From a virus: DNA of 64,000 nt. The translations under genes were made by a program, and so were the position numbers. The stretch is taken from IMG/VR virus record IMGVR_UViG_3300037465_000544. One strand, 5' to 3'. The notes under the pieces are model-generated. The model had not been told where the DNA came from, made no database searches, and saw nothing but the letters and a program-made list of their open reading frames with translations. Below are positions 1 to 64,000 of the stretch, piece by piece. The first letter of the stretch is position 1. The number at the start of each line of letters is the position of its first letter.

Positions 1-1
1 T

Positions 2-298
2 TTACCTCTTCAACCTATTGAGGTAGTTGCTACTTTGGACAGAAGTGTACGCAACAAGGACAACAAAAATGATTTAAAGCCTGACGGAAGCCTTAAAGCA
101 CCTTATCAGGGCTACAGAATCCGGTTTAAAGAAAGCAATGTAATTGTTGTTGTAGAAGCTGGATCAATACTTGCTGCAGGGGAAGAAGCCTTTAACATAA
201 CCAAATCAGGCAAAGATAAAATTTATGAATTGGTTGCGGATGAAATGGGGCTTGTGAAAGTAGGAAACGGTGCACGTGTAATCTTGCAAGCAGAGTAA
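2..298 (+). CDS. Hypothetical protein, 5'-truncated by window edge
   Basis: Frame is open back to position 2 (LPLQPIEVVATLDRS...); followed by a terminator. Confidence 0.65.
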   Translation, partial: LPLQPIEVVATLDRSVRNKDNKNDLKPDGSLKAPYQGYRIRFKESNVIVVVEAGSILAAGEEAFNITKSGKDKIYELVADEMGLVKVGNGARVILQAE

Positions 299-302
299 AT
301 TT

Positions 303-336
303 AAAAGGGCGGTTGTAACAGACTGCCCTTTTTTTT
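303..336 (+). terminator. Rho-independent terminator
   Basis: AAAAGGGCGGT-TGTAACAG-ACTGCCCTTTT hairpin followed by a T-tract, just after the stop at 298. Confidence 0.8.
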
Positions 337-628
337 ATTTTTTTTGTCAGTCGGGACGAAAATCTATGAGCAAAACTATAGTCCACAAAAAAACATCATA
401 AAAACCACCATAAGTAAATAAGTAAATAAATACTATACTTTTCTACACCTTTTCTCTGTTTTAGTGTTTATTTACTGCGTTGCACATCATATAAATAAAA
501 ACCAATAATGAATAAAAACCAATAACCAAAAAACAAACAACGAAACAATAACAAATTAAACATTGGCATTCTCCTACCAATGCCTTGCCGTAAATAAAAT
601 GGCAAGGTGACACATTAAAAGACTTACT

Positions 629-874
629 TTGGGAGACATTCTGATAGTAGAACCATGGGCTTTGCAAGCGTCCTGTGGCTGTAAGATGACACCTTTGCTG
701 GTGTCTCCATTTCCCTGTTCCGGAGTTCAGGTGGTCCATAATAATCACGGCAATAGCCGGTTTATTAGGCGGATATGTACCGGTATGTATGGAGGATGGG
801 TTGACGTACACAAGTCAGAGACATTACGAATAACAGGCGATAGAAATATCAGCTGGCCAACCAATATGAGATAA
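629..874 (+). CDS. Small hypothetical protein (TTG start)
   Basis: 81-aa ORF with beta-rich, protein-like composition. An in-frame ATG at 599 is cut off by TGA at 608-610, so the start is uncertain. Confidence 0.45.
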   Translation: MGDILIVEPWALQASCGCKMTPLLVSPFPCSGVQVVHNNHGNSRFIRRICTGMYGGWVDVHKSETLRITGDRNISWPTNMR

Positions 875-959
875 CCTTGTAGAAGCTAAACAGTCTCAAT
901 CCTGTTATTTATATTATTTGCATCATTCATTCGTATTACTTATTCCAAAACCAAAACAC

Positions 960-1277
960 ATGAAAGACCAAAATTGGTGGAAAGCAATATATATCATGGC
1001 ATTTTGCGGAATACTGATAATAACCATATCACAAAACAGGATAATAAAACAACAAAAAAACAAATTCAATAACTTAGATTCCGTTTGTTGCGAAGGTCTG
1101 GCCAAAAAAGACAGTATCATCCATAAACAAGACAGCATTATTCGGGTATGGGCAGGATTTCATAATTTAATTCAAATCGCCATTGATTCAAATATGGCCA
1201 AAATAGAACGAAAATATCCTTGGACAAAACCAAAAACAGGACAAAACCAAAACCAAAAACAAACAAAAAACAAATAA
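960..1277 (+). CDS. Small membrane-anchored coiled-coil protein
   Basis: ATG at 960 after A-rich AAAACCAAAACAC; N-terminal hydrophobic helix WWKAIYIMAFCGILIITI. Confidence 0.65.
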   Translation: MKDQNWWKAIYIMAFCGILIITISQNRIIKQQKNKFNNLDSVCCEGLAKKDSIIHKQDSIIRVWAGFHNLIQIAIDSNMAKIERKYPWTKPKTGQNQNQKQTKNK

Positions 1278-1280
1278 CCA

Positions 1281-1553
1281 ATGAGAAAACCGGATTGGGA
1301 AGTATTCGAAAAAAAGTTTAAACCAAATTATAATACAGCACCGGACGAAAAAAGTATCCGCATTTACGATCCGCACAACAAAAAAGATTGGACTATTCTT
1401 AAAAAAACAAAAAAATCATACATTTGGACAATTGTAGATGGGGACAACAAAAACACCTATCTAACTCCTGGATACAGATATGTAAACAGAATAGGATACG
1501 TCATCTGTAAAAATCCTCACCAGTTTGAAAAAACAAGAGACTATAAATACTGA
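1281..1553 (+). CDS. Hypothetical phage protein
   Basis: 90-aa ORF with A-rich leader; motif WTIVDGD...PGYRYVNRIGYVIC resembles small phage proteins. Confidence 0.7.
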   Translation: MRKPDWEVFEKKFKPNYNTAPDEKSIRIYDPHNKKDWTILKKTKKSYIWTIVDGDNKNTYLTPGYRYVNRIGYVICKNPHQFEKTRDYKY

Positions 1554-1618
1554 AACTAAAAAAAGGCCATAGCTTTGTAGCCTGTAATACAAAGCACAGA
1601 AACAAAAACAAATAAACC

Positions 1619-1849
1619 ATGTCACGTAACTCAGGAATCAAAGTGGGACTTGGAACAAGCCGCTTTAAGTATTCAGGAAGGATTTATTCTTCCATCCAAA
1701 CAACAGTAAAAGAAAATTCGACACGCACAACACCACGGGAAAGCGATTTAATTGATGGAATTGATGACGGAGCGTATGCTGAAGATGAAAGATCTGAATC
1801 AGCAAGAATCAAAGAGGGATTTGCTTTAATGAATATGGGAGATGAATAA
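1619..1849 (+). CDS. Hypothetical protein
   Basis: 76-aa ORF after AAATAAACC leader. Confidence 0.55.
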   Translation: MSRNSGIKVGLGTSRFKYSGRIYSSIQTTVKENSTRTTPRESDLIDGIDDGAYAEDERSESARIKEGFALMNMGDE

Positions 1850-1915
1850 TCTCCCATATTCAAAATATTGTTTTTATTATTGTTATTATTCTTATTGTTC
1901 TTAAAAGACAACAAA

Positions 1916-2113
1916 ATGAAAAGATACCAATTTGAAGAAATCACGGCAGCTTTGTCAATTATAATCGCATTGCTTGCCTACAAGTTTGAAATAAACTGGT
2001 TATTTTATATTTACCTTGTAAAAAGCTGCATTGACACTTGGTGTGCTCTGAAAGAAAGTTATAAAAGTGCAAAGGCTTCATTAGCAAAAAAGTCATTGGC
2101 AAAAAAAAAATAA
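1916..2113 (+). CDS. Small membrane protein
   Basis: ATG at 1916 after AAAGACAACAAA; two hydrophobic segments and a basic tail. Confidence 0.55.
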   Translation: MKRYQFEEITAALSIIIALLAYKFEINWLFYIYLVKSCIDTWCALKESYKSAKASLAKKSLAKKK

Positions 2114-2184
2114 AACCAATGATTCATAACCCGATGCCTTTTATTCCGATTATGGCAACCCACCCTTTTTTCAAGGGTTGCGAT

Positions 2185-2276
2185 AAATAGCAGTCCTATG
2201 TAGAATGTTCGGCAGGTGTACAACTGATAGCGTAACCGGACTTAAACAGAAGTGCGATTCTGTTCGGCTGCTATTT
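2185..2276 (+). pseudogene. Degenerate tRNA-Leu(UAA)-like or other structured RNA
   Basis: 11-bp closing stem 2185-2195/2266-2276; D-loop-like AACTGATAG; half anticodon arm CCGGA-CTTAAA; T-loop-like GTGCGATTC. The 3' side of the anticodon stem is missing. Confidence 0.25.
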
Positions 2277-2311
2277 CTTGTAATAATCCTTATCAATAGC
2301 ACAGCAAAGAA

Positions 2312-2359
2312 ATTATTAACTAAAAATAAATATTCATTATTAACTAAAAATAAATATTC
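2312..2359 (+). repeat. Perfect 24-bp tandem duplication
   Basis: ATTATTAACTAAAAATAAATATTC x2 directly upstream of ATG 2362. Confidence 0.9.
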
Positions 2360-2361
2360 AA

Positions 2362-2595
2362 ATGAAAAATTACCGAATTACAAGGAAAAATTACCAAATT
2401 ACAATCGGCTACAAAGCAATAGTGTGTGTTAATGTAAAAGCATCGGATGAAAAAGAAGCTAAAGACATTGCAATAAAAAAGTTCACTAAAAAGAAAGATA
2501 AGATTTACGGGAGTGAAATTGTATTGCAAGATGATAATTTCAAGGCAGATGGAATTTTAGATATGGATGCAACTTGGAATATGTACGATAAGTAA
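2362..2595 (+). CDS. Hypothetical protein with duplicated N-terminal heptapeptide
   Basis: 77-aa ORF; 21-bp imperfect tandem repeat 2364-2405 (19/21) encodes KNYRITR/KNYQITI. Confidence 0.7.
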   Translation: MKNYRITRKNYQITIGYKAIVCVNVKASDEKEAKDIAIKKFTKKKDKIYGSEIVLQDDNFKADGILDMDATWNMYDK

Positions 2596-2716
2596 ATTTT
2601 TGCCTATAAGGGAAGGGCGAGGAACGAGGCTTGTGCTAAACCCGTGTTAGTTCTCAGAAGGAAAAGCTTAATTAAAGATTAAAAGCACTACATTTGCTAC
2701 GAAAAACGGCAATTGT

Positions 2717-2850
2717 GCATAACGTAAAAGCATTGCCGCAGTAGTGGCATTTGAAAAACAAAAGTTTAAAATATGACAAACAGCTTAATAGAATTACCAA
2801 AGCCCAAATTTGCTACCGAAGCCACTATTGTCGGAAATGCAGTATTATCT
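2717..2850 (+). repeat. attC-like site 1 (134 bp)
   Basis: GCATAAC...GCATTGCCGCAGTAGTGGC / GCCACTATTGTCGGAAATGC...ATTATCT; loop contains ATG 2773. Confidence 0.7.
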
Positions 2851-3303
2851 GCTGCTGCATCTCGTGGGTTCTTCGGCATAGGAATTTTTAACGGCAAGAC
2901 CATTGAAAATGTTGGCACTTTATGGCGTAGTGCTGATTTAATGGGTGCAAAATTCATCTTCACTATTGGTAAACGCTATCGTAAACAGGCAAGCGATACA
3001 ATGAAGTCTTTTAGACACATTCCGCTTTACCATTACGATACATTTGAAGAATTTTATAAATCGCTTCCTTACGATTGCCGATTAGTTGGGATTGAGTTGC
3101 ATGATAAAAGCGAATACATACAATCGTTTTTGCACCCTGAAAGATGCGTTTACTTGCTTGGTGCAGAAGATAACGGCTTGTCAAACAGCGTGATTGACAA
3201 GTGCCATAAACTAATCCAATTGCCAGGAAGATTTTCAATGAATGTTGCTGTTGCGGGGTCTATCGTAATGTATGACCGAATTAGTAAGCTGTCGCAGCAG
3301 TAG
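2773..3303 (+). CDS. SPOUT (SpoU/TrmH/TrmL family) RNA 2'-O-ribose methyltransferase
   Basis: Motif 1 ENVGTLWRSADLMGA, motif 2 YLLGAEDNGLS and motif 3 IQLPGRFSMNVAVAGSIVMYDR; catalytic domain only. Confidence 0.9.
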   Translation: MTNSLIELPKPKFATEATIVGNAVLSAAASRGFFGIGIFNGKTIENVGTLWRSADLMGAKFIFTIGKRYRKQASDTMKSFRHIPLYHYDTFEEFYKSLPYDCRLVGIELHDKSEYIQSFLHPERCVYLLGAEDNGLSNSVIDKCHKLIQLPGRFSMNVAVAGSIVMYDRISKLSQQ

Positions 3304-3304
3304 C

Positions 3305-3437
3305 CGATAATGGTAGGCAGATTTGCATTCGGTGGGGCGTTACACCACCACAGTTAATTTGAAACACTAAATTTTATAATATGCAGAAAGATTCAAAAAA
3401 GCACGACACCCCCACTGACGCAAATAATGTGTTAGCG
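3305..3437 (+). repeat. attC-like site 2 (133 bp)
   Basis: CGATAAT...ATTTGCATTCGGTGGGGCGT / ACACCCCCACTGACGCAAAT...GTTAGCG; loop contains ATG 3381. Confidence 0.75.
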
Positions 3438-3587
3438 GTTGTTTTACCTCCTAAAGAAGATATTTTAAGAGAAGCAGAAAAGCAAATATCTGATTGGTTG
3501 GAAGGAAGCACGGAAGAGGAAAAGGAACATTACAGAGTAGCATTCAGAAGGTCATACGAGTATATTGTTAGGGTTACGAAAGAATAA
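3381..3587 (+). CDS. Cassette-borne hypothetical protein
   Basis: 68 aa; leader MQKDSKKHDTPTDANNV lies in site 2; stop lies in the end repeat. Confidence 0.7.
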   Translation: MQKDSKKHDTPTDANNVLAVVLPPKEDILREAEKQISDWLEGSTEEEKEHYRVAFRRSYEYIVRVTKE

Positions 3588-3588
3588 C

Positions 3589-3719
3589 CGCTAACGTCCG
3601 ACAGCTTTGCGATGGGCGGGATTAGTAACTAAAAATTTGATATGAAAACAGAACTTAATAATAATAATAAACTTTCAATGGAGCAAGAACCCCTGCCTAT
3701 TGCAAAGGTGGTGTTACCT
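3589..3719 (+). repeat. attC-like site 3 (131 bp)
   Basis: CGCTAAC...GCTTTGCGATGGGCGGG / CCCCTGCCTATTGCAAAGG...GTTACCT; loop contains ATG 3642. Confidence 0.78.
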
Positions 3720-3881
3720 GACGTTTTTTCTTCGAAGGAAATGATTGCTTTCGGCAACTTTATCCGAGATAATTACTATGTAGCAGGTTCGCCAAGAATG
3801 TTATCCTATAACCCATCTAAATACCCACACGCAAAAGTTGACGAAATTTTTGTGTATTGGTGTATTGAAAATGGCAGGTAA
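3642..3881 (+). CDS. Cassette-borne hypothetical protein
   Basis: 79 aa; stop TAA 3879-3881 lies within the AGGTAAC left core of site 4. Confidence 0.7.
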   Translation: MKTELNNNNKLSMEQEPLPIAKVVLPDVFSSKEMIAFGNFIRDNYYVAGSPRMLSYNPSKYPHAKVDEIFVYWCIENGR

Positions 3882-4120
3882 CGCATCGGGGCTTTCTGTC
3901 GGGTTTTTTGCGGATTGAAAACTAAAACTTAATTATATGACACAAAAGGAAATAAAACAATTAGCCGAAAAGATATACGAGGAGTATATTTTTGGGGGCA
4001 TAGGCAGACCAAAATACGGGGTTGATTTTGATAAACGGCATATCATACAGGCACTTGAAATGATGGTGCATAAAACGAGGGAATGGCATGCAAAAAACTT
4101 GCAGAAAGCCCATGTTACCG
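3876..4120 (+). repeat. attC-like site 4 (245 bp, long-loop class)
   Basis: AGGTAAC...GGGCTTTCTGTCGGGTTTTTTGC / GCAAAAAACTTGCAGAAAGCCC...GTTACCG; the site holds the first ~59 codons of ORF 3937. Confidence 0.7.
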
Positions 4121-4776
4121 GTTCGTCACTTACGGATATAAGACAACCCGTATTAAAAGCCGGTGCGGCAATTGAAACGAAAATTATCACAGAACACACA
4201 AAAGCTACTATGTTAGAAAACATTGAGCAAAACTTAATTGAATTAATGGCAGACTATTTAGATAGCGAAAGCCTACAACTTGACCAAGCAATAGCATTAG
4301 TGAAAGACCCTATTCCGAGAGAAGAAAGTGAATTGCATATCAGAATGGCAAAAGCCGCTTTTCTCGAATATAAGAAAACTATTGTTAATGCAAACGTTAG
4401 TAGGGTTGAACGTGGTTGGGGCGGGCATTTCATTTGCTCCCACCGATGCTTGTTTCGTAGAAATACCTTACTGACTTATGGTGATATTAATATAGTTGTT
4501 TCAACTGTCGGATTGATGCTGACGGATACTGACAAAACTGGCAGCAATAGGTTTAGTACTATTGGTTATAATAGGCACTACGAAACAATGGCTTTTCATG
4601 CAGCCGATGATAAGTACAAAGATGCGGATGTGAGCAGGCAAATCAGTTTTAAAAGTGATTGTGCTATCGCTGAATTGTATGCCGAATTAAGAGCAAATGA
4701 AATGCACGAAAGAGTTGTAGCGGAGATTACAGAAAGATTGCTAAAAGGAGAAAAGTTTGAACCTACGGAGGGGTAG
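3937..4776 (+). CDS. Mosaic cassette-borne hypothetical protein
   Basis: 279 aa with internal GTT cores at 4114 and 4396 and an internal A-rich in-frame ATG at 4210. C-terminal domain ERGWGGHFIC...RHYETMAF resembles a small phage protein. Confidence 0.7.
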   Translation: MTQKEIKQLAEKIYEEYIFGGIGRPKYGVDFDKRHIIQALEMMVHKTREWHAKNLQKAHVTGSSLTDIRQPVLKAGAAIETKIITEHTKATMLENIEQNLIELMADYLDSESLQLDQAIALVKDPIPREESELHIRMAKAAFLEYKKTIVNANVSRVERGWGGHFICSHRCLFRRNTLLTYGDINIVVSTVGLMLTDTDKTGSNRFSTIGYNRHYETMAFHAADDKYKDADVSRQISFKSDCAIAELYAELRANEMHERVVAEITERLLKGEKFEPTEG

Positions 4777-4783
4777 CTATTGA

Positions 4784-4908
4784 TGCTAACGTATCGGGGG
4801 TTTGCGATGGCGGGCTTCCACTAAAATAAAAACGAAGATATGAACTCAAAAATTAAAAACGAAACTGTCCACGAAGCACAGCCCGCTATTGCAAACCCAT
4901 TGTTAGCG
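4784..4908 (+). repeat. attC-like site 5 (125 bp)
   Basis: TGCTAAC...GTTTGCGATGGCGGGCT / AGCCCGCTATTGCAAAC...GTTAGCG; loop contains ATG 4840. Confidence 0.8.
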
Positions 4909-5235
4909 GTAGTGCCTGAACGCATACTTTGTTCAGCTATTTGGTATAAGGAAATCAAACCTGTTCCATCCAAATTCAGCATACACGGGAAAACGATAGT
5001 AGGCAATATAAGCGAAGGTGTTGTTGTTTGCGGACATAGACACTATAACTGCATACTTACTCTAATTCATTTGTCAGGATATTCTACTACAACACCTGAT
5101 TGCGGAGAATATGAGCAAGGTTTCCTAACATCCAACAACAGGTTTGTCGGAAGAAAAGAAGCTGGACAAATTGCATTTGCAGCAGGTCAAACGAAAGAAT
5201 TAAAAGAAACATTGTTCAGCGAAGATGTCTGGTAG
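4840..5235 (+). CDS. Cassette-borne conserved phage hypothetical protein
   Basis: 131 aa; motifs ILCSAIWY, CGHRH, EQGFLTSNNRFVGRKEA and C-terminal LFSEDVW. Confidence 0.75.
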   Translation: MNSKIKNETVHEAQPAIANPLLAVVPERILCSAIWYKEIKPVPSKFSIHGKTIVGNISEGVVVCGHRHYNCILTLIHLSGYSTTTPDCGEYEQGFLTSNNRFVGRKEAGQIAFAAGQTKELKETLFSEDVW

Positions 5236-5441
5236 GCATTACCGCTAACTCATTTATTAGCGAACATTTTTTATTTTTACTTTAATGATAAACAATGAGA
5301 TAAAAATAAATTTGAAGTTCTACGAATATAGGCTCAGACTCAAAAAGGGGTAATACTATCATAGTTTTGCCTCGATTATTAGTTGAGGCAAGCAAAAAAC
5401 ACAAATAAGCAAACCAAAATAATAAACCAAAACAACAAACC

Positions 5442-5696
5442 ATGGAATACACATATGTAACACCACGCAAACTAAAGAGAAACTTTAACGAACTAAACTT
5501 TGGAGTAAGAAAATTAGGACCAAAAACCGGACGAAAAAACAACAGAAAGATGAACAAGGCAAGAGGAATTATTATAGTTCCTGATGAAAAAATTAAAATA
5601 GAATTAATAAAAAAATCAAAACATGTCAAGAATAAAATCATCAGAATCTGGAATAATATCTGTCATCCCAAAAAACAAATCAAAATATACAGATAA
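5442..5696 (+). CDS. Small basic hypothetical protein
   Basis: 84-aa K/R-rich ORF after AAAACAACAAACC leader. Confidence 0.55.
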   Translation: MEYTYVTPRKLKRNFNELNFGVRKLGPKTGRKNNRKMNKARGIIIVPDEKIKIELIKKSKHVKNKIIRIWNNICHPKKQIKIYR

Positions 5697-5760
5697 AAAT
5701 AAAGCTTTTTTGACACTGCTCTTTCCGGGTAAAATTTAAACAAATAACCCCAACAAGGGC

Positions 5761-5809
5761 AAACAGGCTTGTAAATAAACAATTAGAGGAGTTTACAAGC
5801 CTGTTTTTT
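5761..5809 (+). terminator. Terminator-like inverted repeat
   Basis: Perfect 15-bp IR AAACAGGCTTGTAAA (5761-5775) / TTTACAAGCCTGTTT (5792-5806) running into a T-tract. Confidence 0.7.
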
Positions 5810-5875
5810 AAATAAAAATCAGAAACAAAAGCCAATAATACCATCAATACTAATAATCCTTAAAAATAAAAACAC

Positions 5876-6358
5876 ATGAAAAAAATGATTTATTTTGCTT
5901 TAACCGCATTTTTACTGTTTGTCGGGCTTTCTATACTCCAAGCATCAGAAACGGCATCCTATACAACAAAATCAAGCACAGAAGGCTCCGATTTAGGCAC
6001 ATTGACTGTCAAAGGGAATGTTTATGATTCGTCATACAGTTACCCAGCCAAAGTTAAAATCTATATTTATAATATAGACGAAGGCACATATAAGATAGTG
6101 GATGCCTTATCGGGGAAATTCAGCATCAAACTTCCTTTGGGAGGAAATTACAATCTGGTATTCCACAAATCCGGTTATCAAAGCAAAACAATCACCGTAA
6201 ATGCTCTGTCTGAAAACAAAAAAGACTACCTGTTTGAATTTGACGTTTATATCAACAGACTTGAGGTTGTAAATGCAAAAACATCCTTGATAAGCAATAA
6301 AGTAGCAGAAATTTATTATGACAAATCAAAAGATTGTTTTTCTTATCTGAAGAAATGA
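5876..6358 (+). CDS. Secreted protein with carboxypeptidase-regulatory-like (CarboxypepD_reg) beta-sandwich domain
   Basis: Signal peptide MKKMIYFALTAFLLFVGLSILQA; pattern TVKGNVYD...G.FSIKLP..GNYNLVFHKSGYQSKTITV. Confidence 0.7.
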   Translation: MKKMIYFALTAFLLFVGLSILQASETASYTTKSSTEGSDLGTLTVKGNVYDSSYSYPAKVKIYIYNIDEGTYKIVDALSGKFSIKLPLGGNYNLVFHKSGYQSKTITVNALSENKKDYLFEFDVYINRLEVVNAKTSLISNKVAEIYYDKSKDCFSYLKK

Positions 6359-6419
6359 TAAATCCTGAATGCCGAATATTAAATAGCAAACCCTGAATCC
6401 AAAAAAAATAACAACAATT

Positions 6420-6557
6420 ATGATTACAAACATTTTTACAACCATTGTATTACCATTCGTTATAACCGTTGCAATGATATTGATTTGTTATCAGATATCA
6501 CGTCCTTGTTCATCAAGAAGAAAAACAAATCGGAAATTCATAAATAAAAACAAATAA
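6420..6557 (+). CDS. 45-aa single-pass membrane peptide (not in ORF track)
   Basis: Translated by hand: MITNIFTTIVLPFVITVAMILICYQISRPCSSRRKTNRKFINKNK*, after an A-rich leader. Confidence 0.55.
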   Translation: MITNIFTTIVLPFVITVAMILICYQISRPCSSRRKTNRKFINKNK

Positions 6558-6577
6558 AAACACCAAAACCAAAAACC

Positions 6578-7420
6578 ATGATTGCCATAACGATAATTGC
6601 ACTGTTGTGTATAATCTTTGCTGTAGCTCAGGAATTGTTAATCCTACGCAAAAACAAAGAGATTATTCTTTACAAAAAAAGAATTGAAACAATTAATGAT
6701 GAAAATGAAATGTTAAATAATATTAATTTTCTTCTGAAAAATCAAAATAAAATGCTAAAGAAAAATAATGAAAGCAGCATAGATGTAATCAAAAAACAAA
6801 ATGAATTGCTGAAAATATTGCCGGATCCGGAAGATTTTGTAAAGATAAAAACAATTCTAAATAATACAAGAGATGCTTTGTTCTGCTATCAGGAAATAAT
6901 TTCAAAAAAAGAGGTACAATACGCTTTAATTACTTCCGATAATCAGGAAAAAACACTAAAGCAGCTTGAGATTCTGAAAGAAAAAATGGAAAGGGTGAAA
7001 AATGATTTACTTGACTTTAATCCGGAAGAAAAAAGAAAAAAGAATATCCAATTTGCAGAAAAGAAAGAAAAAGAACTGAATGATTTGTTTATGAAAGAAA
7101 ATGGAAGAAGGCCAGCAAATGCTTATTCAGAAGAAAAAAAGGATAAAGAAAAAGAAAATACTGAGATTTCTTTTGAATCCATGTATGCAAAATTAAAAAA
7201 AGAAACACTATCGCTCCCGGACAAAATTAACAACTATGAAAATTTTGTAATGTACGTCAACATTCTGATAACGCTTAAGCAGCTGGACAATCCATTAATC
7301 ACATATGACGAATCGGACGAATCTCTTAAAGACATAAAGCGAATGATTGAAAAATTCACCTTCATGATTGAAGAGGCAAAAAAGGAAAATCCCGCCTGGA
7401 ATCAAGCAAAAATTAAATAA
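6578..7420 (+). CDS. Membrane-anchored coiled-coil protein
   Basis: N-terminal TM helix MIAITIIALLCIIFAVA followed by an E/K/N-rich coiled coil. Confidence 0.7.
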   Translation: MIAITIIALLCIIFAVAQELLILRKNKEIILYKKRIETINDENEMLNNINFLLKNQNKMLKKNNESSIDVIKKQNELLKILPDPEDFVKIKTILNNTRDALFCYQEIISKKEVQYALITSDNQEKTLKQLEILKEKMERVKNDLLDFNPEEKRKKNIQFAEKKEKELNDLFMKENGRRPANAYSEEKKDKEKENTEISFESMYAKLKKETLSLPDKINNYENFVMYVNILITLKQLDNPLITYDESDESLKDIKRMIEKFTFMIEEAKKENPAWNQAKIK

Positions 7421-7437
7421 AAATCAAAAACAAAACC

Positions 7438-7701
7438 ATGAAACAAAAAAATCAAATAAGCTACACAAACGAAAAACCGAAAACAAAAAACCGTTTCAAT
7501 AAAAACATATATCAGGTTAAATTCATTTTTTCGTCCGGAAAGAAGTATAATTCACAAAAAGAAGCTTCTGCATTCACTCTTTTTGGATATATCAGTGGAA
7601 AAGAATTGAATCAAAAAGGCATCAAAAAAAGCATAACGGATTACGCGGAAAGAAACAATATTCCTGCAGGATATTACGCCCATATAGCAGACTTGGATTA
7701 A
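7438..7701 (+). CDS. Hypothetical protein
   Basis: 87-aa ORF after AAAACAAAACC leader. Confidence 0.65.
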   Translation: MKQKNQISYTNEKPKTKNRFNKNIYQVKFIFSSGKKYNSQKEASAFTLFGYISGKELNQKGIKKSITDYAERNNIPAGYYAHIADLD

Positions 7702-7912
7702 ACTTGTATTGATAGCTGAAAATACTGGCCGTGCAAGGATGCCTTCTAACATATTGTCTAAACGAATCGTTTGCGATTCTCAGTAAGGCAATTAATACAA
7801 GGATAGCAGGAAAGGATAGCCGCAATTCGTAAGAGGAGTATTGGCCAATACAGATTTCCCATTGAAGCAGCCGGCTTGGGAATCCATATACCGGAAGCCA
7901 TTTACAAGCCAT
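7622..7912 (-). CDS. Possible lone antisense membrane protein
   Basis: A-rich leader AATAAAATTACTAATAA before ATG; hydrophobic stretch LSFPAILVLIALLRIA; fills an otherwise non-coding gap. Confidence 0.3.
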   Translation of the reverse strand: MACKWLPVYGFPSRLLQWEICIGQYSSYELRLSFPAILVLIALLRIANDSFRQYVRRHPCTASIFSYQYKFNPSLLYGRNILQEYCFFPRNPLCFF

Positions 7913-8220
7913 TTATTAGTAATTTTATTGGTAATTTCATTACTTATCATTACTAAGTAAGTAAATGGTTTCCGAGTAAACGCTATATAGGTGTCTATGA
8001 AAACAAGATATTTTTGGAGTTACGACAAACCGATAAAATTGAGTTTTTTTAGATAAAATCTTTGTGCTTGGAAAACAATTATAAAAGTAAAAGGGCAATA
8101 CCTTTTTATCTGTTATAGTGGTCGAAGGTTTTCTTTGTGATAAGTGTAGCTTATCTCCTTGCAGAAAAGGCCAATTATCAATCCAAATTCAATGTCGCCA
8201 CTAAATTTAAACACACAGAA

Positions 8221-8610
8221 ATGAAGAAAAAGAAAAGAATATTCATGAATATTTCAAAAAGGATACGCAATAAAATATACAAAAAAGCATACAACCATTT
8301 TTGCTCATACCCGACAGACCATAATTATATATGCCCAACCATTAAAAAATGTTTTCGGAGATATTTTTGTAAGCCAAAAGATAAAAAGAAATGGCAAGAT
8401 TATTGGCTGTCTGATATTGAATTAAATACAGTCTTACCTGAACTAAATTTATTTTATCCATACGAAAATTTTAATTCAGAATATAGATCAGCGTGGCCAA
8501 TTGAAAAAAAAGAAAGAAAAATTATCTTATGCTTTCTCTGGGCAATGACTCTGCCTAAAAAAACTCTTTACAAAACGAAAAAAAATAAAAAACTAAAAAA
8601 GAGAAAATGA
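8221..8610 (+). CDS. Hypothetical basic protein
   Basis: ATG at 8221 is more plausible than the upstream GTG; stop overlaps the next start. Confidence 0.6.
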   Translation: MKKKKRIFMNISKRIRNKIYKKAYNHFCSYPTDHNYICPTIKKCFRRYFCKPKDKKKWQDYWLSDIELNTVLPELNLFYPYENFNSEYRSAWPIEKKERKIILCFLWAMTLPKKTLYKTKKNKKLKKRK

Positions 8611-9224
8611 ATCAGGATAAAATTCAAAAAAAAACAGATCAGCAAGAAGCCGAATTTCATATTAAAATTGAAAACACAGATGAATGCAGATTGAAATACA
8701 TAGAAAGAATAAAACAAAAAATCGAATTTGGAGAATATCCGGAAAACCGAATCAATGATGATGTCGCAGACGGAATAGTATTTTTAATTTCTTCTCCTCA
8801 CGCTATAGAAGCTATGTGCATTGGCATGAAAAAGTACGCTACTTTACTTGGGGAGCAAATAAAAAAAGAATTAAAAATACAAGGATTTGATTCTTTTCTG
8901 GAATTGGCAAAAAGTCCCAAAAATTTGCAATATTATAATGAAATTGAAAAAGAATTTTATATAGTTAGGGATACGGTAATTCTGAACATGATTTATTATG
9001 ATTTAATACATAATAAAAGTGCTCCAAATAACCTTAAAGAGCTAAATGAAATGAATTATTTGTACAGAAGCATTATAGTATTGAATCAAAAAGGGCAAAT
9101 AGAAGAAAATCTGAAAAACCTGTGTAAAGTAAATCTCATCGGACCAACGCAATTACGAGTGGGAATTGAAATAGTAAAAAATATTCATAACAATCTGCAT
9201 AATAATCCATATAATAATCCATAA
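8607..9224 (+). CDS. Hypothetical helical protein
   Basis: 205-aa ORF, ATGA-coupled to the previous gene. Confidence 0.7.
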   Translation: MNQDKIQKKTDQQEAEFHIKIENTDECRLKYIERIKQKIEFGEYPENRINDDVADGIVFLISSPHAIEAMCIGMKKYATLLGEQIKKELKIQGFDSFLELAKSPKNLQYYNEIEKEFYIVRDTVILNMIYYDLIHNKSAPNNLKELNEMNYLYRSIIVLNQKGQIEENLKNLCKVNLIGPTQLRVGIEIVKNIHNNLHNNPYNNP

Positions 9225-9461
9225 AACCAAACGGGAATATCAGCAAAAATATGCGGAGCGGCAAAAGGTGGTTTTTAAGAGCAGGGCACCCTTATTTCTT
9301 CCTGCCTGAAGGACATGGTTTACACCTTTTGCTCGTCCCGTTCTCGCCATTTTATTTCAATCAAAAATAAAAATAAATTAAATAAGCGAAAGAGATTTTC
9401 GAAACACCGAAATTGCATGTGAATTTCAAGCAAAAAAACATAAAACAAAAAAAATAAAGCA

Positions 9462-9803
9462 ATGCCATATAAAGAAAACGAAAAAATCATTCATACAAAA
9501 GTGAGGGGAGTAGCACTTTCAGATAATGCTTTCTCCAGACAAAATATACTTCGTGCCATGCACGAAAAACCGGAAGATGTAAAAATTATTTACAGAAAAG
9601 AAATGGAAATATTTGTTTTTATGGATTCTGGGGATAACTTCTGCCTGGGTTACTTGCATGAAAAATATTCCAAAATACTGCATGAAAAAATTACAAAAAT
9701 AATATCGTGGAAAGTTACCGGAGGATATCCGCTAAACGATTCCGAATACAAAAACATTCGTGCCAGAATGGGGCTAAATTTAACCATTCAAATATTAGAT
9801 TAA
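9462..9803 (+). CDS. HIRAN-domain-like protein
   Basis: N-terminal HTKVRGVAL...RQNIL and central LGYL resemble HIRAN. Confidence 0.55.
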   Translation: MPYKENEKIIHTKVRGVALSDNAFSRQNILRAMHEKPEDVKIIYRKEMEIFVFMDSGDNFCLGYLHEKYSKILHEKITKIISWKVTGGYPLNDSEYKNIRARMGLNLTIQILD

Positions 9804-9838
9804 AAAAGAAAAAATTTATTAACACAGTAGATTTTTTC

Positions 9839-9870
9839 TTTGTTTTTCAAACTTTCCCAAATTATATTTG
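9839..9870 (+). promoter_or_regulatory. Bacteroidota housekeeping-sigma promoter upstream of the replication operon
   Basis: TTTG (9839-9842) + 20 nt + TATATTTG (9863-9870) matches the -33 TTTG / -7 TAnnTTTG consensus. Confidence 0.75.
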
Positions 9871-9889
9871 CACACTAAATTGACCGACT

Positions 9890-10237
9890 ATGAATAATGA
9901 TTCAAAAAATGAGGAAGAAAAAAACTCCCTTCCAAAACGCTCACCACCAATAATTCCCGATAAACAAGAATTTATCAATGAATTTAACAAATTTCCAAAA
10001 GGAGAACCTTCCGCTACATTTGAGTTGGTAAAATACGCGATTTTTTCTAACAAAACTTTTACCGGGCAGCCTATAACATGGGAATTAATTAAAAAGAAGT
10101 GGAACGAATATCTGGATGCAAACAGGATAGAAAAGACTCCTGACAAATTTATAGTTAGCATGAAAACTTTCATTGAAAAGAAAAAATACAACGAGAATTT
10201 TAATCCTGTGATCAAATCGTGGATAAAGAATTTATAA
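9890..10237 (+). CDS. Putative replisome organiser / helicase-loader-type protein
   Basis: Directly upstream of the DnaB-like gene; short helical domain. Function inferred mainly from context. Confidence 0.45.
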   Translation: MNNDSKNEEEKNSLPKRSPPIIPDKQEFINEFNKFPKGEPSATFELVKYAIFSNKTFTGQPITWELIKKKWNEYLDANRIEKTPDKFIVSMKTFIEKKKYNENFNPVIKSWIKNL

Positions 10238-10252
10238 CAAAAAAATTGACAA

Positions 10253-11602
10253 ATGGCAATAAACACCAGTTACGAATTCAATATCATTAAACAAGCCTTT
10301 ACAGACAAAGACAAATTCTTGTTTTGTATAGAAAAAATAAAAAACCCAAATATTTTTATAGATCCGATTGCCAACCTGTATTGGAGGATATTCAAGATAA
10401 TTTATCAAGAAGGGCAAGAGCTTTCTTTTTCCAAGGTTGAAGATATTCTGCGAAGCACGGACAATGCACAGCATATCGGGCATTTTAAGCATGTCGTTGA
10501 AGGAGAATACAATGAAGAATATGAATGGCAATACCATCTTTTCTTTTTGGAAGAACAATATCGCAAAAGCGTCATGCTTGAAATGGCATCTCTGATACAA
10601 AAATCGGTAGGAAAATCTTCCAGCCAGCAAATTTTAGAATCATGCAATTCGGCCCTTCGTGAACTAAATAGCGAAGAAGCGAATTCAATTAATTTTAAAA
10701 AAGCATATGAAGAAACAATAAAGCAAATCGCTGATATTCACACAGGCAGTACAAAATCAGTGTTTTTTACAGGGAATAAAAGGTTTGATGAAGTTGCAAC
10801 ACTTTCGCCAAAAAAATTGATTACATGGGCTGCACAAAAAAAAATCGGAAAATCAAGATTTATGGTGGATCTGACACAACGGCTTATTACTCACAATCCG
10901 AAAGATATTGCAATTCAATGGTATTCTCTTGAAATGAAAAGCGAAGAGCTTGTACGTTGTTTTATTTCCAGGATGCTTAATTTAACCGACAAGCAGCTAA
11001 TGGGAAAGGGCTACAAAGTCACGGAATTCGAAATGGGATGTATAAATAATCTAATAAAATATTTTGAAAAATATCCGATTGAATTCATTGACGAAGCTGT
11101 AAACATTAACAATATATGCTCCAAGTTTGAACGCTTTGCAGAACGACATCCGGGAAAAACTCCTATTTGCATTATTGATAATCTGGGCTTAATCAAGCCA
11201 CATATTAACGATTCAATCGCTTTTGATGACGATGTTGCCAGAATGCTGAAAAACCTTCGCGATAAAACAAACGGAATGATTAATGTCCTTCATCATTTAA
11301 CCAAGGAGAGCGAAAGCAAATGGAACAAAGATGCAGGATACGAACCAAAAACCACACACATTCGCGGAAGCTCAAGAATAGCCGATTTTAGCAATATGGT
11401 TGTACTACTTCATCGTCCAGACCATTATAAAGATTTGGTAGAAGAAGCCAAGTTAGCCGGAACTGATATAAATGGCAAATTTATAGTAAACATAAGTGAA
11501 AACCGCGATGGAGAAAGTGACAGAATTGTAATGAATCACAAAATTCAATATTGCCATTTTTCAGAAGAAACGATTGATTCCAAACAAGAAATTAAAACAT
11601 AA
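10253..11602 (+). CDS. dnaB: DnaB-like replicative helicase
   Basis: Walker A variant AAQKKIGKS, YSLEM, Walker B CIIDNLGLI, HHLTK, HIRGSSRIADFSNMVVLLHR, ENRDG. Confidence 0.88.
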   Translation: MAINTSYEFNIIKQAFTDKDKFLFCIEKIKNPNIFIDPIANLYWRIFKIIYQEGQELSFSKVEDILRSTDNAQHIGHFKHVVEGEYNEEYEWQYHLFFLEEQYRKSVMLEMASLIQKSVGKSSSQQILESCNSALRELNSEEANSINFKKAYEETIKQIADIHTGSTKSVFFTGNKRFDEVATLSPKKLITWAAQKKIGKSRFMVDLTQRLITHNPKDIAIQWYSLEMKSEELVRCFISRMLNLTDKQLMGKGYKVTEFEMGCINNLIKYFEKYPIEFIDEAVNINNICSKFERFAERHPGKTPICIIDNLGLIKPHINDSIAFDDDVARMLKNLRDKTNGMINVLHHLTKESESKWNKDAGYEPKTTHIRGSSRIADFSNMVVLLHRPDHYKDLVEEAKLAGTDINGKFIVNISENRDGESDRIVMNHKIQYCHFSEETIDSKQEIKT

Positions 11603-11612
11603 AACATAAATC

Positions 11613-11858
11613 ATGAATAATTTTTCAGAAGAAAAAAACACACCTGAAATACCTGAACTTCCGGATTTTTCAGAAAAAATAAAAAACTGGAATATCATAA
11701 AGAAAGAATTTGAAGATGAATACAAAAAATCTATTGATAGAGAAAAAGACACACCGAAAAAATTTAAAGAACTATGCAAAGAGATTATCAAAAAAGCATG
11801 GGCTGAAACCAAAACAGATACGAAAGATACTGAATTTCTTTCTAAGAAATCTGTGTAA
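11613..11858 (+). CDS. Hypothetical protein overlapping the HU-like ORF
   Basis: 81 aa, good A-rich start right after the helicase stop. Confidence 0.5.
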   Translation: MNNFSEEKNTPEIPELPDFSEKIKNWNIIKKEFEDEYKKSIDREKDTPKKFKELCKEIIKKAWAETKTDTKDTEFLSKKSV

Positions 11859-11979
11859 AAAACTTGAACGCGGAGAAGATATTCGATTACCGCATTTCGG
11901 AAATATTTATTTTAACAAAAAAGCCTATGCAAAAAGACTCAAAAAACTCGGAAAACAACAAAAGGAAACCAATAGTTGA
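11716..11979 (+). CDS. HU/IHF-like DNA-binding protein
   Basis: LSKKHGLKPKQIRKILNFFLRNLCKKLERGEDIRLPHFGNIYF matches the HU helix-helix-GE.v.L..FG.F pattern. Confidence 0.65.
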   Translation: MNTKNLLIEKKTHRKNLKNYAKRLSKKHGLKPKQIRKILNFFLRNLCKKLERGEDIRLPHFGNIYFNKKAYAKRLKKLGKQQKETNS

Positions 11980-12778
11980 TGTTTCCACAATCAATTCCGA
12001 TGATGAAAGCCAATTAAGACAATTAGCGATAATGCACTATTTAAGAAAAATTCTGGAAATTATCAAGGAAGATAAGGACCGGAATAACAAATGGCAAAAA
12101 GACGCAGAATCTCATTTAGGATTTGTTTTGTCTGTAGTCTCACTTCATATGTGGGAGCCAAGAGGTATCGAAAAAATAGCAGCTTTGTTAAAGCCTTATG
12201 CTGCTCAAATTATGGTTGATGACAGTGATGAGCGAGAAGAAAAAAGAAAAAAAGATCTCGATAGGCTGAAAGAAGAACTACGCGATGAAATACTAAAAAT
12301 CAACAATGATAATACTTTGAATGAAAAAGAGAAAAAAGATGCAATGGAAGCCTTTATTAATATTAAAAAGACAGAATACAATGTAGAGATAAGCATTCCT
12401 TTCATTCAAAATGAAAATAATATAGTATTTGACGAGATTGGAGATAAGAAATTCGATTTGTTGATTACTCATATTGCAGCAGAAGCTGTCATGTCAAAAA
12501 ACAAAAACGACAAGCTGACGGCTGACATATTATCACGTTTATTGTTGGTAAGAAATTTCGGAATTACGGCTGTGATGATGCAACAATTAAACGAACACAG
12601 GCTATTTTACGATGGTCTTCGCCAAGATATTGGTAATCCGCAAGGAATGATGAAAAGACTGAATGAATCGGAACTGTTAAGTGATGAAAAAATCAAACAA
12701 AATGTTCAAAACTTAATACAAGACTCATTAAACAACAAAAATTTGTCAGACGATTCAAACCCAGATTCCAAAAAATAA
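11927..12778 (+). CDS. Hypothetical helical protein
   Basis: In-frame ATG 11927 (MQKDSKNS) of the 304-aa track ORF. Confidence 0.7.
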   Translation: MQKDSKNSENNKRKPIVDVSTINSDDESQLRQLAIMHYLRKILEIIKEDKDRNNKWQKDAESHLGFVLSVVSLHMWEPRGIEKIAALLKPYAAQIMVDDSDEREEKRKKDLDRLKEELRDEILKINNDNTLNEKEKKDAMEAFINIKKTEYNVEISIPFIQNENNIVFDEIGDKKFDLLITHIAAEAVMSKNKNDKLTADILSRLLLVRNFGITAVMMQQLNEHRLFYDGLRQDIGNPQGMMKRLNESELLSDEKIKQNVQNLIQDSLNNKNLSDDSNPDSKK

Positions 12779-12782
12779 CATT

Positions 12783-12974
12783 ATGGCACCAAAAGAAATC
12801 GAAGTAAATCACGATAACTACAAAAGACTTAAATCGGCATATAAAAATGCGGTTGCCAACGAACAAATTTCTTTTCATTGCTTTAATTCTGAATTACTTA
12901 CTGATTATGCAAAATATATGTTAGAGCATATGGAAAACGTACTAAAAATTAACACAAAAAAACAGCAAAAATGA
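12783..12974 (+). CDS. Small hypothetical phage protein
   Basis: 63 aa, coupled to the next gene. Confidence 0.65.
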   Translation: MAPKEIEVNHDNYKRLKSAYKNAVANEQISFHCFNSELLTDYAKYMLEHMENVLKINTKKQQK

Positions 12975-13636
12975 CAACAAAATCAATTATTCCAGGAAGA
13001 GCCATTCTGATTGAAGGGCCCTCAGGAAGAGGAAAGACAACTTCTTTAAGAAACTTGGATCCCGCAGAAACACTACTCATTAATACTGAGCGTAAAACAT
13101 TGCCGTGGAAAGGAGGAGCAAGTTTCCCTCAATTAAAACCTAAAACGGTAAATGAAATGTTCAATGCCCTTGATAAATATGCGGACAATCCCAAAATAAA
13201 ACAGGTGGTAACGGACAGCTTTTCAGCCTTCTCTGATATGCTGGTAGCAGAATGTCGTATATTAAAAACAGGATGGGATGTGTGGGATTTGTATAACCGA
13301 CAACTGTATCAGTATTTTCAAAAAAACAAGAAGTTCGTTGACAACGGTAAACATGTCATAATATTAGGTCATGACGAAACAATTCAGGATGAATCCGGTA
13401 GCGGAATAAAACGACTTAAAACAAAAGGAAAAGAGTGGGAAGGTGTTACAGAGAAAGAATTTGATATTGTTCTTTGGGCAGATGCTACTGTTGTTGAAGA
13501 AGGAAATATAAAATACGAATTTGTTACACAAACAAACGGGAAAACACCGGCAAAATCGCCAATGTCAATGCTTCCGATAAGAATGCCGAATGATATGGCT
13601 GAAGTTCTCCGTCTAATCAATGAATACGATAAATAA
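12971..13636 (+). CDS. AAA_24 / Sak4-like phage P-loop ATPase (recombination)
   Basis: Walker A GPSGRGKTT, INTERKTLP, Walker B VVTDSFS, HVIILGH, EKEFDIVL, AKSP; adjacent to an SSB-like gene. Confidence 0.82.
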   Translation: MTTKSIIPGRAILIEGPSGRGKTTSLRNLDPAETLLINTERKTLPWKGGASFPQLKPKTVNEMFNALDKYADNPKIKQVVTDSFSAFSDMLVAECRILKTGWDVWDLYNRQLYQYFQKNKKFVDNGKHVIILGHDETIQDESGSGIKRLKTKGKEWEGVTEKEFDIVLWADATVVEEGNIKYEFVTQTNGKTPAKSPMSMLPIRMPNDMAEVLRLINEYDK

Positions 13637-13642
13637 AAATGA

Positions 13643-14581
13643 ATGACACATCATTTCAATATCAACACACCAATCTGGAAAAGCCGATCAGTAGGGCTCA
13701 ATCTCCTTAATGTTAATCCCGGGGATGATATTACGATATCCATTTTGTACGAAAACAAAGCCAAAAAACGAATTTATCCGCATTTATACGGCATTTCGGC
13801 AAACGAAGCATCGAAATATCCATCCAAATCAATTAAAGGCCAGGTAGAGCTCAAAATCGTGCCTATTAAAGATTTAAAGATTATCAATAATAATTTAAAC
13901 CAAACAAGTAATACTAACCAAAAACAATCAACTATGTTATTTGACAACAAAGAAATCGAAAAAATCCGAAAGGAAAATTCAGAGCGTTCAATGGGCGACT
14001 CAAGAAGTAGAATTGAAGCAGGAGAACAGATTCTGACACAAGAAAACTCAAGATTGGACAAATCTAAAACAGATGGAGCTCCGATGCTTATTGTAGATTT
14101 CGTAAAATCAGCCGATTACAAACCAATAACAGTTTACTGGAAACTGTCCGGTTCAGGAAGCGACATTCATAAAGGACGCATAGTGGCTCATCTGGAACAA
14201 GCCTATAATTACATAATTCAGCCTTGCAAAGATGAAAATGATTTACTAAAACAAATGAAGAATTTTGATGGTAAAAAGTGCAAAGTAGCTGTTCGGCACA
14301 AAGACTCTCTTTATGACACCAGCAAAGGGGAAACAGTAGTAGCCACGAAAGCGGAATATTGGTACAGTGGCAATATTAATGATAAGGAGTTTAGTGTAGA
14401 TGTAACCAAAATAAAAGTGCCTTTGGACGAAAAAGAAATGAAACGCTTTAACGACATTACCGCACTTACCGGAAAAGCTCCACGCAGAGCAGACGAACCC
14501 CAGGCAACACCGCAAAATACACCGACAACAACCAAAAGTTTGCAATCTGAGACAAAAGAAGATGACGGATTGCCGTTTTAA
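13643..14581 (+). CDS. ssDNA-binding-protein-like (likely internal start at 13934)
   Basis: Acidic C-terminal EDDGLPF tail typical of SSBs; follows the Sak4-like ATPase; second A-rich start site at 13934. Confidence 0.65.
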   Translation: MTHHFNINTPIWKSRSVGLNLLNVNPGDDITISILYENKAKKRIYPHLYGISANEASKYPSKSIKGQVELKIVPIKDLKIINNNLNQTSNTNQKQSTMLFDNKEIEKIRKENSERSMGDSRSRIEAGEQILTQENSRLDKSKTDGAPMLIVDFVKSADYKPITVYWKLSGSGSDIHKGRIVAHLEQAYNYIIQPCKDENDLLKQMKNFDGKKCKVAVRHKDSLYDTSKGETVVATKAEYWYSGNINDKEFSVDVTKIKVPLDEKEMKRFNDITALTGKAPRRADEPQATPQNTPTTTKSLQSETKEDDGLPF

Positions 14582-14622
14582 TTTAATTAACAAATAAAAA
14601 ACAAACCATTAATAAGTAAAAC

Positions 14623-15732
14623 ATGACTGAAAAACAACAGGCACCTCAAGTAAAAGACATACGAAAAATAAAAACTAAACTTAAGGGAAAAGAAGATGTG
14701 TTCAGAACGCTTGCACTTGGCGAAAGCACAAAACTGCCGGTATTGCTGGTAGGTGTTCCGGGTGTGGCTAAAACCCAAACATTGCTGGATTATGCTGCCG
14801 CGAAATATGAATATGACCGCGAGCGTGTAAGGAATAACAGCTTTGTAATTGAATTGGATGAAGGAACGAAGACATCAGAAATAAAGGGCCGGATAGACAT
14901 GAAGGAGTTGCTGGAAAATAAAAAATATAAAATGGAAACTCCTATTGCTAACGCTGAATTTATTCTGATTAACGAAGTTGATAAAGGATCTTCAGGTGTA
15001 AGAAACACTATGTTAAGCGTGATGCGTGAGCGTGCATTATTTTTGGGAGGAGAGGTAAAGCGATGCAACTGGGCTGTATTTGCAGGAAGCTGCAATGAAA
15101 TAAACAGCGATCAGACAGATGCTCCTTTCTGGGATCGTTTCGTGATCAAAGAAAAAGTGGGACGTATAGAATTAGAGAGCTTGGGTGAGGTATGGGATGG
15201 AAACGAATACGAATTAAACATTCCTGTGCCAACTAAAAAGGAAATTGATGCGTGCCAGGTAAGTAAAAACAAATTAGGATTATTTGCTAAAGCCGTTTAT
15301 TCAGATATCACCGACAGAACATGCACCTATATTCCTTTATTGGTAAAAGCGGTAAAATTAATTTGGGAATGCTCGGATTTGCAAGCTATTATTAAGGTGT
15401 GCAATTACATAGCTCCGCACCAAACGCAAAGCATATCTTCCCAGCTTGAAGATCCAAAAGTAACTGAGATAAAAAGCAAAATTTCACAAATCAGCGGAAT
15501 TAAAGATGTAAACCTGATGACTGTATTTCTCGGAGAATTGCAAACGACAATAAGGAAATTCTCAGAGGAAAATCCAACAGCTTTAGAAGAAATTAATGAA
15601 ATAAAAAAGGATCTCAGTTCAAAGATTTCCCGTAACAAGGTGTGTAAAGAAATTATTAAATCACGCATTCAAGTGCAGGAATCCATAAAAGAGATGTCCA
15701 TGTTTGAAGAACCAAAAAATGAAAGCAATTAA
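14623..15732 (+). CDS. MoxR/RavA-type AAA+ ATPase
   Basis: Walker A GVPGVAKT, Walker B ILINEVDK, sensor SCNE, PFWDRF; followed by a VWA gene. Confidence 0.85.
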   Translation: MTEKQQAPQVKDIRKIKTKLKGKEDVFRTLALGESTKLPVLLVGVPGVAKTQTLLDYAAAKYEYDRERVRNNSFVIELDEGTKTSEIKGRIDMKELLENKKYKMETPIANAEFILINEVDKGSSGVRNTMLSVMRERALFLGGEVKRCNWAVFAGSCNEINSDQTDAPFWDRFVIKEKVGRIELESLGEVWDGNEYELNIPVPTKKEIDACQVSKNKLGLFAKAVYSDITDRTCTYIPLLVKAVKLIWECSDLQAIIKVCNYIAPHQTQSISSQLEDPKVTEIKSKISQISGIKDVNLMTVFLGELQTTIRKFSEENPTALEEINEIKKDLSSKISRNKVCKEIIKSRIQVQESIKEMSMFEEPKNESN

Positions 15733-15759
15733 ATTGTCAAATAGTTAAAATACTAAACT

Positions 15760-17259
15760 ATGTCAAAGCCTAAAAAAAGAGCAAAAAAATCCCGTGAACA
15801 ATTAATATATCAATTTATGGGGTTTGATTACGATCAAATGGAGGGCAGACATCCGGATTTAGAAGGAGGGAGCGGGTATCGCTCCCCCCTTTCTGAATAT
15901 TCCAGAGGATCTTTTTATAAAAACGATTACAGTTACGGAGATATTTTCTCATCAGGATTATACAACAAAAATTACAGAAAGAATGAAGACGATATTGTAC
16001 ATCCGGAGATGAAGTGGTCGCAACAAAGGGATGTAGAAAAAATTCCGACAGATGCAAAGAAAAAATTAAAAATGGCAGATTTATCGGATGCTTGTTTTTC
16101 AGTAGATGAGTTTATGGCTCGTGATATTTTTAAGATGTATTACAACAGAGAAGAAGTCATCGAATACAAAGTAAAATCAGATAAACTTTGGTGGCATAAA
16201 TTACTTAGCGACACTGATAATTACATGATGAAAATGCTAACTAATAATAGCTTTTCTAATTCTTATATAATCACGTGTGCCATTATTGAAAAGATGTTAA
16301 AAGCGATGAAAGATAATAATATTAGCAAAAAAGACTTGAACAAAGAGATGGAACGAGTAAACAAAGATTTACAACACCAAAAAGACAACCCCGGAACAAA
16401 AGCTCCCGAACAAAGTGCTATTCAGAACATGATGAAAGAAGCCATGAAAGAGGGAATGAAGGATGCTGTGACAAAAATCAATGATAAGGAACGAATGAAA
16501 TCTATCACCGGTATTGATGAGTCATTACTGGGAAGTGCTGAAGAATTAAACATGATGAAAACATTAATTGAAGAGGTAAAAAATATTCGATTAAGTAAAA
16601 ACGAGCTGAGTCGGTTCGTTAAAAAAGGCATTAAAGGAATGAAATCAGCATTATGCGGACGCAGCCGCCTCAAAGAAGAAAGTTTTCTGGATTCAGACAA
16701 TGTATCAGATATTCCGGATGCACACCTACTTAACACAATAGAGCTGATTGAAGACATGAGTACAATGGAAGATTTTAATGCCATGAAATTCAATGTTTAT
16801 ATTGACTGTTCAGGCAGTATGGGTGCATCAGTTTCGTTATCCAAAAGTAGAAATGACTATATGAAACGAATTACACTTGCAAAAATATTGCTTTATAAAA
16901 TGAAAAGCATGAACATACTTGCAGAGATACGTGGATTTGAAATGGATGTTTATCCATACAAAACAGAGCATAATAAAATTATGTCATTATGTGCAGGCGG
17001 AGGAACAAGAATTGATAACGTAATTAAACATGTTAATGAAAATAAAATTCCTTCATTAGTCTTGAGTGACGGTGATGACACGATAACTAAATACAATCCA
17101 AATGTGTATATACTTTGCCTTGTTAAGCCTGTTAACTTTGGTTGTTTGGATATTTCAGAAAAATACATAAACAACAAGCAAATCGTTTTATATGCAAACG
17201 GAAAATTCAGTTTCCCATATTTAAAAGATGGCAAGGTTTGTTTTAAAGAAGAGAAATAA
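15760..17259 (+). CDS. VWA-domain protein (ViaA/CoxE-like partner)
   Basis: C-terminal MIDAS motifs YIDCSGSM, GGGTRID and LSDGDD. Confidence 0.85.
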   Translation: MSKPKKRAKKSREQLIYQFMGFDYDQMEGRHPDLEGGSGYRSPLSEYSRGSFYKNDYSYGDIFSSGLYNKNYRKNEDDIVHPEMKWSQQRDVEKIPTDAKKKLKMADLSDACFSVDEFMARDIFKMYYNREEVIEYKVKSDKLWWHKLLSDTDNYMMKMLTNNSFSNSYIITCAIIEKMLKAMKDNNISKKDLNKEMERVNKDLQHQKDNPGTKAPEQSAIQNMMKEAMKEGMKDAVTKINDKERMKSITGIDESLLGSAEELNMMKTLIEEVKNIRLSKNELSRFVKKGIKGMKSALCGRSRLKEESFLDSDNVSDIPDAHLLNTIELIEDMSTMEDFNAMKFNVYIDCSGSMGASVSLSKSRNDYMKRITLAKILLYKMKSMNILAEIRGFEMDVYPYKTEHNKIMSLCAGGGTRIDNVIKHVNENKIPSLVLSDGDDTITKYNPNVYILCLVKPVNFGCLDISEKYINNKQIVLYANGKFSFPYLKDGKVCFKEEK

Positions 17260-17271
17260 AGAATAAGGACA

Positions 17272-18402
17272 ATGAGAAAAGAAGGCACTTCCGGATTAAA
17301 AACGCTCATAGAGCAAAATCTTGATGAGCGAGGAATCTACGAGTACTACTATCAGCGTGCTACTGGAAAACAATTAATGCTTGGAAAAGCTATCCGCAGT
17401 CCGTTAAGGGCTGTGGATAGGCATCCAAGCTTTAATGTGTTTAAAGGCAAAAACGGCAAACTGATGTTCAAAGACTTTGCGGGAGAATCAGGAGATGTGT
17501 ACTATTTTGTAATGGTTTTGCACAATTACTGCAGTTTTGCCGAAGCATTAAAAATTATTGCAGCTGATTTCGGAATCAGCAAAAACGAATCTTCTTTAAT
17601 TAATGAATTAAGAAAATCATTGTCTGCATCCGCATTATCTTCACTTGCTTCTTTAGGAAATACAGAACGAACAAAAGCAAAATGGAATGAAAAGCTACTT
17701 CAAAAAGATGATTATGATTTTTTTGCTCAATTCGGAATTTTATATTGGATACTTAATTATTACAATGTCATTGGTATAACAGATTTTTCAATTGGCAAAG
17801 TAAGCCGGATTGCAAATCACAATTTTCCGATCTATGGATTTCGTTATGAGGACCATGAGGCTATTCGCTTTTATATGCCATATAATAATAATGGATTAAA
17901 ACAAGTTGGCAATGCAGGCATAAATGATATTTTCGGCATGAAAGAAATGAAAGCAGATGTTTCTCTGTTGAAGCAAATGCCGGAAACAAAAACATGTAAC
18001 ACAAAAAAGAAAATCGGAATTCTTGCTGCAGGACAAAAAGACGTGATGACAATTAAATCTGTTTTATCCAGCTCTTCAACAAAGGCAGACAGAATATTTC
18101 CATTGGCATTAAACAGTGAAACAGCTTCACTAAGTCCAAGCCAATACCAGGATATCATGACTTATGTGGATGAGCTTTATGTTCTTTATGACAATGACAA
18201 CACCGGAAATAAACAGGCAAAAAAACTGCATGACAAATACGGAATTAAAATCATCAACATAGCCGATTACTCAAAAGAGAAAGACGTAAGTGACCACTAC
18301 AAAGAATGGCTTAGTCCATTTTATATGTCAAAAATAAATTTAACAGAAATAAGTTTCAAAGAAGAAAAATTATGCAAAACACTATTAAGTCTGACGGAAT
18401 AA
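17272..18402 (+). CDS. Phage DNA primase (Toprim)
   Basis: N-terminal SPLR..D.HPSF...FKDFA domain; Toprim AAGQKDV and VLYDNDNTG; KDVSD. Confidence 0.82.
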   Translation: MRKEGTSGLKTLIEQNLDERGIYEYYYQRATGKQLMLGKAIRSPLRAVDRHPSFNVFKGKNGKLMFKDFAGESGDVYYFVMVLHNYCSFAEALKIIAADFGISKNESSLINELRKSLSASALSSLASLGNTERTKAKWNEKLLQKDDYDFFAQFGILYWILNYYNVIGITDFSIGKVSRIANHNFPIYGFRYEDHEAIRFYMPYNNNGLKQVGNAGINDIFGMKEMKADVSLLKQMPETKTCNTKKKIGILAAGQKDVMTIKSVLSSSSTKADRIFPLALNSETASLSPSQYQDIMTYVDELYVLYDNDNTGNKQAKKLHDKYGIKIINIADYSKEKDVSDHYKEWLSPFYMSKINLTEISFKEEKLCKTLLSLTE

Positions 18403-18656
18403 ATCCATTTCTCAGATGCACTATTAACTTTCAGGAAAGAGATAAATGCGAAAAAATGGGGATAGAAATTAATGAAGAAGGAATGATTGACATTTATTTA
18501 CCGGATGTAAATGCCATCATGTCTAAAGACGGAGAGGAAAATAAACACATTTTATTTATTTTTCTCAATGGAATTGACATTGAAGTAACTGTAAATGATC
18601 CGGAATCGGTTAAAGAACGATGGAGAAAAATCAAAAACAAAAAATTCAATGAATAA
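18372..18656 (+). CDS. Hypothetical protein
   Basis: 94-aa ORF bridging primase and nuclease with short overlaps. Confidence 0.6.
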   Translation: MQNTIKSDGINPFLRCTINFQERDKCEKMGIEINEEGMIDIYLPDVNAIMSKDGEENKHILFIFLNGIDIEVTVNDPESVKERWRKIKNKKFNE

Positions 18657-19428
18657 AGTATCTATTAATCAAACTCTGATAAAAAAACTTAAACAAGAAA
18701 ATGTTTGTCCGAGAGAATTGTATCACATTTATATCGCGAAAGATGTTCCTTCCATTCCAAGTGAAAGCATGAACAAAGGTTTGGTATTTGAAAATCTCGC
18801 GTTGGATTTAAATAACGATGCCAAAATTCCTTCTTTAAAAACAGGTGGCACTCCTGTTGATTATGTAAGAATAATTCGACAGGCAAAACGATTTAAAGAA
18901 GAAATTGTGCCTCAGTTTAAAATGAATATTGAGAAAAAAAATACTCAAATTTTTATAGAACATAAGTATTCAGATAGGGTAGTCCTTTATGGCACTCTGG
19001 ATTTTTGTTCTCCTATTGAAGATCAAGACCTGGGGACAGTTCCGGTTGCTATACATGATCTAAAAATGACCAGCAGCATTTACAAACAATTTGGCGATTA
19101 TTGTTGGGCATTTCCTTATAATATAGATCACACACAGGCATACCTTTACACGTATATTTATCAAAAAGAATTCGGATGGACGGTGCCGTTTTATTATTGG
19201 GTGTTTGATTATTCTCCGGACATGAATTACAAGCCGATTCGTAAACTGGTTGAACCATTGCACATTTTAGAACTGGAGGAGGCAATTCGAGTTTCATTAG
19301 AAAAGATTGATTATTTTGAAAAATTAGGATGGCAAACCGAAATTCCAAATGAAAAAAACTGTAAAGAATGCCCTTTAAAAGAAAACTGCAAAAGTTATAA
19401 TCCGAAAAAAACAATCGAAGTAGTATAA
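18649..19428 (+). CDS. Cas4/AddB-like PD-(D/E)XK exonuclease with probable Fe-S cluster
   Basis: GTLDF, IHDLK, QAYLY; N-terminal Cys (NVCP) plus C-terminal CKECPLKENC. Confidence 0.78.
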   Translation: MNKVSINQTLIKKLKQENVCPRELYHIYIAKDVPSIPSESMNKGLVFENLALDLNNDAKIPSLKTGGTPVDYVRIIRQAKRFKEEIVPQFKMNIEKKNTQIFIEHKYSDRVVLYGTLDFCSPIEDQDLGTVPVAIHDLKMTSSIYKQFGDYCWAFPYNIDHTQAYLYTYIYQKEFGWTVPFYYWVFDYSPDMNYKPIRKLVEPLHILELEEAIRVSLEKIDYFEKLGWQTEIPNEKNCKECPLKENCKSYNPKKTIEVV

Positions 19429-19444
19429 ATTAAAACTTAAAAAA

Positions 19445-19891
19445 ATGACACTTAACAAAGAGGAAATTAAAAGAGCACATATTCGATGGTATGTGCTTCC
19501 CGGTATTGGGAAAACGCGATCTATAAAACTTTCTGATATAGAAAAAGCGGTCTGTTCTTCTCCGTGGTGCACTATCACCAAAGAAGAATTAGTCAGTAAT
19601 TCCCGAGGAGCTAAATATTCTTATCCGAGAGCAATTTGTATGCTACTGGCAAAAATTCTTCTTAAGAAAAATAAAAAAGGAGTTAATTGTCAATATATAA
19701 AAAAGAGCGATTCAAGTATTTATTCTCCATCATTGCTTAAAAAAAGATATAAATACAAAGGACACTCTGTTGTATGTTTAAATGTAAAAAACTACTTAAA
19801 CAGAATGGATGTTGATAAAAACTTCAGGGAAATGATAGAAGAGGTTAAAACAAGAATACTTTTTTCATACAAAAAAGAAATATCTTTGTAA
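19445..19891 (+). CDS. DnaA domain-IV-like HTH DNA-binding protein
   Basis: IEKAVC...ELVSNSRGAKYSYPRAICMLL...GHSVV...MDVDKNFREMIEEV parallels Bac_DnaA_C. Confidence 0.7.
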   Translation: MTLNKEEIKRAHIRWYVLPGIGKTRSIKLSDIEKAVCSSPWCTITKEELVSNSRGAKYSYPRAICMLLAKILLKKNKKGVNCQYIKKSDSSIYSPSLLKKRYKYKGHSVVCLNVKNYLNRMDVDKNFREMIEEVKTRILFSYKKEISL

Positions 19892-19910
19892 AACTTAATA
19901 ATTAAATAGA

Positions 19911-20267
19911 ATGGAAATAACTAAATCCGAATTACCAATTGATGAAGAAACACTTGAATTGATAAAATTATGCCAAGGTTCTCCTGTCAAAATTACATGG
20001 AATGGGAAAATCACAACCTGGCAACCGATAATACCCAATAACCCAAGTGTATCGGAGATTCAGAAACAAATATCCTCCAGCATCATATCTGCCATAAGAC
20101 TAACAAAGTATAAGTTCCCTGAGCTGCATATGTATTTTGACATAGAAGGTAAGTATATGAATAAGAACAGCAACGTGAAGGCTACAAAAATAATGCAGTT
20201 TTATGGAGACACTGAAGACGTCTTGGTGGGAGATGTGATATTGTTTCCTTCGTGGTACATTCTTTAA
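19911..20267 (+). CDS. Hypothetical phage protein (DUF3846-like)
   Basis: Motif MYFDIEG...N..AT...LVGDVIL. Confidence 0.55.
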   Translation: MEITKSELPIDEETLELIKLCQGSPVKITWNGKITTWQPIIPNNPSVSEIQKQISSSIISAIRLTKYKFPELHMYFDIEGKYMNKNSNVKATKIMQFYGDTEDVLVGDVILFPSWYIL

Positions 20268-20282
20268 TTTAAACACAACTTT

Positions 20283-20624
20283 ATGAACATAAAATATTCA
20301 TTTACGGTAATGGTAAAATTAAATTTGAGCCACGAAAAGAATAAAGAGCACAGTCAGCATAATGGAACGGAATGCAACCTTGAAATTTCCGAAAACCTTG
20401 ATTCGAAAAAATATTGTGAAGAAAATGGGCTGCCAAACAAAGAAGGATGCAAGGCCATTACAGAAACGCTTATACAAGGACTTGTTGCAAACATACATTT
20501 TGCACATCAAAAAAACTACCGCGATAGTGCAGAGCACCTTCGGGATATCATTAGAAAGATAGAGGACGGATTTATTCAAATAGGAGAAATCGAAGAAGAC
20601 GAAACCGATCTTGAAACAAAATAA
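20283..20624 (+). CDS. Hypothetical protein
   Basis: 113-aa ORF in operon context. Confidence 0.65.
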   Translation: MNIKYSFTVMVKLNLSHEKNKEHSQHNGTECNLEISENLDSKKYCEENGLPNKEGCKAITETLIQGLVANIHFAHQKNYRDSAEHLRDIIRKIEDGFIQIGEIEEDETDLETK

Positions 20625-20625
20625 T

Positions 20626-21330
20626 ATGACTGTTGAAAAATCTTATTTTCTATCAGAAGCATTAAAAGATGCTCTCAGCAAAAAATTGATAGAAGGAGAA
20701 CAAGTTGCCTCAATGCTGGAACATTATATTGAAGAGTATAAACAAATAGCAAGTAAAACAAATGGGGCATCAGCGGCTCATTCTTTTCATAAAGCCATGG
20801 ATGAAGAAACCGAGAAGCTTAAAAAAACAAAATATGGCAAAGGAATAAAATGTTCTGCAGGATGTTCTTTTTGTTGCCATACACACGTTGATATCAACCG
20901 CGATGAAGCAGAATTGCTTGTATATAAAGCATCTAAAATCGAAGAAAAAACAGGGAAAAAGTTCATTATAGACTTAGGCAGGCTAAGTAAGCAACAGGCT
21001 AAAGGACTTGAGGGGTGGAACGAGTTGCCATACGCAGAAAGAAAATGTGTTTTTCTCGATGAAAAAGGACAATGCAGCGTCTATGAGTGGAGACCGGCAA
21101 CGTGTCGTGCACACAACGCTATTTCTGATCCGGCAAATTGTGATAGCGAAAAATATCCAAATGGGCAAATTGCAAAAGGGTTTTCTCTGTTAAACGAGGT
21201 GTATTCCGGAGCAATTTTTAACGCAACAGATTCCGGAAGCTTACCTGATATGGTAATGAGAGTTATCGCAGAAAATCTGTTGAAGCTAAAGCCAAAAACA
21301 TTAAATGAAGCAACTACTATTAAATCTTAA
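20626..21330 (+). CDS. YkgJ/FliB-family Cys-cluster (Fe-S or Zn) protein
   Basis: CSAGCSFCC and CVFLDEKGQCSVYEWRPATCR motifs. Confidence 0.85.
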   Translation: MTVEKSYFLSEALKDALSKKLIEGEQVASMLEHYIEEYKQIASKTNGASAAHSFHKAMDEETEKLKKTKYGKGIKCSAGCSFCCHTHVDINRDEAELLVYKASKIEEKTGKKFIIDLGRLSKQQAKGLEGWNELPYAERKCVFLDEKGQCSVYEWRPATCRAHNAISDPANCDSEKYPNGQIAKGFSLLNEVYSGAIFNATDSGSLPDMVMRVIAENLLKLKPKTLNEATTIKS

Positions 21331-21356
21331 ATCAATAAACTAAAACAAAAACAACT

Positions 21357-21575
21357 ATGGGAAATCAAAAATCAGAAGGAACAGTTAAATTCTTCAAACG
21401 AGACAAGGGATTTGGATTCATCATTGATGACAATTCCGGCAAAGACATCTTTTTTCATATAAGCGGTCTTTCAGAAATAAAGGACAAAGGAAAAATCACA
21501 GCTGATGACAGAGTGGAATTCTCTCTCAGAGAAGGCAAACGTGGTCAAGAAGCATGTGAAATAGTAATACTATAA
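21357..21575 (+). CDS. Cold-shock domain protein
   Basis: GTVKFF..KGFGFI...DIFFHISGL (RNP1/RNP2). Confidence 0.92.
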   Translation: MGNQKSEGTVKFFKRDKGFGFIIDDNSGKDIFFHISGLSEIKDKGKITADDRVEFSLREGKRGQEACEIVIL

Positions 21576-21596
21576 ACCTATAAAAAAACAGCAAAC

Positions 21597-21881
21597 ATGG
21601 AAAAACTAAGCACAACAAAAAACACCACAGATGGACTATTGACAATGGAAGTCAACAGAACAAGAAATTCAATATTAAGAATAAACGAAAAATTATTGAT
21701 CATTAAATCAATGCTGAATAGGGTATCCAATGATCTGGAAGAAGAAAAAGTCGCAACTGGAAAAAACCCAAGCTTAGAACCAGTCACTTTGCACGAAAAA
21801 ATGATTATGAATTCCGAAAGTATAGAATTGATAGAGGAGAAAATTCAACACCTAATAGAAAGAATAGAAAACGTGATCTAA
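21597..21881 (+). CDS. Coiled-coil hypothetical protein
   Basis: 94 aa, followed by a terminator. Confidence 0.65.
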   Translation: MEKLSTTKNTTDGLLTMEVNRTRNSILRINEKLLIIKSMLNRVSNDLEEEKVATGKNPSLEPVTLHEKMIMNSESIELIEEKIQHLIERIENVI

Positions 21882-21910
21882 AAAGTTTTTTGTTTATCTC
21901 TGTTTAGAAA

Positions 21911-21950
21911 GAAAAAATCCCGGGAATTGACCAAACCCGGGATTTTTTCT
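21911..21950. terminator. Bidirectional Rho-independent terminator
   Basis: Perfect 14-bp IR GAAAAAATCCCGGG / CCCGGGATTTTTTC. Confidence 0.85.
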
Positions 21951-22079
21951 GTTTAAAAAAATCAGCAAAAAAACGCACATGGAGTGCTAAAAGTAGGCAC
22001 CACAAATCTAAAACTTATTTTAACAAGAGATAAAAAAAACTTTTCAACAACCAAATTCTTATATAATTATGGAAAAAAC

Positions 22080-22457
22080 ATGAAAAAAGTTAAATTTATT
22101 GATGCCCAAAAAATGGCAAAAAAACACCCAAAAACCTTTTTCGCTCCTACTAAACAAGAGCTTGCTGCACTTAAAAAGGGGGATATAGTAAAAGTTTGCC
22201 CAGGCATGGAGAGGTTTTGGGTTGAGATCATTGAAATTGACAAACAAAAAGTAAAAGGAATAGTTGATAACAATCTTATATTCTCTAATGTGCACGGTTT
22301 AAAGCTAAACAGTATTGTTCATTTTGAAAAAAAGCACATTTACGATATTTACGAAGAAGATAAGGCTCCGACTCAAACCAGGTGCCGGCATTGTGGAAAA
22401 CTTATCCTTATAGGCATTCAACACAAAAATCCATTAACAGGAAAATGTGATTCCTGA
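22080..22457 (+). CDS. DUF2314-like protein
   Basis: GDIVKV...ERFWVEI...GIVDN...HIYDI pattern; ATG 22080 in frame. Confidence 0.6.
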   Translation: MKKVKFIDAQKMAKKHPKTFFAPTKQELAALKKGDIVKVCPGMERFWVEIIEIDKQKVKGIVDNNLIFSNVHGLKLNSIVHFEKKHIYDIYEEDKAPTQTRCRHCGKLILIGIQHKNPLTGKCDS

Positions 22458-22489
22458 TTTATTAACTAACTAAAAAAAACAGAATTATT

Positions 22490-23041
22490 ATGGGACTCGA
22501 CATGTATCTTTCCAAAAGAATTTGGATCGGAGCAAATTACGAACACAATAAAGTATCAGGGAAAATTTCATTGAAAAAACATAAAACCCCTATAAAAATA
22601 GACATAAAGAAACTAAAGTATGTTATAGAAGAAGTTGGCTACTGGAGAAAGGCGAATGCCATTCATCTTTGGTTTGTGAATAATTGCCAAAACGGAGTTG
22701 ATGATTGCAAAGAATACTATGTTAGCAAAGAAAAAATAGAAGAACTTCTAAGCTTGTGCAAAAAAGTGATGGATGTTGCAATTACAAAAACAGGAAAAGT
22801 GTCTTTGGGGTTCAAATACACAACAAAAGGAGAAAAAGAAGAAATAACGAAAGAAGGCAAAATTATCATTAATTCCGATGAAATAGAAAAATTATTGCCG
22901 ACAACTTCCGGATTCTTTTTTGGAAGCACGGAATATGACGAATATTATTTGGAAGACATCAGAAATACGATAGAAATCTGCGAAAAGGCACTTGCCGAAA
23001 ACGATGATTGCTCAGATTTTTATTACAGCTCAAGCTGGTAA
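22490..23041 (+). CDS. Conserved phage protein (MGLDMYL...YWRKANAIH type)
   Basis: Recognisable phage-family motifs; last gene of the + block. Confidence 0.75.
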   Translation: MGLDMYLSKRIWIGANYEHNKVSGKISLKKHKTPIKIDIKKLKYVIEEVGYWRKANAIHLWFVNNCQNGVDDCKEYYVSKEKIEELLSLCKKVMDVAITKTGKVSLGFKYTTKGEKEEITKEGKIIINSDEIEKLLPTTSGFFFGSTEYDEYYLEDIRNTIEICEKALAENDDCSDFYYSSSW

Positions 23042-23046
23042 ATCTT

Positions 23047-23964
23047 TTATCCGATATATTTAACGAATAATAATACCACTTTTTCCTGAATGGGGACAGG
23101 AGTGCCTATGTCAGCATCAAGGCTTACGACTGTTCCCATTACAGGAGCAAGTGTACCGGTATCAAATCCAACAGGTACCCTTCCAATCATATTAGGAGTC
23201 TGCACATTCTGTGACTGACTATTCTGATAAACATTTCCATCACATACTACCCATCCTTTCCAACACCCCTGCCCTATTCCATTTATAAAATCCAAAGCAT
23301 ATTCAGCATTGGTTCCGTGATACAGGGTTATTTCATTAATTTTATCTTTAATATTAACTTCTAATGTATCATTTCCCGTAGCAGCAGCAAAGCTTATTCT
23401 GCATGGTGTGGAAGTTGAAAAGGCGGTATCCAGATAGCTTGCTGTAGGATCATTGACATTAATCAGAACTTGTCCTGGCAAAGCTGCCAAAGCAGTAAAA
23501 TCAAAACCAAGAACAACATTTTCCCCGGCTGAGGCTTGAGTAACAATTATAGGATTTGCAGGCGATTGAGCCGCAGCCGTTACAGCTAAAGTATTTTGCA
23601 CAAAAAAATCCAAACCGAATCCGCCAACCCTTCCCGTATTCTGAAAAGCCGAAGTAATACTTATCGCAGTATTAGGAAAATTTGGATTTTTAAACACATT
23701 TGGCAAATGATGAGGCAATACTGTCTTGGTGAATCCATCAATATCAGGAGTGCTGTTTCTTGTTTGCGAAGCGGAATCCTGTGCTATTTTAACAAATCCC
23801 TGAGATGTAGAGCTGGCTGTGTCATCCTTCTCTTTAATAAATCCTGTAGAGCAAAACAACTCATTAAACGTAGCCTGGGTAGGCTTGTCTCCTGTACGAA
23901 AACGTACACCTGGGTTTCCTGTTACAAGAAAAAAGTAATTTCTGAATTGCCGGGTAAGTGCCAT
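23047..23964 (-). CDS. Tail fibre / tail-collar-domain protein
   Basis: C-terminal GWVVCDG...TPNMIGRVPVG resembles the tail-collar motif; T/A/G-rich. Confidence 0.65.
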   Translation of the reverse strand: MALTRQFRNYFFLVTGNPGVRFRTGDKPTQATFNELFCSTGFIKEKDDTASSTSQGFVKIAQDSASQTRNSTPDIDGFTKTVLPHHLPNVFKNPNFPNTAISITSAFQNTGRVGGFGLDFFVQNTLAVTAAAQSPANPIIVTQASAGENVVLGFDFTALAALPGQVLINVNDPTASYLDTAFSTSTPCRISFAAATGNDTLEVNIKDKINEITLYHGTNAEYALDFINGIGQGCWKGWVVCDGNVYQNSQSQNVQTPNMIGRVPVGFDTGTLAPVMGTVVSLDADIGTPVPIQEKVVLLFVKYIG

Positions 23965-24004
23965 AGTAATTGTTTTTAGTTTTTAGTTTTTATTATTATA
24001 TTTA

Positions 24005-24520
24005 TTATCTTACTGTAAAAATTGCATCGTTTATCGGACACGAATCCGTGAGAGTGCTTGGAATATCAATAGCCATATACGCTACACCATCCACAAACTC
24101 ATCAAAAGGATATAAGCCAAAACTTGCCAAAAGCGGCCGCACATCTAAATCTTTGCATCGAAAGTATTTCACAATACAAGCTAACTTGTATTCATTGAAA
24201 TAAAACAAAGCCCCTTTGTCTCTGCCACACGGATCCGTTTTGCGATCCTCTACCATTTGCCAATAAATTACAGTCAAATAAGTATAAAGGTAAGCATAGT
24301 CCATAATGGCATCTACATTATTTTCTGCCCGCTTGGGTTGCATCATTAATTCTGCTTCATATACATTATTCGCCCAACATAACATGTTATGAGAAGAGCA
24401 GGAAAAAAACATTGCCAGGTTTGCTTCTAATTCAGAAGGAACCAAATCGGTGTCGCAGCAGCCTGTTTTTGCAGGCTTAAACTCCGGGCAACCATATCCA
24501 CAATTAACGCAGCCGCTCAT
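24005..24520 (-). CDS. Cys-rich virion-associated protein
   Basis: 171 aa in the structural operon; N-terminal CxxCxxxC...CC. Confidence 0.6.
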   Translation of the reverse strand: MSGCVNCGYGCPEFKPAKTGCCDTDLVPSELEANLAMFFSCSSHNMLCWANNVYEAELMMQPKRAENNVDAIMDYAYLYTYLTVIYWQMVEDRKTDPCGRDKGALFYFNEYKLACIVKYFRCKDLDVRPLLASFGLYPFDEFVDGVAYMAIDIPSTLTDSCPINDAIFTVR

Positions 24521-24541
24521 GGACTTTTTGTTTAGTTTATA

Positions 24542-26473
24542 TTAGCAAGTTGTACAAGGTTTGGCTTGCACTTCTGTACTTTGTTTACATTCTCCGCAAC
24601 GCAATGTTATTGCGTTTAATTTCACAAAAATATCATTTATTTCGCTTAATGCCTGTGAATGGCATTCATCCATTGTAAACACTCCTGTAAAATCAATTTC
24701 GTGCTTCTTTAATAATGCCTGAAGGGTAAAATAAAGAGCAATGATTTTATTCATTTCATAACGCAACTGACGCAAACGCTCTATTTCTTGCTCATTACAT
24801 TCCTTGCAGCAAGGATCCTTCTCGTTGCACATAATCTCCAGTATCAGCTTTTTGATACAATTGTTTAGCTGGCATAATTCAACCAGAGGCAAGACAACAA
24901 TATCGTCAGTAAGGTTGTTTGTAATGGTAACGGTATAAACGCCGTCTCCGGGCAATGTAATAATAAGCGTATTGGTAATTGAAGTATCCATCGTATAAGT
25001 CTGTGAATAAGTTCCATCGAGATTTGCTACTACGATAGTCAATATTTTTGGAGTTGTTGTATCGTTGTCTGTAAAGGTATATTCGTTGCACTTATTTTTT
25101 GTAATCTTATATTGGGTACAAGCATCAATCAGAAAAACGCAATTATCGCAACCAAAACAATCACATGCCTCTATCTTTATTTCATGCGTACCATAAGTTG
25201 ACATGATAATTTGCTGCACATCATAAACACAGTCTCCGGGATTTACAGGATAAGCATTGCTTAAAATTACTTGTCCAGTATCCAGGTTTGTTACAGTTAA
25301 TACAATACTTGGTGGACAGGAATTTTGAATGATGGTAAGCGTTCCGTCAGGAGTAGAACAAGGAATGGGCCCGGTAACTGTTATTTGAGTATAAGTGCCA
25401 TCAAACATACTTGTAACAACAGTATAGGCACCATCATTGCAAGTAGATCCTGAGATAATAAATGAAGCCCCGTTCACAAACCCCATAGTCCAGTCTCCTG
25501 TAATGTAAAAAATATTATTCAGCTGATCCACAAGAGATACGGCAAAAGCCCTTACGGGAGCACACGCATTTACTGTAATATCAAGCGTATCTCCTATATT
25601 ACCGCAAGCCGTTTTACATGGTGTAGATTCAACCGGGACTCCGTTAAGCTTTACCGCATCAGTGCAATCGTTGCAAAAAGTAGGACGAGGACAATTAACT
25701 GCAGAATAGCTGATTGGAATATCCGTAAGAACCTGACAAGAATCAACAATTCTTAAAAAACAAGAACCGTTCTGAAGAACCCCTGGACAATATCTCACAG
25801 TTACCATTTGCGATGCCTGGGGAGCCAAAGCGAAATTAGTAGGTCCGATAATGGTAAAATATCCCGAACAGTTTATCAGCGAAACAGTATAATTTCTTGA
25901 TACGCAGGAATCGTTGGTGATGAGAACATCGCTGTTTACGCAATTACAAATATCAGTTTGAAGAACAATAGGGTTAGGAATTACGGACATGATATTATTT
26001 TTAATATCATAATCCAAATCTATCACAACCTGACAACAGGTGTCTTTGCCAAGCGATTGGTCTGCGGAAGCTATATAAAACACTAATTGTGTTGTTCCTG
26101 CACCGCAATCAACACAATTTGGTGAAATTGTTACATATATGTCATAGGATCCACCATAAGGAATATTTCCTGATGTATAATTAGAAACCTGGATTTGTCC
26201 ATTAAAATTATTGTCAATACACGGAATTCCGGGGAAACCTACGGGCCAACACTGTTGAACATTGCTTCCATCAATACTGATAGGGATATTGTTCCCGACT
26301 ATTTGCAAGTCATTTCTAAAAGTAAACTTGACAGTTTGTGGCTGACAACAATCCAGAACACCAAAATCAAATGAATAAGGCGGCTGCCCTACAAACGGAA
26401 CATCGTTAATCGCTATTAGTGTTTGTGCTGCGGCTAAATCCGGTATTCCGCAGTTAAATAATTGACAAGCCAT
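24542..26473 (-). CDS. Cys-rich multi-Ig-like (ASH/PapD-type) virion appendage protein
   Basis: Repeated beta-strand modules (e.g. VLITND...FALAPQASQMVTVRYCP); about 44 Cys in 643 aa by hand count. Confidence 0.6.
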   Translation of the reverse strand: MACQLFNCGIPDLAAAQTLIAINDVPFVGQPPYSFDFGVLDCCQPQTVKFTFRNDLQIVGNNIPISIDGSNVQQCWPVGFPGIPCIDNNFNGQIQVSNYTSGNIPYGGSYDIYVTISPNCVDCGAGTTQLVFYIASADQSLGKDTCCQVVIDLDYDIKNNIMSVIPNPIVLQTDICNCVNSDVLITNDSCVSRNYTVSLINCSGYFTIIGPTNFALAPQASQMVTVRYCPGVLQNGSCFLRIVDSCQVLTDIPISYSAVNCPRPTFCNDCTDAVKLNGVPVESTPCKTACGNIGDTLDITVNACAPVRAFAVSLVDQLNNIFYITGDWTMGFVNGASFIISGSTCNDGAYTVVTSMFDGTYTQITVTGPIPCSTPDGTLTIIQNSCPPSIVLTVTNLDTGQVILSNAYPVNPGDCVYDVQQIIMSTYGTHEIKIEACDCFGCDNCVFLIDACTQYKITKNKCNEYTFTDNDTTTPKILTIVVANLDGTYSQTYTMDTSITNTLIITLPGDGVYTVTITNNLTDDIVVLPLVELCQLNNCIKKLILEIMCNEKDPCCKECNEQEIERLRQLRYEMNKIIALYFTLQALLKKHEIDFTGVFTMDECHSQALSEINDIFVKLNAITLRCGECKQSTEVQAKPCTTC

Positions 26474-26500
26474 ATGTTTTAGTTTTTAATGTTTATTATT

Positions 26501-29500
26501 TTATTCTTCTACTAAGTCGCCAAATTCTTTAATAGTTGTTCCGAGTGGTACTGTTCTTTCCAGTTCACGGGTATCTCCCATCACCACATTCCATATACGC
26601 AATGCCTGATCAACTGCAGGAAATGGATTTGACACAGACCATAAGAAATTGTTTGGAGCAAAAGTTAACATATCCAAAGCACCAAACTTGAACACCCTTA
26701 AAAAGCGAGAATCCTTTAAAAACGCTTCTTCATCATCATCATCCCAATCAGCAGTTAGTCCTGCATACAAACCGTATAAAATTGAAAACATGGCTATGTC
26801 AGCTGCAAGCTTTACATAATTCCTTTTTTTTACTGCTGATAAATTTTTCCATGCCTCTCCGTAAGTAAGGCCCTGCTTATGTGCCGAACGCAATTCTTTT
26901 ACACCGGACAAAATACTCCTGAATATACCTTCGATTTCAGCTTTCTCCCAAACCGCCATGCCATTCTTGTACACAATCTGCCCTCCTGCAGTAGAATACG
27001 CCCGTTTGCCAATATAGTTATAGACCTTATCCGGAAGATACTGCTTGAATTGGTTAAATAATTTTCCGAAAGTATAACTCTGCATGGCCGTCTGTGTAGT
27101 CGGATCAATACCGCCAACAATATATTTGTCGCTAAGCCATTTAAACAAACGTGCGGAATCATAATCGTATCCACGCTTAATATCGTCTTTTTCATTCTCA
27201 AGAATTCCTTGCTGAACCATAAGCTTTTTCATAAAATCCAGCTTCGCTTTTCCTTCATCGGTAAGCTTTCCTGCAACATAAAATCGTTTGTCTTTTTTTA
27301 TGTTATAAATTATATTTCCTTCTTTGTTAACTTCATGTGCATCAAAACTTCCATCTTTAATCATCTGGGCCATCATTACGATTCCACGAATATTATAGTC
27401 GGTAAGCCAGTTCATTTTGTGCATGTAATGACTTTGAAAGAAATTCTTATTAGTCTGTAGCCACAAAGGAGAATTAGCAATTTCGTGTTCTCCCATATCC
27501 GCAACTTTATAAAATTCCATTAGAGCTCTCATCTTTTTATACCCGGCAGGGGTATGAAAGAGAGCAACAGCTTTATTCGCCTCTTTATATCCGTAATAAT
27601 TTGTTCCGCCAAGTGAATTAGCCATGGCTGTGGTATAAAGCTGTGCCGTGTTGATGACAAACGAAGTGGATGCTACAAAGGGATTTAAAGCAAGACCATT
27701 AAAAGTTGTCAAAGCAACCATTGTATTAATCCATGGATCCACAACCCCTGCCTGGTTTGGCTGGGTTTTCCCATGAATAATCCTATCAGAAAATATCTGA
27801 AGCCACTTAAGATTGTTCGCTTGTTGTTGCGGAGTTCCATTCAACGTGCTTAACAATGCTCGTGCACTATTTACTGCTGGCAATGCTTTCTTTTCAAAGA
27901 TGATTTTTCGTTCCCCTGCCAGCATGAAATAGTTGAATATAAGCTCTAAATTAGTAGAGATGCTTTTATTTTTCTCTGCATCAACAACAACAATCTCTTT
28001 AGTTGTAGGATCTGCAAGGGCAAGACCCATCCTTTCCAGCTTGAAATCGCTTCCAAAATCTGATTCATCGCCAAGTTCCGAAAGAAAAGAATTGCTTACC
28101 TCAAAGTTTGCTTTTCCAAATTCTTTAAATTCCTCTTCGAAAATTCTATCCGAATTACTCATCTTATAAAGAAAATTCCTAAAGCCGCGTTTGGTATTAT
28201 CAAGATTTCCTGAAAGGATTAATTCTGCAACCGATCTGCTGACTATTGGAACGCGTCCTTTTTTCCAACGCTTTGGCAGCCATTTTTTGGCATCAGCCAT
28301 AGCTTTTGTTTCATTAAATTTGCCATTCTCGCGGTAACGAAATCTGTTTTCGTGGACGTATTGACGCAAATACATATCTTCAAAAGTATCCATCAGAAAC
28401 TTACCATAAGCTACGTGCTCTTTAGTAATATCCCCATTCAGAATGGCCTTTTTGGTATCAGGATCATTTTCGTCCCAATGTATTTCTCCGTTATAAACTT
28501 GCATTAATCCTCCACTTTTAGCGTCCTTGACTATAGATTTTTTAAACATCTTTTCAAAACGCTTTCCACCCGTATCGGAAACCCTGTCTTTTATTTTTTC
28601 GGCTATTACATTTCCTGATTTAAGAAAAAAAACATCCTCAATTTTTTTGACGAATTCTACATTTTTCTTCTGGACATTACGCAACTTTTCCACTATCAAA
28701 TTCTGGGCATTGAGAACGATGTCCTTCGCCCACTGTAAAATGTCATTTTCTATGTTATGCGAATTAGTATAATTCATCTGAGCCTGCGTCATGTCCTTTA
28801 CATCATTTTTTTCAAAAGATTTCTTTTCTGTAAGTTGACGTAAAGCAGCCGCTAATCGTGTGTATTCCTGGTTAGAATAAAGAGCCTCTGAACTTAATGT
28901 ATTTTCTAAAATTCGCTGACGATTCTGAATAATATCTATCAAATCCTCAACACTTCCTTCCCCATTAAGTTGCTTATCAATTTCATCTACTGCATTCTGA
29001 GCCCAGAAATAACCCGAACCTAATCTGCTGTCTGTATTATTTTTTTGAACATAATTCGTATCCAGCCATTCTTTAAGCACAGAAAGCGTATCCTGTCCAT
29101 AAGAACTTTTATAAAGCACTTCGTTTTTTAACATTTCCTGCATATTGGCAGGAAGCAAATCCATAAACTTTTTCACCTGAGAGGCACCTTTTGCTTCTGC
29201 GAGAAAATCAGAAGAATCCATTAATACAAAAGAAGGATTGGCTTCCCTTCCATGAATAGAAATAACAGCAGACTTGCGAATTGAAAGGTTAGGATTAGCC
29301 TCTTTAAGAGCCATAGTTGTCATCCCAATAAGGAATTTTCGTATAGAGCCTTCTCGGTTGGAATATTTCATTCCTTTTAGTTCAAGTTCTTCATTTGATT
29401 CAAATGCAGAAAGAAGATATCCAATTTCAAGGCCCTCCCTTGAAAGCCCCATGCTTGTAGTATCAAAAATACTGATAGACGGATTCCCCTGTGTCGAATT

Positions 29501-30202
29501 GTGAATTGCAATAATCGGGTTGTACCCTTCAAACCCTTCGCGATATACGATCCCCAATCCCTGAAATTCTGAAGATTTTAAATCAGAATATTGAATATAA
29601 CGTGTTCCCGGAGTATAATCTATATAGCGAAGCATATTATTGATTGTATTATTGCTATAACGCGATTCGCCTTTTATCTTACCGGGAAAATACACTTGAA
29701 GTGTATCATAGTCTGCACCCTCGTTCAACCATTTTACAAATTTAGCCTTATGTTTGGTTTCAAATTCGGTAAACAAAGGCACCACTTTTTCGCGAATAAT
29801 CTGCTTAATTTCCGAATCACTCATTCCGGTAAAATCAAATTCCGTGTCATAATAATTGTATGACATGGTTTTAGGATTTATATTATTAAAAATGCGGTTT
29901 ACAAGCTCTTCTTTTGAGAATGAAGAATAAGTTCTAAATGTTCCGGTTTTTTTGTGTAACAAGTCAGCCAGGTCACGAATATCCTTTATTTTAGCAGGCT
30001 GATCCTTAAATCCAAATTCTTCATGAATATTATCATCCTGAGAATAGACAGGATCAGGTTTTTCTAAAACATAATTAACAACTTCACGAGGGATATCTCC
30101 TTCAAATTTCAGCCATAAACGGTAAAATTCCTTGATGCCTAACTCTTTTATTAAAGAGGCATTTAAAGGATCATTTATATTTGGGCATCCAGCTACAGGC
30201 AT
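26501..30202 (-). CDS. Large internal virion (ejected cargo) protein
   Basis: 1233 aa, mostly helical, overlapping the end of the RNAP polyprotein gene by 10 nt. Confidence 0.7.
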   Translation of the reverse strand: MPVAGCPNINDPLNASLIKELGIKEFYRLWLKFEGDIPREVVNYVLEKPDPVYSQDDNIHEEFGFKDQPAKIKDIRDLADLLHKKTGTFRTYSSFSKEELVNRIFNNINPKTMSYNYYDTEFDFTGMSDSEIKQIIREKVVPLFTEFETKHKAKFVKWLNEGADYDTLQVYFPGKIKGESRYSNNTINNMLRYIDYTPGTRYIQYSDLKSSEFQGLGIVYREGFEGYNPIIAIHNSTQGNPSISIFDTTSMGLSREGLEIGYLLSAFESNEELELKGMKYSNREGSIRKFLIGMTTMALKEANPNLSIRKSAVISIHGREANPSFVLMDSSDFLAEAKGASQVKKFMDLLPANMQEMLKNEVLYKSSYGQDTLSVLKEWLDTNYVQKNNTDSRLGSGYFWAQNAVDEIDKQLNGEGSVEDLIDIIQNRQRILENTLSSEALYSNQEYTRLAAALRQLTEKKSFEKNDVKDMTQAQMNYTNSHNIENDILQWAKDIVLNAQNLIVEKLRNVQKKNVEFVKKIEDVFFLKSGNVIAEKIKDRVSDTGGKRFEKMFKKSIVKDAKSGGLMQVYNGEIHWDENDPDTKKAILNGDITKEHVAYGKFLMDTFEDMYLRQYVHENRFRYRENGKFNETKAMADAKKWLPKRWKKGRVPIVSRSVAELILSGNLDNTKRGFRNFLYKMSNSDRIFEEEFKEFGKANFEVSNSFLSELGDESDFGSDFKLERMGLALADPTTKEIVVVDAEKNKSISTNLELIFNYFMLAGERKIIFEKKALPAVNSARALLSTLNGTPQQQANNLKWLQIFSDRIIHGKTQPNQAGVVDPWINTMVALTTFNGLALNPFVASTSFVINTAQLYTTAMANSLGGTNYYGYKEANKAVALFHTPAGYKKMRALMEFYKVADMGEHEIANSPLWLQTNKNFFQSHYMHKMNWLTDYNIRGIVMMAQMIKDGSFDAHEVNKEGNIIYNIKKDKRFYVAGKLTDEGKAKLDFMKKLMVQQGILENEKDDIKRGYDYDSARLFKWLSDKYIVGGIDPTTQTAMQSYTFGKLFNQFKQYLPDKVYNYIGKRAYSTAGGQIVYKNGMAVWEKAEIEGIFRSILSGVKELRSAHKQGLTYGEAWKNLSAVKKRNYVKLAADIAMFSILYGLYAGLTADWDDDDEEAFLKDSRFLRVFKFGALDMLTFAPNNFLWSVSNPFPAVDQALRIWNVVMGDTRELERTVPLGTTIKEFGDLVEE

Positions 30203-33200
30203 TCTTTTAGCTTATTTTCAACGTCAATATCTGAAACATCGTTGCCAAAATTAATGCTTTCAACTTTGCCAACTACATAATCAGAAGTTATTTTTATAAC
30301 TTTTTCTAACACGCTGTTAGGAACAACAGGGGCCCCTTCCGGAAACATTCGATTAATAAATCCCGTAAGAGCATCAATAAAACGATCCCAAAAAGAAGGG
30401 CTACCTTTCATTTTGCTTTCTATGCCTGCAAGAGCTTTCTGAAATTCGGGATTCACAAAAGCTTCAGATATAAACTCCCCGACATTGGTAAGCCCGTAAT
30501 AAACATTTTGTGGCAAAACATTTTTTGCTTCATTATACAAGTTTGTAATAGCATCAACAAACTCGATTTCATTAGCAGTCATTGTATTTCTGTCCTTTCT
30601 GAAAACAGCAAGCGTAAGCTGGTGCATTAATTCATGTAAAAAAGTAGCTTCATAGCGAAGTCCGGACTTAATTTTATCTAAATTCATATAAAAATTATTA
30701 GAGTCTAATTCAAAAAACGCATTGGCAACTTGCCCATTTGAATTAGGGACCGTAAAACGGTATTCTGTTTTAGTGTCCATCAACCTTACATTGCCTTTCG
30801 CTAAGATGTAATTATTTGGCATATTTAACAAAATGCTTGCAAGTGTCCTGAAATGGCTAAGGTTGGAATTATTCATAATCATCCTAAGAATTTCGCGTTT
30901 ATCGTAAGACATGAAATATTTTCTCAAATTTTCTTTATCATTATCAAAATATTTACTCATTTTATTTATAACGCCTTTTTCCGATGAAGAAGAAAATATA
31001 ATATCAGAAAGATCCCTTTTCAGATCAATGGTAATTTCATTCCAAGTATTACCATATTCATCAGTAACTAATTTAGGATTATAACCAGCTTTATCTAATA
31101 CATTCTTTAATTGAGTTTCATAAAACTTAAATACTCCACCAAATGTACCTGTCAATCCTTGTTCTTCTAATGTTTTAAGTTCTTGTTTAAGTCGGTTTAT
31201 TTGATTAGGAATTTTAGCAATTTGTCTTTCTAATATTCTTTTATCACTATCAATTAACTTAGCGGTTCTTAATTCATTCTGTTTATTATCCAACCTATAT
31301 TCAAGTTCTTTAATCCTATCTTCTTTCTCTTTCCTAAATTCTTCTATCGTACTACCACCTTCTATTTTTACAGTAGTATTACCTGTTGGGAATTTAATAG
31401 TAGTAAATCCTTGTTTAGCTGATTGTTGAATAATACTCTGCGTTATAAACTTAACCCAATTATCTTTTTGATTTAGAAGTTGAAGGAATTGGTTATCAGA
31501 TTCTTTATAATTTATTTTTTTACCTAAATTACTAAAAGCATCAGTAGCATTAGTAATTTTATTTAGAGCAAGTTGTTTTTTCTCTCTACCAGTAACTTGC
31601 CATTTATCTACACCATTTTCTTGTATCTTTTTAATAGTTACATTATTGTATGTTTGTTTTAGTTGTTCTGCATAATCTTTTGCAGAATTTTCATTTTCAA
31701 AAGTTTTCTTAACATTATCTTGAAAAGGGTCAGATTGCATTTCATGTATTACAACTTCACCTGTTTTATTATTAAAACTTGCTCTTATGTGTGCAATATC
31801 ATCTCCTGTACTAAATGGTTCATGTTTTCTTGCAGCATCATTTAATTTCATATTAGGAACTTGTATTCTTAGTTCTTTATATTCCCAATCTCCTTCTATA
31901 TATGGTCTTTCAGATAAGTTTTGTAATGCTTTATCGTATTTAGCATTTATTTTTATTTTTTGTTCTTCGTAAGTTTTATCTTGATAATAATTTCTACCAA
32001 TAGCTAAGGAAGGATTACTTTTAGGTATAAAATTTAATATTACATCAAACGCTTTTTCTATATTTTTTAAATTCCTATCTGATATATTATTAGTTTTTAT
32101 ACCAAATAAATTTAAAACTGCATTGATTATTTTTTTAAAAATTCCTATTTTTTCTTGTTTTAAACTGTTTCTAAATTCGCTATTAGATAATATTTCACTT
32201 ACAAATTCTTTAATATTAGTAAATCCATAAGCTTTTTTGTTAATTGTATTATTTTTTAATTCTTGAAAAATTGAAATTATATCATTATAAAATTGTTTTT
32301 CTTCTACTGTTTTTCTACTTTCTAATGCTTTTACAGTATAAGCATGAATATATTCATGTACTATTCCTTCTAATATTTCTGTTTCACTCCATATATTTTT
32401 AGCATTTTTATTCAAAGCAATAATACCTTCATTTGGGTTAAATCTTGCTAATGCTGTTTTAGTCCAACTAAAATTTTCAACACCATTAAATTTAATAATA
32501 TTATCAATTTTAGAAGAATTGGTTATTAATACATCAATAACTCTTTTTAAATGCTCATCTTCAGTTTTATTTTTTACTGTGTTTAAAACATCTTTAGTAT
32601 TATATCCCTTTAAATTTGCAAATTCATTAAATAAATTATCATTATTATATTGTTTATAATTACTATTGTTTTTATAATAATTGTTTTTATTAAATAATTT
32701 ATCTAATTCTTCTAACTCTCTCTGTCTATTCTTCTCTATTTCTTCTCTTGTATTACCATGTGCTGTTAGATTTTTATAGATTTGAGTTGGGTCTCCTGCT
32801 TGCACACTTCTACTATTAAGCATGTCTTGTGTAACAGTAAACTCTTGCCCATATTCATCTGTTAAAACTTGCCCTACTTTATGTTTTTCATGAGTAGCAA
32901 CATTAATCTCAATTACTTGACTGTAATTAGCAATAAAATTCACTAATTTATCTTCAATAGTATCTCCTTCTTGTTGTTTGAGTAATTCAACTTGTTCTTT
33001 TGGTACTTGTGCTTCTTGTAATATTTTATCAATACTCCAGTTATTCTTTTTACCTTTTTCTATAATAGCTTTACCCCTTTCGGAAGTAAGAATAGCAACA
33101 GTCTTTAAAGAATAATTTACTCTTTTTAATCTTTCATTATACGCCACTTCTTCTTCATCAATACTATAAGCAATATTCGAGTTTTTATGCTTAATCGTAA

Positions 33201-36200
33201 TTTGATTTTTCTTTTTGTCAATCAAAAGATCAACAACAGTTCCGTCTGATAAGAAAGCAGCTCCGTTGCTATACCCTCGAGCATTGGCATTTTTAATTAC
33301 AACATTGTGCCCTTTCTTAAACTCCTTGTATTTTTCATAAGACATTCTTTTAAAAGTTTGTCCTGAGGTAATCGTGCTTTCTGCAGGATTATAAGGATTA
33401 AAACGATCTAAAAACTTTCCTTTGTAAATTACTTGTGGATTATCGCTTTTAACCATCCCGATAGAATTGTAAATTCCATACCGCTTTCCTTCCTTGTATT
33501 GGTCGGGACGAGTATCTTCTGTCCAAGAGTCATTATAATAATCCAGCAAATCGGTTTCATAAGTGGCTACATCAGCAAGAAATACATTATCTAAAATATC
33601 AAATAATGACGCTGATTTTCCATTTCCCAAATCAAGATAAGTTTCTTTCTCGTTAGCATCTTGCATGGCATAAACAGAGAGCTCATCCAAGAAGGAGTTA
33701 AATCCGGCAAATATAGAACTGTCCATTACTTGCCCAATAGAATTTTGACGAAAAACAAAACCATCTTTCATTAAATGATAAAGAGCAAACTTCTCTTTTA
33801 GCCCGGGCTGTATCTGGTCTAATTTGTTAAAATCAGAAATAATATCTGCCTTTTGCTGTTCATTTATCGAGGCTCCATCACGCAATTCAAGTATAGGCCC
33901 TATTGTATCATTTTTATCATAAGAAAGACGATTCAGAAATTTATTCCCTACATGATCCTTCATTTCATCATTACTTTTTATTTCGTCAATAAGGTTACTT
34001 ACGAATTGCGGAAACTCCATACCATATCGGTAGCGTCCTTCAGGAGTAGAAATATTAATCATTTCGCTGCCTGTAATGAGTGAGGTGGTTGAAGGTAATA
34101 TTGCCGTTTGATGCTTTTGATTAAAATAAAGTGCAATAAAAAACTTCTCTAATTGATTGTAAAAAGCATAATACTTTTTTTCTGAAGGAAAATTAATTTT
34201 TTTCGATTCAAAAAAGCGGTTAAAAATTTCTTTTACCAATGGGCTATTACGCAAAAATCCTATATTAAAATTCCCCTTATTATCCACGCTTCCGGAATAA
34301 AATTCTCGAATAGTATAAAGAGTATTTAGATATTCTTTAATGTGCGGAAGTGTATCTATAACAGCTCCTATATTGATAAACTTGCGAATTGCTTTTTCTT
34401 TTGCTTTTTCTTCTGAAAGTTCTTCCGGTGAAAGAAACGACTTTTTAGACAAATACCATTCGGTATTTTTTTGCTTTTTTCCGGACAAATAGTCTTCAAG
34501 ACTTTGATTTAAAGAAAACTCAATATCCTCAATCATCTTATCCAATTCATAATCAAACACAGGGATTCCGTTCACATTCAACGAAAGGATATTGTTCATT
34601 CTCCGGATCTGTTCTCCAAGGTAAACATGGTCAAGAAATTCCTGAAGATTCTTTATTTGCTTTGACCGATATGCAGCAGCTTCATTCATTGCATTGGGCA
34701 AATCCTGTTTAAGCTTAGAAAGCTCAAGAGCTATCTGATCCAAATCTAAATTAGCTCCAGCTCTAAAGGATCCGGATTCTTTAGCTTCTTGATATTCTTC
34801 AATATCCGCTTCCGATAAAATATTTTCCAACTCAGCAATTCTTTCTGCCGTTACCGGTATGACAGGTTCATTTTGCAACCTTGTAATCTGATTATGTATT
34901 GCATCCACTAAAGTATATGGCTTGCCGAATTTGTTTCTTCCGCCACGAATAACCTGTCCGCCTACAAGAAGAGGAGTAATTGATTGCCGAACATAAACAT
35001 CATTTATGGCCGCGAGAATTTCAGGATTCTGGAAAAAAGATAAAGCTCTCACAGTGTCATATCCGCGAATAGCCATAGCCATAAGAGAATTTGCGTTTAT
35101 GAGCCCTACGTTAAAAGCACCCAAAATAAGCTCTTTAGCATTATCCACAGAAGCATTAAGCAATTCACTTAAGAATTGAATTACAAACTTTCCGGTATCT
35201 GTTTTTCCATTAGCCGACATCTCAAATCCGGAAATCATATTACTTATTTTTTGTTCTTTGCTGCGGAAGTTATTAACATTTATTGCATGATTCAAAAAGG
35301 AATAGGCCTTATTAGCATTGGCGGCTATACCAACAATGTCTTTACCTGAATGAATCTGCTCGTACATATAAGCATTGGAAGAAAAATCATTGAATTTTCC
35401 AAACAACGATTTTATTCTCTTAAGAGAGGGATCCCTTTCTTCTTTTTGTTTAAGAAAATCTTTTATTTCACTAAGAGAAGTAGGAGTATGGGTAATTTCA
35501 TAATTTTCAGGATCATTGTAATAATCCATCACAAGACCAAGCAATTTATTCTGATAAAATTCAATCGTGCCTAAAGCCGGTAAATTACCTTGCTCATCCA
35601 CATAATTGAAATAAACACTTAATTGGTCAATGTCAAAATCGGATCCATCCAAAACATTTTTAGCCGAAGAAATATAAATGGTATTGCTATTATCGTTAAT
35701 CCATCCCACTACTCTGCCTAACCCGGCACCGCTTGGAGCTGAAGATGGTGTACGGGCGAATATAACATTTAGCAATTTCTCAAATGTCTGTAACTTTTCC
35801 GGACTATTGGCAGCAATGAATTCTCTGGCTTGTTGAACGGACATATTAGGATTTATCCCAAATTGGGCGACATAACTAAAAGGGATAATTATCTCATTTG
35901 GTTTTAATCCTCGCTTTGGTAAGGCATCAATCTGTTTGTCGTCCAAACCAATTGCACGCAAATCTTTACGCATCATTATTTGCCCCTGATAGTCAAATAT
36001 GTCAAATAAAAATGCAGGAGCCTGATTCATTCGTACGCCATTCATAGGAGGCTTGATAGCATTTTTGGTAATCTTATTTCCAAACATTTGAATCAGCTTG
36101 GTACGAAGAATAGGCAAATCAGGAGTAATAGACCTGTTATTAAGCATATCTACAATTTGCCCTACTTCTCCCATTTGTTCGGACGCCTTTAATCCCATCT

Positions 36201-39200
36201 TTTTCAGGTAAGCAAAAAACTTCTCCCTGTTGTTTCGCCCTTCTTGAGAAATAATATCATCGAAAATAGACTTGGTTTGTATTGCAGCTATTGTTTTTTG
36301 CGTCTCATTAATATTTTTTATTCGTTCCAACTGTTTAGCTCCCGATTGCCCGATACCTGTTTGTGCAAGAATCTGAGTAAACAAAGCCACTTCTGTATCA
36401 TTGATGTCCTGCTCGGGATTTAATTGAAGACCAAAAAAGTCATTATCTATCTCAACGGTTTCCCAAGATTCGTCCTCCAGGTCATTTATTTTGCTTGCTC
36501 CTGACTTGACGGATGATTTAAACACAACTTGACCTATAATTTCATTCTGCCTTCCTGAAACAGCTATATCATAGGCAGTTTTTCGTACTGCAAAATCAAA
36601 GCCTTCCTGTGCTACATATTCATAAAACTTATTTCTCAAATCCTCAGAGAGAAACATTTTGTCAAAATAAGATTTTGCCAAAGGAGAATTCTCCATGGTC
36701 TGTGCGGTAAGCGGCAGCAAAGCGTATTTAAAATAAAGCCCTTGTTTAAAATACACAGGCTTATACATCCCATTTCCCATGCCTCCTGCTTCAGCTCCGG
36801 AAGACTTCTTCAACAATTCTTGCATAATCGGGTTAAGCAACCCTAATCCATCTTGCGTTTTAACAGTAGCTATTTTAAGAGCTAAAGCCTCATCTACCGA
36901 TTGTTTTTTAAGAATTTCTACTACTTCATGATTAGTTTCATAGGTGTCATTTACTATTGCAACCAAAGAGGTTTTAGCTATACCAAACTTAGAATCTGTA
37001 CGAAATTTCTGCATAGGAGCATCCGGGCCGGCAGCTCTTTTGAAAAAGTCAGGCAAATCCGTAAACAAAGTATTATCACCTTGTATGATTTGTGTGGTAA
37101 AATGATTATTTATCATATAAGCATACATGAATCCCTCAAAGAATGGATTTAAGGAAACAGAACCATCCTCATTCCTCTTGTAATAAGATTCAAAAGAATC
37201 AAATCCTGCTAATTCAAGATGAGCAGGAACGTGTTGATATCCGGCAGAGCTGAAAAATGAAGCCATATTCATAAATCTCTCTTCAAATAACTCTCGGATT
37301 GTTGCCATTTTATCGGAAGACTCCTTTAATTTTCGATAATTGTTTAAATTAAAAATATCGTCAATATTAAAAATGGTCGCTTTTCCGGCAGCAACAGTAG
37401 TTCCGTCAGGAGAAAGAAGGAAATCTTTTGTAAGAACAAGCCCGGATTTTTCTACCATTTTTTTGAATCCCGGCAAATTTTTGCTTAAGTTGGCCAATAT
37501 GCCATTAAGTTGCTCAGGATTTTCCTTCCATACCTCTAAATCGGATTCACTTATATTTACCCTGGGAATAGAAGAAAGGAAATTAAACCATTTCTGAAGA
37601 GAGAGGTCCCTTGAGTTTTCGTGATAAATGAATATCTTGCTAATATTCGTAGAAACAATAGATGTATTCAAGAATATTTTATCGCCCTGCCGAATGATAA
37701 ATTTGGAATTAGGCTCATCAGAAGAAGCAAAGCGTACATTCCACACATATTGCTTATTCTTGTCAGATATATTTTGCCCCGGGATTTGAAGTTGCTCACT
37801 TTTATTAAATGATGTAATTGCAGAATTAATAAAACTATTCACCGATACGGCAATATAGTCCTTTTTCGTCATTTTTCCAATCTTCTTTCCCAAATTTCCG
37901 TTTTCAATTCCATCAGCTATATTCATCGAGATAACACTCATAGGCGAATTGATATCCAGATAAGGATTTAAAATAACGCCCTGTCGTATCAAGGCAGGAT
38001 TGCCCTGTAGAACATCTTGTGGATTTTCTTTTAAATAATCAGAAGCCCTCTCTCCATCGCCTGAAGTACGGAAATAATTATAAGCAGTTCCTGAAGGAGT
38101 GTCAATATAAATTTTCCTTCCGTCAACCCCGAAATAATAACGAATGTTTCCATTCCCTGTAGCATAAGCCTGTGCCTTTGCTAAATTTCGATTTAAAACA
38201 AAAAAGTCTTGTGGCTTAATAACCAACTCCTCTGTCTTAGCCTCATCGGAAATTTCAATACCTTCATCAGTTTTAACAGCCTCATTTAATGAAGTTGGAT
38301 TAATTCCCATCTTGGTATAATACTGGCTTATAAACGGACCCGCAAAAGATGTAGCACCCTCTTGTTTAGCCAAAAGGTTCACTGAAGAAAGATACCATGC
38401 TGCCACAATCTCAGCCAAACGATTAGGAGTATAACTATAATTCCTGTCGCCTAAAAGAGAGGTGTTTTCGGTGCCAAACAAAAATGTTTTTATAGCAGGA
38501 AGACTAATTTTAACACCAATATTATTCATCAGCATTTTTATGTCCCTTGCCGTTACTCCAGGAGCCATCACTACTGAATTCAACGCACCACCTTTTGTGA
38601 TGAAAGTGATAATGGGGGTTCCATCAACATGAGAAATTCCCTTTTCAGAAATATCATACTTTTTATCTTCTCCTTTTATAGTTGATACAAAAGATTCAGA
38701 AAGCTGAACTCCGGCATCGTTAAATTCAAAAGAAGTTGATAGCATTTCACTGATGCGATTCTTCCAGTCATCGGAATCATTCACAGAAGGGAATATTGCC
38801 TCTGAATTAATCCCTGTTGTTATTCTCCACTTCACATAAGGCTTGGGAACAACACTTCCGTAGGCATACACGATTGCGTTAAGAAGTGAAGAAGAATACT
38901 GAGCTTTAGCTCCGATTGAAGCAACAAATTCAGGATAATGATTCGAAATTTCTTTATAGTTTCCCTCTAAATAAGCATGAGAAAAATTCGACTTGTCTTC
39001 TACCTCAATATTAGTATTCAAGAATTTGTTGATAAACGCTTCTATATGCTCCTTTACATCACTTTCAGTTGTGGTATTGCCCATAATATCTTCAAGTGAT
39101 TCACGCAAAGAAGTTAATGACGGCTGTTTAGCTCTTGAAAATCCATCCACCAAAATCTTGTGCATCTTTACTATATTGACAAAACTTCCATCTTTAAGAC

Positions 39201-42200
39201 GTAAAGTTTCTAAATTCCATTTCACAAAAGGAGATACAGTATCGGTAAAATTGCGTGTTTCAACTCCTTCGCGAATAGTATTTTCGTGAAACATGAATAG
39301 CTGATCTTCCAATGTCATATCCACAAATTCATCATTCTCCTGAACTATCGGAGCAGACTCGTCAGAATTAATCAGCTTATATATATTAATTGAAGGAAAA
39401 GTCTTTTGGATAAGCCGCAACAAAATATTCTTATTACCCATTCTCCAATAAAAGTATTCCATCTGGCGATCCGAGTCCAGATAATGAAGATTTGTCTCGT
39501 TAATATCATTAAAAGTGTTTAGTTTCTGGCCATCATCCGTGGTAATATTAACGGAGATATTCATGCTTTTCGCATTTTCCTCAAAAATATTCAAAACAGA
39601 ATTAATTGTCTCTTTTATAGTTTTTGGCTCATCTTCAATATTTCCATTATAATTGCTTGATTTAAGCAACACCTCCGCAACATTTTTACGAGCAATATTT
39701 ACTGCATCGGCACTTCCGAAAAAAGACTTTAAATTATTGTAATCCGCATATTTGAATTGTTTCTTCTTGCCAAATTCTTTTGCCTGTAATCCGGTCAACT
39801 TGCCAATAGAACTAAGCCCTTTCCCTTTTTTAGTAAACTTGTGTTTCTTTTTTAAATAACCCCTCTCCTGCTCGGATTCTTCATCACTGTATTCTTCATA
39901 ATCTTCTTTTTCTTTTGTTCTGGTAATATCGGCATCGGAATCAGAAAATTCTTCATCTTTATACTTGCCAAACTCAATGTTATAAAGTAATTCATCAATC
40001 ACAGAACCATGCGTTTTTAATCCCCTGAAAACACGCCTTAACCAATGCAGAAACTTACCTATAAGCGTTTTAGGGTCTTCGTATTCTGTTTCATATTTAT
40101 TTGCCAGCCATTCATCCGCAACCTCATCAGTAATAGAAAGCACCGAAATGCCTCCCCGTTCAGCAGCTATCACCTGTTTAACTGCATTTAAAATCTTATT
40201 TTTAGAATCTTCATCTAAAACGTAATTCAATATAATGTGTATAGCCTCATGACGTTTTGTTCCTATTTCAATTCCATCTTTTGTTTCTTCTAAAATGACT
40301 TTTCCCATTTTGACCAATCCATACAACTCTTTCCCATTAAGCGTTACGCGAGGGGCAAATTCCAGCCTTCTTGATAAGAAATCGCTTCCTAACACCCTTT
40401 TGTAATATTGTATTACTTTCTCCCTGGACTCCCTGACCTCTTCATCGCTCATAGAGGGTTTTGATTTCGCCCTATTAATATCGTCCTTCATATTGTTCTT
40501 CATGTTAGCAAGAAGGGAGCGAATCAAATTGTCTTTCTTTTCAGAAGCAGAATCGCCCTGAATATCAGAAGTCTTATTTTTGAATATAGAAGCAAGTGAA
40601 ACATAAAGTTGCGGATAATAAACATCCGTAATACGGGTTTTAAGCTTTTTAGCCGATTCTTCAGTGATTTTATATTGAGAAAGTCCTTTAGAGGAATTCT
40701 CTTTAAAAGCGACAGCATATAATCGTGTAGCACGAGGATTTGCACGCTCTATTTCAGCAGATATGATATCAAAAGCTTTGATTAAAGCATTAAGCTGTCC
40801 CGCAATATCATCTTTTGAAGCCTTAGTATTGATAAAAATATTATCGCGTACACGCAAATAATTTTCCAAAGCCGGAATATGAAACTTTCCATTGGTGTGC
40901 AAAAGAGAACGGTTAAAATTAAGAGTTTTATAGGCTCGAGAAGATTCAATATCCTGCTTATTCAAACCCGATTGCTTTTTCATTTCTTGAAGCTGTCGTT
41001 GGATATTCTTTATTTCTTCTTTATTTTCATATAAATAAGGAGAATCTACAAACACTCTTGTCACTGGCAGCCCTTTTCCTGCAGAAACCTCAAGAATCAT
41101 TGCAGGACGATTTTCTCCGGAAGAAGTTTTATATGCCTGCGTGTCCATATAAACAAAATCAGAAACATAAAATCCTTTTGCACGAAGGTCTTTTATCAAA
41201 GAACTCATTGGCTGATAATCATTCGCTGTTCCTGTTTTTGAAATAAGTGTTCCGGAGCCAAATTCAGACATTGTTACTTGCCCTACAAACCCTTCCGGAT
41301 GAGAAGATCCTATACTTCGTAACTTTATAAGGGCAAAATTGTAGTCCATTAAAGCAGCAGCATTCTCGTGCCCTTCAAACCCGCTTTTCACTTTTTCCAA
41401 ATATTTATTAGCCAAAGCCTCATTGTATTCAACCGGCAAATTATCCGCAGAAGGTTTAGACAAATCAGCAGAAGTCTGATGCGTATGAAGAACGCCTAAT
41501 ATATCATATCCATTTGCAACTGCTTGCTGTTCTGTAACATTAATACCAATACTTTTTGCCACAGCAACAACATGTTTTATATCCGGATAACGCAAAACTA
41601 AAACATTATTGAATTCTTTTAATTCCGTTCCGGTATTGAGAGAATATTTTTTATAATAATAAATATTTGCTTTTTCTTTACGTGCATATTTACTCTTTGT
41701 GGACTGAGCGATCTGCGACAAAAGGGCAAGTTTAATTTTGCTATGAGCATTTTCAGTCTGTTTTCCGGATTCAGCAGAAGCAAATGTGTTTACATACATT
41801 AGTTTTTCTGCTGATGAATTATATTTTTTTGCAAAAAAAGTATAATCTGCCGGGCTCTTTGGCATTGATTTGCGTACAGAAGTACGCTCGTACCTTTTCC
41901 AAAAAGAATTAAGCGGCTCAGAATGTCCATTCGACATCTCAACATAAGTTATTTCGTCCTGGCGGTACACATTTACAGGCTCAACCACCTCTTCTTCAGA
42001 AAGCTTATCTATGTACAAATCTCCGCGTAGAATGCCCATCCCTTCGCTGTACTTCCAGTTATAGTCTCTTGGGGGGTTAACATCAGGAGCCGGCTGTGTT
42101 TTCTTTCCGGTTCTCTTTTTGGCGGAAGTTTTTTTTGCGGCAGCAGTTCTCTTTCCGGCCTTTTTCTTTTCCTGACTTTTTTTCTCCGATTTCTTTTTAT

Positions 42201-45200
42201 TATATACTTCTATTTGAGAAACATGCACAATTCTGTCTAAATCAGGATTTCCTTCCACTTTAAAAACGACAAAATCTGTATTTGTATCGCTATCAACATA
42301 ATATTCTTTTTCATACCCCCTTTCATTCAAATATGTACGTTCCTCTTTAAATCCGCCTATTGTTCCTACCAACCCTTCCAATTCCGGAAAACTAACAGTA
42401 CCCACAGTAGTTAAAACAATTTGCTGACCTTTTTTTAAAGACAAAACCTTTTCTCTAAAATCAGCATATTCTTTTTTAAGATCAAAAGTTCTGGTTAACT
42501 TATGTGGCTTTACTATAAAGGCAATTTCGTTGGTTTCTTTTGTTTTTTGTTCTGATTTTTCTTCCGAAGAAAGGTCTTTTGCTCGCAAAACTTCTCCAAT
42601 ACGCGACCTGCCTTCTGTATTAAGCAATGCAACATAGCTTTTTGCTCTGGTAACAGCAGTAAGCATGGCACGAGAATAAATATTTTTATTTTTCTCTGTT
42701 TGCGAAAATCCAACATAAACATTGTCAAATTCGTGTCCCAAAACAGAACCAACTCCACCTTCCATATGAAATACAGAATTATTTATTGCTTCAGCCGAAA
42801 CACGAGATACAAAATCCGTATCTTGCATAAGTTTATTTATAGCATCAGCACGCTCTTGTTTGGTAAGAAAAATTAATGCTGTACTTGCCCTTCTTGATGG
42901 CTCAGAAAAATCATTCTTGAAAATAGAAAGAATCTCTTCCGGATTATTGCTGTCTATATATTCAACGCCTTGCGTTCTTTCTTCATTGTAAGTTGTAATT
43001 GGCCATGAAATCAACCGATTTTCGGAAAACATTGAATTTCTCAATGCCGATTGAATATTCCAAATTGAATCAACGCCTGTACGATAAATTTCTGTTATTG
43101 GCAAAGTACGCTCCATCACATTTTCTACCGCCACATGCACAAAAGAATCGGTAAATTGCTTTTCATTCATCGGAGGCATCTGGCTCTGGTCGCCCATCAT
43201 TATTGCAGGAACAGAATATTCGCCATTAATAATTTTGTCCAGTTGCTCCAACTGCTCTTCGGAAATCATAGAAGCTTCATCAATAATCAACAAATCAATG
43301 CCATCTAAAGCTTTTTCTCCTTTGGAAATAAAATCTTCCAATGTATAGGTCTTTGATTCTCCCGTAGCTCTCGAAACAGAAGCGGCCACGTTTGCTGCAA
43401 GGTTTATTCCCGGTGCCACAATCGCAACATTTATCCTTCTCCTTAATCTAATACCCATCATTTCTGCAGCAGATTTAGCTATCATCTGAGTCTTTCCTGT
43501 TCCTGCATACCCGCGAACAAACAATGAATTATTAAGATAAAATTTAGTGGAAGCGTCTTTTGATTTAGGGCGAATAATATTTTTTGCCTCTTTAATGAAA
43601 GAGTTATCGCTATCCTGTAAAAACGAATCAATGTGCCTGATTAATTGCTGTTGTTCATAAGAAGGAATACTGTCACCTGACTTAATTACACTAAGCAACT
43701 TTTCATAACGAATATAAAAATCATAAGGGTTTCCACGCTGAAGCGTCAGTAGATTATTTATAAAAACCAATGTGGCAAATACCTTATCCGAAGGGTTTCT
43801 CAATGAGCCGACAGAATCAAAAAAAGCATGATCATAAAGAGAATCAAAAGATTTGCTCTTAAATTCGATTGGATTTTCATATCCACCGGATATTGCCTCA
43901 AGGTTCCATGTGCCTTTTGCGTAAATCAAAGAACGCTTCATTAGCTCAGGGTCACTATTCAACTCGGAATGAATAATTGATTCAGCCTGCACCACTCCGG
44001 AATAAACTCTGGAAATTAGCTCATCGTCAAACTTGTTGTCTTTTATAGATGCCACCATTTTTTGGCGATCTTCACGTATTTGGTCCAAAACAGAGTTAAG
44101 GGCAGAAGAAACTTTTTCATCTGTAATATTTGGATGAATCATCTCCGCTAACTTAAAACGAATGGCAACATCATTTGCTTTAATTCTCGCTTGACGATTC
44201 TGACGATCCAATTTATTCTGCCCGATCGCCATTTCCAAAAATTGTATTTTATTGTAAATTTCTCCAAAAGATTCCGAAAGTTGTTTAGCTTGCTCAAGTG
44301 TAGGAAGGCCGTCCTTCGGAAGCAGTACATATTTTTCAGGAAGCTTATTGTAAATATTATTTTGCAAAGAAGCAATAATCGCTTTCGTTCCTGTCGCTTG
44401 CTTAATTTCTTCAATAGTTTTAATATCCGTATCAGTCTCCTGCCCATTTATTACACGCATTATTATATCGTCTAATACCTTATTAATCGAATAAGAGCTC
44501 TCTTGTCCGGAAGGAACATAACTGGTATAGTATTCATTTACAAAAGCATTTTCGTTTTCCTCAAAAGCTTTTTCCGCTTCTTCTATTGTTTTTTGCGAAG
44601 GAAGAAAATCCTGTGAAAATAAATTGGAAAGATTTGTGGCCAAATCCATCTTATTCTTTTGTTGAAGGCCTTGCGTAATAGAAGAAATATAAGCTTCTTC
44701 GTCAATTGCTTCATCAATCATGGAACTTTGTTGCATGGCCTTAAGCTCCTCTGCCTCAAAAATGCTTTCTGCCGATTTAAGCAACTCAGCCTTTTTAGTT
44801 TCTAAAACATCAAGCAACTTTTTTGCCTTGCCAGAATCAATACCATACTTATCAATTTGCGTTCTTAAGTTAGAGAGGGCCGTAAAGAAATTAGCATCAA
44901 GCTGTTCAGGATTAGAGTCCTCTAAAGCTTTAATAGAATCATCATAAGTGTTACGAACTTCAACTCCTTTTGCTTTTTCCTGAATCAAAGCTTCTTTGTA
45001 AAGTTTTTTGTCTTCAGATAGTTTTTTTGAAAATTCATCTACCTGTGTTGCGGCAAGAACCGGAGCAAACATTGACTTTATATAATCTTTGTTTCCTTCA
45101 TAAAAATTGGAAATAAGATTTTGTTTTGTTTTATCGGAGATACGCTTTCCGGAAAGAATATCGTCAAAAGAGGATTTAAGCCCGGATAAATTGGCGTGGA

Positions 45201-47325
45201 GTTTTTTTATGTCTTCTTCTAACCCCTTTGTTTCTGAACCTGTAGATTTTGCTTCTGCTAACTGCTTTTCTTTCTCTTCAAGCTCAGCACTAATTTCTTT
45301 TTGTTGCAATCCATTATTTAAAGCTTCTTTTACAATACTTACATCCCCTTCTACTTTTTCCATAAAGGACGCAGAATTAATTCCCAAATCCTCTTTAATA
45401 GATTTGTAAAGATTGAACTTTTGCATTAAAGTATCATACACTAAATCATTATGACTCTTTACGTTTCCGGATTTAGATGAAGAGTAATCCATTACAGATC
45501 CGGAAGAATCTAAATGAGAATATCCTAAATTTCTTTTTTTATACGCATCCTCAATAACCTTCCTTAAATCATTTTCTTTATTGGAGGCAAAAATAGTCGC
45601 AAATGTATCATCCTGCTCTTTTCTTTTAAACCCTCCCGACATTGCATCCATAAATCCCCCCAAAATAGCACCGCCAATAAAACTTTCCCCAATCCGGTTT
45701 AATGTTTCTTCTGAAAAAAATTCAGTACCATATTTCCCCTTCCCTTTAACAGCATCCTTGTCTGCAAATCCGATATCATAAATATTCTCCATGGCTGCAT
45801 ATCCTGCCTCTTCTAAAGACTCCTGAGTTCCTTCGCGAACAGCTCCTTCCGTAACAGGAGATTTAATCAAAAATTTTCCTCCCTGACCAACTTTATCAAT
45901 AAGCCACTTGCTTGATCTGGTGGCAATATTCAAAGCGGCCTGTTCGGTCATTTTCCCGCCAGTCTGTTGCAACTCGTGAGTAATTTCTTTGACGATCACC
46001 TTTTTAAGATCCGGGCCATGCTGAACAAGACCTTTAATCAAATAAGGAGAAGAGATTAATTTTTCGGTAAGAAAAATCATCGGAGATGCAGCCCAAGTCA
46101 TTAAAGCAGCATCGTCTTTGCTAAGGCCGGCCTCTCTTGCAGCACGGTAATTCATTCCCATCATTTGCCCGGTTCCTACAAGAGATGTTGATGTAGTCAG
46201 TGCACCGACATTCTTTGAAACATAATTATTGGCGAATGCCTTAGCGGCATCTCCGGTAAGGCCCTTTGATGCAGCAATCTTTAGTCCTGCATTCGCCAGC
46301 AATTTTGCTCCTACGACAGCTATCCCTCTTTGAGGAAGAATATAAGCAAGTCCTGCACCAAATTGGGTAAAAAAACCTTCAACACTTCCAAACCAGCCTG
46401 CATTTACGGCCTCTTCACTGGGCTTATATTTTAGACGATTTGCAAAAGATATAAGAGCATTTGTATATTGATCAGGAGTGTTAATAAAGTCAAGCTGTTT
46501 TTTGTCTTTTAATACAGGAGAAATTTTATTAAAAGTATCCTGCAAAGGAGTAGGCCATATTTTTGCAATAGTTCCTACCGACTCGATGGTTTCGGGAATC
46601 AATGCAGAAAGAAAGCTTCCTAAAGAATTTGCCACTGCACTTCCATATTGTTCTTGTGGCCCCCAAATACTACGAATCTTCTTGTTGTAAACTTCATCGT
46701 AAGCACTCTGTTCTTTCCAATAGGGCTTGTCCAAAGGTAAATTTGTTTCCGGATCAACCTCTTGCAATACCCAGGTTGTGCTCAACTTATCCCAAAGAGT
46801 GGGCTTTAGCTCTTCTCCTTTTTTTGTAATAAATGGATTAAGGTCGGCCATTTGCTCAGTCGTCATCAATGGAGAATATTCCTTCCCCCATTGCGTATCA
46901 GTTAAATCATAGTAAGGATTATTTTCAGAATAAAGGACAAGTGCCTTTTGCATATTCTGAACTCCCAATGCAGATACAGCATTTACCGGAGCGTTTTTGT
47001 TTGCAGATTTGTCGTAATTTCCCTTTTGGTAAAGGTCGTAATAATCTTTAATTATCTTATAGTCATTTTCAAAAAGCTCTTTATTTCCGCGGTAGAGATA
47101 GTCGTATTTTTTTTGAAGTGTTTCTTTGTCAAACAAAATCGGCTGAGTGCCTTTTTCCTCTTGATTCTGATACATGGTTGCAAAAAACGAACCCGGATTA
47201 AAATTATCTTGCTGTGCAATCGTAAGGTCGGTCATAGCCCCAAAAAAATCAAGTTTTGATGGAGAGGCGTCCATCTTTTCCTGCAAAGTAGGAGAAGTGG
47301 TAAGTTGACTTATTGATTTTGGCAT
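30193..47325 (-). CDS. Giant virion RNA polymerase polyprotein with SF1 helicase and zincin domains
   Basis: DFDID at 35626-35640 with KTQDG and RTP. Helicase motifs GYAGTGKT (43489-43512), DEAS (43270-43281), GDQSQ, TAVTRAK. HExxH at 40237, 32344 and 30622. Confidence 0.85.
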   Translation of the reverse strand: MPKSISQLTTSPTLQEKMDASPSKLDFFGAMTDLTIAQQDNFNPGSFFATMYQNQEEKGTQPILFDKETLQKKYDYLYRGNKELFENDYKIIKDYYDLYQKGNYDKSANKNAPVNAVSALGVQNMQKALVLYSENNPYYDLTDTQWGKEYSPLMTTEQMADLNPFITKKGEELKPTLWDKLSTTWVLQEVDPETNLPLDKPYWKEQSAYDEVYNKKIRSIWGPQEQYGSAVANSLGSFLSALIPETIESVGTIAKIWPTPLQDTFNKISPVLKDKKQLDFINTPDQYTNALISFANRLKYKPSEEAVNAGWFGSVEGFFTQFGAGLAYILPQRGIAVVGAKLLANAGLKIAASKGLTGDAAKAFANNYVSKNVGALTTSTSLVGTGQMMGMNYRAAREAGLSKDDAALMTWAASPMIFLTEKLISSPYLIKGLVQHGPDLKKVIVKEITHELQQTGGKMTEQAALNIATRSSKWLIDKVGQGGKFLIKSPVTEGAVREGTQESLEEAGYAAMENIYDIGFADKDAVKGKGKYGTEFFSEETLNRIGESFIGGAILGGFMDAMSGGFKRKEQDDTFATIFASNKENDLRKVIEDAYKKRNLGYSHLDSSGSVMDYSSSKSGNVKSHNDLVYDTLMQKFNLYKSIKEDLGINSASFMEKVEGDVSIVKEALNNGLQQKEISAELEEKEKQLAEAKSTGSETKGLEEDIKKLHANLSGLKSSFDDILSGKRISDKTKQNLISNFYEGNKDYIKSMFAPVLAATQVDEFSKKLSEDKKLYKEALIQEKAKGVEVRNTYDDSIKALEDSNPEQLDANFFTALSNLRTQIDKYGIDSGKAKKLLDVLETKKAELLKSAESIFEAEELKAMQQSSMIDEAIDEEAYISSITQGLQQKNKMDLATNLSNLFSQDFLPSQKTIEEAEKAFEENENAFVNEYYTSYVPSGQESSYSINKVLDDIIMRVINGQETDTDIKTIEEIKQATGTKAIIASLQNNIYNKLPEKYVLLPKDGLPTLEQAKQLSESFGEIYNKIQFLEMAIGQNKLDRQNRQARIKANDVAIRFKLAEMIHPNITDEKVSSALNSVLDQIREDRQKMVASIKDNKFDDELISRVYSGVVQAESIIHSELNSDPELMKRSLIYAKGTWNLEAISGGYENPIEFKSKSFDSLYDHAFFDSVGSLRNPSDKVFATLVFINNLLTLQRGNPYDFYIRYEKLLSVIKSGDSIPSYEQQQLIRHIDSFLQDSDNSFIKEAKNIIRPKSKDASTKFYLNNSLFVRGYAGTGKTQMIAKSAAEMMGIRLRRRINVAIVAPGINLAANVAASVSRATGESKTYTLEDFISKGEKALDGIDLLIIDEASMISEEQLEQLDKIINGEYSVPAIMMGDQSQMPPMNEKQFTDSFVHVAVENVMERTLPITEIYRTGVDSIWNIQSALRNSMFSENRLISWPITTYNEERTQGVEYIDSNNPEEILSIFKNDFSEPSRRASTALIFLTKQERADAINKLMQDTDFVSRVSAEAINNSVFHMEGGVGSVLGHEFDNVYVGFSQTEKNKNIYSRAMLTAVTRAKSYVALLNTEGRSRIGEVLRAKDLSSEEKSEQKTKETNEIAFIVKPHKLTRTFDLKKEYADFREKVLSLKKGQQIVLTTVGTVSFPELEGLVGTIGGFKEERTYLNERGYEKEYYVDSDTNTDFVVFKVEGNPDLDRIVHVSQIEVYNKKKSEKKSQEKKKAGKRTAAAKKTSAKKRTGKKTQPAPDVNPPRDYNWKYSEGMGILRGDLYIDKLSEEEVVEPVNVYRQDEITYVEMSNGHSEPLNSFWKRYERTSVRKSMPKSPADYTFFAKKYNSSAEKLMYVNTFASAESGKQTENAHSKIKLALLSQIAQSTKSKYARKEKANIYYYKKYSLNTGTELKEFNNVLVLRYPDIKHVVAVAKSIGINVTEQQAVANGYDILGVLHTHQTSADLSKPSADNLPVEYNEALANKYLEKVKSGFEGHENAAALMDYNFALIKLRSIGSSHPEGFVGQVTMSEFGSGTLISKTGTANDYQPMSSLIKDLRAKGFYVSDFVYMDTQAYKTSSGENRPAMILEVSAGKGLPVTRVFVDSPYLYENKEEIKNIQRQLQEMKKQSGLNKQDIESSRAYKTLNFNRSLLHTNGKFHIPALENYLRVRDNIFINTKASKDDIAGQLNALIKAFDIISAEIERANPRATRLYAVAFKENSSKGLSQYKITEESAKKLKTRITDVYYPQLYVSLASIFKNKTSDIQGDSASEKKDNLIRSLLANMKNNMKDDINRAKSKPSMSDEEVRESREKVIQYYKRVLGSDFLSRRLEFAPRVTLNGKELYGLVKMGKVILEETKDGIEIGTKRHEAIHIILNYVLDEDSKNKILNAVKQVIAAERGGISVLSITDEVADEWLANKYETEYEDPKTLIGKFLHWLRRVFRGLKTHGSVIDELLYNIEFGKYKDEEFSDSDADITRTKEKEDYEEYSDEESEQERGYLKKKHKFTKKGKGLSSIGKLTGLQAKEFGKKKQFKYADYNNLKSFFGSADAVNIARKNVAEVLLKSSNYNGNIEDEPKTIKETINSVLNIFEENAKSMNISVNITTDDGQKLNTFNDINETNLHYLDSDRQMEYFYWRMGNKNILLRLIQKTFPSINIYKLINSDESAPIVQENDEFVDMTLEDQLFMFHENTIREGVETRNFTDTVSPFVKWNLETLRLKDGSFVNIVKMHKILVDGFSRAKQPSLTSLRESLEDIMGNTTTESDVKEHIEAFINKFLNTNIEVEDKSNFSHAYLEGNYKEISNHYPEFVASIGAKAQYSSSLLNAIVYAYGSVVPKPYVKWRITTGINSEAIFPSVNDSDDWKNRISEMLSTSFEFNDAGVQLSESFVSTIKGEDKKYDISEKGISHVDGTPIITFITKGGALNSVVMAPGVTARDIKMLMNNIGVKISLPAIKTFLFGTENTSLLGDRNYSYTPNRLAEIVAAWYLSSVNLLAKQEGATSFAGPFISQYYTKMGINPTSLNEAVKTDEGIEISDEAKTEELVIKPQDFFVLNRNLAKAQAYATGNGNIRYYFGVDGRKIYIDTPSGTAYNYFRTSGDGERASDYLKENPQDVLQGNPALIRQGVILNPYLDINSPMSVISMNIADGIENGNLGKKIGKMTKKDYIAVSVNSFINSAITSFNKSEQLQIPGQNISDKNKQYVWNVRFASSDEPNSKFIIRQGDKIFLNTSIVSTNISKIFIYHENSRDLSLQKWFNFLSSIPRVNISESDLEVWKENPEQLNGILANLSKNLPGFKKMVEKSGLVLTKDFLLSPDGTTVAAGKATIFNIDDIFNLNNYRKLKESSDKMATIRELFEERFMNMASFFSSAGYQHVPAHLELAGFDSFESYYKRNEDGSVSLNPFFEGFMYAYMINNHFTTQIIQGDNTLFTDLPDFFKRAAGPDAPMQKFRTDSKFGIAKTSLVAIVNDTYETNHEVVEILKKQSVDEALALKIATVKTQDGLGLLNPIMQELLKKSSGAEAGGMGNGMYKPVYFKQGLYFKYALLPLTAQTMENSPLAKSYFDKMFLSEDLRNKFYEYVAQEGFDFAVRKTAYDIAVSGRQNEIIGQVVFKSSVKSGASKINDLEDESWETVEIDNDFFGLQLNPEQDINDTEVALFTQILAQTGIGQSGAKQLERIKNINETQKTIAAIQTKSIFDDIISQEGRNNREKFFAYLKKMGLKASEQMGEVGQIVDMLNNRSITPDLPILRTKLIQMFGNKITKNAIKPPMNGVRMNQAPAFLFDIFDYQGQIMMRKDLRAIGLDDKQIDALPKRGLKPNEIIIPFSYVAQFGINPNMSVQQAREFIAANSPEKLQTFEKLLNVIFARTPSSAPSGAGLGRVVGWINDNSNTIYISSAKNVLDGSDFDIDQLSVYFNYVDEQGNLPALGTIEFYQNKLLGLVMDYYNDPENYEITHTPTSLSEIKDFLKQKEERDPSLKRIKSLFGKFNDFSSNAYMYEQIHSGKDIVGIAANANKAYSFLNHAINVNNFRSKEQKISNMISGFEMSANGKTDTGKFVIQFLSELLNASVDNAKELILGAFNVGLINANSLMAMAIRGYDTVRALSFFQNPEILAAINDVYVRQSITPLLVGGQVIRGGRNKFGKPYTLVDAIHNQITRLQNEPVIPVTAERIAELENILSEADIEEYQEAKESGSFRAGANLDLDQIALELSKLKQDLPNAMNEAAAYRSKQIKNLQEFLDHVYLGEQIRRMNNILSLNVNGIPVFDYELDKMIEDIEFSLNQSLEDYLSGKKQKNTEWYLSKKSFLSPEELSEEKAKEKAIRKFINIGAVIDTLPHIKEYLNTLYTIREFYSGSVDNKGNFNIGFLRNSPLVKEIFNRFFESKKINFPSEKKYYAFYNQLEKFFIALYFNQKHQTAILPSTTSLITGSEMINISTPEGRYRYGMEFPQFVSNLIDEIKSNDEMKDHVGNKFLNRLSYDKNDTIGPILELRDGASINEQQKADIISDFNKLDQIQPGLKEKFALYHLMKDGFVFRQNSIGQVMDSSIFAGFNSFLDELSVYAMQDANEKETYLDLGNGKSASLFDILDNVFLADVATYETDLLDYYNDSWTEDTRPDQYKEGKRYGIYNSIGMVKSDNPQVIYKGKFLDRFNPYNPAESTITSGQTFKRMSYEKYKEFKKGHNVVIKNANARGYSNGAAFLSDGTVVDLLIDKKKNQITIKHKNSNIAYSIDEEEVAYNERLKRVNYSLKTVAILTSERGKAIIEKGKKNNWSIDKILQEAQVPKEQVELLKQQEGDTIEDKLVNFIANYSQVIEINVATHEKHKVGQVLTDEYGQEFTVTQDMLNSRSVQAGDPTQIYKNLTAHGNTREEIEKNRQRELEELDKLFNKNNYYKNNSNYKQYNNDNLFNEFANLKGYNTKDVLNTVKNKTEDEHLKRVIDVLITNSSKIDNIIKFNGVENFSWTKTALARFNPNEGIIALNKNAKNIWSETEILEGIVHEYIHAYTVKALESRKTVEEKQFYNDIISIFQELKNNTINKKAYGFTNIKEFVSEILSNSEFRNSLKQEKIGIFKKIINAVLNLFGIKTNNISDRNLKNIEKAFDVILNFIPKSNPSLAIGRNYYQDKTYEEQKIKINAKYDKALQNLSERPYIEGDWEYKELRIQVPNMKLNDAARKHEPFSTGDDIAHIRASFNNKTGEVVIHEMQSDPFQDNVKKTFENENSAKDYAEQLKQTYNNVTIKKIQENGVDKWQVTGREKKQLALNKITNATDAFSNLGKKINYKESDNQFLQLLNQKDNWVKFITQSIIQQSAKQGFTTIKFPTGNTTVKIEGGSTIEEFRKEKEDRIKELEYRLDNKQNELRTAKLIDSDKRILERQIAKIPNQINRLKQELKTLEEQGLTGTFGGVFKFYETQLKNVLDKAGYNPKLVTDEYGNTWNEITIDLKRDLSDIIFSSSSEKGVINKMSKYFDNDKENLRKYFMSYDKREILRMIMNNSNLSHFRTLASILLNMPNNYILAKGNVRLMDTKTEYRFTVPNSNGQVANAFFELDSNNFYMNLDKIKSGLRYEATFLHELMHQLTLAVFRKDRNTMTANEIEFVDAITNLYNEAKNVLPQNVYYGLTNVGEFISEAFVNPEFQKALAGIESKMKGSPSFWDRFIDALTGFINRMFPEGAPVVPNSVLEKVIKITSDYVVGKVESINFGNDVSDIDVENKLKECL

Positions 47326-47328
47326 ATT

Positions 47329-49200
47329 TTACTGTTTATCAAAAACAATGTTTTTATCATAAATGTCTTTATTTATCTGTTGATTCTGCTGCTGTTGCTG
47401 AATCATTGTTTGAGCATTTTGATTTGCCTGGAAATTAATTGAACTTGGCTGGAACGGATTAACCAAATCCAGAGCATTAGAAGGATTAATTGGAACCTTT
47501 ACCTCAATCAAATACTCATCTGAATTATTTGGATTAATTTGCAATATTCCTTTTTCCAAAAGATTATCTTTAGCAAAATCTCCCAGAAACCATGATTCTT
47601 CTAAATCCTGATAAGTATATTCTCCTGTATCGGTATTCATTTGTGGCAGCAAAATATCATCAATCACGTCTTCACTAATGCTAATTTTAAGCGGCATAAA
47701 ACCGACAAAAGGATTTTTTGGACTTGTTACCATATTGCCATCTCCGTCTTTTTGAGGAGTCTGATCATACATATTATTAATATCAAACTGCCCGTTTTTC
47801 ATATTTGGAAGCGGCATTGCTACGACTTGTCCGGTAATACCATGAACTTTTGCACCATATTTATCAAACCAATACTGAAGATTTACAGGAGATCCGCCTA
47901 ACGAAGAAATACCGGCTTTACCAAAATACCCCGCCGGCAAAGTCGGATTGCCATCACTATTTTTAGACTTTGTAATTATATCATTATAAAAATCTTTAGT
48001 CTTTTCATCCATCGCAACAGTTTTTGAAAATACAGGAGTAAGCGTTGCAACTCTTTTCCCGTCTTTTATTGTTACGCCTGTAACAATATTTTGCGTTTCA
48101 GTCGTTTTGGACAAATCGCCAAATATAGCCGGACTTGCACCGGCATAAAGAGACAGTGCATTTACTTTCATTTTGTTTGCTACATCTCCGGATACATCAC
48201 CACTTAAAATCTGGGAGCTTATACGCTTATCTGATTTGGTTTGAACATAAGCTTTTGCTAAATCGGTAATATAATTTGGAACATAGACATCCCGAAAGTA
48301 TTTTTTTGCTTCATCGGCATTAAATGTGCCATCTTTGATTTGCTTTGAAAATTTACTGATATACTCAGGAGAGTCAATGAATTCATTCCATAATCCTGCT
48401 ATACTTTTTTGTGAAATATTTTCTGCAAAAAAGGAAGAGGCCTCCTCCAATCCCTTAACATTACTTCCTCCGGAAGTATAAACCGATTGAAGTAATCGAG
48501 CGGAAGTTTCCGTAGAAGGGTCCCCCGGTACGGCATTAAAACCAATACTGCCCACTCCTTGTGTTTCTGAACCGAAAGTGCTAATGCCAACTTTGTCAAA
48601 AAGCCCCTTGATCTCCTCTTGTGCATCTTTGGCAGTAGAAAAATCAGAGGTCATTACAAGATCGGGGGCGTTTTTAAAATTCCACGATGGATCATAATAC
48701 CGACTTGAAATTGCATCCGTATTTCGTATCCAATCTTTTTTATTAGGGTCCCAAATTGCCCCCATATACCCTTTCCCCTGAGTGAAAGCCTGATTGCCGG
48801 CTGCATTATCAACTGTTTGTTTCCAGAAATCTTCCGCTTTTTCTTTATGTTCCTTCAACTGCAATATTTCAACCGGAGAAGTGTTAATCTTTGCGTATGC
48901 CTGTTTAAAAGCCGGATCAGTCATAGCAAAGTCGTAGTTATTCCCATATTTAGAAAAAATCTCCTCCATTTCCCGAATACCCTGTTGACGCTCCTCTTCT
49001 ACAACTGCCATATCTTGACTAATTGCATCTTTTATGTCAGGAGATTCAAGTTTGGGGCGTTTTTGTTCGGCAGCTTTTTTTGCCTGATATTTAAAATCAG
49101 CGTATTTTATTGCGGGGCTAATATCCAACCCACCTGATCTTTGATAAGAGAGAAACATTGGGCTGTTTCCTCCCCCTATGGTTTCAAATACCGAAGGCAT
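47329..49200 (-). CDS. Internal virion (ejection) protein
   Basis: 623 aa directly upstream of the vRNAP gene; 1-nt stop/start overlap with the preceding gene. Confidence 0.65.
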   Translation of the reverse strand: MPSVFETIGGGNSPMFLSYQRSGGLDISPAIKYADFKYQAKKAAEQKRPKLESPDIKDAISQDMAVVEEERQQGIREMEEIFSKYGNNYDFAMTDPAFKQAYAKINTSPVEILQLKEHKEKAEDFWKQTVDNAAGNQAFTQGKGYMGAIWDPNKKDWIRNTDAISSRYYDPSWNFKNAPDLVMTSDFSTAKDAQEEIKGLFDKVGISTFGSETQGVGSIGFNAVPGDPSTETSARLLQSVYTSGGSNVKGLEEASSFFAENISQKSIAGLWNEFIDSPEYISKFSKQIKDGTFNADEAKKYFRDVYVPNYITDLAKAYVQTKSDKRISSQILSGDVSGDVANKMKVNALSLYAGASPAIFGDLSKTTETQNIVTGVTIKDGKRVATLTPVFSKTVAMDEKTKDFYNDIITKSKNSDGNPTLPAGYFGKAGISSLGGSPVNLQYWFDKYGAKVHGITGQVVAMPLPNMKNGQFDINNMYDQTPQKDGDGNMVTSPKNPFVGFMPLKISISEDVIDDILLPQMNTDTGEYTYQDLEESWFLGDFAKDNLLEKGILQINPNNSDEYLIEVKVPINPSNALDLVNPFQPSSINFQANQNAQTMIQQQQQNQQINKDIYDKNIVFDKQ

Positions 49201-51158
49201 TAACTTTGTGTTTTAGTTGCTAACCATTCTTCGAGTGTCATTATGGTCTTCTCTCCGTTTTCCAATGTTTTAAACAATGGATTGTTAGGATCGTTCATAC
49301 CAATTTTGCTTAATCGGTTGTATTCATCAATATCCGATTGAACATTTATTCCCTTATTTGCATAATCCAATTTTATTTTATTATTCAAATAATCTTTGCC
49401 GATACCTCCAAGAGTGGATATATTTTCAGAGAGAACTTGTCCTTTCATTAATCTGAAATTGCGTTTATTTTCCGCCTCCCGCTGCATATAATTATTTATA
49501 TTCGAAAGATTATACAAACTGGCCCTGTTTTTTTCATCCGTTATACGCACCTTTTCCTGCTCTTTCAATTCGTATATCTTGGAAGCGTCATCCATGGCCT
49601 GGCGAAGATCATTACCATGAATACCTACATTGGCTAAAGCAAGCTGTCCGCCACCCAAACTACGGGCATAATAACGTGCAGTAGCACTGCTGCGTTCACG
49701 TTGATTTTCCAACATATTTTTCATTCCTTCATAATCCTTTTCGTAAAATTGCGGATTGTATTCAATCGGCTTTGGACTCTCCTGGTATTTTTGAAGAAGG
49801 TTATAGATTCCCATGCCAACAGTTGCTCCGGCTTCAGCCAAAGCGAAATTTCTATTCAACCGTTCCGCATCACTTAAATCAGAAGATTTATTTTGTTTTT
49901 GTGATGACGGCTGTTGTAGAGTTTGTGTAACCGGACTTTGTTTTGAAGCATCATATTGCAAATCAGCCTCCTCTTCAGGAGTCAAAGGAATACCATCTTT
50001 TTGTTTCTGCTTAAGCATTCCGTAATATCCTTCCGGATTATCCTCAATGCTTTTCTGATAATCCTGCTCTTGCTGTTCTTGATTTGTCAGTTTCGTTTGA
50101 GGATTAAAATAGGTGGGAGCAGTTTTATCAATCATTTCTTCAGAAGGTCTTTCCTGCCCATAAAATTCTCCCTGTCGTAATATATTTGGATCGTTTGATA
50201 ACAAGTCTATCCCGGAAAGTGGTTCAAGTGTCGCATCTTTGTCTGGAGGCAATTCGTCCAAATCAGACTCAATACTCTCCCAATCAATCTGATCATCTTT
50301 CGGACCGCCTTGCTGATAAGAAAGCATACTAAAAACAGAAGGGTTTTTATAAGAATTATTATACTGCGAATTTGGAGTGAAAAACTTTTCTTTATTATAC
50401 TCTCCGCCCATTATCCGATTAAATTGTTCATCCTGCTTAGGATTAAGCACCATTTCTTTCGAGGAAATGTTAGCATTGCCATTTGTATCATTCGCTTTCA
50501 ACTTCTTGTCAGGATCGTAACCAAGAAATGCAAGCAAACTTTGAGCTATTTTAATTTTTGGATCATCTTTTGAGTTGCTGTCATTTGGTATCACGTAACT
50601 TCCGCGACTTAAACTTATTTGTTTGTCATCTGCCTTTGAATTTTCATTTCCGGAAATTATTCCATACTTTCCTCCGGTATTAAAGCCATTGGAATCTTCG
50701 TCAGCTGCCATATATTCATTGCTGTTGTTAAGGGCATAATAAAGCGAAAGTTTTTGTCGCGGGTTAAGTTCTTTCTTATAACTTCCTCCGTGCATTAATC
50801 CGGGAACTTCTCCTTGCATATAACCTTCCGGACTACTATAAACATTTCCAGTTCTTTTCCGTTTCAAAGCTTCAAGATTTCGTTTTTCTTCTAAATCCTC
50901 TATACGCTCTTCATTTCTTTTTCCGGAAGTAACCACGTCTGCAATAAATCCGGGCACTAATGTAAGGGCAGACAACCCTCCCGTTGCTCCTAATAACGAA
51001 GGATTAAGGCCTAATTGAGCAGCAAGCTTGGTATATTTAAGGTTTTCATCCTCTTCGAGTCCGCTTAATGTATTTTGTGCAAGAGCAGACCAAGGAACTC
51101 CCCCGCCATCGCCATAACTCATTGTCTCGTAAATTGATTTTTTAGTTTTTCCTTTCAT
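49200..51158 (-). CDS. Internal virion (ejection) protein
   Basis: In-frame ATG at 51158 (MKGKTKKS) downstream of a promoter; G/A-rich helices and a GG...GSYVIP segment. Confidence 0.65.
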   Translation of the reverse strand: MKGKTKKSIYETMSYGDGGGVPWSALAQNTLSGLEEDENLKYTKLAAQLGLNPSLLGATGGLSALTLVPGFIADVVTSGKRNEERIEDLEEKRNLEALKRKRTGNVYSSPEGYMQGEVPGLMHGGSYKKELNPRQKLSLYYALNNSNEYMAADEDSNGFNTGGKYGIISGNENSKADDKQISLSRGSYVIPNDSNSKDDPKIKIAQSLLAFLGYDPDKKLKANDTNGNANISSKEMVLNPKQDEQFNRIMGGEYNKEKFFTPNSQYNNSYKNPSVFSMLSYQQGGPKDDQIDWESIESDLDELPPDKDATLEPLSGIDLLSNDPNILRQGEFYGQERPSEEMIDKTAPTYFNPQTKLTNQEQQEQDYQKSIEDNPEGYYGMLKQKQKDGIPLTPEEEADLQYDASKQSPVTQTLQQPSSQKQNKSSDLSDAERLNRNFALAEAGATVGMGIYNLLQKYQESPKPIEYNPQFYEKDYEGMKNMLENQRERSSATARYYARSLGGGQLALANVGIHGNDLRQAMDDASKIYELKEQEKVRITDEKNRASLYNLSNINNYMQREAENKRNFRLMKGQVLSENISTLGGIGKDYLNNKIKLDYANKGINVQSDIDEYNRLSKIGMNDPNNPLFKTLENGEKTIMTLEEWLATKTQS

Positions 51159-51175
51159 GTCATGAAAATATATTT

Positions 51176-54100
51176 TTATGAAGGCGAAAAGCGATATTCT
51201 GTTACCGCTGATTTCGCAAAGATAGATTCTGCTGTTAAATATTCCAAAGAAATTTTTAACCAATTACCACGCATCCTCGAGCCGACAGAATAAATGTTAT
51301 TAACATTTAGCGTAACCATATCTGCTCTTCTGATAGGAACCCTCCAGTGTGCCTCGCGGAAATTAGGATCAATATATAAATCTTGAGGTAAGCCAGTACG
51401 AAATGGATTTTGCGATGCGGACTGCTCTAATGTTTGATAATCTATTTTACTCGGATCTACCGGAGAACAATACAAAAGAAGATAATCGAACACCTTTGTA
51501 AAATCCTGATTTTGGTTTACAATCCAGCTTATCCTAAAAGGATACAATGTTCCCCAAAAAGTAGTCCTGTTGTTAACACCTGAAGTAGTTACCGGAACAT
51601 CCTCAAGCCATACATCTCCAAGATTAGTCGGATTTGGATTTTGACTTGGAAATATGGCAGGATTAGCTGTAAAGAAATCATCGTTAATTCTGAAATAAAA
51701 AGGAGTAATATTGGAATATTCATCCAAAAAAGCATTGTTCATTTCCGAAAACCTGAAACTTGAATTATTTTTTGGGTTTTTAACAGTTTGGTTGAAAATA
51801 AAGCTCCATACAATTTCACGGTATTTTCTGTCATACTCTGCGACAATTCCTTCATTGCATACCGGATTGTCGGATAACTCATGAATAATATCAGTATGAT
51901 CAGATAAGTTTTGCGGGTTACCTTGTTCGGCAATTTCATAGATTTTCTGTTTATACTTTCGCGTATCTGAGATAATTTCAACTCCGCCTCCGGAAATCAG
52001 TCGCCATATTTTACGCTTATTGTAATCTATGCCATAAAGAGCATAATCGCTTTTCGCTACAGACCATTGATGTTGGGTCCCCACCTCATCGGTAATATTT
52101 TGTGATTTTTCTGCAAGAATAGTTCCGGTGCCAATTAAAAGTGCTCCGCCTCCGCCAATTCCACTATCAAGAGCTTGTCGGTCATTTACATAATGATAAT
52201 TAATTCCATGGTCCTGAACCGAAACTAAACGGGCGTGCAAATCAATAATTTTATTAATTGCTCCAAGCCTATAATCATAATCCTGAAAAGAGGCAGCCAG
52301 CATTTTGCGATAACCATCCTGAAAAGAGCCAGGAATATACTTTTCGGTATATCGAATGCGTGTAATAAAATTATCGCCTCTAAAAGGCAAATTAATGTCC
52401 ATCCCAAACTGAGCCGGAGAAGGCGACAATATCTGATTATAGCCCCTGTTTTGCAAGTCGGCCTCAAACAATATATCATCATAAATAAAATCGCCAGGAG
52501 CTGCCAGCCCTGTTTTGGGCCAATATTTGTTATTAGAATCCTGATGCCGCATAGCATTATTTATCTTTGATTCAATCACTGTTCCATGAACTACACCAAA
52601 AGTATAATAGCTTTCTGCGTCATCGGTTTGAGTGGTAATGTAAAAATCAGGGTTATAAAGCTGTTTGATATAAACACGCTGAACAAAGCAATCGCCTTTA
52701 TAAAACGGTGTTCCTGTAACGCCAAGGATACTTCCCAATGGAATAAAATCAGTTATTTTAAAATATTTTACATTTTTTACATCGTATTCATTAGTAAGAG
52801 TAAACCCGGTTACCGGATCTCTTCGATAAATATTAACAATTTTAAATGTTCCTTGAACGGTCGATCCGGCAACAAAAACAGGATCAAGTATAGAAGCCAC
52901 AGCACCTACACAACTTACGTCTTGATCAAGCCCGATATATCTCCCTGTTGCAAACTTTCGGTTGTACCACTGACTTGTTATCTGGCAAAGCAATCCACAA
53001 CTCACTTCGGTGTACCAAAAAGAATCCGGATCAGACAAACTTCCTTCATTATATTCTGAAGTAAATCCGTTGTTTTCGGCTGTATTCCATTCCTGGATAT
53101 TATAGCAACAAGCTTTTCCGACTACCGGTGGAGAAAAAATTAATCCATGAAGTGTGACTTTTATTGAAGGGTCTCTGTCCGGAACATTGTTATTATAATT
53201 TTTTACCATCAAAGCATCGCCTTGTGGAACAATAAAATAACTATTATCTGCAAATGTTTTTAAAAAATGATGATCCGGAGAATAAACTCCGTATTTATTT
53301 GCTACGGGTGTTACAGGAAGCCCCATGTCCGGCAAATGTGCCCACCCTTTAATATTAAAAGTTGGAGGGCCTGTTCCTGCACTACATTTAAGCAAAAATG
53401 GAGCATATACTTCATCTGCTACACCAAATTTCTCCCAAAGTGGAATTCTGTTTGGACTTGCATAAGTAGTCGGCGGGCAGCTGCCTGGGCTAAGACACAG
53501 ACAAGGTGTACCACAAGAAGGATTGGAACAATCCGCTTCTTTGGTAGCGTCTCCTACAAAAGTCCGAAGAGTAATTCCTTGATAATACAAATTCTCATTA
53601 CGTTCTCCGCGAGTGAAATAAAAACCACAAATATTGTCTTTCATCCATTGTGTCACAATCACAGCAGACGTGTCGAAGGTTACGCCAAGAATATTTATTA
53701 ATCCTACTCCTGTGCCTGTACTTACATCTGTACGAAAGGGAGATCCGCCTACTGCCTGTCCATTAGAAGGAAATCGAAATATCCCTTCTGAATTTGGGGT
53801 AAGAAAACCCGGATCAAGCCATGCGTCAAATCCGGTAAGAGGCATTGGCTCACTTTCCCTTCCTGAAGTAAATACCCAGACAATACAAAAAGGATACGTT
53901 TCCCCCCTGAAATATCCTACCTCATTATAAGTTTTACGGTAATCTTTATATTGGCCTTCAGCAGTAACGCCCAATGGATTTTGCCCTGTTGCAAATGGGC
54001 GATCATCTATTGTTAGGGAATCATCCCACCCTATCTTTATCGCCTGTGCAGCTGCAAACAAATCAGGATGAAACTTATTCCTGGAGCGAAGATTTCCCAA

Positions 54101-55156
54101 CCACGCACGATTTTCAAGTTGCGTAATGGTTTTAGGAACATCATCCGAAGGTTTACGCTGAATAATATCTTCTATAGGAAAATCAATTACTGTTTCACTG
54201 CCTGTAATAGTTATTTGTAAAGTTGTGGAATTTGGCTGTATATTATATAGCTGATCAATTAATCCAGTGGTTAATAGCCCATCGTGATAATATGCGAAAG
54301 CAACTTCAATATACGGATAAGAAACATCAAGATTAGAAAGTGTTAAGGTGACGGATTTATTGGTAACAGAATTTCCGGCTGCTCCCTGTATGGTTATACC
54401 AGAAAAAGCATCGTCAGGGGAAATCTGATTAGCATTACTTTCTCCTAAAAAAGAAGTGGGATTAAAGTCGAGTGTAGTATATCTGAAAAAGAAAATATAA
54501 TTTCCGGCCAAAAGCTGCCCTGTGCTATCAATAGAATTCTGAGTACAATTAATAAAATTACAAGTTTCCGCAAAAGCATCAATGCCATTTGGGAATGAAC
54601 CATCCCAGTATAAACGATTTGTGCAAACTCCCTGTTGCGTAAATCCGGAATTAACTACACGAAATGGATTTTTTTGCTGGTCGCAAAAATAAATATTCAC
54701 ACTATCATCGTAATCTATTCTGGCAAAACATTCTATCTGGTGCTCACAATCAAAATTAAATTTTGTAGTTCTGAAAGGCAGCCTTTGAGCATTTGGGTTA
54801 ACAAAAGGATTTACCGGTCCGGTAAAATTCATTATAGGGGAATACGCATGTTGAAATCCGCCCAAACAATTTGCATTAGGAGAAGGATAACAACCAAATT
54901 CCCCCTCATTAGTTTGCGGAGAAAAAGAAAAAATATAACAGATTCCATTATACTCGCATTTCCCTAAAGGAATAAATCCCGGAGACAAGTTAAATGCCTT
55001 TTCGTTTCCCCCAATATTCACTCCAACAAATCCTTGTCCATCTTTATTGATAAGTCGAATATTTAATGCCCCGCGAAAAGTAGTAGGGTCCATTTTAGAC
55101 ACATCAGTATCTTTATCGCACCCTTTCCAAAACTCGTTAATTGATTTTTGTCCCAT
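51176..55156 (-). CDS. Tail stabilisation / nozzle protein (tail tubular B-like)
   Basis: 1326 aa beta-rich; N-terminal GCDKDTD...FRGALNIR; C-terminal MRGNWLKISLEY; follows the tail-tube gene. Confidence 0.75.
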   Translation of the reverse strand: MGQKSINEFWKGCDKDTDVSKMDPTTFRGALNIRLINKDGQGFVGVNIGGNEKAFNLSPGFIPLGKCEYNGICYIFSFSPQTNEGEFGCYPSPNANCLGGFQHAYSPIMNFTGPVNPFVNPNAQRLPFRTTKFNFDCEHQIECFARIDYDDSVNIYFCDQQKNPFRVVNSGFTQQGVCTNRLYWDGSFPNGIDAFAETCNFINCTQNSIDSTGQLLAGNYIFFFRYTTLDFNPTSFLGESNANQISPDDAFSGITIQGAAGNSVTNKSVTLTLSNLDVSYPYIEVAFAYYHDGLLTTGLIDQLYNIQPNSTTLQITITGSETVIDFPIEDIIQRKPSDDVPKTITQLENRAWLGNLRSRNKFHPDLFAAAQAIKIGWDDSLTIDDRPFATGQNPLGVTAEGQYKDYRKTYNEVGYFRGETYPFCIVWVFTSGRESEPMPLTGFDAWLDPGFLTPNSEGIFRFPSNGQAVGGSPFRTDVSTGTGVGLINILGVTFDTSAVIVTQWMKDNICGFYFTRGERNENLYYQGITLRTFVGDATKEADCSNPSCGTPCLCLSPGSCPPTTYASPNRIPLWEKFGVADEVYAPFLLKCSAGTGPPTFNIKGWAHLPDMGLPVTPVANKYGVYSPDHHFLKTFADNSYFIVPQGDALMVKNYNNNVPDRDPSIKVTLHGLIFSPPVVGKACCYNIQEWNTAENNGFTSEYNEGSLSDPDSFWYTEVSCGLLCQITSQWYNRKFATGRYIGLDQDVSCVGAVASILDPVFVAGSTVQGTFKIVNIYRRDPVTGFTLTNEYDVKNVKYFKITDFIPLGSILGVTGTPFYKGDCFVQRVYIKQLYNPDFYITTQTDDAESYYTFGVVHGTVIESKINNAMRHQDSNNKYWPKTGLAAPGDFIYDDILFEADLQNRGYNQILSPSPAQFGMDINLPFRGDNFITRIRYTEKYIPGSFQDGYRKMLAASFQDYDYRLGAINKIIDLHARLVSVQDHGINYHYVNDRQALDSGIGGGGALLIGTGTILAEKSQNITDEVGTQHQWSVAKSDYALYGIDYNKRKIWRLISGGGVEIISDTRKYKQKIYEIAEQGNPQNLSDHTDIIHELSDNPVCNEGIVAEYDRKYREIVWSFIFNQTVKNPKNNSSFRFSEMNNAFLDEYSNITPFYFRINDDFFTANPAIFPSQNPNPTNLGDVWLEDVPVTTSGVNNRTTFWGTLYPFRISWIVNQNQDFTKVFDYLLLYCSPVDPSKIDYQTLEQSASQNPFRTGLPQDLYIDPNFREAHWRVPIRRADMVTLNVNNIYSVGSRMRGNWLKISLEYLTAESIFAKSAVTEYRFSPS
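51217..51248 (-). promoter_or_regulatory. Bacteroidota housekeeping-sigma promoter for the ejection-protein/vRNAP operon
   Basis: On - strand: TTTG (51248-51245) + 20 nt + TATCTTTG (51224-51217). Confidence 0.75.
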
Positions 55157-55161
55157 TATTT

Positions 55162-55824
55162 TTACTTTATAAAGCGTTTAGGAAAACGAAGTTTTGGAAT
55201 TATATTCATCGAAGCCATAGCCAAACGCTCCATGTCATCCCGTGTAAAGTGACGAAATCCGGATTTAGCTTTCTGAACGTAATTTCCATACATTGTATTT
55301 ATGAATTCCCATCTGGAATTATCAATTTTGCCGTTAAGCCAATCTTCAAAAAGCAATTTAGTAAGGGCGTACCAATAACAAGCCTCTTCATGTCCTTCTT
55401 TAATGAGAGGATATCCTGTTTCCGGATCAATTGGAATACCAATATAATCAACTAAAACTTTTAGCGTTCCGTCAACAGGAGGAGATGTGTTTTGTGTATA
55501 AGCATTAGTAAAAGAATTCTGTTGAAAAATGAGATAAGAGCCGTTGTTTTCATAATTATAAACAGGACAATCTCTGCAATTAGCACTTTTCACTTGCAAC
55601 ACTCTGTAAATATTGCATGGAAGCAAGGCTTTTCGATTTACTACGTCTATAGGAACATCGTTGAATCGCTGAAAACCATAAAAATCACCGATATTAATTT
55701 CACATTCAGCACACCATTCCACCAAATCGTAAATATCAAACTCAAGCGACTTGAAATTACGCGATATTTTTGCTGCGATTGTTTCTGCTGTTACCCATTT
55801 TGTTCCGAGTGAAGTGTGTGCCAT
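55162..55824 (-). CDS. Ring / tail tubular protein
   Basis: 220 aa; LPCNIYRVL, DYIGIPID...GYPLI...EEACYWY; position between the IHF-like and stabilisation genes. Confidence 0.65.
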   Translation of the reverse strand: MAHTSLGTKWVTAETIAAKISRNFKSLEFDIYDLVEWCAECEINIGDFYGFQRFNDVPIDVVNRKALLPCNIYRVLQVKSANCRDCPVYNYENNGSYLIFQQNSFTNAYTQNTSPPVDGTLKVLVDYIGIPIDPETGYPLIKEGHEEACYWYALTKLLFEDWLNGKIDNSRWEFINTMYGNYVQKAKSGFRHFTRDDMERLAMASMNIIPKLRFPKRFIK

Positions 55825-56314
55825 ATCTATATCCTTTTTTTAAAATTAAATCATCCAATTCATTTCTTAGCCTTCTGCTAACCTGTATTAGATATTGTTT
55901 TCCATGATTTTTAATCACATCATCTGAAAGAACACATCGAAAACAATAAAATTCTCCTTCGGTTTCAAAATAGAAAGGATAGCTTTTCATGTCTTCATCT
56001 CTACCTTTCATAATATTAATGTATCCGAACCCCTCAATAGGAAAAACGAAATAATCATTGTGATGCATTAAATCATGAGCCATCATATCCAAGAAATCAT
56101 ACACTATTGCTTTAGCCTTTTTTACAGCCTGACGTTCCTTTACCCCCTTCATTTCTTTTTTGCTCCCGAAAACATCTCTAAGTTTTGAAAACAAATGTGT
56201 ATAATTTTCTTTTCTGCTCAACAGGTCATCCATGTAATTAATCTTGTAAAAGAACTCTATTCCCGGATATTCCCTATGTCTCCATAGGCGAGTTTTTCTC
56301 AACTTCGCCATCAC
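55757..56314 (-). CDS. HU/IHF-like protein in the structural module
   Basis: IVYDFLDMMAHDL...FVFPIEGFGYINI; crAss-like phages carry an IHF-like gene at this position. Confidence 0.6.
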   Translation of the reverse strand: MMAKLRKTRLWRHREYPGIEFFYKINYMDDLLSRKENYTHLFSKLRDVFGSKKEMKGVKERQAVKKAKAIVYDFLDMMAHDLMHHNDYFVFPIEGFGYINIMKGRDEDMKSYPFYFETEGEFYCFRCVLSDDVIKNHGKQYLIQVSRRLRNELDDLILKKGYRYGTHFTRNKMGNSRNNRSKNIA

Positions 56315-56706
56315 ATCGGAATATTATTCGCAGCCCTCGCTATCGCAAAAGGGTCCGGATTGTTTCGGTACGGATCATAATCTGTAATATAAACCCCGTC
56401 AATTGTGCGATTGCCAATGCCTTCTCTCCTGAGTTCAAAATCTTGATCCTCACACGCAATAGGAACAATTGTTTCTGTTACATAATTTTCCGGAATATCA
56501 TATATTACATTATTTATTCTCACGCGATAATGTAATACGTCTTTTCGAGCAGCACCGCCACATCCGCATCCTACCTGAAGAATAATTTTTTCTTCGTAAC
56601 AATATTGCTGATTGGGGCGAAAAACATACCCTTTTAAATTAATCAAGGTAGTGATAGTTAAAAACTTATCAGCACCCTGCGTATTTTGTCCTTGTGTTGG
56701 CTCCAT
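56311..56706 (-). CDS. Hypothetical structural-module protein
   Basis: 131 aa, coupled to the next gene; contains GCGCGG. Confidence 0.65.
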   Translation of the reverse strand: MEPTQGQNTQGADKFLTITTLINLKGYVFRPNQQYCYEEKIILQVGCGCGGAARKDVLHYRVRINNVIYDIPENYVTETIVPIACEDQDFELRREGIGNRTIDGVYITDYDPYRNNPDPFAIARAANNIPM

Positions 56707-56725
56707 TTTTTCCTGTTTTTTCTAA

Positions 56726-57412
56726 TTATTTTCCCGGAGGAGATACGGGAATCTGATCCACTCTTGGATTATCAGCCGCATTGTTTCGTTCATCCGGCAA
56801 ACTTTGCAACGTACTCATTAATTGTTTTATACAAATCAGCTCCAGCTCATGTACCATGCTTTGAGAAATAGGATAAGGATCGTTTTCTGTAAGCCGATAA
56901 CATTTTCCATCAAGCGGGTCCTCCAATACTGCGATAATACAAACATACTTTCCGGCAGTAGTTGGAAGATTTTTTATCTTGGCTTCAAAGCCAACAATCG
57001 AATAATATGGTTTATTACCTGTCCATGGAGAAGCTTTTCCCCACAAATATCCTTCAAAACTTTTACGGTTGAAAGGAGTTTTTTTATCTACTGTTCCAAA
57101 ATATTTTATAGCGAATCTCCCAAAATTTGTTTCTAAGGCAGGAAGCTCAACATAATATTCGGTTTCGCCTGTTTTTATTCCATTGCATTCCAGATTTCTG
57201 CATTTTATTTCCAAGCAACAAATTTCCTGATACATTTCAGGGTCAATAAATCCTTGTTGTTTGATCTGTTTATCAATAAGCAAAGAACGAACATCGCGAA
57301 TCATCTTATAAATTAACTCTATGTCAATACGCTCATCATCGGTAGAAAAATAGCCCTTCACCTGATTTCTTATAGAAAATCCTATGGCAGCTAATGAAAG
57401 TTCGTTTGCCAT
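56726..57412 (-). CDS. Ring / head-tail connector-like protein
   Basis: 228 aa; VELPAL...KYFGTVD...VLEDP...YPIS pattern. Confidence 0.6.
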   Translation of the reverse strand: MANELSLAAIGFSIRNQVKGYFSTDDERIDIELIYKMIRDVRSLLIDKQIKQQGFIDPEMYQEICCLEIKCRNLECNGIKTGETEYYVELPALETNFGRFAIKYFGTVDKKTPFNRKSFEGYLWGKASPWTGNKPYYSIVGFEAKIKNLPTTAGKYVCIIAVLEDPLDGKCYRLTENDPYPISQSMVHELELICIKQLMSTLQSLPDERNNAADNPRVDQIPVSPPGK

Positions 57413-57413
57413 C

Positions 57414-57740
57414 TTAATATTTTTTTACCAGTTCATATAGTGCCCAGCAAAACGCATTTACAAAAGCACAAATAAGACAAGATGCAATCCATTTTAATAA
57501 TTCTGTCCAACAAAAAGAATTGGATTCAAAAAACCAAACTGTCCAATATATTAAGGACCCCCATACACTTGCCATGCAAGCACAGCAAATGATAAGGGGA
57601 TCCAGAATATATTTTGTTTTGGGAGTCCATTTTTTAATTGCCCAATTTCTAATAAAATCAAGCAATTTATGTTCATCTGTGATGGTTCTCCACCCAAGAC
57701 AAACGCTACTGATCAGTAGTATGGTTTCCCAAAAGCCCAT
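57414..57740 (-). CDS. Small multi-pass membrane protein (DUF1360-like / possible holin)
   Basis: Three hydrophobic segments; CCACMASVWG motif. Confidence 0.55.
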   Translation of the reverse strand: MGFWETILLISSVCLGWRTITDEHKLLDFIRNWAIKKWTPKTKYILDPLIICCACMASVWGSLIYWTVWFFESNSFCWTELLKWIASCLICAFVNAFCWALYELVKKY

Positions 57741-57753
57741 ATCCGATTAAAGA

Positions 57754-58536
57754 TTAAGGGCAAGGTGCACATCCTGTCAGGAACAAAGGAAACGCAGACT
57801 GCATCTCTGAACACCAGAAGTTAGTGTAATCCGGAGATGCGTTGTTTACATAAAAATAAACCTCTTGTTCATAACAGTTGTAAGCATTCGCCTGACTGAT
57901 ATCCTGAACACTGCACTCCTTACGAAGAACAAAGTGATAAACACAATAGTTTCCGCAATAAGTAAGTGCAGGACGAGAGCCCGGATGTCCCCATTGAATA
58001 GGGAAAATCTTGGCTAATTGATTTGCAGACAATATCGCATTAGAATGCGGTGTTGTTGTTGCAATTACGGCAGAATCGCTGAATGCCTGAAATCCGCATG
58101 TAGATTCGCAATCTTTCTCAGTCAAGGTAATTACGTTACCAACTGCCACTGCTGTTACACAAGCAGTAGGATCGTCATTAATTAACTGAGCAACTGCCGT
58201 TGCATACTGGGCAGCAGTAAGCGTAGCTCCTGCAGGATCTTGATAGCCGTAATATTTCGTACTTCCAAATGTTTGCTGAACCTCATAAGAATCAAGACAA
58301 GGTAAGCATTTGATGGTAAGCGGAAATTCATACGGACATTCACAAGTTGTAGGAACTGTAATTGTCACTGTTGTTACCTGTTGAACACATGCAGCAGGGC
58401 ACTGGCAATACGCATTAAGGATTTCAGACAAAAGAATGTCTCCATAACCCTCAACCGTAACGCCACCGTTGATTGGAACTACAGATGTTGCTGAAAGGGA
58501 ATTAAAAATTATCCTTTCTGGTTGTCTTCTTAACAT
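57754..58536 (-). CDS. Cys-rich virion structural protein
   Basis: 260 aa, T/A-rich beta protein, 17 Cys by hand count; lies in the capsid module. Confidence 0.6.
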   Translation of the reverse strand: MLRRQPERIIFNSLSATSVVPINGGVTVEGYGDILLSEILNAYCQCPAACVQQVTTVTITVPTTCECPYEFPLTIKCLPCLDSYEVQQTFGSTKYYGYQDPAGATLTAAQYATAVAQLINDDPTACVTAVAVGNVITLTEKDCESTCGFQAFSDSAVIATTTPHSNAILSANQLAKIFPIQWGHPGSRPALTYCGNYCVYHFVLRKECSVQDISQANAYNCYEQEVYFYVNNASPDYTNFWCSEMQSAFPLFLTGCAPCP

Positions 58537-58581
58537 AGTTGTTTGTTTTTTTAAATTGTTAAATTTTCCTTTTCCAAATCA

Positions 58582-59301
58582 TCACTGGATGACCTGGTTA
58601 TTCTCAATCGTATTAGTCTGAAATCTTCTTGACTCAATCTCTTCGAGTTTTCTGCTGACCGCCATACGCACCAATTCCTGACGCGAATGTAAAGGCAATT
58701 CGCAATCAACAGGAGTTCCGACAAGCTTAATTTTACGGGGATATCTGATATAATCAATATGAGCCTCCGTAGCATAAGACTGTGTTCCTGTGAATACAAT
58801 AAAATTGTCTCCTGTAATCTGGTAATACAAGCGATCTTCAGATGGCCGGTTAAACGGATCACGCAAGATTTCATATTTTTTATCACTTTTCATGGGTTTA
58901 GACTTTAATATGCCGGAAACTCCGGTGTAATTACATGGAGAATTTACATATTTAAGTTTTAGTCCCACAGCAAGCATAAACATGTATCCATTGTTGTCGC
59001 CTGATGGATTTTTGGGCGTTACCACGTTAGCATTAGGATTATACGGCAACATGAACAATTCCTGTCCGGCTACCGGTGCTCCTGTATTAAGGATTGTTTC
59101 GTCTATCACGGTAAGTATCCTCAAATCATCAGTCCTTTTTTCCGTTCCCTCAACATTAAAATAACGATTCTGAATATAATCAATTTGCACATGATTAATT
59201 ATTCCCTCGAATTCATCGGGAAAAACCGTTCCGGTAACCTCTTTGTTAAGCTCAACAAGAAAGGCCCGGTACATATCCTGTGCAGTAACAATATCCGTCA
59301 T
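58582..59301 (-). CDS. Ring / head-completion protein
   Basis: 239 aa; DYIRYPRKI...CELP.H...ELV.MAV pattern. Confidence 0.6.
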   Translation of the reverse strand: MTDIVTAQDMYRAFLVELNKEVTGTVFPDEFEGIINHVQIDYIQNRYFNVEGTEKRTDDLRILTVIDETILNTGAPVAGQELFMLPYNPNANVVTPKNPSGDNNGYMFMLAVGLKLKYVNSPCNYTGVSGILKSKPMKSDKKYEILRDPFNRPSEDRLYYQITGDNFIVFTGTQSYATEAHIDYIRYPRKIKLVGTPVDCELPLHSRQELVRMAVSRKLEEIESRRFQTNTIENNQVIQ

Positions 59302-59304
59302 TCG

Positions 59305-60090
59305 TTATTTCGATTTTATTAGTTTAGCCATTTGCTGAACTACATCCTTGTTATTTGAGTCTTTCAGCCACTCTAAAGTATAAGCCTCGTTGATTCCAAT
59401 TAACTGCTTATTGTAGTAATACTGTCCGTTTTCCAACGTAAGTATTCCTGCGTTAAGCAGCTTATTCAGGAAAATCTTAACATCTTTATCCTTGTCGCCA
59501 AAAACAACTAATATCCTATCGGGTTTTTCCATTGCGACCTTTTCCAAAGCGGCTTGAGCCTGAGTAATGCTCATATTCATCACATACTCTCCTATCAGCC
59601 TTGCGGTATCTACCATTTTTTCGGCAGAAAGCGTTTCGATAAAAGACAAAGCCTTACGAATTTTTTGTGCTTTGCTTACAATCTCAGATGCTTCCGTTTC
59701 CTTATTTTCGATATAATACCTGTGCTGTGCAGGATTAACCTCCGCTTTTTCTTTGGCCACAAATCCACTGTCTAATGCCATGTCCAGCAAAAACATTTGC
59801 TGAGGATTATTAGGATCAAACGACTGCAGATGTGCAATGCGGTATGATTCCGAATTAGTCATTCCCGGCATTGGACAATTTTCTGCAGAGAAGATTTTTG
59901 GTTCTTCCCCTTCTTTGGATATTAGCTTTCCTTTGTACTCTTTTCCACCTACTCTAAAAACGCCTCGAATTTCATCAAATCCGGGACAGATGTAGGCTGG
60001 TGCCTCGTTGAATTTTGGATTAATACCTATTAAACGAAGAGGCACGCTTTTTTTATCTACAATTTCTGTTTGTTCTAATGTCTGTTCCAT
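59305..60090 (-). CDS. Conserved structural-module protein following the MCP
   Basis: 261 aa directly downstream of the MCP, as in crAss-like gene order. Confidence 0.6.
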   Translation of the reverse strand: MEQTLEQTEIVDKKSVPLRLIGINPKFNEAPAYICPGFDEIRGVFRVGGKEYKGKLISKEGEEPKIFSAENCPMPGMTNSESYRIAHLQSFDPNNPQQMFLLDMALDSGFVAKEKAEVNPAQHRYYIENKETEASEIVSKAQKIRKALSFIETLSAEKMVDTARLIGEYVMNMSITQAQAALEKVAMEKPDRILVVFGDKDKDVKIFLNKLLNAGILTLENGQYYYNKQLIGINEAYTLEWLKDSNNKDVVQQMAKLIKSK

Positions 60091-60115
60091 TTTCCTTTGG
60101 ATTAATTGTTAATTA

Positions 60116-61534
60116 TTAATTATTTGGTTTGAAAAGTTCGGCAACCCCAAATGGATTTTTCATACAAATTCCAGTTTCACTTAAAATCTGAACCTGGTAT
60201 CCGTCCATCGAATTGCTTGCAAACTCCTTGCTGTTTCCGCCAGGAGAAGCCATTCCGTCAATGGTCTTGCGAACCATAGAGCGTTTTCCAAGAGTAACCA
60301 ACTCAACCATAGGATCTCCTCCTATTGTGTTACCCAAATTAATGAAAATCGCCCGGTGTGATTCCCTGCTTACGCCATTGATGTCTCTGTCTTGCGGACG
60401 CCATGCTGCATCAAACGCAGGATTCCACGCAACGGTAATTGTAACTCCTCCCATAATATACTGAGTAAAAGTTGCATTTACGCCACGATCTTTCCCATCA
60501 ACAAAAAGAGGCATAGGATTGAACTTGAACACATCACGCATTAAACGCGAAAAGTTCCAAATAAATGCCTGACCTCCCATTGTAAACACCTCAATCTGTC
60601 CGTCTGTATTTGAAAGAAGCTGCAAATTTTGCATTACGTTTTCAAGTACACGAATGTTAAGAGTGTTGTATTGATACTTCAAGCTTCCATCTCCCTGAGC
60701 AATAACACCATCTCCTTGAACAATTTCTCTTCCATTTAAGTCACGAACATATACATTCTCGTTAGCATCAATAGAAGCACGTCCATAAAGAAGCTGGTTT
60801 TCGCGAGCATAAGCCCATCGTCTCATCATTTCCATGTCTTGATGTTTAACCCACAGCTTTTGTCCATTATGCTCTACCCAAAGCACAGTTTCGTTTGCCG
60901 ATCCTGAAATTGAATATTGCATACGCTGAATGGTCATGTAATTGGTATGCCACTCAGGAAACGTATTTTTCTCATAACCGGTTTCTGACATTTCATGGAA
61001 AGCGGTGTGGCTAAAGCCAACTTCCGAACCGGCATTGAGCAACGCCTGTGGAATAAACGAACCCGCAACATTGCTCACCATTTTTGCACGATAACGCCAT
61101 ACACCTGTTGAAATCTCAACCGGATAATCATTCATTATCTGAATAATGGTTCTGCGATCTTTCAACTCCAAGTTGTCATTCGGAGAGAAATAGTTTGTGT
61201 CCAAATCTAAATTGAACACAGCATTGTTTAGGGTAGTCGTTGGTGTGCTGGGCACTGAAGTAACAATCGTTCCCTTGCGAAAAGGATAGCCTTTCAGCGT
61301 CCACATAAATTTACGATTTCCAATAACCTTAAATGAATCTGTATTGAAATCTTCATACAAGCCTTTCTTTGTCATCCCGCGTCTCGCCAGATAAGAAGAA
61401 AATGCCGAAAAATTGCTTTCAAAAAGATTCACTACATTATTGGAAATCTCCGGGCGTGTCAAAAGAGCAGCCGCCAGGGAGTTTGTCATTGTGGTACGAT
61501 TTGCATCAAATGTACCTGTTCCGATAATTTTCAT
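60116..61534 (-). CDS. Major capsid protein
   Basis: 472 aa; NYMTIQRMQYSISGSA, ENQLLYG...GDG..Q, TMGGQAF, ILSETGICMKNP; preceded by a scaffold-like gene. Confidence 0.8.
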   Translation of the reverse strand: MKIIGTGTFDANRTTMTNSLAAALLTRPEISNNVVNLFESNFSAFSSYLARRGMTKKGLYEDFNTDSFKVIGNRKFMWTLKGYPFRKGTIVTSVPSTPTTTLNNAVFNLDLDTNYFSPNDNLELKDRRTIIQIMNDYPVEISTGVWRYRAKMVSNVAGSFIPQALLNAGSEVGFSHTAFHEMSETGYEKNTFPEWHTNYMTIQRMQYSISGSANETVLWVEHNGQKLWVKHQDMEMMRRWAYARENQLLYGRASIDANENVYVRDLNGREIVQGDGVIAQGDGSLKYQYNTLNIRVLENVMQNLQLLSNTDGQIEVFTMGGQAFIWNFSRLMRDVFKFNPMPLFVDGKDRGVNATFTQYIMGGVTITVAWNPAFDAAWRPQDRDINGVSRESHRAIFINLGNTIGGDPMVELVTLGKRSMVRKTIDGMASPGGNSKEFASNSMDGYQVQILSETGICMKNPFGVAELFKPNN

Positions 61535-61569
61535 AGTAGTTCCTTGTTTTTTTTAGTTGTTTTTAAAAT

Positions 61570-62700
61570 TTAATTATTTGCAGGTTCCACTAATGCGTTT
61601 AAATTAATCTCTTGTGTCTGATGTGGTGCTGATTTAACTGTTTGTCTGGGCGTCTTATCGAGCTTCGCTAAGAAGTCGTTTTTCGCTCCTTCTTTCGCCA
61701 AAGTAAGAGCTGTTCTCATTTGTTTGTCTCCCTTACTCAGAAACCAAAAAACCTTTGCCATATTTTCATTGCTTTGCAACGCTTCATACAAAGGAGCCAG
61801 TCCTGTTTTGGGATCCGGAGTTGTCGCTATCCTGAAATCTTCAGCAAATGTGGCTTTATCGCTTTGCGATATTTGTATGCCGTTAATTTCATTAAGCGTA
61901 TTAAAATAATTTATTGTTTCTTCAACACTCTGGGTGCGAAGTTCGTCCATTTTTTGCTTTTCTGCAAATCTTTTTTCACTGGCTTGCTTTGCAAGGTCAT
62001 CTGCCATTTTTGCAGTAGCTATATCATAGGATTCTCGAATACGTTCTGCCTCTATATCCAGTATTCCGGAAGATTCCATCTTATCAACAGTAGCATTAAT
62101 CTTTTCTTCATCCCACCCGTTAGGACGAAACTCGCTTTTCCCATAATTTTGAGAAAGAGAAAGTTTAACCAAGTCCTTTGCAGACATTTTTTTAATGTCC
62201 ATAGATTGTTTCATGCGACTGTAATAGTCCTCAATACTCATTCCCGAATCAATGGCTTTTTGTATTTTTTCTACTTCGGGATGAAGCCTTTCGGATAAAC
62301 GGGCATCATAAATTGCGTCTTCAATTCTTTCCATAACATTTTCTTCATTAAGGCCATCCATGTTGATACGAAACTTATCCCCGTAACGCTCAGAAAGACT
62401 CGCCAGCATTTCATCATATACCCCTACACTATCTTGATTTTGCTGTTGCTGTTGATTAATTTGTTGCTGATTCTGATTTTGATTATCCTGTTGTTGATTA
62501 TTATTCATATCATCAATATTAGGGGGATCGAGATTAGGCAAATTCCCAATATTTAAAGACCCAGGAATTGCTGAACTCTCATCAGCATTTGCCAATCTAT
62601 CTAAATCAATAACCGGACTTGCCTGAGACAAATCAGACAACATCTCTCCGCCACCATCATTCTGATTAGTTTGCGGATCTCTGTAAGGATTGTGTTTCAT
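61570..62700 (-). CDS. Scaffold-like acidic protein
   Basis: 376 aa, Q/N/D-rich disordered N-terminus, directly upstream of the MCP. Confidence 0.6.
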   Translation of the reverse strand: MKHNPYRDPQTNQNDGGGEMLSDLSQASPVIDLDRLANADESSAIPGSLNIGNLPNLDPPNIDDMNNNQQQDNQNQNQQQINQQQQQNQDSVGVYDEMLASLSERYGDKFRINMDGLNEENVMERIEDAIYDARLSERLHPEVEKIQKAIDSGMSIEDYYSRMKQSMDIKKMSAKDLVKLSLSQNYGKSEFRPNGWDEEKINATVDKMESSGILDIEAERIRESYDIATAKMADDLAKQASEKRFAEKQKMDELRTQSVEETINYFNTLNEINGIQISQSDKATFAEDFRIATTPDPKTGLAPLYEALQSNENMAKVFWFLSKGDKQMRTALTLAKEGAKNDFLAKLDKTPRQTVKSAPHQTQEINLNALVEPANN

Positions 62701-62741
62701 ATTTTCTTTTTTTTCTGGTTAGTTTATTTTCTGTAAATCTT

Positions 62742-63989
62742 TTAAGTTGATGGTTGTAATTTTTTATTCAAATGACTATAAGGACTCTTTTTTACCGGAG
62801 CCTTTGTTTTATTTTGAGATCTCAATATTGCCTGGTAAAGAGCAGCATTTTCCGAAGGAGTCTGCCGCTGAGATTTTCCTTTTCGTGAAATAAAATCATA
62901 GTATTCCTGAGTAGAATTAAAAGTCATCGGCTTTCCTCCGGTTTGAGGAGTAGTAAAGGTAATCGGACCTTCCGGTTCTTGATAAGATTGCTTCTGCTGA
63001 ACAGATTGTTTATTTTTTACAAATTGATCATAGGCAGCTTGCGTTTTTGGGCCCCAAATCCCATCAACAGAAAGATTTGCTCCAAGAGAATTCAAATAAG
63101 ATTGGTACGATTTTATTTTATCTCTCGCTTCTGTAGAACCTGTTTCGTTGGTTTGTATAGATGGAGATTCCTTCACTTGCTGAGTTCCGGTAGTTTGTTG
63201 CTGTGTTTGAGTTTTAACAGGAGCTTTCCATTGCTGATCAATATATTTTCCAGAAGCATCTACAAATCCCGGAGATTGCAAAGCCTTTAGATATTCTTTG
63301 CTTTTATAAACCACATTGCCATTCGCATCTATGCTAATACCTTCTCCATAAGTTATTCCGGAAGCATCATCAGAAATATTTTTATCCACCCCGATTATAT
63401 CTCCGTAATTCCCCATGATAGGATAAGGCTTCATGCTTTCCTGCAAAGAAGGAGTTTTCGTAGTGTTTTTTGTCTGTTCTGAATTAGAAGTAGTCGGCTG
63501 CTTATTAAATTCTGAAAAATCTCCTTCAGGATACCCCCATTGAATTTTTCCATTAACAACCCCTTGCTTTACCATGCCGGGAGCCGGTGGCTTTGCTGTA
63601 TCATATTTATGCTTTTTCTTTTTGTAATCTGCCGGAAGATACGGCTCTCTTTTTTTTACTGTAGGATCATCTACTCCCGTATTTCCTTTATTATTTGCTT
63701 CCTTTAGACCACCATTCTGAAACCAGTCTTTGGAATGAGCAATTTTATATACAGCATTTTTTATGCCACTCGGATTAGGGGCATTTCTTGAATACGAAAG
63801 TGCTGCACGAGCCTGTCTCTCATTAGTGACAGGGAAACTTCCGGCCGGTGCACCTCCTTTAGGGCCAACAAACGGACCTTCTCCGGCACTTGAAGTTTTG
63901 CGGTCTTTGCCCACATTGCTTCCACCCGGTTTACTGCGAATATCAGCAAGCGTACTTCCGCCCCGACTCATATTGCCATTCATTCCCAT
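62742..63989 (-). CDS. Protein with a peptidoglycan-binding-like domain, possibly 5'-truncated
   Basis: IKSYQSYLNSLGANLSVDGIWGPKTQAAY matches PG_binding_1; frame stays open to the window edge. Confidence 0.6.
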   Translation of the reverse strand: MGMNGNMSRGGSTLADIRSKPGGSNVGKDRKTSSAGEGPFVGPKGGAPAGSFPVTNERQARAALSYSRNAPNPSGIKNAVYKIAHSKDWFQNGGLKEANNKGNTGVDDPTVKKREPYLPADYKKKKHKYDTAKPPAPGMVKQGVVNGKIQWGYPEGDFSEFNKQPTTSNSEQTKNTTKTPSLQESMKPYPIMGNYGDIIGVDKNISDDASGITYGEGISIDANGNVVYKSKEYLKALQSPGFVDASGKYIDQQWKAPVKTQTQQQTTGTQQVKESPSIQTNETGSTEARDKIKSYQSYLNSLGANLSVDGIWGPKTQAAYDQFVKNKQSVQQKQSYQEPEGPITFTTPQTGGKPMTFNSTQEYYDFISRKGKSQRQTPSENAALYQAILRSQNKTKAPVKKSPYSHLNKKLQPST

Positions 63990-64000
63990 GGCAAAATCAT

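Follow-up and report, generated by a model that had tools for sequence, protein, structure and literature searches.

A probable integron-like cassette array with reversed genes in a crAss-like phage

The DNA analysed here, referred to as the window, is a 64,000-nt stretch of the viral record IMGVR_UViG_3300037465_000544. The initial annotation, which was made from the sequence alone, had called the carrier crAss-like, and a match to PF24228 bears this out. Between positions 2646 and 5249, five genes are separated by five imperfect hairpins, each with a TAAC or TAAT left core and a GTTA or ATTA right core. The same five genes and five hairpins had been described at the outset, and the lengths given then (134, 133, 131, 245 and 125) were recovered as core-to-core spans plus three flanking bases on each side. 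From left to right, the locus contains the following features:

2621..2649, + strand: left boundary; lone right arm plus GTTA core (2646-2649)
2650..2719, + strand: short unit without ORF between the half-site and site 1; ends not complementary
2720-2847, + strand: site 1; TAAC/ATTA; anchored stem of -30.9 kcal/mol; aligns with the family; loop holds the ATG of gene 1 (2773)
2773-3303, + strand: gene 1; SpoU/TrmH-type methyltransferase (PF00588, E = 3.5e-22, residues 42-167)
3308-3434, + strand: site 2; TAAT/GTTA; stem of -25 to -27 kcal/mol; in alignment A3; loop holds the ATG of gene 2 (3381)
3381-3587, + strand: gene 2; 68 aa; body between GTTAGCGGTTGTT and AATAACCGCTAAC
3592-3716, + strand: site 3; TAAC/GTTA; stem of -32.3 kcal/mol; loop holds the ATG of gene 3 (3642)
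3642-3881, + strand: gene 3; 79 aa; stop codon within the next TAAC core
3879-4117, + strand: site 4; TAAC/GTTA; long loop, 231 nt between cores; stem of -35.1 kcal/mol
3937-4776, + strand: gene 4; ORF fused from three parts (leader from site 4, part A, part B)
4787-4905, + strand: site 5; TAAC/GTTA; 19-bp stem of -38.3 kcal/mol; loop holds the ATG of gene 5 (4840)
4840-5235, + strand: gene 5; 131 aa, phrog_839; body between GTTAGCGGTAGTGCCT and AGGCATTACCGCTAAC
5246..5310, + strand: right boundary; final TAAC core followed by TCATTT, ATTAGCG and A/T-rich sequence; attI-like core (CGCTAAC-N6-ATTAGCG)

Four of the five sites measure 119-128 nt from core to core, while site 4 measures 239 nt; the mode of the site family described below is ~126 nt. 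Thus, four of the sites lie within the attC range of ~57-141 bp, as originally stated. The mismatches in the stems are mostly G.T on the + strand, and the stem of site 5 has just two, both of this kind. Anchored TAAC...GTTA stems of -27 kcal/mol or below occur ~1.5 times per simulated 64 kb, both strands taken together, whereas the window has four of them within 2.2 kb and on one strand, site 2 being weaker. The array opens with half a site, the arm of which is similar to the right-arm consensus of the family (..GC.AAACCC.T GTTAG); a search upstream found no matching left arm. The array of the phage genome G002, to which we return below, likewise opens with a right-half site. The short unit that follows the half-site is probably a deletion remnant.

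The site motif has more than 120 matches in genomes, nearly all of them from Bacteroidota, and such sites from Pedobacter, Flavobacterium and Chryseobacterium, among others, line up with those of the window column by column. In a structural alignment of 34 sites (four from the window, seven from other phages and 23 from bacteria), 14 of the 19 consensus pairs have compensatory double changes. The TAACG/TGTTA pairing, including its G.T pair, is nearly invariant, and all 34 sites retain its central A-T, A-T and G.T pairs. The sites in this alignment are imperfect palindromes of the attC type with conserved AAC and GTT cores. On the + strand, the fold begins with an R box (TAACG with TGTTA) and continues with a 4-bp helix, which is set off by a 4-nt bulge from the R box and by a 1-nt bulge from the 12-16 bp stem that carries the variable loop. 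The conserved 4-nt and 1-nt bulges on the TAACG strand are like the canonical spacer and extrahelical bases in kind but not identical to them. Judged by the alignment, the window sites are members of a large site family of Bacteroidota chromosomes. An Rfam scan of positions 1-9000 returned nothing relevant.

The ends of a cassette are complementary to each other. A repeat search recovered all four cases in which the initial annotation had noticed that the sequence at a right core is complementary to the end of its own gene, i.e. the inverted repeats I7 (2840-2858 and 3294-3312, gene 1), I24 (3431-3443 and 3583-3595, 92%, gene 2), I14 (3713-3727 and 3868-3882, 87%, gene 3) and I5 (4902-4917 and 5234-5249, 94%, gene 5). 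Over the 8 nt beyond the core, the number of positions at which a cassette agrees with its own far end is 6, 7, 6, 1 and 7 for window cassettes 1 to 5, while the two sides within each current site match at 2, 1, 3, 3 and 4. The values for cassettes 2 and 5 (both 7) were counted by hand because the script took the wrong core for site 2 and stopped short of cassette 5; the other three and the five within-site values were scripted. Chance had been named as a possible source of such matches, and 2% of random pairs score at least 6 of 8. In other words, 4/5 window cassettes have R-box halves that pair within the cassette and not with the array partner, as is the case for attC sites. Gene 4, already implied to be an exception, breaks this rule. 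The rule extends across the family: in a set of 206 phage and bacterial cassettes, the match is 4.8 of 8 nt between own ends, 2.7 between array partners and 2.4 between random pairs (p = 5e-25).

The hairpins contain the ATG and ~20 codons of each gene (59 at site 4, from the ATG at 3937 in its loop), the right arm and core lie within the ORF, and homologues of the gene bodies start just past GTTA. For instance, site 1 encodes the first 24 codons of gene 1, and alignments with gene 1 homologues in eight phage contigs begin only at residue 29-36. Homologues of gene 5 in isolated phages begin at residue 25-27. These alignments indicate that the hairpin-encoded leaders are add-ons to the gene bodies. 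A peptide-level reason for the shared leaders was considered and ruled out, because gene 5 and a methyltransferase gene of another contig (L011) use different reading frames for the same arm and core nucleotides, which points to selection at the nucleotide level. Gene 2 has no match in Pfam or PHROG. In gene 4, residues 1-72, 84-162 and 154-278 each match separate loci, and part A exists as a gene of its own (69 aa) in another contig (L006). A relic right arm and GTTAG core lie inside gene 4 at ~4380-4401, and residue 154 coincides with the GTTAG at 4397.

Cassettes of the array recur elsewhere with other neighbours. The unit of cassette 3 (3588-3883) is present with 90-91% identity in two unrelated phage contigs (L160 and L161), each TAAC core marking a limit of the homology; it closes the array of L160, where it ends with GGCAGGTAAC and unrelated DNA begins right after TAAC. 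Cassette 5 (4794-5249) is 93% identical in G002, a complete phage genome of 43.7 kb in which even tblastx detects no other similarity to the window. The site 4 region (3871-4152) is 96% identical in the same phage and is followed there by a different gene body. Because the shared cassettes are 90-96% identical rather than identical, these transfers are not very recent. At the right end of the array, G002 has an identical copy of the 61 nt that come after the final TAAC, preceded there by another cassette, and a copy of ~78% identity follows a third cassette. The attI-like element is on the side that holds the recombinase gene in bacterial arrays and in one phage contig (L002). Circular junctions, which the initial annotation had proposed to look for, and cassette presence/absence variants were sought and none was found. 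A single joint in the source metagenome, 5249 to 3879, was considered as an excision circle or rearranged array; it proved to be a 484-nt contig of the co-occurring G002, which, as a comparison with contig L009 showed, has a 78-aa cassette between the points equivalent to 5249 and 3879, and the joint is therefore no independent evidence.

A syntenic crAss-like relative (L168, helicase identity 49%) has no such sites or cassettes and, going by this comparison, the array appears to be an accessory island. A relative with 94% identity (L167) stops short of the array region. With two query proteins, no close relatives of this phage were found in IMG/VR and one 1.3-kb contig was found in JGI metagenomes. 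Megablast and blastn searches with the array detected no related array in GenBank phages, the sole match being a gene 5 homologue in Sphingomonas phage PAU. For the gene-order comparison that had been suggested at the outset, cassettes 3 and 5 are present in unrelated phage contigs with homology that stops at the cores, and L168, in which the array is absent, is the only relative that could be compared.

Taken together, the data largely support a gene-cassette array built via site-specific recombination at folded attC-like sites. Alternatively, the hairpins could be portable regulatory modules composed of a stem-loop, a promoter and a start site, which would be shuffled by homologous recombination in their 20-40-nt arms with no dedicated recombinase. 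A precedent would be the PeSL cassettes of T4-type phages, stem-loops that Arbiol et al. in 2010 are said to have reported and that are reportedly thought to act through homologous recombination. As in the window, PeSLs place a stem-loop and start signals between small genes, early ones in the case of PeSLs, and modular shuffling has been proposed for them; unlike the window array, they are not known to have cassette-specific terminal complementarity, nor is a linked tyrosine recombinase known for them. Shuffling by homology would fit arm sequences that are conserved between sites, the A-rich start regions in the loops and a window in which no recombinase gene was found. It would also fit the breakpoints that lie 13-37 nt past GTTA and not at the core: sites 4 and 3 are joined to other gene bodies in other contigs at +37 and +13 nt past GTTA, respectively, and for these joints an exchange in the left core (TAA^C, the caret marking the crossover) is insufficient alone, so that close site kinship or ordinary recombination must be invoked. 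By contrast, homology-based shuffling predicts neither the 7-16 nt of cassette-specific end complementarity nor homology that stops exactly at TAAC, and it leaves unexplained why bacterial chromosomes have the same sites next to a tyrosine recombinase, with their genes on the opposite strand. We, therefore, consider it unlikely.

The arrangement of genes relative to the fold distinguishes the phage cassettes from those of bacteria. In bacteria, the genes run antisense to the TAACG strand at 190/236 sites and lie on it at 19/236, whereas it is the sense strand at 21/29 phage sites and at every window site scored. In integrons, ORFs are on the top strand, opposite the folding strand; all window genes are on the folding strand. 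The + (coding) strand of the window is the equivalent of the integron bottom strand, so that the orientation of the phage genes is opposite to that of bacterial cassette genes. Because the genes are on the folding strand, each hairpin is at the 5' end of its gene. When bacterial sites were defined by motif and not by folding energy, the better fold was that of the TAACG strand at 77 of them and that of the other strand at 36 (p = 4e-5). These counts also bear on the idea that the structures act only as RNA, in translational control or processing with the start codon in the loop, and that the array is a fixed, immobile operon. In the phage, the better-folding strand is the mRNA strand, the stem mismatches are G.U-compatible, and the start codons are in unstructured A-rich loops, which would suit the initiation without Shine-Dalgarno sequences of Bacteroidota. 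However, bacteria favour the same strand even though it is antisense to the genes; since the better-folding strand is not the mRNA in bacteria, the fold is a DNA feature. The cassettes in unrelated phages with other neighbours and the syntenic relative that has no array argue against a fixed operon, and we regard an exclusive RNA function as highly unlikely. A secondary RNA role could exist alongside the DNA role of the cassette sites.

A candidate enzyme for this DNA role is found beside the arrays of other genomes. Arrays of the family abut a tyrosine recombinase in Pedobacter agri and in two Flavobacterium genomes, homologues of this recombinase share an 8-kb locus with family sites in ~10 further genome loci, and the array-linked recombinase is also present in two phage contigs (L002 and L003). 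The P. agri protein aligns with VchIntIA (2A3V) in two pieces and has 13 residues where IntI has 58; it scores 216 bits with TIGR02249 (below the cut-off of 265) and 234 with NF040815 for XerA/integron integrases (above the cut-off of 220). By these comparisons, the array-linked enzyme is Xer/IntI-like and not a canonical IntI, as it is without the ~45-residue IntI-specific insertion of the catalytic domain. The initial annotation had suggested that the genes were inserted as circular cassettes by an IntI-like or related ssDNA-hairpin recombinase; the cassette array stands, while a canonical IntI does not. A different ssDNA enzyme that cuts beside hairpins at tetranucleotides, e.g. an IS200/IS605-type TnpA or a REP-associated Y1 transposase, would fit the fixed tetranucleotide TAAC adjoining the hairpins and the better folding of one strand but is very improbable, because the enzyme that repeatedly accompanies the arrays belongs to the tyrosine recombinases, in their Xer/IntI group, and because the own-end rule, the attI-like core and the presence of one gene per unit fit integron logic. 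In the window itself, a tblastn search for the array-linked recombinase over the whole 64 kb was negative, and Pfam detected no recombinase among 30 window ORFs, a subset of the total. The gene calls in the 3.5 kb to the left of the window have no recorded Pfam match, and PF00589 is absent from five array-bearing IMG/VR contigs.

Based on these observations, we suggest, with a probability of roughly 0.8, that positions 2646-5310 are a five-cassette array of the CALIN type, which belongs to a Bacteroidota integron-like gene-capture system and is carried by a crAss-like phage. A CALIN is defined by at least two close sites with no integrase nearby, and the window has five sites in 2.2 kb. Because no recombinase gene was found in the window, the array is labelled CALIN-type and is probably mobilised in trans. 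In this model, an Xer/IntI-like tyrosine recombinase from the host or a co-infecting phage would exchange strands at TAA^C. As the + strand corresponds to the bottom strand, the left core is the most likely place of the crossover (TAA^C on the + strand), and the hairpin and the downstream gene would then move as one. The initial annotation had instead placed the crossover in the right core (G^TT), but the copies of cassettes 3 and 5 in unrelated phage contigs end at the TAAC cores; given a unit bounded by TAA^C, the self-circle junction predicted earlier, 3431 joined to 2845, would be the wrong one. The mobile unit would be [C-hairpin-GTTA-gene body-TAA] and, as a consequence, the ends of a cassette would pair mutually and not with array neighbours. 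The A-rich loop would supply the translation start, the leader codons and possibly a promoter, and the right arm and core would be translated; a by-eye check of the loops for the Bacteroidota -7 promoter motif gave no clean matches. The array would terminate in an attI-like double-stranded core.

In the textbook view, integrons are bacterial devices for gene capture that rely on IntI, the specific insertion of which is held to be essential for integron function, and, to our knowledge, they are considered almost absent from Bacteroidota. The design of the window array is overall similar to that of sedentary chromosomal integrons such as that of Vibrio cholerae, the array repeats of which are ~125 nt long. 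Both have one gene per cassette, sites of ~126 nt with AAC and GTT cores, R-box halves that match within the cassette, one better-folding strand and an attI-like end, which in bacterial arrays is next to the recombinase. In contrast to sedentary chromosomal integrons, the recombinase linked to this site family is without the ~45-residue IntI insertion, 4-nt and 1-nt bulges replace the canonical spacer and extrahelical bases, and the phage genes are on the folding strand. Thus, integron logic in a virulent crAss-like phage would differ in three ways, i.e. a recombinase without the IntI insertion, flipped genes and a site that is translated as the start of a gene. Recombination sites inside coding sequence have so far been synthetic designs only (Nivina et al. 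2020) and, if the system is active, those of the window would be natural ones.

We speculate, at even odds, that virulent Bacteroidota phages, including crAss-like phages, keep their own pool of mirror-image integron cassettes, in which the site doubles as a portable 5' expression module that brings a start codon and leader peptide and may include a promoter, and which are exchanged by Xer-like recombinases without the IntI insertion. If so, this pool would represent a separate or ancestral branch of integrons that standard integron tools have missed. If the system is active, it would allow plug-in swapping of phage accessory genes, e.g. methyltransferases, which may act in counter-defence, and would link phage and host gene pools via one site type.

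Clusters of attC sites without an integrase (CALINs) in phage genomes were published in 2023 (Qi, Rajabal, Ghaly, Tetu, Gillings; PMC9892861). In those phages and in the window alike, attC-type hairpins separate the accessory genes of a virulent phage, and no integrase is present. That report makes no mention of reversed genes, start codons inside sites or a non-IntI recombinase, and the carrier here is crAss-like. One of its sites, P12002L_attC1 of Polaribacter phage P12002L, was predicted by HattCI only and missed by the Infernal attC model, and it was the only site that IntI1 failed to recombine (PMC9892861). We find that P12002L_attC1 is a member of the site family of the window, with TAACG...TGTTA and a position in a methyltransferase region; no other family member has a published recombination test. 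Methyltransferase cassettes are common both in the published phage CALINs (PMC9892861) and in this site family.

Five genes, all called on the + strand, occupy 2600-5320 of the window, and each is preceded by an imperfect palindrome, i.e. an attC-like hairpin site with a TAAC or TAAT left core and a GTTA or ATTA right core.

Genes and sites of the cassette array (site coordinates are core to core)
2720-2847, + strand, site 1, TAAC...ATTA
2773-3303, + strand, gene 1, SpoU_methylase Pfam match (3.5e-22)
3308-3434, + strand, site 2, TAAT...GTTA
3381-3587, + strand, gene 2, gene call
3592-3716, + strand, site 3, TAAC...GTTA
3642-3881, + strand, gene 3, gene call
3879-4117, + strand, site 4, TAAC...GTTA
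3937-4776, + strand, gene 4, gene call, three-part fusion
4787-4905, + strand, site 5, TAAC...GTTA
4840-5235, + strand, gene 5, phrog_839 match, function unknown

This layout confirms the array of five genes, five palindromes and own-end repeats described in the initial annotation. The site lengths given there match exactly once three flanking bases per side are added to the core-to-core coordinates, and the four own-end inverted repeats were all recovered by a repeat search (I7, I24, I14 and I5), which found none for gene 4. Simulated 64-kb sequences contain ~1.5 anchored stems of ≤ -27 kcal/mol each, summed over both strands; the window contains four on one strand within 2.2 kb, with the weaker site 2 in addition. 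Gene 1 is the only one of the five array genes with a Pfam match, and none was found for genes 2-5. A 5710-aa ORF (30193-47325, - strand) and a crAss tail ring protein (55162-55824, - strand; PF24228, 2.9e-23) together support that the window phage is crAss-like. Because a crAss-like relative with synteny and 49% helicase identity lacks both sites and cassettes, the array is an accessory island.

The two ends of a cassette are expected to be complementary if cassettes go through a circular intermediate whose site is split upon insertion. Over the 8 nt beyond the cores in 206 cassettes, a cassette's own two ends matched at 4.8/8 positions (at least 6/8 in 55%), compared to 2.7/8 for the two sides of one site, i.e. 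array partners (p = 5e-25), and 2.4/8 for random pairs from different loci. The integron rule of matching cassette ends therefore holds across the family. Window cassettes 1-5 match at 6, 7, 6, 1 and 7 of the 8 positions, respectively, and the rule is especially clear in the comparison contig L011, in which five terminal repeats (7-14 nt; three without mismatch) are each specific to one cassette. The proposed check for circle junctions in the source metagenome found none, and the sole joint seen was phage G002 itself, a complete and otherwise unrelated phage.

A search with the left-arm pattern matched nine more IMG/VR contigs and gave >120 matches in a species-representative genome set, nearly all in Bacteroidota (Flavobacterium, Pedobacter, Chryseobacterium, Chitinophagaceae, Saprospiraceae and others); the modal site length is ~126 nt in both bacteria and phages. 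When four window sites were aligned with seven of other phages and 23 of bacteria (34 in total), the consensus fold had 19 pairs with compensatory double changes in 14. In this fold, the TAACG/TGTTA pairing is nearly invariant, and central A-T, A-T and G.T pairs are present in 34/34 sites. Folded as DNA, the strand carrying the TAACG...TGTTA motif (the TAACG strand, which in the window is the coding + strand) forms an R box, a 4-nt bulge, a 4-bp helix, a 1-nt bulge, a long stem and a variable loop. Among bacterial sites chosen by motif, the TAACG strand is the better folder at 77 vs 36 sites (p = 4e-5). Because this better-folding strand cannot be mRNA in bacteria, the site fold is a DNA feature.

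An array of family sites in Pedobacter agri ends ~0.8 kb from a gene for a 292-aa tyrosine recombinase (P. agri type, L139 1429-2307). The same adjacency is found in two Flavobacterium genomes, recombinase homologues and family sites share one 8-kb locus in ~10 further genome loci, and homologues are also present in the phage contigs L002 (phage type, 8063-8890) and L003. The bacterial cassette genes are oriented away from the recombinase and lie on the non-TAACG strand, and the TAACG strand is, therefore, the bottom-strand equivalent. Genes are antisense to TAACG at 190 and on the TAACG strand at 19 of 236 bacterial sites, compared to 4 and 21, respectively, of 29 phage sites and 0 and 3 of the three window sites scored. 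In integrons, exchange takes place at G|TT on the top strand. By analogy, the crossover would fall at TAA|C on the + strand of the window, in which case the mobile unit would be a hairpin together with the gene downstream of it. The integron-like reading of the initial annotation is supported, but its crossover position is probably mirrored to TAA|C and its IntI-like or related recombinase is replaced by a non-IntI family, the current activity of which we infer. The linked recombinase scores above the cut-off of NCBIfam NF040815 (XerA/integron integrase) but below that of TIGR02249, and 13 residues replace the 58-residue segment of VchIntIA containing the IntI-specific insertion. According to Smyshlyaev et al. 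2021 (PMC8138268), integrons need this insertion to function, even though it is not conserved throughout the "integron-like" recombinase subgroup. Neither the window (tblastn with the array-linked recombinase over 64 kb; Pfam on 30 ORFs) nor five array-bearing contigs, including a complete one, yielded a recombinase gene, and the gene calls in the 3.5 kb left of the window have no recorded Pfam match.

At the right end of the array, CCGCTAAC, TCATTT and ATTAGCG are followed by an A/T-rich tail. The core site of a tyrosine recombinase usually has two inverted 7-mers with a 6-nt spacer between them. Based on this arrangement and on its location at the same array end as the recombinase gene of P. 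agri and L002, we infer that the right-end core is a putative attI-like site. G002 has an exact copy of the 61 nt past the last TAAC, located behind a different cassette, and a version with ~78% identity lies behind a third cassette. The left end consists of a lone right arm and core, and then a ~70-nt unit without an ORF. Reversed cassettes, an attI-like junction and a recombinase gene occur together in L002 (4700-8900) and L003 (6371-7165), both from IMG/VR, making each locus a complete integron-like platform on DNA of putative phage origin. Their junction is TACAAC followed by the TTCGTAAATCAAATTT motif, which also adjoins the P. agri recombinase.

The A-rich loop of each window site holds the ATG of the downstream gene, and the reading frame crosses the right arm and the GTTA core before entering the gene body, giving a site-encoded leader of 17-24 codons (59 at site 4). 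The loop ATGs are in frame with their genes in 5/5 cases, which argues that the leaders are probably translated. Identical arm/core nucleotides encode PAIANPLLAVV in gene 5 vs NPLLHIADVSGS in the L011 methyltransferase, and for homologues of gene 5, this methyltransferase and the SpoU gene, the alignment begins only just past GTTA. The leaders are nucleic-acid features rather than conserved peptides.

Cassette 3 (3588-3883) has 90-91% identity to sequences in contigs L160 and L161, with homology bounded by the two TAAC cores; the DNA immediately after TAAC in L160 is unrelated. Past its last TAAC core, L160 (2745-3500) is GC-rich and unlike the phage part; the contig may be chimeric or may join other DNA at this point. 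Cassette 5 (4794-5249; 93% identity) and site 4 (3871-4152; 96%) recur in the 43.7-kb genome of G002, with which the window has nothing else in common, including by tblastx, beyond these and the terminal element. The two phages co-occur in one freshwater metagenome. A ~78-nt direct duplication with 3 mismatches (5808-5885 and 7439-7516 of L001, a locus of G002) flanks the G002 array and repeats the initial codons of a 238-aa gene downstream; the start of this gene seems to have received the entire array by insertion or to have been duplicated along with it.

The ends of gene 4 do not pair. This gene is a fusion of the site-4 leader, part A, which is a stand-alone 69-aa gene in contig L006, and part B, which is homologous to contig L005 from residue 154, coinciding with a relic GTTAG at 4397. 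Within part B, an inverted repeat (4422-4439/4691-4708; 17/18, 251 nt apart) lies at no core. In other contigs, sites 4 and 3, extended by 37 and 13 nt past GTTA, respectively, are joined to different gene bodies, and exchange at TAA|C alone does not yield such body swaps.

Clusters of attC sites without an integrase have been described in virulent phages, and one of these sites, P12002L_attC1, is a member of the site family in the window; it was predicted by HattCI only and is the one site not recombined by IntI1 (Qi et al. 2023, PMC9892861). In the literature searched, neither reversed phage cassettes, nor start codons within attC sites, nor attC sites of crAss-like phages were described.

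P. agri has a second array of family sites (C2:285-294 kb) on a separate contig from the recombinase-linked array and with no recombinase match nearby, so that a chromosomal CALIN accompanies a complete platform in this genome. Reversed arrays of the phage type, with start codons in the loops, are also present in L039, a contig binned as a Nitrosotalea MAG, and in L033; both are probably phage contigs mis-binned into MAGs. Finally, the isolated and sequenced Flavobacterium phage tooticki6-1 has eight family sites (L017 300-4900) interspersed with four DNA methyltransferase genes and small ORFs, and is a possible culturable model for testing the system.

Follow-up and report, generated by a model that had tools for sequence, protein, structure and literature searches.

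A probable integron-like cassette array in a crAss-like phage, with start codons inside its hairpin sites

Five cassettes at positions 2724–5249 of a 64,000-nt stretch of viral DNA (hereafter the window) probably make up an integron-like array, which lies in the early region of a crAss-like phage (an assignment based on a Crassvirus capsid match, 6e-44). The sequence-only reading had placed the ATG of every array gene inside a hairpin, which is correct for all five genes (5/5; Table 1). These hairpins are long and imperfect, with TAAC bounding the 5' side and GTTA the 3' side; the AT-rich loop holds the ATG, and a stop-free ORF continues from there across the 3' arm and GTTA box to the gene body. 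Having established the anatomy and unit boundaries of the array cassettes, we propose that each cassette starts directly behind the preceding unit's TAAC and finishes with its own, and that it comprises, in order, a 5–7-nt spacer, a ~20-bp stem conserved across the family, an AT-rich loop carrying the translation initiation region and the ATG, the 3' stem arm, a cassette-specific box R' (GTTA plus about 11 nt) translated as part of an N-terminal leader, the gene body with its stop codon and a box R'' complementary to its own R'.

Layout of the array and structure of its sites

The cassette 1 product matches Pfam SpoU_methylase (3.5e-22, residues 42–167). The cassette 4 product is a mosaic, of which residues 84–152 match a free-standing 70-aa gene in the related viral locus L006 and residues 154–278 a 128-aa gene in locus L005. 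Cassette 5 alone has a match in PHROGs, to a family of unknown function and starting at residue 25. The INPHARED phage collection contained no match to the array (distant mode) or to 20 kb of the window. Not all boxes follow the rule: the boundary between cassettes 1 and 2 has no TAAC, and the right boundary of cassette 1, where the core differs, is placed tentatively by analogy. Two motifs need correcting, as R'' of site 2 reads GATAAT and not TAAC, and the core of site 1 is GTATTA and not GTT. R'' of cassette 4 is not complementary to its own R', and the first cassette of locus L004 is preceded by GTTAGCGAT and not by TAAC.

Table 1 Features of the array and its flanks, in window coordinates
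Feature	Position	Strand	Contents or basis
ORF-less remnant unit	2646..2723	+	GTTAG-like box at 2646; TAAC 2720-2723 at end
Left boundary, cassette 1	TAAC 2720-2723	+	6-nt spacer, then 5' arm of hairpin 1
Cassette 1	2724..3311	+	SpoU/TrmH-type methyltransferase ORF 2773-3303
Cassette 1 hairpin (site 1)	arms 2730-2748 / 2821-2840; loop ATG 2773	+	fold
Cassette 1 boxes	R' 2842-2858; R'' 3294-3311, variant core GATAAT	+	sequence; inverted repeat I9, 2840-2858 / 3294-3312
Cassette 2	3312..3595	+	68-aa ORF 3381-3587
Cassette 2 hairpin (site 2)	arms about 3317-3337 / 3409-3428; ATG 3381	+	fold, sequence
Cassette 2 boxes	R' GTTAGCGGT from 3431; R'' ACCGCTAAC 3587-3595	+	sequence
Cassette 3	3596..3882	+	79-aa ORF 3642-3881
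Cassette 3 hairpin (site 3)	arms 3602-3620 / 3690-3710; ATG 3642	+	fold
Cassette 3 boxes	R' 3713-3727; R'' 3868-3882	+	inverted repeat I16
Cassette 4	3883..4790	+	279-aa mosaic ORF 3937-4776
Cassette 4 hairpin (site 4)	arms 3889-3908 / 4092-4111; loop 183 nt; ATG 3937	+	inverted repeat I4
Cassette 4 boxes	R' GTTACC at 4114 (phase 0); R'' GATGCTAAC 4782-4790	+	sequence
Cassette 5	4791..5249	+	131-aa ORF 4840-5235 (phrog_839)
Cassette 5 hairpin (site 5)	arms 4798-4816 / 4880-4898; ATG 4840	+	inverted repeats I3, I7
Cassette 5 boxes	R' 4902-4917; R'' 5234-5249	+	inverted repeats I3, I7
Array right flank	5250..5313	+	5238-5313 78% identical to L004 4363-4438
Terminator-like mini-hairpin	5243-5262	+	overlaps right flank

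The sites belong to a family (388 non-redundant sites), which was compared across about 200 related viral loci. In a pattern scan of viral contigs, chance hits were roughly as numerous as real ones, a 3' arm was then demanded (leaving 61 sites), and a hairpin finder returned 431 sites at score 10 versus 181 in shuffled sequence; a score of at least 12 was adopted. The family site consists of TAAC, a 5-nt spacer, a ~20-bp stem, a loop, a 1–3-nt spacer and GTTA, and it has the layout of attC (that is, an imperfect inverted repeat with R''/R' boxes, an unpaired spacer, an L''/L' stem and a variable loop). Folding of individual sites gives modest z-scores (−2.8, −1.6, −1.4 and −0.2; the cassette 5 hairpin has dG −21 kcal/mol and z −2.8), and compensatory changes occur in 7 of 16 stem pairs; the predicted hairpin structure is supported by family conservation and this covariation rather than by single-site z-scores. 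The R' and R'' boxes of the same body share a median exact complementary run of 9–10 nt at the cassette level, compared with 4 nt for control boxes taken from the same junction or paired at random (n = 109, 205, 2000). One hairpin type (class a), conserved as far as the ATG, precedes many different genes, and the idea that it marks one single cassette was rejected on this ground.

The two strands of the site are asymmetric, with G.T pairs outnumbering A.C pairs (316 versus 56, tallied under a Watson–Crick-only site criterion with orientation set by the recombinase) and with spacers of 5 nt versus 1–2 nt. The hairpins might act mainly as RNA elements, showing the start codon in a sense-strand loop and stabilizing or processing the cistron, with DNA mobility secondary. 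Such a role would agree with the excess of G.U-compatible wobbles on the sense strand (the same 316 versus 56), with two wobble positions that are invariant in 40 aligned sites (albeit positions fixed by the search pattern) and with the A-rich loop around the ATG, which would suit translation initiation in Bacteroidota; however, it leaves the unit boundaries, the presence/absence polymorphism and the recombinase linkage described below unexplained, and an Rfam scan of the window at gathering thresholds found no family match. We judge it very unlikely that the hairpins act mainly as RNA, although RNA-level function is compatible with the integron-like model and need not compete with it. The sense-strand G.T bias fits a role in RNA equally well.

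Unit boundaries and movement of cassettes

Comparison of related loci places the cassette boundary at the 5' TAAC and not at G|TTA, with units that extend from TAAC to TAAC wherever they can be mapped. The cassette 3 unit (3588–3882/3883) is about 90–91% identical to loci L017 and L090, which have no other similarity to the window, and cassette 5 (4794–5249) is 93% identical to L004 3112–3567, where it occupies another array position and has other neighbours. The hairpin 4 module (3871–4152) is 96% identical to L004 3935–4216, beyond which the bodies diverge. Among blocks of at least 90% homology near a site, 20 of 20 left ends fall within about 10 nt of TAAC. A 271-nt unit lying directly after TAAC in locus L107 is missing from L078, which is otherwise 97–99% identical, and recurs in a different context in L095; Logan contigs from the source freshwater metagenome break at 4792 and 4794 in the flanks of cassette 5. 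Cassettes have evidently moved between unrelated phages, and the mobile unit is complete rather than permuted, consisting of hairpin, ATG, leader and its own body. IS200/IS605-like single-strand transposition was set aside as an unlikely means of movement, each unit having one hairpin and no HUH gene being seen. The source-metagenome contigs also contain a joint from 5249 to 3879, which may be a strain variant instead of an excised circle.

The sequence-only reading had proposed a permuted cassette, in which crossover would take place at G|TTA in the 3' box and the unit would consist of gene body, stop codon and a hairpin that supplies the start of whichever body comes next. Several observations point in that direction: near-identical hairpins on different bodies lose similarity at GTTA; the members of one DNA methyltransferase body family (L006, L015, L045 and L052) agree between GTTA and TAAC but have hairpins of three types in front, the break falling at GTTA; one source-sample contig changes at 4900, just before R' of cassette 5; and the bodies that follow the MKTEL leader (see below) are all in frame. 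Against it stands the relation between body and hairpin identity. Where the downstream body is shared, hairpin identity is 0.86–0.98 (20 pairs), whereas the hairpins are unrelated (identity 0.45–0.60) in 6/6 pairs that share the upstream gene alone. In a second comparison, filtered to remove neighbouring cassettes inside 400-nt windows, bodies with at least 85% amino acid identity have the same hairpin (0.86–0.98) in 12/12 pairs, with unrelated genes upstream, and hairpin identity falls along with body identity. In these comparisons no body was found travelling with its downstream hairpin and no homology block ended at the GTTA of a downstream hairpin, whereas cassettes 3 and 5 and the L107/L095 unit travel with their upstream hairpin. 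Moreover, the whole ORF starts past GTTA at 201 of the 388 non-redundant sites, and the use of two reading phases means that free swapping would often break the frame. Permuted cassettes are thus already contradicted as the main pathway, and we hold them to be the least probable of the readings considered. A further proposal, that a body would be translated only when correctly inserted or circularized, falls with them: the hairpin travels with its own body, and no insertion or circularization is therefore needed to provide a start codon.

Start codons, leaders and a possible second exchange point

At sites 1, 2, 3 and 5 the G of the core follows the ATG by 71, 50, 71 and 62 nt, all in phase 2, exactly as first reported. 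The conserved frame read from these offsets applies to those four sites and breaks down at site 4 (177 nt, phase 0); four of five window sites in one phase is not significant alone (P about 0.14). Within the family, the ATG lies inside the hairpin and its frame reads through GTTA at 158 of 388 non-redundant sites; these use phases 0 (90 sites) and 2 (60 sites), whereas phase 1 is rare (8 sites), since it would turn GTTA(A/G) into a TAA or TAG stop.

That the hairpin encodes both a start codon and an N-terminal leader, as previously suggested, is borne out by the SpoU gene. Its ATG at 2773 is the sole in-frame ATG, GTG or TTG 5' of the start of the conserved domain, and translation from the loop is therefore required there; homologs align only from residue 29–36, and free-standing ones begin MRGYFGIGI or MEKYPRGFFGIGI. 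Judging from these alignments and from the PHROGs match of cassette 5, which begins only at residue 25, the N-terminal leader is an add-on encoded by the putative recombination-site hairpin. A function as a capsid-targeting peptide was rejected, given that leader similarity tracks the DNA stem and that free-standing homologs lack the leader.

Leaders also recur. The cassette 2 leader (residues 1–19/23) is found at 33 viral loci fused to other bodies, the MKTEL leader of site 3 stands on three different bodies, and where unrelated bodies have the same leader module, similarity stops at or near GTTA. Hairpin/leader modules and bodies evidently reassort over long timescales with breaks at GTTA. 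The proposed swapping of leaders at G|TTA is upheld to this extent, although close homologs keep their hairpin and, given that two phases exist, free swapping would not always keep the frame. Together with the three hairpin types of the methyltransferase family, these recurring modules indicate that TAAC is not the sole exchange point. We suggest that hairpin modules acquire new bodies through exchange at GTTA, which would be the rarer event. In a stronger and, in our view, rather doubtful form of this idea, the hairpin is a portable recombination-plus-expression module, with exchange commonly at TAAC on the coding strand and rarely at GTTA on the other strand. The hairpin in its entirety would then play the part of the overlap in a Xer-type reaction, which would usually yield a self-contained cassette and rarely a start and leader joined in frame to a new body.

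Recombinase linkage and relation to known systems

Family arrays have a short Xer-type recombinase (266–277 aa) just downstream in the same orientation, and this linkage holds family-wide. Recombinase loci number 442 in all. In 80 loci picked by the recombinase alone, 187 sites lie upstream on the same strand, compared with 9, 19 and 7 at control positions, and a site is present in 52 of the 57 recombinase loci with at least 1 kb of upstream sequence. The best NCBIfam hits of the enzyme are XerA/XerD; against TIGR02249 it scores 150 bits, in two stretches, where the integron-integrase cut-off is 265, and no IntI-type recombinase with the IntI-specific extra domain was found beside an array. 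The 64-kb window contains no detectable tyrosine recombinase (HMM of the family enzyme, E ≤ 10; tblastn), and neither the L004 record (100% complete) nor that of L090 contains one. The activity of the sites in this phage is therefore putative; we suggest that the enzyme works in trans or worked in the past. The right flank of the array has no similarity to recombinase-proximal regions.

Recombination would act on folded single-stranded DNA, with crossover at TAAC. The coding strand would be the one that recombines; it folds better than its complement and would correspond to the recombinogenic bottom strand of attC in integrons. The layout of the family is that of an integron, with sites, an attI-like end and a recombinase pointing away, except that the genes are inverted relative to the sites; each site therefore forms the 5' end of the gene to which it belongs and supplies its start. 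The start in the loop would make a cassette expressible with no Pc-type promoter at the insertion end.

The closest known systems are integrons and CALINs (the latter reported in virulent phages; PMC9892861). As in those systems, the cassettes are co-oriented, look promoterless and stand in arrays; the sites are imperfect hairpins whose cores are AAC/GTT and which have an unpaired spacer, an inner stem and a variable loop; the box that opens a cassette is complementary to the one that closes it and not to the box at the same junction; cassettes are gained, lost and transferred as discrete units; crossover is placed in the 5' box of whichever strand folds better; and the recombinase lies beyond the insertion end. 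In contrast to integrons, in which the ORF is followed by attC and crossover is at G|TT in the 3' box of the coding strand, here a 5' TAAC precedes a hairpin with its downstream ORF; the genes are inverted, with the site at the gene 5' end holding the start codon; the cassette-specific R box measures about 15 bp, and its G.T at position 11 is conserved; strong sequence conservation extends over the inner stem and loop; the family enzyme is Xer-type and below the integron-integrase cut-off; and this phage lacks a recombinase. Inverted-integrase integrons of the Treponema denticola type likewise have a recombinase and cassette genes that point the same way, but theirs is a true IntI that lies upstream, and attC marks the 3' end of every ORF; in the present family the recombinase lies downstream and the sites are at ORF 5' ends.

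The other known stem-loop repeats to be weighed are the PeSLs of T4-type phages, which combine a sigma-70 promoter with a terminator and are shuffled by homologous recombination (PMC2839356, PMC4122927). On this model the hairpins would be promoter, terminator or translation-start signals before early genes. The array resembles PeSLs in having stem-loop repeats between small accessory genes in an early, hyperplastic region of a virulent phage, and in hairpin repeats that mediate modular shuffling; loops conserved up to the ATG within subfamilies, the missing recombinase and the terminator-like hairpin at the array end would also fit. However, neither promoters (9 sigma-70-like versus 10.6 expected) nor terminators (3 versus 2.4 expected) are enriched, and hits never fell consistently inside sites, in a scan that excludes Bacteroidota and phage promoter types. 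Breakpoints cluster at a fixed tetranucleotide, TAAC, where the unit ends, instead of being spread over the 120 nt of homology in which recombination could have taken place anywhere in the repeat; cassettes are exchanged between phages that otherwise share nothing; the cassette-specific R'/R'' complementarity is left unexplained; and a dedicated tyrosine recombinase is tightly linked to the family in a fixed orientation. We consider PeSL-like regulatory repeats highly improbable and favour the integron-like array.

An integron cassette is usually pictured as an ORF with its attC behind it, under the control of a common promoter. In the phage-borne relative proposed here, the site at the front of the gene doubles as translation start and N-terminal coding sequence, so that one stretch of DNA is constrained as recombination hairpin, ribosome entry region and protein. 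A site in this position would explain both how a cassette inserted at an array's far end is expressed and why the same cassette can function in unrelated phages. It is also a warning for annotation, as array ORFs begin inside a repeat, and it gives clear boundaries for the study of a recombinase family without the domain held necessary for hairpin recombination. Permuted cassettes would have been a real departure, but the data say otherwise. Two exchange points, if true, would provide a route by which captured start-less gene fragments are turned into expressed cassettes, and could bear on how cassettes are first made.

Start codons within the hairpins of the array

The array comprises five genes in the same orientation with long imperfect hairpins between them, each site consisting, in order, of TAAC, a spacer of 5-7 nt, a stem arm of ~20 nt, a loop of 60-183 nt that is rich in A and T, the second arm, a spacer of 1-3 nt and GTTA. 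As the sequence-only reading had noted, all five start codons (2773, 3381, 3642, 3937 and 4840) lie inside the hairpins, and this observation is real; each of them is in the loop, and the five ORFs stay open across the 3′ arm and GTTA box to reach the gene body. The ATG-to-core offsets that it gave, all of them in phase 2 (71, 50, 71 and 62 nt), are likewise correct, and site 4 is in phase 0. As the SpoU-type methyltransferase (Pfam, 3.5e-22) has no alternative in-frame start 5′ of its conserved domain, the loop ATG must serve this gene, if functional. SpoU relatives align only from residue 29-36, free-standing ones start MRGYFGIGI or MEKYPRGFFGIGI, and the PHROG match of cassette 5 begins at residue 25; these homologues show that the N-terminal leader has been added on.

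The window comes from a crAss-like phage and carries, besides the capsid ORF (see table), a 5710-aa ORF and, on the plus strand, DnaB helicase, primase and AAA proteins; a database comparison found no relative of it in the cultured-phage collection.

Coordinates of features in the window and in related viral loci (L-numbers)
Feature	Locus	Coordinates	Remarks
Tandem duplication	window	2312-2359	perfect, 24 nt; immediately 5′ of small gene
Small gene	window	2362-2595	weak DpnD/PcfM-like match (E 0.0095)
Array	window	2724-5249	
Cassette 3	window	3588-3882	~91% identical to L017 and L090
Cassette 4 ORF	window	3937-4776	279 aa; three-part mosaic
Inverted repeat within cassette 4 ORF	window	4422-4439 / 4691-4708	18 nt; 94% complementary
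Cassette 5 unit	window	4794-5249	hairpin 5, ATG, leader, body and R″ (the box ending in TAAC)
Cassette 5 unit	L004	3112-3567	93% identical to window unit
Terminator-like mini-hairpin closing the array	window	5243-5262	stem takes in last TAAC, then T-run; conserved in L004
Capsid ORF	window, minus strand	60116-61534	matches Crassvirus major capsid family (6e-44)
Direct duplication flanking the array	L004	2965-3041 and 4597-4673	~77 nt; covers first codons of a 238-aa gene
Free-standing 128-aa gene	L005 (high-GC phage)	3995-4381	matched by cassette 4 residues 154-278
Class-a site (example)	L006	3558-3680	
Free-standing 70-aa gene	L006	4001-4213	matched by cassette 4 residues 84-152
Mini-hairpin sites	L006	~6300-6350 and 7035-7085	oriented coordinates
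Mini-hairpin site	L015	~430-490	oriented coordinates

The cassette boundary

The sequence-only reading assumed a crossover at G|TTA and proposed permuted cassettes, in which each hairpin would supply the translation start of whichever gene follows; the comparative data instead put the boundary at the 5′ TAAC. The L004 copy of cassette 5 has another upstream neighbour and another downstream site, and, given that L017, L090 and L004 show no further match to the 64-kb window, protein level included, cassettes are exchanged between otherwise unrelated phages. L107 and L078 (97-99% identical) differ by one 271-nt unit, extra in L107 directly after TAAC, which recurs in L095 in a different context. 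The left ends of homology blocks of at least 90% near a site fell within ~10 nt of TAAC in 20 of 20 cases, whole-unit blocks terminate at TAAC, and no block ended at the GTTA of the downstream hairpin. A PeSL-type mechanism for the array repeats (PMC2839356, PMC4122927) is argued against, given that breakpoints are not scattered through the repeats and that there is no enrichment of sigma-70 promoters or of terminators.

Hairpin identity (baseline, 0.56) was 0.86-0.98 in 20 pairs with a common downstream body and no shared upstream flank, and 0.45-0.60 in 6 pairs sharing the upstream flank only; it drops in step with amino acid identity of the body (medians of 0.92 at 85% or more, 0.74 at 70-85% and 0.64-0.66 lower). 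No body was found to move together with its downstream hairpin among the loci compared. With the boundary at TAAC and hairpin identity tracking the downstream body, the data do not support the permuted-cassette mechanism. Among contigs from the source metagenome, alternative flanks start at 4792 and 4794, and one contig joins 5249 to 3879 (a joint that may represent a strain variant instead of a circle); these contigs are not independent support, as the run may be the window's own source.

Within one body, the ~15 nt that follow GTTA are complementary to the ~15 nt that precede TAAC (median exact run, 9-10 nt versus 4 nt for same-junction boxes or random pairs), with G.T recurring at position 11. 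This is the rule known from integrons, where the opening bases of a cassette pair with the end of that cassette. The complementarity is in keeping with a circular intermediate whose R″, hairpin and R′ (the cassette-specific box from GTTA) make up one long stem.

The proposed swapping of leaders at GTTA survives in part. A few conserved hairpin modules precede many unrelated bodies, with similarity stopping at or soon after GTTA: the cassette 2 leader (residues 1-19/23) is found in 33 loci on other bodies, the MKTEL leader from site 3 has in-frame junctions with three or more bodies, and a methyltransferase body shared at 92-93% identity by L006, L015, L045 and L052 follows hairpins of three types, its homology beginning at GTTA. 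In a few pairs whose bodies are 80% identical, the hairpins reach just 0.53-0.67. On these sequence comparisons, exchange at GTTA very probably happens, as a minority pattern relative to TAAC.

Hairpin 4 and 13 codons are common to the window and L004, and residues 1-72 of cassette 4 match a 121-aa gene of L004; past the shared part, the ORF fuses two genes that are found as separate genes in other loci (see table). The flanked L004 array block has the look of an insertion into the 5′ end of the 238-aa gene.

Site family and recombinase

Searching viral contigs with a pattern based on sites 3 and 5 yielded 61 full sites, which group into a small number of subfamilies whose stems and loops are strongly conserved. 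A simple hairpin finder detected 210 sites across 79 loci, where they form co-oriented arrays with as many as ten members. Across 40 aligned sites, compensatory changes were seen at 7 of the 16 stem pairs. Of the non-redundant sites (388), an ATG within the hairpin reads through GTTA in 158, and the ORF begins after GTTA in 201. The suggested conserved frame is not single, as two phases are allowed (phase 0, 90 of the 158; phase 2, 60); phase 1 is rare (8), being mostly barred by the stop codon that GTTA(A/G) would give in it.

The mini-hairpin class, which spans only ~47 nt from TAAC to GTTA with a conserved TCGTTTTAAT loop and escaped the hairpin finder, stands before the same methyltransferase body that elsewhere bears full-size hairpins. 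Class-a sites are short (~88 nt), and their conservation extends past GTTA as a fixed ~38-nt leader reaching the ATG of many unrelated genes, with a matching R″ (…GCTTGCGGCTAAC) after each gene (that is, constant ends and exchangeable enclosed genes). Many cassette bodies (in L013, L033, L081, L115 and others) have DNA-methyltransferase-like N-termini (for example, …GDCLEVLP…), which, with the SpoU gene of the window, points to nucleic-acid modification as a frequent cargo.

A 266-aa tyrosine recombinase lies directly 3′ of the L016 array in the same orientation, and likewise downstream and co-oriented in L002, L003, L036, L042 and L063. It matches XerA and XerD best, and its score on the integron-integrase model (150 bits in two stretches; cut-off, 265) is consistent with the lack of the IntI-specific segment. 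In 80 viral loci selected solely by the recombinase protein, 187 same-strand sites were counted in the 6 kb upstream, versus 9 downstream on the same strand, 19 upstream on the opposite strand and 7 downstream on the opposite strand; 52 of the 57 loci with at least 1 kb of upstream sequence had at least one site. Many viral contigs start within 250 nt of the recombinase gene start (L128, L137, L138, L144, L149, L152-L154, L163, L164, L168, L169 and others), suggesting that assemblies break within the repeated array upstream of it, and arrays are therefore probably under-represented in assembled data.

Relation to integrons

With site calling restricted to Watson-Crick pairs and orientation taken from the recombinase, the non-canonical positions of the stems were G.T in 316 cases versus A.C in 56, and spacers measured 5 nt on the 5′ side versus 1-2 nt on the 3′ side, so the coding strand is the better-folding strand. 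The sense-strand hairpin may act at the RNA level, in agreement with the wobble bias, but such a role leaves mobility and the recombinase unexplained. Seen on the coding strand, a crossover in the 5′ box and a recombinase past the array end, pointing away, correspond to an integron viewed from its bottom strand, from which only the genes differ, being inverted.

No Xer-type recombinase was found in the 64-kb window, which makes its array CALIN-like, nor in the records of L004 (100% complete) or L090. CALINs have been reported in virulent phages, none of them crAss-like in the text of that paper (PMC9892861), and our literature searches did not find an Xer-type, inverted-gene family described. 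We conclude that the array is a variant of the integron/CALIN-type system, with inverted genes and the site at the start of its own gene; its distinctive feature is a recombination site that doubles as that start.
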